In this document: positions 1-64,000 of the stretch, in pieces
How positions within the stretch are numbered: the first letter of the stretch is position 1
Layout: every line of letters begins with the position of its first letter
Source: Lingula anatina
Taxonomy: Eukaryota > Animalia > Brachiopoda
Length of the DNA stretch: 64,000 nt
Assembly (NCBI GenBank): GCA_051362555.1
Contig: CM120645.1
Span: forward strand, 5,270,001 to 5,334,000
Direction of reading: 5' to 3'
Made by a program: the position numbers and the translations under genes
The notes under the pieces: model-generated
What the model was told of the DNA's origin: nothing
Seen by the model: the letters and a program-made list of their open reading frames with translations, nothing else
Database searches by the model: none

Positions 1-372
1 TAAATACTTCACGATTACCTAGCTGCTTTATAAGTTTAACAGATCGATCACTTTTCCTTTTATAAAGTTATTTTGTGAAATGTGTGGTTATTATTAGTTA
101 CTGCACGAGTACATGCAATTTTCCTCAACCAGCCCAAGGCTCAATTTTCAGCAAATTTCAGCGACAGCTAAACTACTGACTGGCCTAAAGAGAAAAGCAA
201 AGGTCTAAGCGCAGTCAAGACCCTTACGCCGTCTTCAATGATACTACAACAGATAAAATGTCCTTGAAGTTGTACTGTATTGTAGTTGCACATGACATGT
301 GTTTTTCGTGTACTTCAACTTGTTAAACCATTGACTACATCTCGTTTCCTACTTAAACGCCCTTGTCATTAC

Positions 373-477
373 CTCCCCGTATGTTTTCCCTCTTTTCCAG
401 AACTTTAAAGGATTTTTGTGCACAGGCCTGCCAGCGAGTAAAGTGGCGTGCCGCAACATCCTCCTTGAGAGCTCCAT
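373..477 (-). CDS. Possible first coding exon of a gene divergent from ING3 (basic N-terminus, transit-peptide-like)
   Basis: Minus strand ATG at 477 opens MELSRRMLRHATLLAGRPVHKNPLKFWKRGKTYGE (35 codons), followed by a GAG|GTAATG donor. GC content is higher than the flanks. No in-frame next exon found in 1-372 and no family recognised. Confidence 0.3.
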
Positions 478-969
478 CGCTGTGCACAGGTGATTTATTT
501 ACCACCCCAGTCCATAACAGGATGTCGAATTTGCGCAAGTGCAAAAGGAAGTTGATAGTAGACTTGTGGTACCTTTTCTCATCTATTTTTGAACACTATA
601 AAATTGATAAAATTTTGACGCATTTCTTTTGTTTACATCTATAGCTATTTTAGATAATGATGTTAAACTGTTATATCCTTATTGGTGCCACATTTTCTAT
701 AAAAATCCTACATTTTTTGTGGGTAAAATTGCAAATGGAGGTATGCCGAAGCCGTCTTTGTTTGTTTTGACTTACATGATTGGATATCACCGAGTTCGGC
801 AACATCTGTTTTTTATCGTTTTTATTGAGTTTATACGTTAATCATAGTATTTAATACATTGCCCAAGTACTCAATACTTGCTCACAAACAAAGTGGGGTA
901 TTTTTGAAAATCTAAATTAAAAAATGTTTATCTAACCACTATACATTTTGATTTGAGAGCTGAAAACTT

Positions 970-980
970 GACCAATCAGC
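970..980 (+). promoter_or_regulatory. CCAAT (NF-Y-type) box upstream of ING3
   Basis: GACCAATCAGC about 75 nt upstream of the ING3 ATG matches the extended NF-Y consensus. Confidence 0.4.
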
Positions 981-1051
981 GTGAAGCATACATAATCATT
1001 CTGAAACAACTTTTTGTCCAAATTATTGGGTTGACATTGAGCTCCATCAAG

Positions 1052-4000
1052 ATGCTGTATTTAGAGGATTATTTGGAAAGTAAGTCAAGTTAAAACACTT
1101 TGAATATTTACATAAGTATCATTTCTGTGTCACCGAAATTTTTTTTCGTTGTCAAGAAATGTGAAATATTTTATTTTTAATTTTCAATTTCAGTGATTGA
1201 GAACCTCCCAATGGAAATGCGGGAAAGGTTCACGGACATGCGAGAGACAGATTTAGAAGTACAAAGTGAGTTTTCTAATGTTGCTGTTTAAGTAGTTATA
1301 AAGTTAACTTTTGGATTCATTGTGAACAATGAATTAATAAAATATGTGAAATTAAGAAGCAGTAACAAATTTATAACGTGTTTTTGTCTTCATTAGAAAT
1401 GTGTTCGTGTGGCGTCAGGTGGCGCCAAAATATGGTTTCATTTTCCTTTTTGGCGGATTATACCCCCACGGGCCCCACCTTTTATCATTGTGTGACGATC
1501 AGATTATTAAAATTAAATGCTTGAATAAGGAGCCTCCCCTTTAAACCATACACCATCACATGGCCATAAACTGTAGCCGATTATTCATATTTTGCAATTC
1601 AAACATGGTTATAAAATCCATTATTTATTATCGAGCTGTCTTTCCAAGAAGGATGTTCTCCACGTCATTCTTCTGCATACAAACGGTAATTCTAAATGTC
1701 TAACATAATTTGAAAAATACCGTTTGTTACTGAAGTTTTTACATTCATTATATTAGAAGGCCGTGGCTTCAATAATTTTCGTTCAGTCAGTAATCATGAA
1801 AAGTGGTTAGAATTAAAACAGGCAAGCTGAGGCATTTTAGTTGCAGAAGTAATAATTTGAATTTTTGATAAATAGACAGTGTATGAATTTAAACACATAT
1901 TACTAGTACTAGTAAGTGCATTAACCACTTATTTTTGAACCTTTTTAGAGATATTTAAGTAATACTTTTTGATTATAAATATAGTTTAATACCTTGAATT
2001 AATGTTATTAAAATTATGAGATTGGCCCCACCTGACGAACATTGCCACATGCCAATCATCTTGACATAGTTTTGTTATGATTTCATAAAATGAATTTGTA
2101 TGCAATAATGTTGCTTATCAGTAAACATCATTAAGATTAAAGAGAAAGAACTTTCTGAAGAAACTCATGAGTGTGCATTTTCAGATGCCATGGATAGTCT
2201 AGATGACAGAACAAAAACATTTTTCAAGAAGTGCCAACAACCCAATGTAAAACAAGACTGGAAAGATGAACAGTTTGATAAAATTAAGCAGGTATACTAA
2301 ATGATTGCTGAAAAACGTAAATATTATATGATTTTAGCACAATGCCACATAAAATGATATGTTGTAGTATGGTATTAATCCTAAGTTCACCAATTAAAGT
2401 GAATATTGTATAAAATAATACGTTTTTTTTTTTTTTTTTTAATTGACAATGTACCATACACAACTTCAAAATCTATTTTCCTATATGTTTATATGGTGTT
2501 TGTATTATTTGTATTCCATTCCAGGACTATATGAAGGCACTAGAAGGTGCTGATGATAAAGTCCAGTTAGCAAATCAAATTTATGACATGGTTTGTATCA
2601 TTTTAAATACAGTGTTTACATGTTCATATCTTAAAATCACAAAGATGCTAGGTTTTTTGTTAAAAAGGAACTAGTGCTTCGTGGACTGATAAATCCAGGA
2701 TATACATGTAAAAGGAACAGAGGGTAAAATTTTTATCCTGCCCCCCTTTTTTTTGGGGGGGGGGATAGAGGAATAAATTAGTCCCTTAATAACCTTGTTT
2801 CATTGTTGACAAAGCATTTTAGATTTTATATTTTTTTGTCCATCACAATTGATGTCCCACTGAGAAAGATAAATTTTTCTTTCCAGGTCGACAGACATTT
2901 ACGAAAACTAGATTTAGAACTTCAGAAATTTAAAATGGAACTTGAAGCAGACAATGCAGGAATTACAGAAATTTTAGAAAAACGTAAGGCATTTCTATAT
3001 CTTGGTCATGTTTGTTGACATTCTTGTAACAATTGATGACTGTAAAGCATAGCAGTTATCATGGTCTGCAAACAGACTATAATTTTAGTTGGTATAATAA
3101 CCAGTTTTTTTCTAAAGCTGAATTTTTTAAGTATTCTAGAAAATATTTATAGTAGTATATGCAGGGTATTATTCGAAGAATTCAGGCATGTTAGCTTAAA
3201 ACTTGGTAGTGTAAATTTTAATTTACTAAGATTAGTAGTAGTTGTGTCATTTCTTTTAGGTTCCTTGGAACTAGACAATCCCCCTGTGCACAATAACCAT
3301 AAAGCAGAAAGTAAGTAATAACGCCTCTACATTATGAAAGTAAGATTCTATATACTTATTAACTTCTTTCACAATTGAAAGTTTCTATTTTGTTGCAATT
3401 GATAAAAAGTAAGCATTCTATAAGGGTTAAAAACAATAAAAAGAATATGATTTATGACATGATGCTGATTTACATTCAATACAAGATTTTCATTTTTTCT
3501 GACATCTTCCCTCTAGAGCGAAAATACACGATGTCCAATGCCCTAGCGAGCCATTTAGACAAACGACAGACAACAGAGAGGGTACTGTCTTCATTAGCCC
3601 ATGAAGCTGCCAGGGAAACATTTAAGACAAATACCAGTTTATATAATACTGTAGGAGGTGGAGGATTAACTTTAGGTTGGTAAACATTGAGATGGCATGA
3701 CACCAATATAATAAATAGTAAACAGTTTGTACTTGTGTACATACAGTTTGTACTTGTGTACATACACTGCAGAACTATACATATTGACACAGGAGCCGGA
3801 GCTGTGTACAATTCTTGTTACCACAGTAGCCAGAAGCATTTCACTTGGATTATTCATTCTAATTTGCCAGTAAAATACTCGTCCTAATTTGCCAGTAAGT
3901 ACTAAGTGGGCATGATTATTTTCTTCCAATAAATTTGGCTTTGTTCTCTTCAGGTCAAGTCGGAGCACAAAGTAATGCAGCTATTGCGGCAGCAGCATCA

Positions 4001-5794
4001 CAAGCAATTGCAGCAACACAGCAGGTCTTTAAGGTAGATAAGAGGATGCCTTGTTTACTAACTTAAAGTTAAGCTTTAGTTATGCCCCAAAATATCTCAT
4101 CCACATGGGAAAATAGTTTTGAACATGACTTTTGGTTTCTCTTAAATCATGATGTTGAGAGAAATTATTGTCTTTTAGTGGAACTTATTTTTACCTTGAA
4201 ATAAGCAAGTGAGATTCCGTATCATAGATTGAAAGATAAAACAAACACATCCAATGGCTGATTTGTTGGAAAGCAAGTAAATGAGTTTAAAAACTTCATC
4301 AAGGGTCATAATTGTTCATCCACACTCCTTACCCATTTCAGATGCAGCAGGGCAGGAGAACAGGTAGTTTTAAAGCTAGTTACAATGTATTCAGTAACCC
4401 TCAGGTAGCCAAAGATTTCATCACAGCTGGGGCGGCCATAGAGGCTCCACTTACCCCAGAAAGTGGGAGGTCGCAACGAACTAAAAAGTAAGCTGTTCTT
4501 ACTATAAGGAATGTAATAGAGTGCCAACCAGTCGATTGACATGAAGGTTTTGTTTTTGTTAGTTTAAATGTCATAATTTTAACTCTTCACACTGATAAAT
4601 ATGCAGATTGATCATCTAAAATAGAATGTCCGAGATTGTAGTGAAACTTTGGGTTTGAAGTTATGTCTGAACTTATGAGGTAGTCAACCTTATAATCGGT
4701 AATCTTGATACAGCAGTAGAATCATATTGCAGGAATTCAGCAGATCAAGGATTACACAGAAAAGGTGTCACTTTAATCATGTGGCAGACTGTTTCTTTCA
4801 AAGTTACATGGGTATCAATATGCCGTCTGTTTGAGGTTTCCCTCTCGTTTAATGCAGAAAAGAAAATTTTAAAAAAATTAATTAGCATGCTTTGTACCTG
4901 TCATTTAGGAGAAAGAGAGGGCCCAGTTGTAATGTATATCATTTATGAATGTAGGCAAACCCAAAAAGCTGCAGCCTACCTACAGCAGCAGCAACAAAAA
5001 CAGAGTGGTGCCCAGCCAACTCCCACACAACCCTTATCAGCCCCCGCAACACCGCAGCCATCACCTGCAGCCTCTTTATCAACAGCAGCTACACCAGCAC
5101 CACCTACAACGGTGGAGGAAATGGTGACGGAGCCATTTTTGGACGAAAATGGCCAGCAAGGCGAGTGGTCGTACGATCCAAATGAACCTAGATACTGTGT
5201 ATGTAACCAGGTTTCCTATGGAGATATGGTTGGATGTGATAATCAAGATGTAAGTATTGTGTAATAAGGTGCTGTAGAATTCAACTGGTTTATTAAAAAT
5301 TTCAGTGGTCTCCAGAAATCTGTGTTTGAAATGGTTATTATTTATGGGTTTATCAGCAGTTCTTTGTTTCAACATGTAGGGTTTTATTTTTAATTGTGAA
5401 TGAAGGCAAAAATATACATTTGCAAGGCATATTCTATGAAAATATTCAAATGCTATTCTTAAAAATACAATCTTGAAATTTTAGTAAGCATAAAACTCAG
5501 ATAACCAACAAACTGAAACTAAATCAGAATGTGGAGCAGCCTGGGCAGGCCTGACAGTTCTTGTTGTTACGGGTATTCTTTTTGCCAGATTTGTCCTTTT
5601 CCTCCATTTACTCTTGAACTTTTTCCAGATATGCTCCTCTATGTCAAATCAAATTCATGTCACAATTTCCATCTTTCTTTCAGTGCCCAATAGAGTGGTT
5701 CCATTATGGTTGTGTGGGACTCACACAGGCGCCAAAAGGAAAGTGGTACTGTCCGCAGTGCACGTCAGCCATGAAGAGAAGAGGAAGGAGGTGA
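1052..5794 (+). CDS. ING3: Inhibitor of growth protein 3 (NuA4/Tip60 subunit, PHD finger), 400 aa, 11 coding exons
   Basis: Exons 1052-1079, 1194-1265, 2185-2291, 2525-2590, 2887-2983, 3260-3310, 3517-3675, 3954-4024, 4342-4487, 4955-5249, 5684-5794; all GT-AG; total 1203 nt in frame. Starts [27 protein letters not shown], contains [25 protein letters not shown] and [20 protein letters not shown], ends in [55 protein letters not shown]. Confidence 0.97.
1413..2037. mobile_element. Putative non-autonomous DNA transposon remnant in ING3 intron 2
   Basis: Inverted 16-mers CGTCAGGTGGCGCCAA (1413) and TTGGCCCCACCTGACG (ending 2037), one mismatch, enclose AT-rich non-coding DNA. No clear TSD. Confidence 0.4.
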
Positions 5795-5820
5795 TTATAT
5801 CTCTCGTCGTCATCACCCGG

Positions 5821-6170
5821 TTGGCATTAGAACTGCGTGTGGCAAAGAATTGTGACAAATAACTGTAGACAACTTGTAGAGCACTCATCTGTCTTTCTAG
5901 GCCACAGTTGTTTGATATGTGGCATAGAACTGTGGCAAATAAGACTTAAAGTTCTGCAGAGAGCGCAAGGCTACATGTGTTTGGTGTATGGCAAAGAACT
6001 GTGGCAATTAACAGTAGACTACTTGTAGAGCACTCATTTCTTCTCTCTTAAAGCAGTAGATGTGGCATAACGCAAGTTTAAGAGCACTTGTCTTGCTTTC
6101 TCTCTTGGTTATATTAATGCCATGTGTTAGTTAGCAATGTGTGCCAAATAACAATAGACTTCTTGAGCTT
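5821..6170 (+). repeat. Degenerate tandem repeat in the proximal ING3 3'UTR
   Basis: Recurring unit GTGGCA(A/T)AGAA(C/T)TGTG(G/A)CAAATAAC..TAGAC.ACTTGTAGAGCACTCAT near 5838 and 5988, with partial copies near 5919, 6062 and 6140. Confidence 0.7.
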
Positions 6171-8709
6171 TTGTCACTCTCTAGAGCAACAGCTATTTGC
6201 ACTCTTTTTAAATTAGAAATCTACTCATCTGGTCAAGGTAGAATTGTGTAGCAAAAAAGGAAGAAAAAAACATTGTTAATCTTGCAAGGGCTCACTCTAG
6301 AATTGTAAATTATTGCCAGTTGATTAACATATTTTAGTTTGGCCTAGAAAATGTTTATAAAGCTACTGTATTATCACCTTTTTACCTTAGAAATTTTGTT
6401 GTGACTAAAATCATCCAGATGTTTGACTGTGAGAAATTTTTTCCTGTAGTGAGCCCAGTATACCGTGTGAAATAGAAAAATCTACAGTTGAAAATAGATT
6501 GATGTGTACCACTGTCAGATTACTAATTTCACACCTTCACCTTGTATAACAAAACTACACATATAAAACAACATTAAGTAGATATCAGTCTCCTGCAGAT
6601 TTAAATTTCCTGTCATGCAAGACGGTAGAAATTTTTAGAAATGCTGTGTTGGATTAGAGATTTCTATATAGCGATAAAGACCATTGCAAGCCAATGAGCC
6701 TCTCGCATATTCAATGATTTTGGTATGGTAGAGGGATTTTGAGAGTTGGGTTTGACATTGAAAATTTGCAATTGTGGTGGTACACATAAATATTGAGTAT
6801 GCCTCACCAATTGGAAGCTTAATATGCAATGCTTTGGAAGCACAAAGATGAGAGAAAGGGAAAAAATTCTTGCAAGAATTCGCATGTGCACAAGTAACTC
6901 GCTATATCAGCTTTTTTTCTTCAAAATGTTTTAGATTAAGAGAATAAAACATCAGATCAGCTTTCATTCCTTTCATTTCAGTACTGGTGAAAAACAGACA
7001 TGAAGAAGCTATGTGTCCAGTTTTATTGCTATGAAATAGAGACATGTCTTTACATTCACCCAGCAAATTTGGCACAAAGTGCTTGTCACTTATTTCTTAT
7101 TATTCGTACAATGTGGGGGAAAAAAGGGTTGATGATACAGACTTTACGTGGTTTTGTTCTTTTAAATAAAAGAACAATACAAATATGGTGTTTTAGCTGA
7201 GAGTTTAATTATATAGGTCTCCAATTAAACTAGTCGCTAGATAATACAAGAAGAAAATGTTTCTGTTGTGCACAGAGCTCTGTGGTTTTGCCAATTACTA
7301 GTATATACTCCTTGTGTTAGTGTTGGTGAACTAAAATCATTAATTTGGCTTTAGCATATTTAATTAGTACATACAGGTAATTTGTTTAAATTCAATTTGC
7401 AAGTTTAGTTAGATAATGGTTAGATTAACAGATTTTTAACCAAGATTTGTAATCGGTAACATTATAAATTACTTATATTCAGAATTTATTTATCAGTTTC
7501 TTTATTATATTCAATTATTTATATTCATATTTCAATTACTGAAGAGCTGTTAAAAATTCTACTATTTCCATTACTGCACTGTATTGTCAAAGAGTGATCT
7601 ATTCATTTTATTGTGCTCTGTAAATTGTGTAAGACCATGCAAGAAACAGATTGATAGGCTCTTCCCAGTACCTTCATAAAAAGCCTGACTGAATCCTTTA
7701 AAATGCTAGCTGTGTTAGCTTATTACTAGTAATAATTTTAAGTAAAAGCAGTAAAGAAACAGATTGAACAATTTACAGTAGAAAGGAATTGGCAGCAGGG
7801 TGACACTCAGAAGTTAGTTGCCTGTGATATTAGAAGTATATACCCTGAGATTTCCACATATTTCTTTCTTTAAAGAACCCATAAATAAATGTGAAGTTTC
7901 AAAAATCTTACTTTCACACGAGTTGTTTTATTTATTTTATTGTTTGTGTTTGTTTTATCATGTTCTGTTTTATTATTGTTTTTTAATTAATTAATTATTT
8001 TTTTATTTTATCTTTTTATTGAAAATGTGACTGAATGGCCACCATTAATTAAATGTTTCCAGACTGAGTGCTCGATACACCTGACAATGAAGACTGGCTT
8101 TGTGAAAATTTTAAAGGGGCATTCTTACATCTTTCCAAATTTTTCACAGGTAGTTCATTTTAATGGTAACTATGAGTTCATAAATCCAAAGACTGATTAC
8201 CTTGGTGATGATTTACAAAATTGTTGAGAAAAAATGCTTACTAATTTCTGTTTCAAAGCCTTGTAAAATAACTTTTTTATTTCAAAAAACGGTCGGAGGT
8301 TAGGTAAATAACTTCAAATGTTACATAACTTTGAAAATTATAGTGCATGAAAGTTTTAATTTCATTTTGTTTGATCCATTCATTCTGCAAGCAAACAAAA
8401 ATATCAAACTGAGTTTTCGTCCTCCATGGACTAAAGAACTCTAAATCTTTAAAAATAATGACTGGTCCCTGTGTCTCACAGTTCGGCATCTTATTATATG
8501 GCAAGTAATAGGACATCCGGGTGTTTTGAGCTCGCATCGTGCGCTGCAAACAAAGAAGGGAGGGCTGCCATTTTTCTCGTCCGCCCTTTGTACAGGGAGA
8601 TTAAAGGACACCGATTGCTTGTCATCTAACCACCGAAAGGGAATTCGGGGGAGTGCTACTTGGCCACTTGTAGCAGGTCAGGTCTGATCAGTGGAGCGCA
8701 GCCTTCAAG

Positions 8710-11700
8710 ATGGAGAGCTTGAGACGGCCGTTCGATCCTGTTGCACACGAGCTGGATGCAAATTTCCGGCTTACTAAATATGCTGACCTGAAAGGATGAG
8801 GGTGTAAAGTCCCCCAAGAAGTTCTGCTCAAACTTCTTGAGGGACTCCAACAGGACAGCAGTGCACAGGATGCTGAACAGTCTCACTTCCAGTATGTGGC
8901 TCAAGTCCCACGCGTTGGTAAGTCAACCACATGGTCCCTGGCCGAACGATCGGTCCCCAGGCGGGGAACCAGCGGAACGGTCCAGGGTCCGATTTTGCTA
9001 AAGACCATAATTAAAGGTCAATTTTGGGCCAGTTTCATCAATTTTGTCAGAAATGTGTAAAATAAATGCTTCTTCGGATTAGAATTGGATCTTTTTGCTG
9101 TTTTGGAGGGTGTATTGTCTGAAGGAAATTTTTCCTTTCTGAGCTCTCGAAGACAAAATGGCGCCGATTTGTTGATTACCGGCTTAATTCACCCACGTGG
9201 GTTGCCCACGTGGTTTGGGTCAAAGTACATTCTAGTGGCACGAGTTGTTGTATGCGAATAAACCAAAATATCTTTTTACAACCATGCTGCATGAATTGGT
9301 TAGAGAATTTAACGTTCATTATTTTAACTGGGAAGCTTATCTCTTGTCTGCCACAACAATGTGATTATCGAAAAGCATGGAACGCATTGAAATGAAGTAT
9401 AATATTTCAATCAAAACACCTTGAGCCTAAGAAATCCTTTGGGGGGGGGGGGGTGGAGAAGGTATTTTATTTCGTCAAAAAGGAGGAGAATATCACCCCT
9501 ATAAGTCTTTTAATTGGGTCAGAATTTTAATGAAGCAGAAATGTTTGCTTAAAAATAAACTAGGTTTAGTCTAAGCTATATCCTTCGTACTTCTGAATGA
9601 TGTTTTTATCATTTTATTTATGCAAGAGAACTCAGTTCAATTTTTATGTTTAAAAAATGATGACTGGCACTTTCTCAGTTCTTGTTGTCATGATTTCTTA
9701 TCTATTGCTCATATTGTCATTATTTCTTCTTTGTTTTGTAGGAATTGGGATGGATGCCTGCGTTACTCCACTGCGGCACGGTGGCCTGTCATTGGTCCAG
9801 ACAACTGATTTCTTTTATCCATTGGTTGATGACCCTTACATGATGGTAGAGTCTCATAGGACATCACAACCACCAGATGTTATCATGCTGATTAAGCACA
9901 GAGGATCATTTAAATTATAAAAAAAAAAAATCAATGTGTTTCCTAATTGATTTTCTGCAATTGTATTACCTTTTTATGATTTTCTCAATCATGCTCCTTC
10001 TTCCCCCACCTCTGCTCCACTTTTTAGAAAATATAAATAAACATTCATATCATTGATTGAATACTTTTCTAAAAATTAACAAACCAAGAATTTTTCATCA
10101 GTGAAGTAATGTAACATAAGTATGGTTCATTACTTTGTTGTGAGCCTTTCCTTCCTGTAAATGTAGCTGTATTTAACAATTATCCTGTGATTTGTAAGAT
10201 TAAACACCATTTCTATTTGACAATAAATCAAGTGATATGAAAAGTTTCCTTTGATTTACGCAAGCTTTGCTTATGAATAAGTTGAAATTTATATTTATAA
10301 CCTGAAGAAGTATTTTATCAACATAAAATAAAACAAAATAAGATTTTACATGAGAAGATTACATCATATGTTTAAGTTAATGAAAATGAATATCTATACA
10401 AGTAGGAAAATTGTGTTTTTTCAAGGTTTTCAGGTAAAATGCAAGTATAAGTATTTGAAAGTTGTTTTAATTGGTATCGTCAACTTTCCTCTTTTCCCAG
10501 GGCAGGATTGCTTGTGCTAATGTGTTGAGTGACCTGTACGCCATGGGAGTGACAGAATGTGACAACATGCTGGCGCTGCTGGCCGTTAGCAACAAGATGG
10601 GAGACAAGGAGAGAGATGTTGTGGTTCCACTGATGTTGACAGGGTTCAAGGTAGACAACTGGTTTTATGTTGTTTTTCAGGGTGCATGGGTCTGTTTCAC
10701 AAAAGAGCTCCAGCCAGGAAGTAGGTCTTTTGCAGCTACAGATGACTAGATGTTGACTTCTTTTGTTTACTGGAGAGGTTACTGTCAAATATGTTCTGTG
10801 ATGTTGATGCACATACAGAATATTTGTTCAGACTAAAAAGCTGTAAATAATTTGGCTACAAGAATTTATCGTTCAGTTTTCCTTACCACCGTTCTTGTTC
10901 ATATGTCTTTTAACAGGATTTTAGAAGTCTGTTTTATGCACACTGTATGTGTCTTCTGATATTTCAGGATCTGGCAGAAGAGGCAAACACACAGGTGACC
11001 GGTGGTCAGACAGTGATAAACCCATGGATGACCATTGGTGGAGTGGCTACCACTGTCTGCCAGCCTAATGAATTCATCATGTAAGTAAATGGTGAACTTA
11101 CAACTGCTGTCACATCTGTCACATTGATTGAGGTACTCGCAAATCGAGATTTGAAGCAGCATGTTAATTTCTACTTGTTAGTTGGCTTTGAATACAGATC
11201 TTATTAAGCAGTGAGTCCTAGATAGTTAGAAATGTTGGTCGAAACTCGAAAGAGTCAACTCATAGGCACTGGATACTATTTCTAGCTGTATGACCAAAGA
11301 TCAGGTGACCAGTCCATCCAGCTCGTTCACCTAGTGAAAGGTCGCAGGTTGAGACCACAATGTTGGTCAGTTGCTAAATGTAAGTTCCAGTATCAGAGTT
11401 GTTCATATTTATCATTGTTGTTGTACATATCGATGCGGTTATTTTAGGCCAGACAACGCTGTCATTGGTGATGTCCTAGTACTGACCAAGCCCCTAGGGA
11501 CCCAAGTGGCGGTCAATGCCTACCAGTGGCTTGACCAGCCCGAGAGATGGAACAGGATTAAGCTGGTGGTCAGCGAGGAGGACGTGAAGAAGGCTTACCA
11601 ACGTGCAATGTTCAGTATGGCCAGGCTAAACAGGACAGGTGAGCGATTGGAATTTAGGCAAGTGTAATTGAGTTCTAGGGTTGATTAGTACAGTAAGACG

Positions 11701-12643
11701 TTTTAGTTTGGATACTTGCACTGTCTTGTTTGGCCAAATTGAACGGTACAGGTGAGTTCAGTTGTAATCGAGACAGACATTTGACTGAGAATCGGATGTT
11801 ATTTTCTCTCACAGCTGCAAGACTAATGCACAAGTACAACGCGCATGGCGCCACGGATGTCACGGGATTCGGTCTCCTTGGGCACGCGAGCAACCTGGCA
11901 CGCATTCAGAAGAACGAGGTCGGGTTCGTCATACATAACCTTCCCATCATTGCCAAGATGGCGGCCGTCAGCAAGGCGTGCGGTAATATGTTTGGACTTT
12001 TGCAAGGACAGTCGGCTGAAACATCAGGTACGGACTTTTTTAAATAAATATTAACAAAATACAAATGCAGTTACACACGGATACTTATGTGACAAAAACA
12101 TGTACTTGAAAAGATATAAAATCTCCTGTACAGAATATTTTGATTGCGTTGTGCTTGGTGACCAAAAAGTCTTGGTACATTAATTTTGCAAAATTCATAT
12201 TTAATACTTTGAAATTTTAAGCAGGGTCGAACTTAAGTACACTGAGAGGTTGGTGAATCCTGTCATTTTTGTAGTAAAGACAAGAAATGCACTCGAAATA
12301 ATCTGCTCCCAGAGTTACTACGTACCTTGGGCTTTTTTCGTCCCAAATGTTCCCATATTCTGAGCTATTGAATGTTCCAATTTTAGTGGCATTTGACATT
12401 CTTTCCTTTGATTGAGTTATCTGCCTCGAATCATTTTTACCATTACTTCATGTTTCAGGTGGCTTGCTAATCACGTTACCCAGAGAGCAAGCGGCAGCAT
12501 TTTGTAAAGACATTGAAAAACAGGAAGGTTATCAGGCCTGGATCATAGGGATTGTCGAGAAAGGAAATCGTTCTGCAAGAATCATTGACAAGCCAAGAGT
12601 TATTGAAGTACCAGCGAAAGAAAAGGAGGGAGAGTTGTGGTAG
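8710..12643 (+). CDS. SEPHS2: Selenophosphate synthetase 2 (selenide, water dikinase), selenoprotein with Sec at codon 30; 387 aa, 7 exons
   Basis: Exons 8710-8917, 9742-9845, 10501-10650, 10968-11080, 11448-11638, 11815-12027, 12459-12643 (1164 nt). Exon 1 reads [32 protein letters not shown](8797-8799)-GCKVPQEVL; TGA lies at the Sec position of the KGUGCK motif. Also [49 protein letters not shown] and ETSGGLL motifs. A SECIS is present in the 3'UTR. Confidence 0.96.
8797..8846 (+). promoter_or_regulatory. UGA recoding cassette: TGA + GGGTGT hexanucleotide + SRE stem-loop
   Basis: After an 8-nt spacer, AGTCCC-C-CAAGAAGTT (8808-8823) pairs with AACTTCTTG-A-GGGACT (8831-8846): 15 Watson-Crick pairs, one C/A mismatch, 7-nt loop. 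Matches the Sec redefinition element known from metazoan SPS genes. Confidence 0.85.
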
Positions 12644-13116
12644 CAGTATTGAACGTGAATGTGCACACGGACCAGGGACTATTTTTGCGCAAGAAGCTTA
12701 CGGCGGCAAGTGCAGGAGTATCGATTGCAGCAGTTGTTACAGTTTTTACCATCTGCGCTGCGTATCCGAAGCATTTTAATTTCTATTATGTTAATGGGCA
12801 TTTTCTTCCCAAGAATCTGATCAATTCATATTTTTCCATTAGCAATATGTGGACGACTTTTAGATATGTGAAGAAAATTAAATCGGTGATATTCAGTGAA
12901 AAGAAATTCTACTGTGACCCAAAGATTATCATTGTTGAAATCGCTTTTAAATCAACCTGTGATGATGATGAAAGAAAGAAAGTGAAGACCACCCAATCGC
13001 TGTTCACTTTCATCTTCAGTGCGGGACAGTCCTCGTGCAGGCTTGAGCACCCTGCGCGTCACTGAGCGTTCTGAGACGATGAACATATAGGCCTCTTCAT
13101 CCACCAGTTTGGTTGG

Positions 13117-13199
13117 TGACCCGTTTTCTACATGAAGCCAAAGTGTGCAAACCCTTTCGAAAAAGGTGCCGTTTGGTGGAACACTTTGAAAACTGGTCA
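13117..13199 (+). promoter_or_regulatory. SECIS element (type II) of SPS2
   Basis: Helix I TGACCCGTTTTC/GAAAACTGGTCA; core ATGA (13132-13135) opposite GGAA (13178-13181); helix II GCCAAA/TTTGGT; unpaired AAA (13149-13151); apical mini-stem CCTTT-CGAA-AAAGG. About 475 nt after the stop and upstream of AATAAA at 13388. Confidence 0.9.
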
Positions 13200-13387
13200 A
13201 CGTAATCACGAACAGTGTACCAGCTCTGGTTGTTTTGGCATCAGAAATTATTTCGTCTTGTGGTCGTAAAATTTTGTTTTGATTGTTGTAAATTGGATGG
13301 TAATTGTAATTTTCTTAAGATTGTACCAGCTTCATGTATTTCTCGTTTAAAACGTAGATAAACATGTATGTTCAAGTCATCATTCTG

Positions 13388-13393
13388 AATAAA
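13388..13393 (+). terminator. Polyadenylation signal of SPS2
   Basis: AATAAA downstream of the SECIS, just before repeat-derived DNA begins. Confidence 0.6.
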
Positions 13394-13639
13394 ACGGATC
13401 TATGTAAGCCTAGATATTAAGTCCTTTCTTGCCATATATTTATATTTGAGGCGTGTAATGAGGGAAACGCATGCCCATAATTTTTTTTGTATAATTTAAT
13501 AACATTTTGAATTTAATTATTAATATGACCACATGAGTAACTTCCGTTTTCGTAATATCGGGGGTTCTTGATAAGAAGCACAAGTTAAAATATAAGAGCG
13601 GCAAAAGGCCAAGATTTTCAGACTTGAACCCCTCATAGA

Positions 13640-13958
13640 TTACATTCAGATTCACACATCGTACTCGCTGGGTCGGTCCAACTCTGTGGGGGATTCTTGC
13701 TAATGTGGAATCGGATAAATTGACTCTCGCCAACTGCAGTCACCTTAACTGAATGACGCGACTCCTCTTTTTTAGACCTACGTCACCAGCTTGTCTGTAT
13801 TTTCTGATTTCACTCAGCAAGAGTCCTGACAGAGTTGGATCAGTCTCTATAGATCGATGATGTCCATGGGCGCATTCAGATTCACGCATTGCTCTAGCTG
13901 GGTTTGTCCAATCTACGATCGATCTGCATCGACAGATGGTGTCTTTGGGAATAGGACC
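13640..13958. mobile_element. Degenerate copy of the Harbinger/Tourist-like MITE family (see 33747, 35426, 37785)
   Basis: Shares ..GTCCAACTC..GGGATTCTTGCT and ..CAGCAAGAGTCC..AGTTGGATC.. internal motifs and the right end TGGGAATAGGACC followed by TTA. Left boundary uncertain. Confidence 0.55.
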
Positions 13959-14076
13959 TTAGTTCCCTTGTATAAACTGACCCAAACTGTACATTATTTT
14001 AAAGTTCAGGGTCTGTTGGGCAAAGTTATGTAGCCATTAATTGGAAATGGCGAGTTGCCGCATACTTGATTTCATA

Positions 14077-15660
14077 TTTTTATGTACAGACACAGATGTG
14101 TCTGTACATATTGCCATCACCTGCGTCTGTCGTCGCCGTCGTCGCCGTCGCCGATGCCGATGCCGTCGCCGATGCTGTCGCCGATGCCGGCGCCGTGCAC
14201 TTTCAGTGTTAACACGATAAGTGGAAGACAGTTTTACTTTTTGGCTTTATATTTACAGAGCTGATGAATATTCATAAAACGCAGGTCAAGTTCGAAAATC
14301 AGCATGATCGAGCCATTATTGTAGAAGTTATGCTGTTTTTTCACTTTTCAGCATATATACAACGCTGTTAACACATTTCAAGGAAAACCGATAGGCCTGT
14401 TGTCATGAAACTCACAGGAGCAATCAATCTTACTAAAATGCAGGTCAAGTTCAAAAATCCGCATGATCGGGCCACTATTTTAGTAGTTATGCTGTTTTTT
14501 CACTTTTTAGCATATATGCAACACTGTAAACACAATATAAAAATAAAAACAGATAGGCCAATTGTCATTTAAACTCACAGGAGTGGTCAATCTTACTAAA
14601 ATGCAGGTTGAGTTTGAAAATTAGCATAATCAGGCCATTATTTTAGAAGTTATGCTGTTTTTTCACATTTCCTCAGATTCAATTCTTAGGCATGTTAACA
14701 GTTTCATTATTTAATTAATAAGAAATGTAAAAGTGTTTGTTTGACATTTTCTGCATCTTTACAACATTGTTAGTTGATGTTGTAAAAATGATGGTAAACT
14801 TGTTATCGTGTATTGTGTAATAAAGTTTCAAAAATGGAAATAAACTCATTTCATTGCAGTTTGTCAGATTCAATCATTCACTATGTTCAGAATCTCAGAA
14901 TGGAAGAAATTGGACATTTAACACTGCTCTATTGATATTTTTCCCATCTCATCAATTTTCTTAGTTGATCATATAAAAATGGCAGTACACTGTTAATTTT
15001 GTTTTATGTTAAAAATTGTTAAAAATGGGAAAAAAACATTTCAGAACAGTGCGGTCTTGTTTACATTTTGGCATTTTCAAGTTGTGACTTTGAAGTTCCA
15101 TGGGCCTGAAGACCTTTGCTAGTCACATTTTCTGAATATCCATGATACTAATATTTTATTATTAAAAATTGATGGTCATTATGCTGTTAAACATTATGTA
15201 ATATTGCATCAAAATTTGAAAAAAACGTATTTTGGGCACTGCTCCCATGATGACCATTTAAGAAAAACCATGTCACTTACTGTTCTCAAATAGTACAGTA
15301 AATATGTACAGATGTGTCTGTACATATTGCCATCACCTACGTCTGTAATCGCCGTCGCTGTCGCCAGCGCTGTGCACTTTCATTGTAAGTGGGATAAGTG
15401 GAAGGCAGTTTTACTTTTTGGCTGTTTGGTATTTCTTACTGCCAGTTAAACAGTTTTTTTGTGAAAATTTAATTTTTCACATATTGGCATTTTCAAGGTG
15501 TGATTTTGAAGTTCCACGGGCTTGAAGACCCATGCTAGTCACATTTTCTGAAAATCCATGATACATATGTTTTATTATTAAAAATTGACGGTCATTATGC
15601 TGTTAACCATTATGTAATATTGCATCAGAATAGAAGAAAACACAATTTTGGGTGCTGCTG
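14077..15660 (+). mobile_element. Helentron/HINE-like composite repeat (hairpin head + GC microsatellite + about 160-bp tandem array), partly duplicated head-to-tail
   Basis: T-run, then perfect 13-bp hairpin TATGTACAGACAC-AGAT-GTGTCTGTACATA (14081-14110), then (GTCGCC/GATGCC)n at about 14128-14195, then three units AAA(C/T)GCAGGT(C/T)(A/G)AGTT...AGTTATGCTGTTTTTTCAC near 14278, 14436 and 14598. A second head sits near 15302, and 15063-15243 is duplicated at 15479-15660. Class assignment rests on architecture only. Confidence 0.65.
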
Positions 15661-18189
15661 CCTTGTTATATCACATTTTAGACAAATAAAGTTCCCGAAC
15701 AAGATTATGAGATGATGACAAGATTAGTTGATTCATGCTGAATGAATAGACTCATCTTGTTAACTTATCACCTTCCGCTTCCAGTCTTTCCGAATGATAT
15801 CCATTTTATTGCACCGTCCTTCTGTGATTCACCTAAATGATAGATTATGTGAAGATACATAAGAAAATTGAAACAAAAAACAGATCTGACATAGACCTAC
15901 AAATCATTTTATTCATCAAACAGACTCAATCCCGCCAGCAAAAAACTCCCGAAATACGTCACTGAGAATTCCTCCCGCCTGTAAAATAACTGACAGTTGT
16001 CATAACATTAATCCACATCCCCCCATTTCACTCCTTCAGCAGGTCGGGTGGACGCCCAGGTAAGAAGTGATAGCTAACACTGCAATGCGCGTAAGTGCAT
16101 CTTTATATTTATTCTGCTACCACCTGGTGTTTGTTAAGTGTATATAGAGCTGTAGACAGAAAGGAAGCATTAGGTACACGGGAAAGAATACACACATGTA
16201 AGTATAGGAGCTTTCACGTGTGATATTGAACAATGCTCGATCTGAACGAACATTTTTTTATCAACTGTTGATTTATAGGTAGGCTATGCTATATAGAAAG
16301 CAACGGGATAAAGAGCGCATGAAAGTGAGCGAAAAGTTCTATGCATACGCTCGCGAACGCAGCGCTAGTGTTATATTGTATTTTCCAAAATATTTTTATT
16401 CTTCGGTCTAGCTTAATTATTATCCATCAGTAAATTAGATGGGGACTTAACGTGTCTGTGTGCTCCTGAAGTCGAAATTAAGTGGACACAGAAGTTTGAA
16501 GAACAAAATCATTACTACTGATGGGAGCACGTGTTTAAGAGGGTTTGTAGGTAAAATTAAACCAGCCAAATAGTGTTGTAACAAATAAAACGAGGAGAGC
16601 ATGCAATTAACTATAGCTATAAAACCGAATGTCTAATAACTAAGATGTACTACACAATGTACCCGTATTGTGCTTTATTGGAGAGACCCGAACGTATTTT
16701 AAAACTTGAATTGTATTTCAACTTCTTGGTGGTCTCCTCGTAAATCCTATCTGGAGAAGGAGAAGATACGGACTGTTTATTACTCTAATACTTCCTTTGG
16801 ACTGTTTATTACTTTTGAAAGGTCGGTTATACAGCATTAATGGGTCCTAATGTTCTTTCACAAATTGCACTCGACTAGAGTGAATGATATCATTGATAGG
16901 AACAAATTCTGTCACTGAGACTGCCTGTATATAAAAGTAAGTCAAACTTTCTTCAAATTGTCAGACACAAATATCTTGATATTTGTACGTGGTCTTACAT
17001 AGATTATCGGTGTCTGCTTATTGCACGAGAGAACAATTATTTTGAACGTTAGCGTATAGCATATAGATCTTTTCTCTTACATGTGGGCGTTTTATTCCAC
17101 GTGCCCATTTAACAAAAAAATCTTTAATTGTGTTATTATGATTATGCACCGTTTTCCAAACAGAAAGTCATTTAGTAGTAGAATTCTTCAGACATGATAA
17201 AAGAGGGTATATGTGCGCTGTATGCATTGGGGATACTCAGGGTGCTAATTTTTGACCCGGAAGACGTTTGATTGTAATTTGTTATGTTTACCTCGTCTCC
17301 CTTTACCTTCTACCAGGGCCACAGATTGATTTTTCATGGGATATTCACAGATATGTCTTTAGATAAATAGACGGTCATTTTATTATCTCTGGATTTTCCC
17401 GTTTTTCCCTATATAATCTGCCACCCTGGTAGAGGGTATAGTCCTCCTTTGAGGCTTTAGATCAGTATCTGTAGACAGGTGAGACAGAGTGAATCTCATG
17501 AAATTTTCTCAGATAAGTCCAGGATACGTGTTCCTACTCCGTGCTCTTCCAGTTGCAATCCTAGCTAGATTATTAAATCACCTTGTATAATTTCCTTTTA
17601 CTCGAGGTTTAAAGCTATCACTTATTAAGCCACATATGAAGGGAACGACCATCCATTTCCCAACACAAAGTATAAACAAGATGGTTGTTGTGGAGAAGCC
17701 AATATTGGCATAGACTAATGAAAAATAAAATATATTTAATCCTTCAATTTTCACTGGAGTCGCACTATTCAGCGAGCTAGTATGAATTACAGCAAATACA
17801 AATCTGACAAATCTGACACCACGCTGCTGCAGGTGGAAGAATCTCTAATACTATTTTCAGGTATCTGCCAAATCTCATGCTGTGCACCTTTGGCACGTGC
17901 AGATCTAGCTTCTCGGCTTACTCGTAACAGACAGCGTCAGCCGGGGGGTTCAACAGAAATATACAGCGAACCAGTAAAGCCCTTAATCTTTGACCTATTC
18001 TTGGGTTTTGACCGGTCTTACGCTTTTAAAATCTCGTGGCAAATGTTTTTACATGCTACGGTTTATTATTTTTGTTCTTGAATTAATTATTTCTTTAACC
18101 AATATCTTTATTTAATTATTGCAAATACAACCTTGAATTTCAAGGATTAAATTTCGTTTTCAAGTTTTCTTTCACACAGTAGCTGAAAA

Positions 18190-18922
18190 ATGGAGAAAAC
18201 CGACCCTCAAAAAAAGAATGAGGAGGAGGAGGAAAGAGAGGAAAGCTACGATCCTCTCAAACTTTGTTCCCAAGAGCCGTACCCAGGGGATCAGGGTCTC
18301 CGTGACTGTGAGAGGGAGTTTTTGGGATATTACGGCCTGAACCAGCCGCCCCCTGTAGAACTGGAGGCAACCCCCAACCCGCAACTGGCTTTTGAAGAGT
18401 GCGAAAAGGCGAGACGTTTGTTTGAGGCGGGAAACTATGAGGAGGCACTCGTGCATTGCACTTGTAAGAAAATCAGATTAATCGTTTCATATTTCAGCTT
18501 TAGAAACGCGTTAAGAAAAAGAAAGCAAAATAATTTTATTGTTCCATATTTCAGCTTTAAGAACGATTTATAATGAAGCGAACAATTATCACTTTCGTAT
18601 TAACTACATATTTCAAAGCATCTCTTTCATTAATACACGGCACAATTTTGAACTCCAAATTTTGCATAAAGTAAATTCTTTAACTTATTTTGTTTTATGC
18701 ACATGTTTTTAACGTCTCCACTTCCAACATTGTGCAGGCTCCATTCGTAACGCAGTAGAAAACGCAGCAAGCTGGAAACTGCGCTGTGAAACCTACTTGG
18801 CCTTAGACAAACCAAGAGAGGCCTTCCGCGATCTTCTGGTGGCAAGGAAAGACAACAACACCCCCGAGATATGGACATTAGGAGGTACGGAAGGGGGAAA
18901 TATTTTATGTGTGTGTTTTACA

Positions 18923-18992
<70 letters not shown>

Positions 18993-21900
18993 TGGTAATG
19001 AATGCATAATTCGCTGAAATTTTCAATTTTGACTAGCTGAATCATAGTTCTTAAAGGGATAATAACTCTTTGTTTCGGCCAAAAAATGAATTTTCCTGGA
19101 GTAAACAACAATTTTCCCATACTTACCAATGGTTAATGAATCCATTTTTACATTCAAAGTTACTCCCTGTTTTTTTTCTAAAAAGTTTGGTTTTTTGTTA
19201 AGATCTCTTAACAGATTTTAACAGAGTACAGCCATCAATGGAGGTCACGTGGTCTAAATACAAGCTCAGATATCAGAAAAAATAGCTATAACTGCCATTT
19301 TTGTGGTAAAACAGAATATATTATATTTCTATGAGTTATTCACAATGTTTTTATTGTTAAATATAGATCTCATACGAAGAGTTATTATCCCTTTAACTGT
19401 ACCAAAATGGAACCGTTCGCCTTCTAAAATACCAAAAATTTTCGGGGCCCTAAACCCCACGCCAAAGGGGGGGGGGGGGGGAGGATCGGGTTCGCATCGG
19501 CGGACCCCCCTTCAAATAATCCTGGATCCGCCCTTGGCATTAACATGAAAAGAATTTGTGTTAAAGAGTGTCATCTACCTAAGTAATATCAAAGGGGGTG
19601 AGGTTTTGTTGAAAAGTTTAGTCAAGTTTATTATTATTATCATAAAATGCCCTTTCAATGAATGCAGGGATGATACGTTTCCGGCTATATATCGGCGGAT
19701 TTCCGACTTCTTGGGAGCCAAACATATCACTGGCCTAGGCGGTCCCCTGAACCCCACTCCATATTATCCGACTTTTTCACTAAATGTCAGTCTTGTCCCT
19801 GGAAATGAGTATAAGCATCCCACTGAATAGCCTGCCTGACGCTATAGGCTGCTTTCACAACAGCGGAGTAGCTAGTTCGCGGATCAAATATGGCCGACTA
19901 ACTTGAATGCTCGTGGCGTAATCCCCGCGGGGAATATATGTTAGTGTCTATTAGGGGATTAGGCGGCAAGCTTTTAAGTGGGTCGCAATATTTGATCCGA
20001 GGACAATTAGTCCGCTGTTCTGAATGCGGCCTACACAACAATACCGTTCTTACCGTTCTCTATCCAAACCTAGGTAAAATCCTGAAGGCGCTTGACATGC
20101 CTGTGTTGGCGGAGACGTGGCTGAGGAAGGCGACACAAGTCAGTGACGGGAAGCACAGAGAGGCGGCCCTATTGTTCCAACAGATAAGAACCAAAAGGTT
20201 GTACGAGCCCCTCACCACAGGGTTGCCTATAGAGGTGTGAAGAGTGCGGTGTTTGATGTCTTTTCTAAATTGAGGGAATAACTCAAATAATTTTTTTTAA
20301 TATATTGATAATGAAGATGATGAAAAATGAAACAAAAATAAATATCCGTATAAATAGAATAATGAAAACAAAACAGAATAAGTAAATAAGCATACATAGT
20401 TTTGGAATTGTCTTACGATGAGAAATCGTAATCCGGTGACCTGTTCAATCATATCTCTATATTGTTTAATCAGACGCTGTTGTTTTGCAGCTCTTGTGAC
20501 CTCAAGCCAAAAGTGTACCAGTATTTTAGTTCATATGCTAATATAATTAGGCCCTACTTCTCCAGGTCAAATTTATATTAAGAATATGGCCGTGGTGTAT
20601 TTGCACAGGTATATTTATACGCTTATATCTTTTTTCTCCAGGTCAAATTTGAAGAATACGGCCGTGGTATTTTTGCCAAGGAAGACTTCAATGGTGGCCA
20701 AATGGTATGGCGGGAGGTTCCAATCATTTCCGCGCAGACGAGCATTTCCCTCAAAGCTCCCGCGTGCAGCCAGTGCGCGCGCTCTCTTCTGACCGCAATA
20801 GACTATTTCGGCGACGACGTGTTACGAAGTATGAAACCGGCGGAGAGGAGGGTGGTGGCCAAATACTGGCCCCAGGTGAGAAAAGAAACACCTGGCAGAC
20901 CATATCTGCTGAAAATATGTCACAATTTCGATTTAAGGATATTCTTCCATTTTTTTCCTGCACGTCAGCGGTACAATGAATATTTAAAAACGGAAAATAA
21001 ACATTCATGCAAAGGTTTCAATATTTTGGCCAAGATATTTTATACTTTTAAATTTTTTTGGTTATTAATGCATCTAAAAACCCTCCTTTATCTTTTGGCC
21101 TACTTCAGTCTTACCATATGTTATGTGTTTTATATGATTTTTGTATTTTTGTAGCCTTCTGCCTAAGCTTACATTTCTCATTGCAGGTCTCTATCATCGA
21201 ATGCCCCAAGTGTCAACGCGAGAAATACTGCAGAGAGGATTGCCTCAAAGCGGCCTGGTATCAACACCACCAAGTTCTCTGCTCGAAGAAGAACAAAGCC
21301 GCGGCGGAGCTCTATGATTTTTGCGATAAGGGCGAGTTGTGCACGGAGGGATACTGGAGCGCCCCTTTCAGTCCAATGTCCGTCGCCCGGATCTGGGCCG
21401 CGGTTATTGCGGACGTTCGGCGCGCCGTCAAACAGGCGAGGGAGGATGGAGCAGACACAGATGAACCCACGGTTGAGATGTGGGCACACGCTAAGGCACC
21501 TTACCGCCGCTTCATCGCATACGGCAAAGCGGGACACGCGGAATGGGCGCACAAGATGGTGGATCTCATGAATCGTGTTTTCAACAATTTCCCCGATGGA
21601 ATTAACTATAAGATAGACAATCGAGAGTTTGAGGGTCGATACTACCAAGTCGCCTGCAACTGCCAATCCTTTTCGGACCCACAGACGCCATATCGACGCT
21701 TCCTCTCCCGCATGAAAGTGGACTCCAACAGCAAGCACGTGGTCCCCTATATGGCCAGTATTGGTGAACCGAAAGAAGCAGTCTTCGGAGGACTTTTCGC
21801 TCTGCACGCTTGTCTAAACCACTCCTGCGACAACGACGTAGAGATCTTGGATTGCGATGTCGGAGGCTTCCCTGGAATCGGTGTCCGCGCCCGACGGAAA

Positions 21901-22296
21901 ATCGCAGCGGGACAGGAACTCTTCTCCACGTACATTGACACCAGGACCGCCAGGGCAGAGCGTAGGGCCTGGCTGTTCCGGGCGTATAATTTTTGGTGTC
22001 AATGTAGACGTTGTCAGTTTGAAGGGGACGGCCCTGAAGAATGCTCACACTGCGGGGTCAAGCCCGAACAGGGCAAGTATTTTCTCGGATGCGCAAACTG
22101 TAAGAGGGCATGGTACTGCACTCCGAAGTGTCAAAAGATCGCCTGGAAGAAAGGCCATAAAAGAATATGCAAGACGAAGCATTCTGACGTAGTCTCTTCA
22201 GTAGAGGAGCCCGTGAGAGAACAAATTAGGAAGTTAGCCGATTTGTTTTACAAGGAGATGCCAAAAAATTTATCTAAACCAAGTGAATCAAAGTGA
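18190..22296 (+). CDS. SET and MYND domain lysine methyltransferase (SMYD5-like core) with N-terminal TPR-like region and a second C-terminal MYND finger; 641 aa, 5 exons
   Basis: Exons 18190-18463, 18738-18884, 20074-20234, 20642-20875, 21187-22296 (1926 nt). Motifs: GRGIFAKEDF (SET N-part), CSQC...CPKCQREKYCREDC...HHQVLC (MYND), LNHSC, GQELFSTY, FWCQCRRC (post-SET), then CSHC...CANCKRAWYCTPKCQKIAWKKGHKRIC (second MYND). Confidence 0.92.
18925..18990. repeat. (TA)n microsatellite
   Basis: Uninterrupted AT dinucleotide run in SMYD intron 2. Confidence 0.95.
19847..20031. mobile_element. Foldback MITE with long imperfect TIRs, flanked by TA
   Basis: Left arm GGCTGCTTTCACAACAGCGGAGTAGCTAGTTCGCGGATCAAATATGGCCGAC versus reverse complement of the right arm GGCCGCATTCAGAACAGCGGACTAATTGTCCTCGGATCAAATATTGCGAC; TA on both sides. 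Confidence 0.75.
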
Positions 22297-23102
22297 AAAA
22301 AGAAGAAAAGGACATACAAGAATATCTAAGATTGAGCATCCTAACTTAGTCTCACTCGCATAAGAGCTAGTGTAAGAAACATCAAAAAGTAAGCCTCTTT
22401 GTTTTACAAATTAAAGAGATCCTCAGAAACTTCCAACGAAATGAAATGAAGTGCAAGAGATTCATTTTGATCGATTAATCGATCGATGGATCGACAGATA
22501 AATTGGTTGATTGTGCAAGGACAGCAGGAATTCCAAATGTGGTAGCTGACCATTGGATTGCTAGCTTAAGGTCACCTGTCTCAATTCTTGGCGGATTTCT
22601 TTCTCCGATACCATCGCTTTGAACGTCATTTTGGAAGGATTCAAGGGAGTATTGTGAACCCAAGTCTGGCTTGGTAGGCCGTCGCATGCGGACAATTGGC
22701 ACATATTTTTTTATGAGAACGTAAGTGATCGCTTGGTCACATCAGCGTTGTGAACACGTACTTTTAATACTAGCGGTCAGTACGATGAACCCAATGTCTA
22801 CAGCAGGCTTTCGTTTTAAAATGCATGAAGTAAGCACAAGGCGAATTAATGACGCACGATACTACATTGAAACGGTATATTGTCCAGTCTGGTATGTTGT
22901 GAATTCTGGGGACTACATGCCACCCCCTTTCAAAATCTCGAAAATCGTATTAAGTGTTCTTCTAGATATTTTGGTCAATTTCTTTTGGCTGAAACGAAAG
23001 TGATTCCCAGCAAACACAGAGCGTTATTATTGTGTTACCATAGCGTTTATATCACCCCCACCCCCCCACCCCCCACCCCCCCCCAAAAAAAAAAAAAACT
23101 TA

Positions 23103-23166
23103 AGCGAGAATCCTCTCGGAGATAGTTCGATCCAAAGTCAGTACGATAGACTCTGGGAAAGGTCCC
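23103..23166. mobile_element. Right-end fragment of the Harbinger-like MITE family
   Basis: AGCGAGAATCCTCTCGGAGATAGTTCGATC...TGGGAAAGGTCCC followed by TAA resembles the right ends of the 33747, 35426 and 37785 elements. Confidence 0.4.
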
Positions 23167-26100
23167 TAAGAAACCTACGCATGGGTGTTAATGTGATGCC
23201 AGGCACGTTAGCTATGGAACGAAACTGGGTTGTTGAATTTATGTTTTATTGAAACGTGTTTGGAGTCAATAATTGATTATCTGACAGAATTCTCAACTTT
23301 TGCCATTGATTTCTGTGCCCACGAGCGTCAGGCACTCACTGACACTGGTGACGTGTACGAGGGTGCCCAGATCATTTCGAACTTCTGACAATCAGCTGGC
23401 TCTCTCGTTAAGGTACAGTACCATGGGTTTTAAAGGGTCATCCAGGGAGGGCTGGGTGGATGTTTATTTCTTCTTTTCTTTCTTTCTTTTTTTTTTTTTT
23501 CAAAAGTAACTGGTGCATTCAACCCACATTCTCTAAATGGAGAACAAATAATGAGGCATACAGAAGCACGTTTCGAAAAAGTATGTACCTTGAAAGTCCG
23601 TAAATTGGAACCTTTTTTTTTCGGTTGGCAAGAGAACCTGAATTAACCACGAAGAATGATTACCCCCTGTTGGTGATAAGTACCTTAAGACCTAAATCTG
23701 AGTGTTATCTATATGTTTAACCCCCCTACCTCAACCTGTTCATGTTATGAGTGTGTGATTTTTCTTTTACCTAAATCTTTTCATGTTATATAGCTGAGAT
23801 TAGTACCCTACCTCAACCTACACGTGTGTGATCTGTGTGATAAGGACTATACCTGAACATTTACTTTCCATGCACTAGTTTGCATCCCCAACCCATTCCT
23901 TGTTTTACTAAGTAGCTATTTTATCATTATTATAAAATTATATGGTTATGCTTTAATTCAATAGCATGTTTTGTACAGAAAAAAATAATAAAAGAGTTTT
24001 CAACCAATCTCGTTGGCCGTTTTATTGACCTTTTCACGCTTACTGGTTTGTAAATGCATTCTTAATGAAGTTATTTGTTAATTCGAAAGGTAAAAAACCT
24101 ACAAGGGATACGGGATGCGAGCTGGCTCATTTAAATTGTACAATCTGTGTAAATTATTGTTTGTCGTGACACCTGTTGGCAATAATGTCCGTTGTTGAAA
24201 CAAATTATATTCACTGAATCGTGTTGTTATTAACCTTGTGATCAATTGGTAGATCCTTTTCAATTTTTTTGGGTACAAACCTGTGGTTTTGCGAAATTCA
24301 GATATTGCTTTTCCAAATTTGTCCATTCTTCAACCTTAACATTCCAAATGTTTTTGAAAATAAGCAAAACCTTATTCCTAACAATGGCGAACTTGAAACG
24401 AAAAATGTGTTCCTTTGAGTAGCAATTTTTTTTATGAATTTTGGTTATCATTTACTGCTACTTTGCATTTTAGATAAATTCTGGCGATAAAACATGAGGT
24501 TTATCTACCGTTAAAGAGCAAATTATAATCGTTTATTTTTTATTTTATTTTTCTTGTACTGGACAAAGGAATATGTAACGGAATGTCAACAAAACTTTTG
24601 TCGGCTGTACTTCCGAACTAATCGTAATGTCCAATAAAAATCATTTTTGAGTTTGAAGAACACTATAGTGATTTTCCATATCTTTTAGAGAGTTGTCGAA
24701 ACCTAAAGTTAATTTGGAACCGATGTCCTCTCTGAATCTCAGTAAGTGTCCTATCAAGTACTGGTAGACGACACTTTAAACCATCCAATACGCCATTTAC
24801 TTAGAATAATAGACCTGAAACGACTGCCCATAACTTCTCCGATGTTAGCCAATTGATCATGGATGTAAGCTTTTTTATATACTTTGTCTCGTTTTAGTAC
24901 CATTAAAATTTTTCATTGCTTTGGATTCTAAAGGCCTACAGACCAAGTAGATCCAAACATTACTAGAATTGGGTAAGTTTTAATCTGAAAAGGGTTATAC
25001 GTTTCTTGTTATAATACTGGCGCAATATTTCATTGAATTGGACTATTACTGAATAAACTTAACTCTACCTTTGGTCTCAATGTTTTAACCAATTTTTGCT
25101 TTTAAATAATTTCGTGAAACGGGTCGCCAATTATTACATAACTCCGTAAAATAACAGGCTGTATGCGCAGTAAGGAGTCTACAGAGAATATCATTCACAA
25201 GAGCTTATGGTATAGATATTGCTCTACTGCCCACGGCAGCTTTTAAGTGAAATCCATCAAAACCCATAAAGTCGATTTTTCACATGGTTGTGTTACATTA
25301 TGGAAATCAGAGGAAGCTCTGGAGACGGGCAGCGATACCGAACCAAAGAGCCGCATTCTCATTCTACCACGTCATGTCTTAGTATTCATTTGAATTCATT
25401 TTATTGTTTCAAAGAATATATATCTTATTATGTCACTCAGAGCGGGCAGAAATCAAAAGCAATCTTGTCAAAAGGATAAACATGCCGTCTTAGTGTCATG
25501 ACAACTAATATAATCATTTCGACTATTTCAGAGAAGATGGTTTATTGATTTCAAGGGGTGAAAAGTTCAAAAGTGGCATGTAGTAATATTATTACTCATT
25601 ATACATAATTACAACACGAAGTACCTTTAAACACGCGAATACTGAAATAGAGTGGAGAACGTTTCCCTTAGAGTAGTAACATTTTTTTCTGTATTTATTT
25701 CAGAGAAGATATGCAATTTTATAGCACTAAATACATCCACTGTGTATGTGTACATGCCGGTGTATGGTTGACTTATGTTTCAGCAATCAATTTTGTTTAA
25801 TTTAAGGAACCTCGTGTATATATTTACATTGTACACAAGAAGATATGCAAAAGTCACAAAGTGGAAGAAAAGTGCCGTTTTTATTTTACAACTGTATAAT
25901 ATTTACAACAATCCTAGACAGAAATGAAATGGGCATAAATATATGTATGACTCTAGTAGGTAACTTTGTAAGCCAGTCTACAATAGAAAATAAAACTATT
26001 CTACGAAATTCGATGTTATTCCTGTGTTGATAGTGGGTGGTGGTGCATTCTGAAATTCATTTTGCTGACGGAAAAGCACAAATTTCATAGACACTTTTAT

Positions 26101-26436
26101 TGATTTTTCGGCTCCTCTTGATTTAAAAAGCACTTTTGTACCGAGTACTTCAATGATACGCACCAGGCTCTTTTTCTGTTTTGTTACTCTATCAAGCTTT
26201 GATCCTGTAAAACGTATAATACCTCATGCAAACTATAATCCCTAGTCATATCGACTTTATAACTGGGGAAAACTGAGGTTTGTATCCTTGTATTGCGTTC
26301 TTGCCTTAACGCCTACACGCTTTGAACCGATCAATAACGAGTATTCAGATCACTTCCTTAACGAATCTATCTGAAACGCGCATCGTTATTTGATTAACAA
26401 GATTGTATTAATTAGGCAATTTCAGTTGTTAATCAC

Positions 26437-26449
26437 CCCTCCCCCCCCC

Positions 26450-26497
<48 letters not shown>
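26437..26497. repeat. Poly-C tract
   Basis: About 60 nt of nearly pure C upstream of the sGC gene. Confidence 0.9.
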
Positions 26498-27628
26498 ATC
26501 CCGATGAGCATGAGCCGTGAATCAACATCATTTATTTAATTCTTTTGTCAGGACACGAAGAAGACTGGCAAAATCGATCGAAAATTTGACAAAAAATTAA
26601 AAATATTAGTATTATTTGTCATTAAATTATAAGTTTTTTTTCTTTAGAGAATGTTTTATTGAAATGCTTAGAGAGTATAAAGAGCAGCGAGCCTTGCTAA
26701 GGGTCACTAATTTTAATCCCGATTGTTGCGTGCAGAACTAATAGTGGAGTGGAGAGAAGACAACTCGTGACTTGTGACTGAGATGAGCTGAGGCCCACTC
26801 GTGGATTTTCTTCAGTATTGGATTCAAGCCAAATTGTTTGTTTACTTATTTATTGCAAACGGATAAGTCAATTTTGATTAATTTTGTATTTATCTATCGT
26901 ACTTACTGGTGTTATAGATTCATCATATTGCATTGTATAACATTTACTTACGTTATCATTTACTAACGTCGTTATTTATGTCACGGTTTTTATTACCTGG
27001 AAACATCTGGATTTCCCTGAATGGCCTCATTCCCTGATGAAGATGCTCCAGGAGACATCGTCATATTGAAGGTATTACTATTATCAGCTGTGAATATTAA
27101 CTTTTGATTGAAGAACAATTACTTCCAAGTAATTCTTAAAATTCTTATTACATAACGCAGCTGATGAAATTCTAATTTTTTTCTTAGTTTTCACCATCCA
27201 CACATGCCTGTACGATACGGAGATTGAGTCCCGCGTTCGCAACAATTACCTTGTAGGTTATATTTAATGTATGTAATTAGGCAATTACTATTTATATATA
27301 GGCTACGTGCGTAAATATTGTTCTAATAACGACAAAGATGTTTGATATAATTATTGAATATTGCCTCCTGAGGGACTCCTGTCTGACAGCAAAGTAAATT
27401 ACTAATTGAATTGGATTGGTTTGTTGTTGTTGTTGCTCGCCGCGTTGCTCCACAAGGCATTGATACAGTGCGTCGAGCTGTCATAGGATCAGATACACCC
27501 AAGGCCGATCCATCCTTAGTTACACTTTGCTTACACGAGAGGAATGTGCACGTTACTTGGGATATAACAGGGGGAAGTAGCAGACATACTGGATTGAATA
27601 ACACCTGGTAGTTGACGGATAATCTAGA

Positions 27629-30600
27629 ATGGTACGTGTAATATTTTGTTTTGTTGAACACGACAGTTGCTCATGGGATTGTGATTTAAGTTATGAAGAG
27701 GTTACATGACAGAGAATCATGAACACGCAAAGGTGTGAAGAGCAGCATTATACACAATCACGTGCGCAAAATAAAAAATCACAACCGTCGAACAATAAGT
27801 ACTAGTACATGTAGGTACCTGTATGGAGTAGTATCAGGCACAATTTTATCGCAATAACTTTGGTTTTATTTCACTCAATTTCCCATAAAAGAGTCCCATA
27901 AAAAAAGGGCCAATTTAGAACAAAACAGAAGTAAACTTAACATACTCAGTGTTTCATTTTTTTTTTTCAAAATGCAGCTCTCTCTCTCTTCTTTTTCTTT
28001 TAAGTATGGGCAGATTCACGTTTGTGTCCGCTCTTTGGTGATTAAGAAATTCGGCGAAGAAGTGTGGGAAACTATACTGTGAGTATCGCACATTTGTAAA
28101 TGTACACTGCTCACTTAGTACAGCGAAATACAACATCAAACAGCTCAATGAATATGTTTTGTGCAAAAATTATTCAAACGACACAACAATGACCACTTGC
28201 TCGACATATATACATTAATGAAGCCGTGCGAGCCACTTCCTAAATGAAATTTCAGACAGACATTATCGTCTTTCATCCACTAATTTGCGTTATCTTGAAG
28301 TATGGAATCCGGTGGATCTCACGTTTTTTTTTTTTTTTTTTTTTTGTGCAAAAACGCATAAATGGTGAAAAACCTTGCCATGGTTTGTGCTTTCAATTTA
28401 TCAAGTTTCAGTTTCGCTAAAAAAAACAGGTTAGTCAATTCTGTGAACAGATATCATTAATTTTCTTTGATGAGTTGAAGCAAGTATCAAAAAAGTGTAT
28501 TTGAAATAATGAATTATATACATTTACTAGCAAAAAGAGGGGAATTAACTGAGACAATAAATGTTGCGGTTTCAGCCTAGTCCTTCATCAAAAGGCGTCC
28601 AGATGCCCTCTACAGTGCAGCCAACTGTACTGTATTTTTTCATTTTTTAATGAAAAATCAATCTCAGCTGGCTGATATCATACAAATGATTGGTAATGCG
28701 TTTTCCAAGTTATTTTAGGCAAAGTGAATAGTTCGCCACACATAATAATCAACCATCGTTTCTGTATCTGTTTAATTTGTAATAGGCACTGGAAGGTGCC
28801 GCTTCTATGACGCTGGGTATTTATTTTTCAATTAAACTATCAGTTTCAATGAAATAATATGTAGGCGCACGAAAATGGAATATCTCACATAAAGTAGATC
28901 ATTGGTCTATTTATTGATTCCCAAAACGCTGTTAAGTACATGTTTTTAATGCCTTGAACACTTTTTCACTTACATTATCACTCTCAGTGAAATAGTCACA
29001 CGGAAATGGAATGCCTCACACGGAGAAGAATTCAATCAAAACATGTACAATGTAGCTTTGCATTTATGGATTTGTGTCATATAGAAAAAATGCCCAACGG
29101 CATCGAGCAAGAATCAAGAACAAAGGCAGTGTATGTTGTGAGATACATTTTGGCCGGAGGACTAAATTATTAGGTCGTCGATCTTAATGCAGTCAATTAG
29201 TGAATCGATTCACACTCCTGTAGCCGGTGTCTTGACAGAAAATTTTGTTAGATCGCAAACTAGATGACCTGGCAAGATGCCCAGTAATTACTGAAAAAAA
29301 GCCATAAAGCGCACCATAATTTCCACTTTATCTGGTGCTAGAGGAGAGCAGGTGTGTGTGTGTGTGAGTGTGTGTGTGTGAGTGTGTGTGTGTGTGTGCG
29401 CGGAGGATGGGTGGATAGGTGGGTGGAGGTGGGGCTTGAGTCCCCTTTTCTCGACACTCTATTTTGATAATTGTTACACATACAGAATCGGTTGTGACCG
29501 TCCAGAATTATTACATCATAAACATGGTTGTTTAATCAATTTCCCAGCTTTTTGAACTGTTTCGGATGCAATGCTGCTAGTAAAACACAAAAACCGTATA
29601 CAACATTCTCGGGTAATTCATCTTCGAATGATGCTTAAATGTAAAAACTTGTGTCTGGCTTGAAATGCTTCGACGTCCAAACTTAAGTGCAGCTCGCGTA
29701 AAAGACATAATGGAATCAATTGAATCACTTCAATTCAACTACTTTGAGATCTTTGTTATTTGTTTTCGTAGGCGGAGTAACATGTCAAAACGTCTCTGTT
29801 TTGATGTATTACGCTTTTGACAAAAGATAGAACAAATTCAAGTCTAAGCTTAGTTGAAATTGTGTCCGTTTTTTGAGTATGCTGTATTGATCATACAAAG
29901 TGGAAATCCTTTCAAATAGTCATGATTTATTTAGCTCACTGGATCAAACGTGGAATAACACTTTTTTGCTTGACAGTAGAGAAACTTTTTCTCTTGCTCA
30001 GTTATAGTTGTATAGACAGATTTTTTCAAAAACAATAATAATAGATAAAATTGAAAATAATAATAATGATAATTCATATATAATGGCTTGGAATATTTTG
30101 CAATTTGTTAACCTGCGTCTCAGCAGTTTTTAGACAACTTCGTGGCTAATGATTCTTTTGCGACGAGCTGAAATATATCTTCTAAGCAAAACGAACGTGG
30201 CATAGTTATAGGGCAATTCGCTAAGAAAGTCTTCACATTATTCCGTATGGCCAATATTCAATAATCTCCCACTTAACGCCATTTTTATAAGCATTTCGGC
30301 ACTTCGGCCAAATAGAAAAGAATAATTAAGTAAAAACCGCAAAGTACACAAGTATCGTGAGAAAATGTAATCAATTCCAATCCATTATCTAGTCGATAAC
30401 ACAAAAATGGACATTTTTTATCAGAACACTCTTTTAAGGATTCTTAAGACTGGTTGTCAGGAAATATCTGGTATAATACGTCTTCTTATTGATTATCAGC
30501 TTTGATGTTGATCGTGGGTTCGATCAGGGCACAAAAGGTCATGACACCTTGTATCTTTAGTAAATAATTGTAAAAATGTTTAAAAAGATGAGTAGTTACA

Positions 30601-33600
30601 ATGGTTCAAAGTTGCGTTATTTGGACTGATTCTGATTGAAACGGATTAAGTGGCGCGCACGACCATCTGAACCCTGTTATACTTCAGAAAAAAACCTCAA
30701 TTCTGTATACCACCGAAGTGAATGATGATCGATGTTCGTGGAATGTCTCTTTACTTATTCAGAGAAAAGGCGCAGTGTGACGACACGACAGACTTCATGG
30801 TGTTCCACCGTTACACAGACCAGAAAACCATTGGGCTGGTGGTTGCCGTATCCCAAGTTCTAGGTAATTACGTATTACGTCTTAAAACGTCCTTTACAAT
30901 GTCAGCTGCAAGCCTGAGCTTACCATCATAATACAAATACAACGCATTTCCAAACACGTGCGAAAATAAAAGCACCATGTGACACTCATTTTTTAGATTA
31001 AATCCCACACACACACACGCACGCACACACGCACGCACGCACGCACACACACACACACACACCGTTTAACTATGCTTGGAGCTATAAGTATATAGATGTA
31101 TCTTTCGAGGTCACAACGATAAAATAAAGCGTGTTTTATCCAAGTAGGCCTACGTATAAGTCACGTTTATGTATTCATGTACATTGATCAACTATAATTC
31201 AACATATTTGATACACCACAATACAACTTGTCTTTTAGATGTTCCATTAGAAGCTGTGCTGGAGCTTTTTGGCGAATATTTCTTCGAGTATTGCTTGGAC
31301 AACGGTTACGACAAAATGCTGCGAACGCTGGGAGAAGACCTCCCCAGTTTTATACAGAACCTAGACTCGCTGCATTCCCTATTAGCCATGTCTTACAAGA
31401 ACATAGAGGCGCCATCTTTCAGGTTTCGATTTTTTTGTTAGACGTTACGTTAAGCTTATCGTTAAACTTCTCTCGTGCACACCGTTATTGCTTTCATTAA
31501 CACTAGTTTATTAATCACGCGTTTCCCTATTATACGTGACGCTAGATATTACACTGTTACACAGATGGGTTGGTTTCAATAAGAGCCTTAGCATTTATAA
31601 GACACGCTTCATTTGGACATAAACGCCATGACACCCTCACGAGAGCAAGACATTTGAATACTCTTTTTAGCCAATACTTGTTTCTAGCCTGTATTTGTAT
31701 TTACATTTATCTTGTATACTTTTGGCATTACAGATGCGAAGCAAATTCAGGAGAGGACACTCTGATTCTTCACTATTATTCCCGTCGCAAGGGTCTCTAT
31801 CCTATCGTAATAGGTGAAACTATGCTAATTTTCATTATTTGAAGTATTTGCATTATCTTAAAGACAAATTCTCTCTCTCTCTCTCTCTCTCTCTCTTCTA
31901 AAGGGAACTTAGTAAACTGTTCCACACGTTTTTTTCTTGAAAGTTATGTATAAAATTACTTGGTCAGTTCTAGTATCTTATCAAATAATATATATATTTA
32001 TTGCCTTACAACCCAACCCATACACCCAATTATTTAAGCACACTTGAATAACCTTGACTTTAATTTCAGGTTTAGTACGAGCTGTTGGTAAACATCTCTT
32101 TAACTCTGATTGCACCCTCGAAGTCATAAGTAAAACGGACGACAATCCCATGGAAGAAAACAGCCAGGACCATGTGGTCTTCAGGGTGAAAGTAACGGAC
32201 CAAGCGGAGAAAGAAGACGAATCAAAATGCCGAGAATTGGCTCTTACTCAGAAAGAAAAATCACTCAGAAGTTTTGTTCCAAAATTCCCAAGACGCATAC
32301 ACATAGATCCGTCCAGTTTCTGTAAAGCCTTGCCTTACCACGTGGTTTTTGATGGCACCATGACCATATTACAGAGTGGAGTTCAAATGCAGAAAATTTG
32401 TCCAGATTTGATGAAACCAGGTGGTAAATTGCACGACTATTTTGAACTCGTGCATCCACGGATGCCCCTGACTTCTGAAAATATCATACGTTTTATAAAC
32501 GCAAATTTTATTTTACAAATAAAGGAAAGTATGTGCGGTGAGGTGACAAATGGAAAAGCGGTCGTTCCCTTGAGAAGTAAGGCTTTTCCTATTAAAGGTG
32601 AGTCGTATTACTTGATTTTAGGCCATACTTGATTTTAGAGTTTAGTTACTTATTTTTGGTAATGGTACATGTATGTCGACCTTGCTAGTATCGCGATCTG
32701 CTTGGAGTAATCGCCACGCGGCAATTTTATCAGAACGAATTGTTATTGGGTTTTGAAATTGGTAAAAAAATTGAAGTTTTTCGCCGTGCAAAAATGCACG
32801 ATATGCGCTTTTCCTCTTTGAATCTATTAGGGAAATAAGCATACATATCAAAGAATACCAAACAAAAGTGTATCAAAAACTCGTGCACAATTTACACAAT
32901 TATGTTGAAACTACAAATCCCAATTAAAAGGTCACGTGATTTCAGGTCAGATGATCCTCCTAGACCAGAGCGTTGGTCACATAATGTTCATCTGCTCTCC
33001 AAGGCTGACCAGCTTGACCGAGCTGATGGAACGCAACATCTTTTTATCGGACATCCCCCTGTATGACGTCACCAGGGAGTTGATACTGCTTAACCAACAG
33101 AGGATTGCCGAGATAGAAATTAGGTAAAGATGGGGGTGACCTTGAGGGGTAACTAGTCCACAAGTCACAATGGCTGCTGGTGTAGTTCGCGATTGACATT
33201 CGATCAAGTTTGCCTATATATTGAAGATATTACTACTAAATGTATCAATAATTTCAATACTACTAACTCAGTTGCCATATTATGAATAAACCCAGTGCAA
33301 TGCCTCTAAGATTTGTCATGTGAATCAAAATCATTTTCACAAATGTACAATTTCCTTTCATTTTTTCCTTGGCATTAAGGTTTAATTTATTTACATGCAT
33401 GTACAGTCTACACTGAACTGTGTATGGCAGAGGTGACAGAAGATAACCTCACGTACAGTAAAATGTAACTGCTTTATTTAATTTGGCACGCGTGCTCGTT
33501 TAAATGAAACCAAAATTACCAATAATTGAACCATGCCATATTGCAGTAAAAAACTTGACGAAACAACGGCAGAGTTAAAGCGCACGGCCACGGCTTTAAA

Positions 33601-36600
33601 CAGAGAGAAACAGAAGACAGACTCCTTGTTATACCAAATGTTGCCAAGGAAGGTAGCTGATCAACTTAGGGAAGGTAGAACCGTCGAGGCCGGTATGTCT
33701 CCATGTAAGATTTGTTGAGTTCGGTGTGACAGGAATGGTAGTCTTAGGGTGTATTCCCAGAGATTTAGATCGATCCAGAGATTAAGATTAAGATTAAGAT
33801 CGACCTAACTCCCTGGGGGTTCACGCTAAATTGCAGTCAGCCGAGCGCGCACCATGGTTAATTACCCCCTTACAGCTTTCAGTAGGCGGGACAGACGCTT
33901 AAGCCGGCTAAGCTGACAGTAATCTAGTGAGACTCCCCACAGGGATAGATCGATCTAAAATCTATGGAAATGGGGTCTTAGGAATGGAAGTCCGGGGCCC
34001 CATATGATTAGTACAGGTTAGGCTCAGTCGGTACCTTGGGGTTAGTGTATGGTATTAATGTCAACTGTACAAAATAATGGGGGAAGGACTACGGCTCCTA
34101 GCGGACTACCATTCCCGTCACACCTGCACATCTTACTGTAAGAGATGAATTGTGCATAGGTCCTTGTGGCTCTTAAAGTCATTAGTCTCTTCAGACCTGT
34201 TACTTTTAGACTAGACCGGAACTTTTTTGTTCTAAACATACAGACCCTAAATTTGGTCTACATTATTTCAAGACAAATGGTTTGCTTAAATAAAGTAAGT
34301 ATTAGCACTAGATATTTGCCACATCTTTCTTGTCGCTTGTTCAGTAATATGAATTGCCTTCTTAATGGATATTTAATTGGCAACCACACAAGATAAATGA
34401 AAGGTTATTTAGTTGTTTTTTCTCATATCAATTCAGAAAAGTTCAGCGAAGTCACAATCCTGTTTAGTGATATCGTCACTTTCACAAACATTGCTGCTGC
34501 GTGTGCACCCATCAGTATAGTGGAAATGTTGAATGAGCTGTACTCGCGGTTTGATGCGTTGACCAGCAAACACGGCGTGTACAAGGTCAGTTGTCAAACG
34601 ACCAACACTATTAGGAAATCAATTTGCAAGTTTATCAGTGCTGGTCTCATTTTCTGAATACCCACAGAAGTATATTTTTAAAAATTGGTAGCAATCATTG
34701 CAATTATTATTCTTAATGTTCAGAACAATTTTAGAGCTTAAGATATTTTAGGAAACCCACCCCTGGGGATTACTATTAACAAAAAATGTTTATTTGCTTT
34801 ACTTTGATGGTAGGTGGAAACGATTGGTGACGCGTACATGGTGGTGGCCGGAGTGCCGGACTCTGTTCCTGACCATGCTGAGAGGATAGCCAACATGGCT
34901 CTAGATATGGTGGAGGCTGCTGGGGAGGTGATCAGCCCGGCCACTGGACGACCATTGCAGGTAGGAAAGGCTCTTGTGGGCGGGGAAAAGAGAGAGGGAG
35001 AGAGAGAGAGACGTGCCATGCGCCCTTCTTTATGTGGCGAATATGCCAGTTGTTTTCAGAAGTATCCCTGAAATTGATGCTTTGTATCAATATTACTAGT
35101 GACAGTCTTACTATTTTACTAATTTTACAAGGACATTTTCGTGCAAGTATTTTTCCGTTTTCTTCATCTGTGGAATTAGCGTTGGAGCATCCGATAATTG
35201 ACCCGATATATAGCTTGGGCAAATAAAAAAGACTTATTGTTCGTGTGTACAGTATGCTATTGTATGTTATAAATACACAGTGCACTACATAAAAATCATT
35301 AAATGGTGACGGCTCCGGTCCGTCTTTCCTCTAAAATGGACATAAAGGTCAACTCTGAGCCCAGAAAGTCATGACGACTGCTTTATGCGACTAAATTTGA
35401 GTGTCCAACACTCCAGTAACACTTAGGGCTCAGTCCCATTGAAACTGTCGGTCTACACGGATCGATCCAACTCCGAGGGATCCTCGCTGAAAGCAAAAGA
35501 TTTACTCGCCTACTCCTGGCGTTGGGTAGAATGCAGAAAAGCTGGTGATTATACGAATACGTTGGAAACAAGAGAAGGCGTAGACAAACAGTTTCAATGG
35601 GAATGGGTTCTAAGTTTGAGGTCAAGTCTACATATATGGTTATGAGAGAAGGGGTGGCAGGGTATGCCGTAGCGCATATGATGGAATACAATTTTGTGTA
35701 CAGTCCTGAGAAGAGTCCTTTTTTGCTTAGAAACAAACCCTTTTATGCTAAAAATGCACACTTTTCGTCCAAAGTAACAAGAATCCTTTTTTTTTCAAAC
35801 AACGGCTGAATGCAGAGTAATTTTCACTGCAACACTTCAGTGTCCACAATTGAGACACCTCCATATATTTCATTTTTCGAATTCACATAATTGGTTGATA
35901 TTTTATATTAATTACATATTGTCACGAAATAATGATCCTGTCACACATTTTGTTTTAGATTCGCGTGGGCATGCATTTGGGTGGGGTAGTGGCAGGCGTG
36001 GTTGGGAAGAAGATGCCAAGGTACTGTCTGTTTGGAGACACGGTCAACACGGCATCACGGATGGAGAGCCACGGGGTCCCCGGGAAAATACACGTCAGCC
36101 CTTCTGCTAGAGAGTAAATATTGTCTTTGAATATTAAGGATATGATAAGATTATGGTTAAACATAAGTTGTTTTTAAAGAGGCGTCATCATAGAAGGCTG
36201 TTCACATGGCTGGAATTTCGTTGTCATCGTTGGAGTCACTTTGATGAAGGTCCAAACGTCAGGCCTCGGGTTAAAAAAAACACGACCAGTCTCTTTAAAA
36301 ACGATTTACTTGTGTACCATCACTATACTAGAGGTTATAATCAAACTATATCATCAAAGATAAAATTGACTTTTTCATTCAAATTCCCTTAACGTAATAA
36401 CTATTATTATGCCAATTAAGCATCAGGTGAAAAAACTGACATGACCTTCAAATTAGGCCTACTACCACAAAAATATCTCCAAACTGAGAATGGATTGCAT
36501 TTGCTATATAAAAAAATTGACATTTAATCCAGATACAGTGACTCGAGATTTATTGGGTCAATTTTGCGTGTTTTTTTACGTATGATGCCAGGCGAGATAA

Positions 36601-36901
36601 TATTTTACATTACGTTTTCAGAAACCTTGACAACAAACCGTACATTTTCGAAGAACGCGGTCTCATAGAAATAAAAGGCAAGGGCGAAATGGTTACGTTT
36701 TTCCTCATTGGTCGAAATGGCGAGGTCCGCCTGGAGTTGATGAAGGATAACAACACGACGGTTCGGGGAGGAACGCTGGACACTAATTTGGCAGAACCGA
36801 ATGCCTCATTGAAATGGGTGGACTCACATCGCATGTCCAGTGACCAAAATGATCGGACAGGTTCGCGTCAAAACGAGAGCACTACGTGCATGATTATCTG
36901 A
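27629..36901 (+). CDS. Soluble guanylate cyclase, beta-2-like (H-NOX, PAS/HNOBA, coiled coil, cyclase) with C-terminal CaaX; 674 aa, 12 coding exons
   Basis: Exons 27629-27631 (ATG|gtacgt, inferred), 28005-28078, 30763-30863, 31239-31422, 31734-31813, 32070-32597, 32946-33123, 33547-33692, 34437-34585, 34814-34960, 35959-36113, 36622-36901 (2025 nt). [22 protein letters not shown] start; heme His in NLDSLH; YxSxR (HYYSRR); [11 protein letters not shown]; [12 protein letters not shown]; [19 protein letters not shown]; IKGKG; ends CMII-stop. Confidence 0.94.
33722..34126. mobile_element. MITE family B (TIR CGGTGTGACAGGAATGGTAGTC), interrupted by a nested insertion; sGC intron 8
   Basis: Left TIR at 33722, right end GACTACCATTCCCGTCACACCTG at 34126. 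After removing 33747-33980 it is collinear with the copy at 41423-41594. Confidence 0.85.
33747..33977. mobile_element. PIF/Harbinger (Tourist-like) MITE with TTA target-site duplication, nested in MITE B
   Basis: TTA|GGGTGTATTCCCAGAGATTTAGATCGATC ... GATCGATCTAAAATCTATGGAAATGGGGTC|TTA. Confidence 0.8.
35426..35610. mobile_element. Harbinger/Tourist-like MITE in sGC intron 10
   Basis: TTA|GGGCTCAGTCCCATTGAAACTGTCGGTCTAC ... GTAGACAAACAGTTTCAATGGGAATGGGTTC|TAA; 15-bp perfect inverted core TCCCATTGAAACTGT. Confidence 0.8.
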
Positions 36902-37388
36902 CAACATTTTCTGTTGTTGTCTTTGAATTTTTATATTGTCGTGACGGGTGCAGAAACGTTACTCAATAATTGCTCAAGAAATCTCAGACTTGGGCTAAAG
37001 ATGGCATATCGGAACACTTTAAAAACTCGAGGATTCTGTTTTGTTTTTGAAGTCCTAATAATTACAGTGGATCACTTATGGTAATACAGAAAGTAGCAGT
37101 CACCAAACTAAAATATTTTATGGATCTACATGAATAAAACTCTTTTTAGTGTTTATGAATTATTAGAAAACTTTTTGCACATATACTACACAGATCACAC
37201 AGTGGGTGTGTTTTCAAATTTGCAAACTTGTAATTGTACTATATATTTTGAAATAAAAATGTATTTTCAGAAGACCTGTAAATCTAAATCCGACGAAAGA
37301 GCATTGCTTTTTTACATCATGTTTCCCCAAACGTAGTCATCATTACGAATTAAACAACGAATATCCAAGAATATCTCATATTACATGT

Positions 37389-37525
37389 TTTATTTTCTAA
37401 GTCAATATACCAAAAAATTCAGTTCAAATGAAGTAGAAAACCTGCATCAAAGGTTCTTGTCCTTGGTCCCATTTCTATGTTTGTTTTTCAGTACTGCTAC
37501 TAGTGCAAGGCTCGGAATATATAAC
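37389..37525 (-). other. Non-coding terminal exon and poly(A) signal of the Ala-rich protein gene
   Basis: Minus-strand acceptor TTCTTTTTGTTTCAG at 37526 pairs with donor CAG|GTAGG at 38441, 14 nt after the stop. AATAAA on the minus strand at 37394-37389. Confidence 0.6.
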
Positions 37526-37784
37526 CTGAAACAAAAAGAATGCTAATAGGTAATAATTGATTTAGGCCCGACACATAAATGTCCAAATAAAGATCAAATT
37601 AATAGCTCAAAATTGCGAAGACTCTCTTGTTTATCAGTGAACTTAGTTCCTAATTTGAAGGAATGTACATGTATATCTTTAAAGTTTCGTCCATTGCATA
37701 TACGTATAAGATTGCCCCACTCCCGGACTGATTTGATATGTGAAAAAGGCCCAAAGTTGCTTCCCACATGGAGCGGTATACTTA

Positions 37785-38037
37785 GGGTTCATTCCCATCG
37801 TTCTAGGTAGATCGATCCAACTCCACATGGACCGTCGCTGAATGCAATCAGATTAACAGATGAACACGCCTCCAGTAGTTTTCAACGCACTTGCATAATC
37901 ACCAACTTTTCTGTATTCCACTCAACGCCAGATGAACGGGTTAATCTGTTAATCTGTTTATCTGATCGCGTTCAGCGAGAGTCCCGGCATAGTTGGATCG
38001 ATCTACGTGGAACGATAGTTTGATTGGGAATAAGTCC
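37785..38037. mobile_element. Harbinger/Tourist-like palindromic MITE with TTA TSD
   Basis: TTA|GGGTTCATTCCCATCGTTCTAGGTAGATCGATCCAACT ... AGTTGGATCGATCTACGTGGAACGATAGTTTGATTGGGAATAAGTCC|TTA; internal inverted CAGATTAACAGAT/ATCTGTTAATCTG. Confidence 0.8.
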
Positions 38038-38455
38038 TTAGTGATACAGTTTGTACCGGTTAACTTAGAGGGACGGCTATTTATTAAAATCCTCATAACG
38101 TGAGAAAGACACCTAATCGGAGCCTCCGCGATCGACACTGCCAAGTAAAGAACTTGACTAAACAGCAGAAATCGAATATGTGAAGAACGTGTGTAAGGGA
38201 GTAAATCTTCCCGTGGTACAATTTACATGTTTGGCCTTTTTCAAATTGTACCGATGCAAATTGTGGCTCCAAAATATACCGCTTAATTTGAAAAGTACCT
38301 GAGTGAATTAAGGTATTAAATTGTTTGAGATGCACCAGCAAGGTGTGCTCAAAAAGTATATTTTGAAAGAAGTATCTAAATGGTGAGGTAATCTGTATAT
38401 ATGATCCACTTAATATGGCTTACTCGTATCTTAAATCCTACCTGGATTTGTTACT

Positions 38456-39329
38456 TTAATACTTCTTGCCGTAGTAGTAAGGTGCGTAGAGTGGAGCCTT
38501 GTAAACGGGATGGACGACAGCGGCAGCTGCAGCAGCAGCAGCAGCACGGGCAGCTGCGGCGGCATCGGCCTTAGCGGCAGCTTGGGCAGCGGCAGCACGT
38601 TGAGCGGCGGCAGCACGGGCGGCAGCAGCAGCCTGAGCAGCAGCGGCAGCACGAGCGGCAGCGGCAGCACGAGCGGCAGCGGCAGCACGGGCGGCAGCGG
38701 CGGCATCAGCAGCACGTTGAGCAGCGGCGGCACGGGCGGCAGCGGCGGCTCTGAAATTAACAAAACCTTATTACTAGTGACGTTATACAAACTGCATGCA
38801 ATGCTCACTACCTTCCTGGTAAATATTGCCAAATTTGTGTCTTTTGAGAGTTTGTGAATTTCTTAGATAATTACTGTTGGCTATAAGTGTTAAATCACAC
38901 ACTTGAGAAACCAATTCACCTCCTAAAACGATCTAAAGAGAGAAAGACGCATCCTTTAAGGAGTAGGCCTATTTTCCTCTTATTTTACACAAAGGTCTCC
39001 CCATATGTTACTTTTTTGACAAACACTTTAGAAACAAAATACAAAAAAATCTGTGATAACCTGTGATAATATTCGACTGATTAAAGTTAACTTATCTGTA
39101 TATTACCAAATTTGGTCTTGATCACATCCATCCAATCAAACGAATCAATACTGATGCCTTGGTTGGAGAGTCTTAATCAGACTTCTATTATTACAACAAC
39201 CATGATGAATTAGAACCGAAGACCAAAAAAAAGGTTAAAAATACCCACTTACCCGTAATAGCCGTATGGGGCTTTTACGAAGGCATGTGCAGCCACAAGG
39301 CAAAGAGCGAGAACGACTAATTTCATCAT
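38456..39329 (-). CDS. Small secreted alanine-rich repetitive protein (123 aa), unknown family
   Basis: Exon 39329-39253 MMKLVVLALCLVAAHA-FVKAPYGYYG (signal peptide; GG|gtaagt donor) splices to exon 38750-38456 (tttcag acceptor): AAAAARAAAAQRAADAAAAARAAAAARAAAAARAAAAAQAAAAARAAAAQRAAAAQAAAKADAAAAARAAAAAAAAAVVHPVYKAPLYAPYYYGKKY-stop. 372 nt in frame, TATA box upstream. Confidence 0.88.
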
Positions 39330-39396
39330 CTTGAAGGTTGGACTTGTCTGCCGGTGTCTCAAACTGTGAGTGAAGTTAAGGAAGCTTTCTGGAGAC

Positions 39397-39403
39397 TTTT
39401 ATA
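39397..39403 (-). promoter_or_regulatory. TATA box of the Ala-rich protein gene
   Basis: Minus strand CCTATAAAAG, about 30 nt upstream of an initiator-like TCACTCACAGT and about 70 nt upstream of the ATG. Confidence 0.75.
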
Positions 39404-41422
39404 GGCACTGCACTTCATTCGGGTACGTGCTTTACCTCCATTTCAATTTGACTTATTACACAGTGTGCACGATGGCTTGATGCAGACGACACGTACATTA
39501 CAAAGATGAAAAACGGGTTTTCCCCTATAAACCCGTTTGATTTCACAATAATGGGTTTTAGAAATTAAAAAAAAAAACATCTTTTGAAAATATTCTGAAG
39601 GGGGGGGGGGGGAGTTAAACTGAACAATAGCAGTTGGACTTCATCCAGCGCGCGCGCGCGTGTGTGTGTGTGTGTGTGTGACTGCAACTCCTCCAACAGA
39701 TCGAGTCAACGTCAGTGTTTTCCATTCCCATTTCACTCAATATATTTTAGAGCAAACAAATAATAGAGTCAATAATATCTTCCATGGATGGCAATAATAT
39801 CTATCGTTTTTACTAATTGGAAGCAGAAAAATAAATAAATGATTAAAAAGTAAGGAAAAGCACCTGCACCTGGGACGGCTAGTTATCAAAATAGAATGGA
39901 CAGATAACGATTGCTATTAAAGTTATAAGTAAAAATATTCTACAATGTAACTTACTGGTAAAATACATGTGCACTTCCCATTTACTTTTTTTACTATTTC
40001 CAAAGTGCTTTTTAAACGTGATTACTCCCGAAAATAATTTATTTGTATTTTCAGTAACATGTTGACAAAGGCACGAGATTGCCTTTTCTCATGATAGTGA
40101 AAGTTATGAAAATAAACAAAATAAAAAAAGGGGGCGTTGCCATCACGCATGGAAACGGTGCATCTATTTCCAGTTCCGCATTAATTTGTCCGCGTCGCAG
40201 GTGTTTTTCTGCACGAAATGCGATTCATCCCAGGTCCCTTGGGTATGTTTCAGAAAAAAGTTCTAAACTGATGCGACATTGTTCTCAAGAGCGTTTTTAG
40301 AGGGATTGGGAAACAAGAAATCAAAAGAGGAAAACTTTAAGTGCATAAGTCTTATTGTATATCAACATGCCCCTGAAAAAGCAATTTAGTCGTCTGGTTT
40401 CAAACTTTAGAGACGGGTGGGTTTGCATCTAACAAGCATTCAGCTGATGTTGCGAATATAATTTTAATTCTTTACCCCTAGCCCCCACCCCCACCCCCTC
40501 GTTGACTTAAAATGTGCTCCCTCTATTGACTGACACATTGACAAGTGTAAAAATGGGAATGCAGCATCAACAATTTCCTTAAAAGTAATACTAATCGTTT
40601 AACAAGAGCCCCATTATCTTCGGCATAACTCAAAAGGCAAAACAATTTGCATTTTCTTCCTTTGTGGTTATCGCGTTTTTTTTTCTCCATTGTAAATGAC
40701 AGAGAACAGGAAAATGCAATTACTTGAGGTTCTGAACACTCTTGATTGTTATGTGTTTCCATAGTGGACTGTGCTTCGTACGCACGGGTACCAAAATAAA
40801 AACAATACCTTAGTGTCACGACACAGCGGTAGCGACTCTGTAATGTTACGAAAGTATTATAATCCTTTGCTTAGTCGTATGGGAACTTCTAAAAGGTCTA
40901 GTGAATAATCGTTTTTAATGATGATGCATTTTAACAAGTTACGAAGTATGAAATTAACCGCTATTTTTACAGAGGAGAGAGAGGGAGGGGGGGTGCTAAA
41001 AAAATTGGGTATCATTCTCTTGTTGTAATTAAAAAAACGTTGAAATTTGACGTTATATCATTAGGTTCATTTATTTGAGTATCTATTGAATATTAACACA
41101 TTTTGCTTGTTTCTAATTGTAAATGGGTTTCGTCCCTCTACCCAAGCGTGAAGTCGTGCATTTACTGAAAAATTCATTCCCAAGCGCATTTCAAACTTTA
41201 CAGAAGATAAAATATTTCGCTCTCGTCGTAAGGCGAAGTCTTTGCCTGCAAGTGCGTATACAAACAATTCTGTCGTCGTATACATACAGTCTTTTCATAT
41301 GCAATATCGATGTGAAACGTGTAGCCTGTTTCAAGAAGAAAATTCCCTTTTGGCAATTTGTTTTCACAATCAAATTGCAAGGGAAATGGGCATGATAATG
41401 AACAATCACACCAAAAATTGCG

Positions 41423-41594
41423 CCGGTATGACAGGAATGGTAGTCCTAAGAATGAAAGTCTTGGATCCCGTATGATTTGTACAGGTTGGGGATAGTTGGA
41501 GTAATTGGGTTATTACATGGGACGAAAATCACCTATACAAAGTAATGGGGAACCGACTACAGTTCCTAGCGGACTTCCATTCCTGTCCCACCGG
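41423..41594. mobile_element. MITE family B, uninterrupted copy
   Basis: TIRs CCGGTATGACAGGAATGGTAGTC / GACTTCCATTCCTGTCCCACCGG; internal sequence homologous to 33722-34126. Confidence 0.85.
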
Positions 41595-43554
41595 GACTTT
41601 GTCGTAGTTTGAGCAATGTTCTTGGCTGGTTCTGAACGTCAATTTTGCACATGCATAGTATAGAGCAGTGTCAATATACACATGGTGAACACGTCCATCT
41701 CGTCTTTAACGTATTTTTTTCTGTTCTCTTCTGATGAAATATGTACGTAGTTCTTATATCCTTCACAGGCTCCTTTAAATTTCATTTTGGCTACTTTTTA
41801 AACTTCCAGGTACAAAGGTTAGCCGCAAAAAGGACAAATACAATTGTTCTAAAAAATAGATAAATCGCATGCTATATAATATTATTAATTGTAATTCAAC
41901 TGTTATTTTATTGTTCGTTTTCTTATCTTGCCCGGTATCATTTTTGTGCCCGAGATAAAGAGTTCATGTTCAGTTCGCTCTAATGCCTCTTTAGATATTG
42001 TGACCTTCGATACCGCTTCGCCCGCCGTACAATATTCAAATATCTTTTTGTTCTGTAATATGGCAAACTACATGTAGCATGCTCTTAAAGATTATGTGCG
42101 GACCGCGAACAATTGGATTAACCTTTCCTTTTCAAATAGTTCGCCATCCTCCCCTTGATATCTATGAAAATGCTATTTCTTTGAACGCCTCCTCATCTTT
42201 AGTGATTTCAAAGCTATTCAATGGGATATAGTCCAGTTGCGCGAGTGAAATTATTATCAGATGCGAAAGATGGCGACATTGCATGTGCAATCTATATTTA
42301 GTTACAGTTCGGCTACACGAACGATTCCTCCTTTTTTACTTATCAATTATTCGGTACTTTTGCAGCATGCACCCATCACTTTATAAAGGCATGTTATGCA
42401 AAAACTTGGGCTAAGGAATTTTTAATTTTTCTCAGATTATTACAGAGTTGTGAGAGTCCCAGGAGGATAAGAAGTTGTTTAGTCGGAGTAAAATACCGTT
42501 TACCCCAGGGAAAATAGCTGAATGTGATTTTTAAGGGAACATCTTACACTGAATCCTTTCGATTTGTGTTTGCTTTACGCAACTGGGAATAAAACTATAA
42601 CTACATTTACCAGAACATCGACTGTGTATCTTTTGCCTGATTGGAAAACATACGTCGCCTGTCACAGACATTGTTTTTCAGACACGCCGAGAGGGGAAGG
42701 ACTGTCTGGGTCAAACAAGTCCAGAGATGTGTCAACTGTGCATGTCGTCTGCGATTTTTCTCTGCGGTCGCTGGCCACGCCTCCGCCATTTTTCTCGCGG
42801 GGTACCATTCATTTCAATCATAGTGGAGCCTCTTCAATTTAAACTTTATAGCAGTATCGAGAATGACTGTAAAATTATTAAAATAGAATCTTTCTTTGTA
42901 ATCAATAATTTTAACGCCAAAAATACCCATCTTACACCTTTCAATCTTGAACAACCAGTATAACAAGCTACATGGGGAGGGGGGGGAATGTAGCTGATAT
43001 GACGTTTATAAAAGTATTTTGAAGTACTTCCCTCGGTCTTAGTCCAACTCTGGTAAGAGACGTGGGCTATATCTCATTTTACATCCGCTGACAACGTTTT
43101 CTGATCCAAAATACATACCTTCCTTTAAGTTTTTCTCTACACCTGCAAATGTCCACCGTTCACGTGTAAGTTTTAACGAGTTTTTATTCAAGGATTATTG
43201 TATGGAGGAAGGTACTCAAGGGTACAGTCATCCTGACTTTCAGTGTTCAGCAAAATGTGTTGTTAAACAGCATTACTTGGCTTAATTAATTATGTAACGT
43301 AACACTATAATATGAGGTGATCGACGCAGAGAGGCGGCTAATGGCGTGACATGCAAGACCAACCAAAACATCTCAGATGATCCGGACTATGTTTAAATTG
43401 ATTATTTGTATTTGGGCATTGAATACATTAAAATATGTTAAGTTTGAAAGGAGTAACATGTCCAAACGTGGTCAAAATCTGATATAATGGATCGAAACCC
43501 GTTAGCGGTTTACTCGCTTAGCTATTCATACTTCAAAGAATTTTGTTTGCGACG

Positions 43555-43570
43555 ATTGTGCCTTGGATTT

Positions 43571-43620
<50 letters not shown>
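43555..43620. repeat. (TA)n microsatellite
   Basis: Uninterrupted AT dinucleotide run. Confidence 0.95.
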
Positions 43621-43622
<2 letters not shown>

Positions 43623-44181
43623 CAGACAAAAATCAAATTTGAATGAGAAGTGTAGAAATATTCCAAATCGTTATCCAAAACAATTAAAATACAATTTGCC
43701 TATTTCAAGTACTTGTGTACTTTAGTTCAAGGAGTGATATTCAAACTATATGCATGTAGAATTCTATGGTCGTAATCATTTAATGTGTTTTTTATATTAG
43801 ATATTTAAAGTAATGACAATTTCAAATGATGTATAAAGCCGCTTGCTTTTGTGAAAGAAAAAAATCCACGAACAAGCGTCAAAGTACAAGTTTAACATAA
43901 ATACATTAATCTCCTCTTACAATTTGTCTTCTGACCTAATTCTTTTACACCTGTACTAATAAGATTAATACGGTGGCATTACTTGGTCTACTGCATATGC
44001 GTGCAAAGAATTTATAAACATAGAAGAAAAATAACTGGTCAAAAAACTACAACATTAACCACGACATGCATCGGCACAATTAGGCCACTACATTGAATTT
44101 CTGTTTAACTTGTTTATCTTATATATAAAACGTATTAATAAAATACTGATAGCTGATAGATAAACACAATTTCATTTTCAC

Positions 44182-44305
44182 CAGGCCCGTAGCCGGGGGG
44201 GAAAGGTCCACTCTGGGTGAAATTTAAGGTACATGAAAGTTTCATGGTAAAAGGTCCACTTTTTCAAATAAATTTTTTTTTTTGAAATTTCTGGCTACGG
44301 GCCTG
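44182..44305. mobile_element. 124-bp MITE with perfect 13-bp TIRs and 5-bp TSD
   Basis: TTCAC|CAGGCCCGTAGCC ... GGCTACGGGCCTG|TTCAC; internal direct repeat AAAGGTCCACT occurs twice. Confidence 0.85.
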
Positions 44306-44790
44306 TTCACGTTCCACAGTTCTTTCGTCGAATATGTATTTTTTAAATAGATATTAATAATTGTCAAAATGGCTTCTAATAGAGCTTACACATTAAGTTA
44401 TTCATCTTAAAAAGCCGCGATCAGTCCTGGAATCATACGTGTTAGATACTACTGTGAGGCAAACTACCATAACTTGATCTTTTCAATGGGGAAATCAATC
44501 TTTCAGATACTTTTTTTATATCATAAAAATATTTTTGTAACATTTATTTTTGCAAAACTGTGTAGGCTATTCATAATGATAAATCAATTGTAACTATACA
44601 CTTAGTGTATTGAAATACGGACCAGCACAGAATATAGAGAACCTGCAGATTTTTTGTAGAGCAGGTCCTCTTTACCTTCAGTATCTTCAAAAATTCCCCC
44701 ATGTCTGAAAAAGTTGGGTAGTTTTCTTAGGCAGAGGTGCCAGCTTGAAGAGACACAGGGATCACAATATAAAACCGCTACCAGTGTCTG

Positions 44791-44824
<34 letters not shown>

Positions 44825-46481
44825 CGGTCTCTTGCATTCTATGTTGAACCCTTTCCCCCAAGTAAAATACAGATAACAGGCCTTTTCATATAATAATGCA
44901 CATTAGTTTAAAACAAATCCCAACTAGAGCTCAATACATTTATACCATTTATTTAATTCAGCAAATCTTCTGATAATCAATAATGCTGATAATGTTATAG
45001 CCCAAATAATCTAACAATCCAAATCTCACTGCTTATTGGCACTACAATGATGAATCTTTGTTGCATTTTGATTATACAATGCTATCTGAAATGCTGATAA
45101 CAGTGCTTTGCAATAACAAAATTTAATGCTCTTATGTTGAACGTAGCAGTTCTTACAATGCTGTACGGTACTGTGTGTTGTACAATATATTACCTTTTTC
45201 TTCTGTCAATAATACAATAACTGATTATTCTACCTTTAAAAATCAAGTTTTAAAATCCGTACATTGTTAAAAGGCATTTTTTCATATGCTATACAGTAAG
45301 TACAACTTCATATTTCAGTGTAAAATGAACAAATCAACTACCAACCAAAAAAGAAAACTGTCAGAAATACTGTAATATGCTTGGACAGTACCTTTTATAC
45401 GGCAATACAAAATAATCTATCATAATTCATCATAAAAAAAAATGGAGCCAGGTTTAGCCACAGCAATGAGCTACTCTCAAGTAATACTTTCATGTGGTAA
45501 AGCTTTCATGATTCAGCTAATACTTATAAATACAAGAAGAATGATGCCCTGGCCCTGGGTTTAAATAATACTGTGTATCTCAAGTGAATCAAATAGTTCT
45601 TTTTCCTCATAAAATCTGGCAATCAATACAAGCATTGGTCACATATTAAGTAACAATAGAGCAGTGAAAGAAAATGTCACCACCTTTCTGTAAAGTTTTT
45701 CTGGTAATAATAACCATCATTAACACCCTTAAACACTGCCAACCTTTATGTAAGATTTAACAGACAATATACTGTATCACCTCATTTTTATTGTCAACAA
45801 TATAACATATGTACTATGATCATAGTTTTTATAATCAAAATATGTAATTTGACAGTACAAATGCCTTTGGCAGTAAATGGTTATGATATATTATTATATA
45901 TAGAAGTTGGAATGAGATCTAAAGTGACAAATTATTAGACTTAGTGTTGATTTTTCTACAAATTAGTAGCATTTATATATAAACTTATTCTGTTGTCTTT
46001 TTAAAAAGTCGCTTTGGTATCTAAGAAAAAGGTTGTGCTTAGTAAAACATGCTGAATGGAAATGAAAAACAGAAAAGGCTTTTAACAGTTAATCTTACAA
46101 ACAAAGCTAAGTAAAGCAATACAAATATTCATTTATTAGGATATGAAGCTAAAAGGATTCATAAAATACTAGACAAAAACTAAGAAACAGTTATTTTCTA
46201 CCTATTACCAAAGCAACCATTCCCAAAAATTAAAAAATGCACCTAACTCATGTCTCTACAGCAGCACCTTCATCATAACTTCTTCAGATTGAAAATAATT
46301 TTTTCTTCATCAAAGTAATCAAGTTCACTTAAACTAAATTTTGAAATAAAATTTTAGAAGCAGGGATACTTAAATTAAAACAATCATATCTTTGTAGCAT
46401 GAAAAAACATTTCCCTATTATTTATTTCATTTTAAATAATCCAACTTCAGTAAAACTGACTGGTTGCTTTAATACTTTCCA

Positions 46482-46565
46482 CTACTTCCACCAGGCCCTC
46501 TTGTTGTTACATGGAGACTTCATGAACTTATCTGACTTCATATACTGCTGAATAGCAGGCAGGGC
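46482..46565 (-). CDS. Alternative (distal) terminal coding exon 8b of the mu-class GST; gives a 216-aa isoform
   Basis: Acceptor TCTCTTTTTATAG|GCC, phase 0; encodes ALPAIQQYMKSDKFMKSPCNNKRAWWK-stop. AATAAA on the minus strand at 46426-46421. Confidence 0.85.
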   Translation of the reverse strand, partial: ALPAIQQYMKSDKFMKSPCNNKRAWWK

Positions 46566-46934
46566 CTATAAAAAGAGACACCCAAAAAATAAGTTTGTCT
46601 AAATGACACATAGAGATACAAACCCCCGGTATGGAGATCTGTGTTGTCAGTGTCTGTTCCCCTAACAATAAGGACTGGTGGAATAAAGATACATATTACA
46701 CAAAATCTATTCCATCAACTATTCCATCAACTTGCTTCTAGCGGCACAGTTTGTATCTTTCCTGTGTGTGTTTGTGTGTGTGCGCAATATTCATGGGAAT
46801 GAGCCCTATCAATATAACCCAACTGATTTCTAGAAGAACAAATACTAACAATTTTTACTGAAATACTAACATTTTAAAAGAATGATTTTAACAATTACAT
46901 TTAAATTTGAGAAATATTCAAGTAATGTAGAGTC

Positions 46935-48334
46935 TCATGCAGAGGCAGTGCCGCCCCATCCAGCCATCTTATTGTTGACTGGCAACTTCTTGAACTCCTC
47001 AGAGGAGATGTACTTGGCTACTGGTTCCAGGGCCTAGAAATTGCACATGGCACAAATAAAAATTAAACATTATGACAAACAAACAAACAAACAAACAAAC
47101 AAACAAACACACCTGCACACAAATGAAAAAGGAAGCAAACAAACAGGATTGATTTTCCAAAGCTAAATTACGCATACATTCAGATTGCTGAACTGATAAA
47201 TTAATTTTCCCATAATCACAAGCTTTCTCCCACCTCTTCCCTCCAGCATATGATTACAAGTTTAATACCCATGTTAATTAAATCTGTTGGGTGAAGATGT
47301 GGGTTCTTTTTTGCCAAAAAGAGTACCATTTTACAACAAAACCCACTATACCTCAGCACTGGCATTAGAACCAGCTCAAATTTCAATTTAGAACAGAACT
47401 TTTCATGACAAAAATAGTTTTTTCTTTTGGACCTCTCCACCTTCCCCCCCCCCCCCCCCCCTCACACCACCACCACCACCAGCCCATCCTACCAGGGGGA
47501 CTGAATAAATACTTGACATCCATGACACATGCATCTGATATAAAGAAGTATATAAAATATTGACACTCTCACCTCGAACCTCTTCATGAATGCGGTCAGT
47601 TTTGGATAGGCATCCAGACAACCTGGTGCGAAGAGCCTGTGCTGGTCCAACAACTCATACATGGGGAAGTCTGCAAATGTGAGCTGAAATAATAATAATA
47701 TGTTTATTTGAAAACTTGCAATCCAAAGTGTGAAGTTGTACAGATAAATGAACTTGAATAAAAATTATTATAAAAAGTGGTTATAAAATAAAAAAGATAT
47801 TTACATGAAAAATTAATAGTTTAAAATCTGTATGCCTTTGGTTGAAGTATGGACAAAATGTGCAATTGTAAATATCACAATGTTGCCCCATAAGAAAAAC
47901 ATGATACAAGAAGCAAATACAGCTTAAATGTGGTAAATTCTTTAGAGGAGTGGTAGACAGCAGGTTTTTCATCATAATGTAATTATCATTTGTAGTAGAA
48001 AAGAAGTCCTGAGCATATTATCATGATAGCTTTAAAAGGTGTAACGGATATGCATTTTGCAAATACATAAAGACTAAAATCTCCTTTGCGATTGTTATCT
48101 GTCCTAAATCTTAGTTCTTGTTTTTAGCCATTGGCCAGGCATGATCATGATGGTCATTTCATACCGCAATCTCTTTAGTACCTTACTTGGTATGAGCGGA
48201 GCACCAGTTATACTAAAACTGCCATTCTACTCACATTTGCTCCAGCAAACCACTGGTTGTCTCCAAGAAATTCTTCAAACTGCTTCAGTGTTCCTGGCAA
48301 GGCACTCAAGTAGGCCTCTTTCACAGCTTCATCC

Positions 48335-48375
<41 letters not shown>

Positions 48376-51300
48376 GTGTAGTTGATGTAATATACATTTT
48401 TCTGTAAGGAATAGCCAGAGAATGGAGAACTCCATTTACAAGCAATTTGCTGCATTTTCTTTTCAATTCCATTTGCAGTAGTATGGTTATGTGACCGAAA
48501 CAAAAAGGAAGAGCTTTTGGATCTTCGGTCTATCTAATCAACAGCATGCTGACTACTTACAAACTTGCCATAGCAGAGGCGCACAAATCCATTTCTGAAG
48601 TCCATGGACTGGTTTTCCATGATGTCGGCCCTTATTCTCTCCTCTTCAGTGGTGCCACCTGTATAACACCTTTATATTATTGTTATTGTTCCATTACCAC
48701 TAATTTACAAGTTACTTTACAGAGCAAGTTATTAAATTCTCTTACCACAATTTTATAATTTGAAATTTTGAGTATGTTACATCTTCAAAAGAATGACAAA
48801 GTAAGCTCTAATCTGCATCAGTTCTAATTACAACATTTAAACCTTTATAAGGGAGAATTAACTAAAATAATTAGTTTCTTAAAGCATCATTGTCCGTCTA
48901 ATGCATTCTCCTTCGCCTGTATTTTTTGTCATAATCATAATGAACTGACTGTCAACAAGAACTATCAGCCTGTTTGAAATAAGTTTGAAAAGTTTTTGGT
49001 CAATTTCACAAAAGAACTTTGAAACTCTGTGTAAAGGTGTAGTTTTGGGGTTTAATTCAGTTTTAACGTTTTTGGTAAAAACTGTATGATAGAAAACTCA
49101 CAGAGATTGTGTTTCCGTCCAATGTATCTCAGAATGGCATTGCTCTGCACAACCTTACGATCCCCATCGATCAGGTATGGGAGCTGTAACCAGGGCAACA
49201 TGGTGAAGAAAGGACACGTTCACAAGTGGACCAACTTATACCAGAAACTATCAAACTGATGTCACCAGATGACTGGACAACAGAATTTGGCATCAAAAAC
49301 CAAAAGGTCTTGTAGAAGTTATGATAATAACTATAAATGCATTTTGGTTCCAAATTGACATCAAAGATTCCAGACACACTTTAATTTGGTTTTACTTGTG
49401 AAAGCACCCATACAGGATAGTTCATATCAAAGTGGATGGCATTGTATCCTCTGGATTCATGCTATGGTGTTGAATGATTCTTCAAAAGGTAATTTAAAAT
49501 CTTTTTAATTAGAATTTAAAAATTATCAATGACATTGCAATTTGAAGTGTAGAGAAATGACATAAGTGTCCCATTTCTAGCTAAATGCATTTAAAAACCT
49601 TTTGTCTATTGAAATACTGATCTTAGACTATAAGTTAAGTCCAGAGGTGTAGAGATTATTAGATTTTAATAATGAACTGATAATGTTAGACTTTGTCTAC
49701 TTACATTTGGGTATGGCAGTCCCAGTGTGTGCTTGACACTTGTCCATGCTTCTCGGTTGAAATCAGGTGCTGAAAAATGCAAAAATATTTTCTTTCAAGG
49801 TTACCATATAGCCAATAGGTTTCTAGTCTGTATAAGGCCAAACTTTGCTTTTGCCAGCAAGAAAAATTCAGAGTCAAATAGATTTTAGCTTACTGTAATA
49901 TGTTGTTATCAAAATTACTGGAACATTGAAAAAAATCCTCTTTCCATGCTGTATTCTAACATTGTTAAAAATTGATTTTGTTGAGAATTCTGTGCAGCTT
50001 GTTAAACTGATTTTTGGTAATGTTAAAAAATTATACTATTTAAGCCAAATCTAAATATATATATATGTTTATATTTACCAGGGCCACACTCATACTTTCT
50101 GTCTTCAAACTCCTCTCCAACATAGTTGAGTAGCAAACGTATGGGCTGTGCTAACTGAAATTAGATCAAATATAGTGAACATTCAAGACCCCCATAAGAT
50201 ATCTTTCTTCCACTTGGATATGCCTTAAGTTTGTAAAAATTGCCAGTCATAAACAATTATCAAAATGACACTATCTTAAGTATACTGGTATCTGCACCTT
50301 AAGGTTAAAAAAAGTTTATCATGGGGATATAGTTACACTTGCAGCTGCTCCACTTGATAATAATGGAGATAGCAAGTTCAACCATGATAGCATGTTTTTT
50401 GTCAACTTGACATTTTTTACCTTTAACAGATCAATAGGATTTTATATAAAAAGACTTTATGAGATACTGGTGTTTATGAGCCCTCATATGGTTAAATAGT
50501 TCATTCCTGTACATTCTATTATCAGTATAAATACAATGCCATAAGAGTGCTAATAATAATCACCCCCTATCACATCTACTATATTTATTTTCACATTTAA
50601 TGTAGTTTTGCTTTAATAAATATTAAAACCTTAAATAGGGGTGTCAATGCTGGTAATGCAGTTTATTGTCAATAGTCAATTTTTTTCTGTAAAACAGAGG
50701 ACAAAGAAGTAAGGGTCGAGGGAGTACTTGGGGGGGGGGGGGGGGAGGCACTGAACAAGTATGCACTTCCCCTCCCCTTCTTGACTCAGTGTAATATGAT
50801 ATGAGGCAGAACTCTGCCCACACTTACTGTATCATTAGCAAAGGATGGCCTTACAGTTACAGTAAAGCCAAGTTGATCTGGGACTAGTTTAGTTATAAAA
50901 TGTATAGTGTTGTAATGTATTAAACTCTCCTTAGGTGTGGTAGAACAGTTCTGCTTTTCAAATTCAAATAAACTGAAATTTGTTGCTTATTGGGATTAAT
51001 TCCTAGTTGGATACTGGTTTTCAAATGCATTTACTGCATATGCTTTGGAAGATACAATGTATCAGTTTAATTCTACCAGTATTTCCCATATTGCATGCAT
51101 CTGTGACCAAAAATTCTTTCACTTTGCCTGTTTCACATGAACCTTAAGTGTAATTGGGAAAATCCTAGAATCAAATTTTAAACTGTGTAGGCTATTAATA
51201 CTTGGCTCCTTTACTTTAAATGTGACAAATTTTAAGTATTTGAAGAGGCGAAAATCAAGTTGGGCAACTTTTGACTCATTTTTTGAAGTGTCCCCTGAAA

Positions 51301-51704
51301 TAAAAGACAGGCATGGTGTCACTAAAACATGCTAAAGAAGACAGATCGTAAAACTGCTTATTCATACTCAGATATGTAGCTGTGTGTAATATTTCAAGTG
51401 TCCAGTTTAATAAGAAAAAAATCATATGTGGGGATCCTATGGTCTGAGGTTTGTCTATACAATATAAATAATCGGTTTGCGAAGTTATTTGCAAAGGTTC
51501 AACTTGAGTCCCACATGTAACGTGACCGTTGTTGTTGAAACTGGATCTGTTCACTGAACTTCAGGTGTTAAAACTAACTTGGTAAAACTATACACGTGTA
51601 CATGTAAAAAGTCTACTCCTGTCTAGTACTTTTATGTACACGTACTGTACTACTACTACTGCTCTTACCCCTCGAATCGACCAATAGCCAAGAACAATCG
51701 GCAT
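46935..51704 (-). CDS. Glutathione S-transferase, mu class; 221 aa with proximal last exon 8a
   Basis: Exons 51704-51669, 50154-50079, 49769-49705, 49183-49102, 48658-48561, 48333-48235, 47683-47573, 47033-46935. [21 protein letters not shown] (catalytic Tyr), mu-loop [59 protein letters not shown]; 8-exon layout typical of mu GSTs. Confidence 0.96.
48335..48374. repeat. (TAA)n microsatellite abutting the GST exon 6 acceptor
   Basis: On the minus strand (TTA)n runs directly into the AG of the acceptor. Confidence 0.9.
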
Positions 51705-53569
51705 TTTAGATCAGGTACAAGAATAGAGGAGAGCTTGGGATCACCCTGATCAACAGTTGGACACAGATGCGCAGGGCTGACCCAGTTTTCGGCTTATCAT
51801 TCAAGACCCTTTAGCTGATTGATTTACTAACTTGACGTTCCCCCTTAAGACATTAGAATATTGAGATTAAAATAACACTGCTGGCAAAAGATTTACTGTA
51901 TGGACATGATTTTACATCAATACGTTCAATGCAATGAGCTTACAGAGTAAGTGTTGATAAAGACATAATATTGCACGTCTGTTTATACAAATGCAATATT
52001 TTTTGATACACTAAGCGAGTGAAGTGTGGGAAAATTAAAATCTAGGTCAAAATGCGGTTACCTGTCACGCTCGGGTGGGCATCAGTGAGTGACAGCGAGT
52101 GTGATTATTCAGACTACTTTAAACCAGGGAACAGGAGGGACACGGTGGACCATTCAGGTAAAGTTACGACAAACACTTTGTGAACAGTTAATTTTACAGA
52201 ATATGTTGACATTTTATTTTAGCCTGATCCTCGACAAGTTTTGTGGTTGAACCCCAATCGCGTCCCTTCTAATCGGAGTGGACGATGTGATCAGGTATTC
52301 TAAATAAGATATGATCTTCGCTAGAGTAGCCTCAGTAAGTAGACCAACTTGTAAGTCTGTAGCCGTCTGAATAAGACGAGATCCGCTATACTTAGTCTCC
52401 ACTCATGCTGTCCCCTCCATTGGAGAAATTAATATACGAACTTCTGAAGTGGAAATGTGAAATGGATACAACTTAAAGTGGCGAAGTCTACGGGATTAGT
52501 TGTCGCCCAGTACCTCCTCCCCCTATTTATTCTCTTCCTCGATTGTTTTCAGTTAGATTTACGTTAAATCACAAATAATAAATAATGTATCAGCTTTGTC
52601 AAATAAACTTCAATGAAGCCTCAAAACAAATACATGTAACTTGTGAAATCATAAGAAATAAGGATCCAAGTTCCCTTTAAAATGTAGTAGGCCTATGAGG
52701 TAGTATATGCAAAATGTAAATTATAGCAAAGTGAAAGGTGTGGTGATCGAAATTCCGTATTTCAAATAAAGTTAAGACTTGGAAAGATGACTCATGTAAT
52801 TTGAGAAAATGGAATTACAAAGTCAAGTTTCCCAAACACCTTTATATATAGATAAAATTATGCATTATGTCAGGTAGTATACAGGTAGATGATAGTGTGA
52901 TAACATGTACCTCTGAATAAGAAACATTTCTTCCGTATTGGGGTCAATATCATACTTTCTTTCAAAACAAAAATTATTATCATGATGGCTGCTTCTAAGG
53001 GGAAAGTTGATTTTATGGTCTTTTATGGCAGGTTCTGGTGAAAACATTGAAGGAATTGTCAACAGTAATATTTCTGTTTGGGATTTGTCATGGAAATAAA
53101 ACTCTGAATCTACTAATACTATAGAGAAAATACATTAATATCCCATCTAGTCATAGAAAGTTTGTAGATATTTATTTTTTACCTTAAATCAACATGACAA
53201 TTTAATTGCCTGAACATATCATGTGTATTTAACACCTCTTATTGTGTCAGTTTAAGTATTGTGCAATACTTACAGTAATTTAAACTAAGTCACATTTTAC
53301 TACCTACATCTTTTGTTTTGATCGGCTAGGAAGGAAGGAAATACCAGAGAATGTGACCCTGTCATTAGAACCATTAACCTCACCTGAGCTCATTTGCACC
53401 TGTTTCACCTATGTCCCATATCATTATTCATTATACGCCTCTGTTATGTTTGGTCTACTTTGAATATACCTTTACTATGGTTTGGTTATTAGACTTCACC
53501 TTTCTCATTTACGAATGTACTAGTATCTGAATCACAGTGGAATATACAGGTGAGGCCTTTATATATCTT

Positions 53570-53614
<45 letters not shown>

Positions 53615-56108
53615 TGAAACGGGCCAAAATTAGCCCAAAGCTAACCATTTCCTACTATGCCAATGGAAAATGGTCAAATATGAACCGAGCATGTAAAACT
53701 ATAGTGTCTGCAAATTAGCGGAATATTGCATTAACACAGTTATGAATTTTGTAAAGATAGTGCTTAATGCTTTACCAGTTCTTAAGTTGTGATAATTATA
53801 TGTCATTATAATACATGAATTTTACTGTCTGTGATGAGATTCAAGATATTTTGTTCAAGTCCATTTTATCCCATTTGAATCTTAAGAAAATATAATTGCA
53901 GTGGTTGCATTTGGTTTGAATATTGAATATATATCAAGTTGAGGTCTTTTTACCTGCAATTTGATATTTAAAATTATTATGGTATTTAAATATATATACA
54001 AAGTGACTGATTGAAAGGTCTCTGACTGCTAGTGTTATTCTGGGCATTATTGGTGTTATTCTGTTTATTATTGATTGACAGTGACTAAGATTTCAGTTAT
54101 TTTTTTTATAGGTTATGTTGTTGACATTTACTAGTAAATTCCTTCAATGTCCCCATGAAGGATGCAAGCATGCAGCATTACAGATAAACTTCCAAGTTGA
54201 TATTATTACCGATAGGAGAGAAGACTCCAAACCGTATTTAAGGGCACTTGTCTATCTGGACATCTAAATTAGCACATACATGTAGGATCTCACCTACTAC
54301 TGTTTTACTTCCTGTTTTCTCAGTAAGATCTAAGATGACAGGGTTATCTGAATTTCCTGTCACTATGTGGTTAAACAAAGATTTATGTTATGATATTGAA
54401 GGATATAATAGGTTTATAGTGGTGGGCCCAATTGTTATGTATGACAGTATGAAGGAAGTCTGCCAGTGACGTAGATAGGGGGTTACATGTTGTGAGTGTT
54501 ATAATTTATGGTGTCTGACAGATAGGACTGTTATTGTGAAATATGCTGAGTTATTTTTAGCTTTGTTATTGTTGTTATTATCTATAAGTTGGTTGAGATA
54601 AGTTAATTTGAAAGGAAATTTGGCTCTCTTCTTTTAAAGGTTTTGTCTGTGGGGTAATGTCATTATGTTTTTTATACATGGATATTATATATATAAGTAA
54701 TGCCTTCAAAATCTTTTGGGGAACAGAAATCTAAGAAATATGATCATACCATCTTATTAAGTCCAGTAGCTCAGAGATTTTATGTACTACAGTGCTTTGA
54801 CCAGCATTTTTGGATGGAGGAAGTGGATTTAACCCCATAGCTCAAAATAGATCCATCTTTTAATTTTGTACCTGACAAAGTAACTTTCATTTCACAATAA
54901 GGTGCCATAAACGCTGTACTTCTATAGCAATTTGTCATACTTTTCCTTTCTTGTTTGCAAACTAACAAAGGCTACTGCAGTGCTTCTAACATATTGCTGT
55001 GGGTCAGTGTAGGCACAGTGGTGACAGCAGACATTGTTATTTAAAATGATAGACCAGTCCTTGCTTGTTTTTAAGTAAAAGAGAGACCATTTCCATGTTC
55101 ATTTTAATTCTGGATCGGCAAAACATATGTCAGCAGTTTCTTTTCCACATCAGGTATGTTACAATTTACTGTGTTTAATAACTAATCTGAAATAGAGGAA
55201 GTGAAGTTAAAGATATAATTGACACACATATATTTTCATCATGTGTATTTAAAAGGTACTGTGTAATTTGCACATAAACAATACTAATGTGTTGGTCATC
55301 TGGTTATATGAACAACAATGGAGGGTGTGTTTGTCAACACTGTCACTGAGAGCGACTGGACATTTGACTAATTAATGAATTTCTAGTAATAACAAGGCCT
55401 TGATTTTGTCACTTATGTATGGAACTCTTCCACCCATGGAGATGCACTCAAAAGTATTAATGGAAAATTGTGGAAAGCTTTAGTTTTTTTAACAAAAAAA
55501 AAAAAAAAACTCCTTGCCATGTGGGACCACAGAATTCACACATTCAGAAAAAATCTACTTGTCCACAAGAAAATTTACTGGCCACAGGCTTCGTACCAGT
55601 GGCTAACATCGCAGACTGCCAAACTGTCTATTAGTCTATACATTATACAATGTATTTTAACAATCTGTTTCTGGACTTGCAAAGCCTGTCAATTAGGTAG
55701 TTATCATGATATATATTAGCCTGACAGTGACAGGTATTCAGAGTGTTGTTTTAAGTCTGTTATTATAGACCTGTTATTCCCGCATGCTACCTGTACATGT
55801 ATTACCACATGTGCATGAGGTGGTCATTATATGTTAAAGGAATATTCGTCCACAAAACCCTTTAAGGATAACACAATAGCTGGTTACTGGGGCGTGGTAA
55901 AAATTGGACCCAGCATGACTAAGGGGAAGGCTGTCTGTGTCAGGTGGGTGGGTAATATACCACTGGGTTTGTCTTCACACTATTTTTTAACTTTCTACCT
56001 TTGTATTGTTTTGTTTTGGTATCCTTAGGCTTGTATTTGACATGATTACTAGTAACAAGCTTGTTTCAAATACATTTTTGAATGAAACCCTGACCACACA
56101 CACACACA

Positions 56109-56149
<41 letters not shown>

Positions 56150-57626
56150 ACTGGACAATAACAAAATTGGTATTCAGATGTGAATTCTAAACATAGAAAT
56201 ACACGACTGACTGATATTCCATTGGTACCTTAGTAATTGGACACACATAATGATTCAGTAATGAAAGGCCATGAGAACTAGATGTACCCCATTAATAGTT
56301 CTAAATGAACCCTTCTTCCTCTCAATTTAATAATTGATCATTGTGACAGAGAAATGTTTGTGTAAGCAAAACACCATTAGAATAATGAGTCCATGTGGTC
56401 TCTGAGCCAGGTTGATATTATTTTCTTATCCTTCTCATATATGTTACCACTGGGATTTTACAGGTACAGTTGAATGGAATTTCCCCAATGTATTTAAAGT
56501 AAGTCACTGTTCATTTTTGACAATACATGCTGTTGCAAAAATGGAAATTGATTTGTATTTCTGGGTCTTTTATATTCACATATCCTGTTATTAATTTATT
56601 TTATTTATTTTGATTGTATCTTTTTTTTTCCAGCTGCATTATATATTATGGCAATCCATTATATGCTGGTTTCATGTGTAGGCCTTTATAATGGCCTTTA
56701 AATTGGACTCAATATCCAGGACTCATTCATATTGATTATTAAATCGTGTAACTGTGCTAGCATGTTTAAACATTTATAGACAGTTTGGGTATTACAAGAC
56801 ACCTGCAGTGTGGGGTTGACATCACTGCAGTTAATGGCTAGATAGACTAGTGTTATAAGAAAGCTGTGACAACACAACTTTGTATCTTGTTTTGCAGACT
56901 GTAAGGAAAAAAGGAACAAGTTTGAGTCAGTTTTACAGTGAAAGAACTGTTGTTGTTGTTAACTCACACTGTTTTAACACTAGGTTATTCTTTACTTATG
57001 ATATTTGATGTAGCCCTATGTACAAATCAGTCACTTTAAGCTGTTATTGTACTACTAATAGTTATAACTTAGCTTATATAGCATTTGACTAAATTATTTT
57101 TGTTTTACAGAACTGAGGACTTGAATAGCATTGAAGGAAGAGTAGTCACAGCTTAAAGAGAGGGTAAGTAATTTTGTTACAAATTTAATTTTTAAAAATA
57201 AAAAAAGAGAAAACATTAATGATCATAGAATAAAATCAAAATGAGATAAAGGGAAATTTTACTTGGCTTATTCAAATCAAGTTCAATTTAAAGAGTTACC
57301 TCATTATTTAAAATGAAAAAAATGAGATAGCGAACTTAAACATACAAAAAGTAGAAATATTGAAAAAACCACAAAGTTAATTAAAAAAACTATTTTATAA
57401 AACAGCTGCCTAGAAAAGATAGTACCCAATAAGATGTCTCTTGTTTAAGATATTTCATAGTTGGTCAGATCATCTGATTTGTAGAATTTTGTTTATTTAT
57501 TGATTTTATTGATATTATGATTATATTTTTGCTTTTCTTTTCAGTAAATTTGAAGTTAAAAATTATTTTTATATCATAACCCTTTGACATCAAATACATA
57601 TATCATCTAGAAAGCAGTTCATCAGG

Positions 57627-63912
<6,286 letters not shown>

Positions 63913-64000
63913 GTAGGTTGTACTTTATGAAGTATATTAACTAATTAGGTCCACCAGACCGAACTTTAAGCATCGCCCTGAATTCTAATAGCCTATCTGC

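What the first reader, a model, noticed from the sequence alone, without database searches (positions are those of the whole stretch)
46482..47033. Mu-class GST with two intact duplicated last exons: a splice-encoded C-terminal specificity switch
Seen: after exon 7 (..MKRFE, phase 0) there are two homologous stop-containing exons, each with a good acceptor starting GCC CTG: 8a [32 protein letters not shown] and 8b ALPAIQQYMKSDKFMKSPCNNKRAWWK. Both keep the AL..(V/I)..Y..S..F...P.NNK.A.W pattern despite heavy nucleotide divergence, which suggests selection on both. 8b has a canonical AATAAA; 8a only a variant AGTAAA near 46859-46854. Established: the mu-GST C-terminus lines the hydrophobic substrate (H) site; alternative 3' exons diversify some mosquito delta GSTs, whereas mu GSTs usually diversify by whole-gene duplication. 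Inference: one gene gives two enzymes with different substrate ranges, and 8b adds a Cys near the H-site.
Basis: partly seen in the sequence, partly recalled or inferred. Interest (0 to 1): 0.75.

Follow-up and report, generated by a model that had tools for sequence, protein, structure and literature searches.

The report
Detox enzyme with two swappable tails
A brachiopod glutathione S-transferase gene splices in either of two old duplicate copies of its last coding exon, in proportions that differ sharply between RNA samples, giving two protein forms already listed in RefSeq that likely differ only modestly in what they detoxify.

Summary
A minus-strand mu-class GST has seven shared exons (189 aa) and two homologous last coding exons, 8a and 8b (12 of 27 aa identical; flanks no longer align). 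RNA reads join exon 7 to both: 38:3 and 42:8 (8a:8b) in two runs of one study, 0:3 and 0:7 in two runs of another. Both proteins are already RefSeq isoforms X1/X2 of Lingula anatina GST Mu 3, from a different haplotype, so mis-assembly is very unlikely. 8a is a stop-bearing cassette and 8b is the shared last exon: 8a transcripts splice or run into 8b as 3' UTR, and the proposed AGTAAA is read through. The 'specificity switch' is only partly supported. The best-documented H-site positions (209, 210) are Asn-Asn in both tails; differences fall at 208, 212 and 214. 8a varies at conserved positions between haplotypes (3 of 32 aa versus 0 of 189 in the core). Verdict: a real new case of a known class (tandem-exon C-terminal substitution). 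Function is untested, and tissue regulation cannot be told from genotype or library effects.

The parts
51669..51704 (-). exon 1 coding part (ATG, catalytic Tyr7)
   Evidence: junction to exon 2 in 138/13/19/12 reads of X1/X4/X7/X9
50079..50154 (-). exon 2
49705..49769 (-). exon 3
49102..49183 (-). exon 4
48561..48658 (-). exon 5
   Evidence: exon 4-5 junction (the exon 5-6 junction is not among the rows shown)
48235..48333 (-). exon 6
   Evidence: junction to exon 7 in 73/11/17/22 reads
47573..47683 (-). exon 7, last shared coding exon, phase-0 donor
46935..47033 (-). exon 8a coding part (32 aa + TGA): stop-bearing cassette
   Evidence: exon 7->8a junction 38/42/0/0 in X1/X2/X4/X5, 5 and 10 in X7/X9; RefSeq isoform X1, 221 aa
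46899..46934 (-). 36-nt untranslated end of exon 8a up to its GT donor
   Evidence: 8a->8b junction 11/10/1/0; distance
46566..46898 (-). 333-nt GT-AG intron in the 3' UTR of the 8a form; removed or kept, apparently by allele at the donor
   Evidence: of unspliced reads over 46898, 43 of 48 (X1) and 32 of 38 (X2) carry a donor-destroying letter; depth 25-60x at 46595-46704 in X1/X2 versus 0-4x in X4/X5
46482..46565 (-). exon 8b coding part (27 aa + TAG): shared last exon, coding when 8a is skipped, UTR when 8a is included
   Evidence: exon 7->8b junction 3/8/3/7; RefSeq isoform X2, 216 aa
46421..46426 (-). AATAAA, likely the main poly(A) signal shared by both forms
   Evidence: X1 depth falls from 69 at 46429 to 14 at 46390; no poly(A) tail was among the loose ends shown

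Best explanation
This mu-class GST gene carries an old tandem duplicate of its last coding exon, and RNA reads show exon 7 spliced to either copy, giving two predicted enzymes that likely differ by fine tuning at the rim of the substrate pocket rather than by a full switch of specificity. Shown: exon 8a is a stop-bearing cassette. When it is included, the reading frame ends in 8a and 8b becomes 3' UTR, reached by removing a 333-nt intron or, inferred from coverage, by keeping it where an allele has lost the donor. When 8a is skipped, 8b supplies the last 27 residues. Inferred: both forms use the poly(A) signal behind 8b; the 8a stop lies only 36 nt before the last junction, so it should escape nonsense-mediated decay (50-55 nt rule, recalled); the choice is likely regulated by tissue or stage, since 8a goes from about 88% of junction reads in one study to 0 of 10 in another. 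The copies diverged in opposite halves: 8b kept the ancestral-type helix (190-203) and changed the distal loop (Cys208, Arg212, Trp214); 8a kept the distal loop and changed the helix. Both keep Asn209-Asn210, so any difference in substrates would come from the neighbours of the pocket, stability or tail mobility.
For: Junction counts; intron between exon 7 and 8a nearly empty (0.4-1.3x in X1), so the coverage is mature RNA. Both proteins in RefSeq, X1 under two accessions, as two UTR forms would give. Core identical to RefSeq at 189 of 189 aa. Exons conserved while flanks are not, dN/dS about 0.29 by NG86 on 27 codons. Half-by-half profile scores against 127 homologues and identities to the Lingula paralog P0044: 8a 7/14 and 10/13, 8b 10/14 and 7/13. 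Both AlphaFold models keep the helix at 192-198/199. Position 214 is listed as a positively selected mu-class site in the substrate pocket and 192 as another selected site (PMC2955027 Table 5); both differ between the tails.
Against: No protein-level or enzyme data. Positions 209/210 are identical in both tails. 8a differs between window and RefSeq at 3 of 32 aa, two of them at positions with weighted conservation 0.85 and 0.96, and the RefSeq 8a helix half scores below all 127 homologues. The ratio difference rests on 2 versus 2 samples from different studies and library types, with genotype, tissue and protocol confounded; reads are not independent replicates. The exon 7->8b junction lies near the 3' end and may be under-counted. 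No single read bridges the retained intron (repeat skipped at 46756-46790; loose ends at 46708). pLDDT beyond residue 210 is low in both models (57, 62). No orthologue from another brachiopod was found.
Confidence: 0.55

Rival explanations
1. 8a is a duplicate under relaxed selection: still spliced, often as the main form, but drifting toward a less stable or redundant enzyme, with no selected difference in function.
For: 3 of 32 aa differ between window and RefSeq 8a versus 0 of 189 in the core (Fisher p=0.003); Leu191 and Tyr197 are replaced in the RefSeq allele; Pfam GST_C_3 score 68.9 for X1 versus 79.6 for X2; the UTR donor and the AGTAAA are polymorphic.
Against: 8a versus 8b (3/32 vs 1/27) is not significant (p=0.62). 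8a is the major form in X1 and X2. No stop or indel in 27 aligned codons although flanks have lost all similarity and pS is about twice pN. The distal half of 8a is closer to the family than that of 8b. Fast change can also mean diversifying selection.
Confidence: 0.25
2. The splice ratio is set by genotype (populations or lineages under one species label) or by library protocol, not by tissue or stage, so each animal makes mostly one form.
For: Runs differ from the window and from each other at many sites, including fixed-looking ones; the contrast follows the study exactly (P1 high, P2 none); P2 library selection is 'unspecified'. An allele already controls the UTR intron.
Against: X4 has one 8a->8b junction read and about 1x depth on 8a, so 8a is present and usable there. 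X7 and X9 look intermediate (5 and 10 8a junctions against 17 and 22 exon 6-7 junctions). X1 and X2 make both forms.
Confidence: 0.3
3. 8a and 8b are independent last exons chosen by alternative polyadenylation, 8a ending at the AGTAAA.
For: AGTAAA is present in the window 76 nt after the 8a stop; depth falls along the 8a UTR; 29 loose-end rows were not shown, so a minor proximal site is not excluded.
Against: 22 reads splice 8a directly to 8b; reads cross the AGTAAA and carry another letter there (35 of 35, 29 of 32); coverage resumes upstream of 8b only in runs that use 8a; no pile-up of ends listed.
Confidence: 0.08
4. 8b (or 8a) is a remnant of a separate or mis-assembled paralog.
For: None beyond the general habit of mu GSTs to duplicate; the whole genome could not be searched.
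Against: Direct junctions from exon 7 to both exons and from 8a to 8b; both forms in RefSeq on one 429,996-base contig from another haplotype; no other GST exon in the window (tblastn).
Confidence: 0.02

Closest known systems
Lingula anatina glutathione S-transferase Mu 3, RefSeq isoforms X1 (XP_013400618.1, XP_013400619.1; 221 aa) and X2 (XP_013400620.1; 216 aa)
   Same: The same gene: core identical at 189 of 189 aa, X1 ends in 8a and X2 in 8b.
   Different: The window is another haplotype (3 aa differences in 8a, 1 in 8b). RefSeq is an automated listing; no paper on this event turned up.
Tandem exon duplication-derived C-terminal substitutions (77 of 236 human events, PMC8373072; passages read)
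   Same: Homologous 3' coding exons used alternatively to swap a C-terminal segment.
   Different: That paper attributes homologous C-terminal swaps to alternative poly(A) use; here the reads show a stop-bearing cassette with a shared last exon. 'glutathione' and 'GSTM' occur 0 times in its main text.
Anopheles delta-class GST gene adgst1AS1 (four splice variants differing in permethrin binding; passage in review PMC1964917) and Drosophila GSTD11, Z2, T3, O2 (PMC4195677, passages and section 9)
   Same: One GST gene gives several enzymes by alternative exons.
   Different: Other classes. In the mosquito gene and GSTO2 most of the protein is swapped (mosquito detail recalled; GSTO2 forms share only exon 1), here only the last 27-32 aa. 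Functional differences were measured there, not here.
Branchiostoma mu-class GST isoforms X1/X2/X3
   Same: Mu-class GST with annotated alternative homologous exons.
   Different: They swap the first few N-terminal residues, not the last exon; one B. lanceolatum pair differs by 2 aa in the last exon (unverified).
Human GSTM3/GSTM1/GSTM2 structures (3gtu_B, 1xw6, 2c4j)
   Same: Closest solved relatives by sequence (E 2e-87 to 3gtu_B) and fold (TM 0.95-0.97); GSTM3 has the same Asn-Asn pair.
   Different: Mammalian mu specificity is spread over separate genes and varies at residue 210, which is fixed between 8a and 8b.

Membership tests
Cytosolic GST, mu class | GST_N and GST_C domains above curated cut-offs | tested here: met
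   both isoforms
Cytosolic GST, mu class | Catalytic Tyr near the N-terminus and G-site residues | tested here: met
   Y7, W8, W46, K50, N59, L60, P61, Q72, S73 invariant in 52 aligned sequences; role of these residues recalled
Cytosolic GST, mu class | Mu loop and closest sequence/fold match to mu-class structures | tested here: met
   Ungapped alignment to human M3, camel M1 and human M1; top Foldseek hits for the 8b model are mu class; the term 'mu loop' is recalled
Cytosolic GST, mu class | Glutathione-conjugating activity as a dimer | not testable with these tools
   needs purified protein
Tandem exon duplication-derived C-terminal substitution | Adjacent exons homologous to each other | tested here: met
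   12 of 27 aa, 48 of 81 nt, beyond all shuffles
Tandem exon duplication-derived C-terminal substitution | Each exon spliced in frame to the same upstream exon | tested here: met
   both junctions within X1 and within X2
Tandem exon duplication-derived C-terminal substitution | Choice made by alternative poly(A) use (the route described in PMC8373072; usual, not needed for the protein-level class) | tested here: not met
   8a splices or runs into 8b; AGTAAA read through; a minor proximal site is not excluded
Tandem exon duplication-derived C-terminal substitution | Both exons conserved in related species | tested here: inconclusive
   no brachiopod orthologue; pN<pS between the copies
Tandem exon duplication-derived C-terminal substitution | Both proteins detected | not testable with these tools
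   no proteomics tool
Anopheles-type variable-exon GST | Alternative exons replace most of the substrate-binding C-terminal domain | tested here: not met
   189 residues including helices 4-7 are shared; the mosquito layout is recalled
Anopheles-type variable-exon GST | Isoforms differ in measured substrate or inhibitor binding | not testable with these tools
   needs assays

The most novel reading that the evidence does not exclude
A mu-class GST whose substrate-pocket lid is swapped by a tissue- or stage-controlled, nearly all-or-none splice switch between two duplicate exons that diverged in complementary halves, with the 8b lid (Cys208, Arg212, Trp214; each at weighted frequency 0.00 among 127 homologues) giving a distinct substrate range or a redox-sensitive pocket, and with X1/X2 heterodimers as a third species.
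Probability: 0.25. Interest if true: 0.6.

Novelty: new member of a known kind. Interest (0 to 1): 0.38.

Why it matters
If the two tails differ in kinetics, the pair is a natural experiment: 189 identical residues and one swapped 27-32-residue segment that leaves the known specificity residue 210 unchanged, so it tests directly what the rest of the mu-class C-terminus contributes. It would also show a mu GST diversifying by last-exon duplication; among 278 mu-GST sequences screened, this was the only pair with a near-identical core and a strongly different tail. The class of event is well known and the isoforms are already in RefSeq, which limits the surprise.

Tried and rejected
No whole genome is held, so paralogs and a second exon 7 could not be searched genome-wide. 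The run search listed no indexed RNA holder, only 9 raw-read runs by species label; 6 of 9 were laid (X1 and X4 twice), at about 6% of each P1/P2 run and 25-30% of each P3 run. In one search the exon 7->8b junction was not among the 15 rows shown (40 hidden; poly-C/G artefacts filled the table), so P3 has no direct 8b count. RNA editing as the source of the Tyr197Cys difference was considered and rejected: the RefSeq protein has the same Cys. A search with the 8a tail region returned only the gene's own cluster (1 of 1 candidate), a weak search. AlphaFold models of X1 and X2 did not discriminate (mean pLDDT 91.1 and 92.4); the X1 model uses the RefSeq allele, and no contact analysis was possible, so whether Cys208 faces the pocket is untested. 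Acceptor pyrimidine content (13/20 vs 15/20) does not explain the choice. Literature searches found no paper on this event among the listings shown; the library lacks most subscription journals. One search gave nothing usable on Lingula diversity. Three look-ups of earlier scan findings returned nothing. No complex prediction was run. No supplements were read.

Full report
Observation. They share 12 of 27 residues and 48 of 81 bases without gaps; no shuffle reaches this, and 150 bases on either side do not align. No other GST exon lies in the window (tblastn). No whole genome was available.

Identity. Exon 7 hits Lingula anatina GST Mu 3 isoform X2 at 97%. Its cluster has 2 members: X2 (216 aa, 8b tail) and X1 (221 aa, 8a tail, two accessions). 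The shared 189 residues match the window exactly; the tails differ at 3 positions in 8a (L191Q, Y197C, G214R, window to RefSeq) and 1 in 8b (Q195E). So the window is another haplotype of this brachiopod gene, and both forms are already in automated annotation. Pfam, PDB sequence search and Foldseek place it in the mu class.

Splicing. Six of nine listed raw RNA runs were laid. In one search the exon 7->8a junction has 38, 42, 0, 0 reads and exon 7->8b has 3, 8, 3, 7 reads in X1, X2 (study P1) and X4, X5 (study P2); X4 and X5 each add 4 short-overhang reads at the 8b acceptor. 8a inclusion is 0.88 (95% interval 0.79-0.94) in P1 and 0 of 10 (upper bound 0.31) in P2; Fisher p is 1.8e-8 on pooled reads, but this is two samples against two, with study, protocol and genotype confounded. 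X7 and X9 (P3) have 5 and 10 8a junctions against 17 and 22 exon 6-7 junctions; their 8b junction was not among the rows shown.

A third junction changes the layout. A GT donor 36 nt after the 8a stop splices to the 8b acceptor in 11, 10, 1, 0 reads. Most unspliced reads over that donor carry a letter that destroys it (43 of 48, 32 of 38). Coverage just upstream of 8b is 25-60x in P1 and 0-4x in P2, while most of the intron before 8a is nearly empty. I infer that 8a transcripts continue into 8b, spliced or not depending on allele; no single read bridges the retained intron because of a repeat and an allelic difference near 46708. The AGTAAA is crossed by reads and altered in 35 of 35 and 29 of 32 of them. 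Depth falls just past the AATAAA at 46426, but no poly(A) tail was among the loose ends shown (29 rows hidden). 8a is therefore a stop-bearing cassette and 8b the shared last exon. Escape from nonsense-mediated decay follows from the recalled 50-55 nt rule and was not tested.

Selection. Between 8a and 8b, pS is 0.66 and pN 0.35 (dN/dS about 0.29; only 15.7 synonymous sites; pN>=pS in 1.3% of bootstraps), which fits long retention of both. Against a weighted profile of 127 homologues (effective number 23), 8b is ordinary in residues 190-203 and unusual in 204-216 (1 of 127 scores lower); 8a is the reverse (3 of 127 lower in the first half for the window allele, 0 of 127 for the RefSeq allele). 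Among the 20 coding read variants shown and classed, 2 of 4 in 8a, 1 of 5 in 8b and 1 of 11 in the core change a residue; many rows were hidden. An 8b stop variant stays a stop. 8a thus changes faster than the core (3 of 32 versus 0 of 189, p=0.003) but not significantly faster than 8b (p=0.62); relaxed and diversifying selection cannot be told apart.

Function. Query numbering matches human M1 with Met in this region. Phe208 and Ser209 of human M1 (209 and 210 here) are named as contacts at the H-site (PMC8998827, passages), and residue 210 is the site with a thousand-fold specificity effect in GSTM2 (PMC6306238, passages). Both tails have Asn-Asn there. Mammalian mu sites under positive selection include 192, 210, 214 (substrate pocket) and 218 (PMC2955027, passages and section 7); 192 and 214 differ between the tails, and 8b has Cys208, Arg212 and Trp214, each at weighted frequency 0.00. 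Both models keep the final helix and both are uncertain after residue 210. Tuning is therefore plausible and a sharp switch is unproven.

Comparison. Homologous C-terminal swaps from tandem exon duplication are an established class (77 human cases; PMC8373072, passages), there ascribed to alternative poly(A). Alternative splicing of GSTs is known in mosquitoes (PMC1964917, passage) and Drosophila (PMC4195677, passages and section 9). Amphioxus mu GSTs are annotated with alternative N-termini. Of 286 held proteins of 190 aa or more, 278 could be split at the last exon; 7 pairs had a near-identical core and at least 2 tail differences, and only this gene had more than 2 (17); clusters were listed only in part (at most 15 members each). 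Ten literature searches showed no paper on this event in their listings; other papers were seen as listings only.

Verdict. Real, expressed and variable between samples; architecture corrected; functional switch untested. New member of a known kind; interest 0.38.

Noticed in passing
proteins P0097, P0163-P0175: Branchiostoma mu-class GSTs are annotated with two or three alternative homologous N-terminal starts in several species, which looks like duplicated first exons; one B. lanceolatum pair (CAH1245287.1/CAH1245288.1) differs only by 2 residues in the last exon, possibly a young duplicate last exon.
   Followed up: partly
window 45600-46400, minus strand: Stranded reads continue well past the AATAAA at 46426 (24x at 45600-45810 in X1, running off the laid stretch): a longer 3' UTR form or another transcript; further AATAAA at 46137, 45792, 44953, 44548.
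   Followed up: no
window 46898: The GT donor of the UTR intron is polymorphic; one allele appears to force intron retention, giving 8a UTRs of about 176 versus 509 nt up to the AATAAA.
   Followed up: partly
window 47637: Run X4 shows a residue-changing variant in exon 7 (Arg168 to Met) in 10 of 11 reads, absent from X1, X2, X5.
   Followed up: no
window 47444-47463 and 50728-50748: Poly-C and poly-G runs in introns attract many unstranded artefact reads and false joints.
   Followed up: yes
window 38456-38767, minus strand: Frame of alanine-rich repeats with regularly spaced Arg/Gln ending in a Pro/Tyr/Lys-rich tail; resembles a secreted structural or shell-matrix protein (recalled, not tested).
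   Followed up: no
window 4671-5264, 10471-12047, 20582-22296, 31160-36901, 61726-63944: Neighbouring genes look, from memory of their motifs and untested, like an ING-type PHD protein, selenophosphate synthetase, a SET/MYND protein with one long exon, a soluble guanylate cyclase subunit and a C-type lectin domain protein.
   Followed up: no
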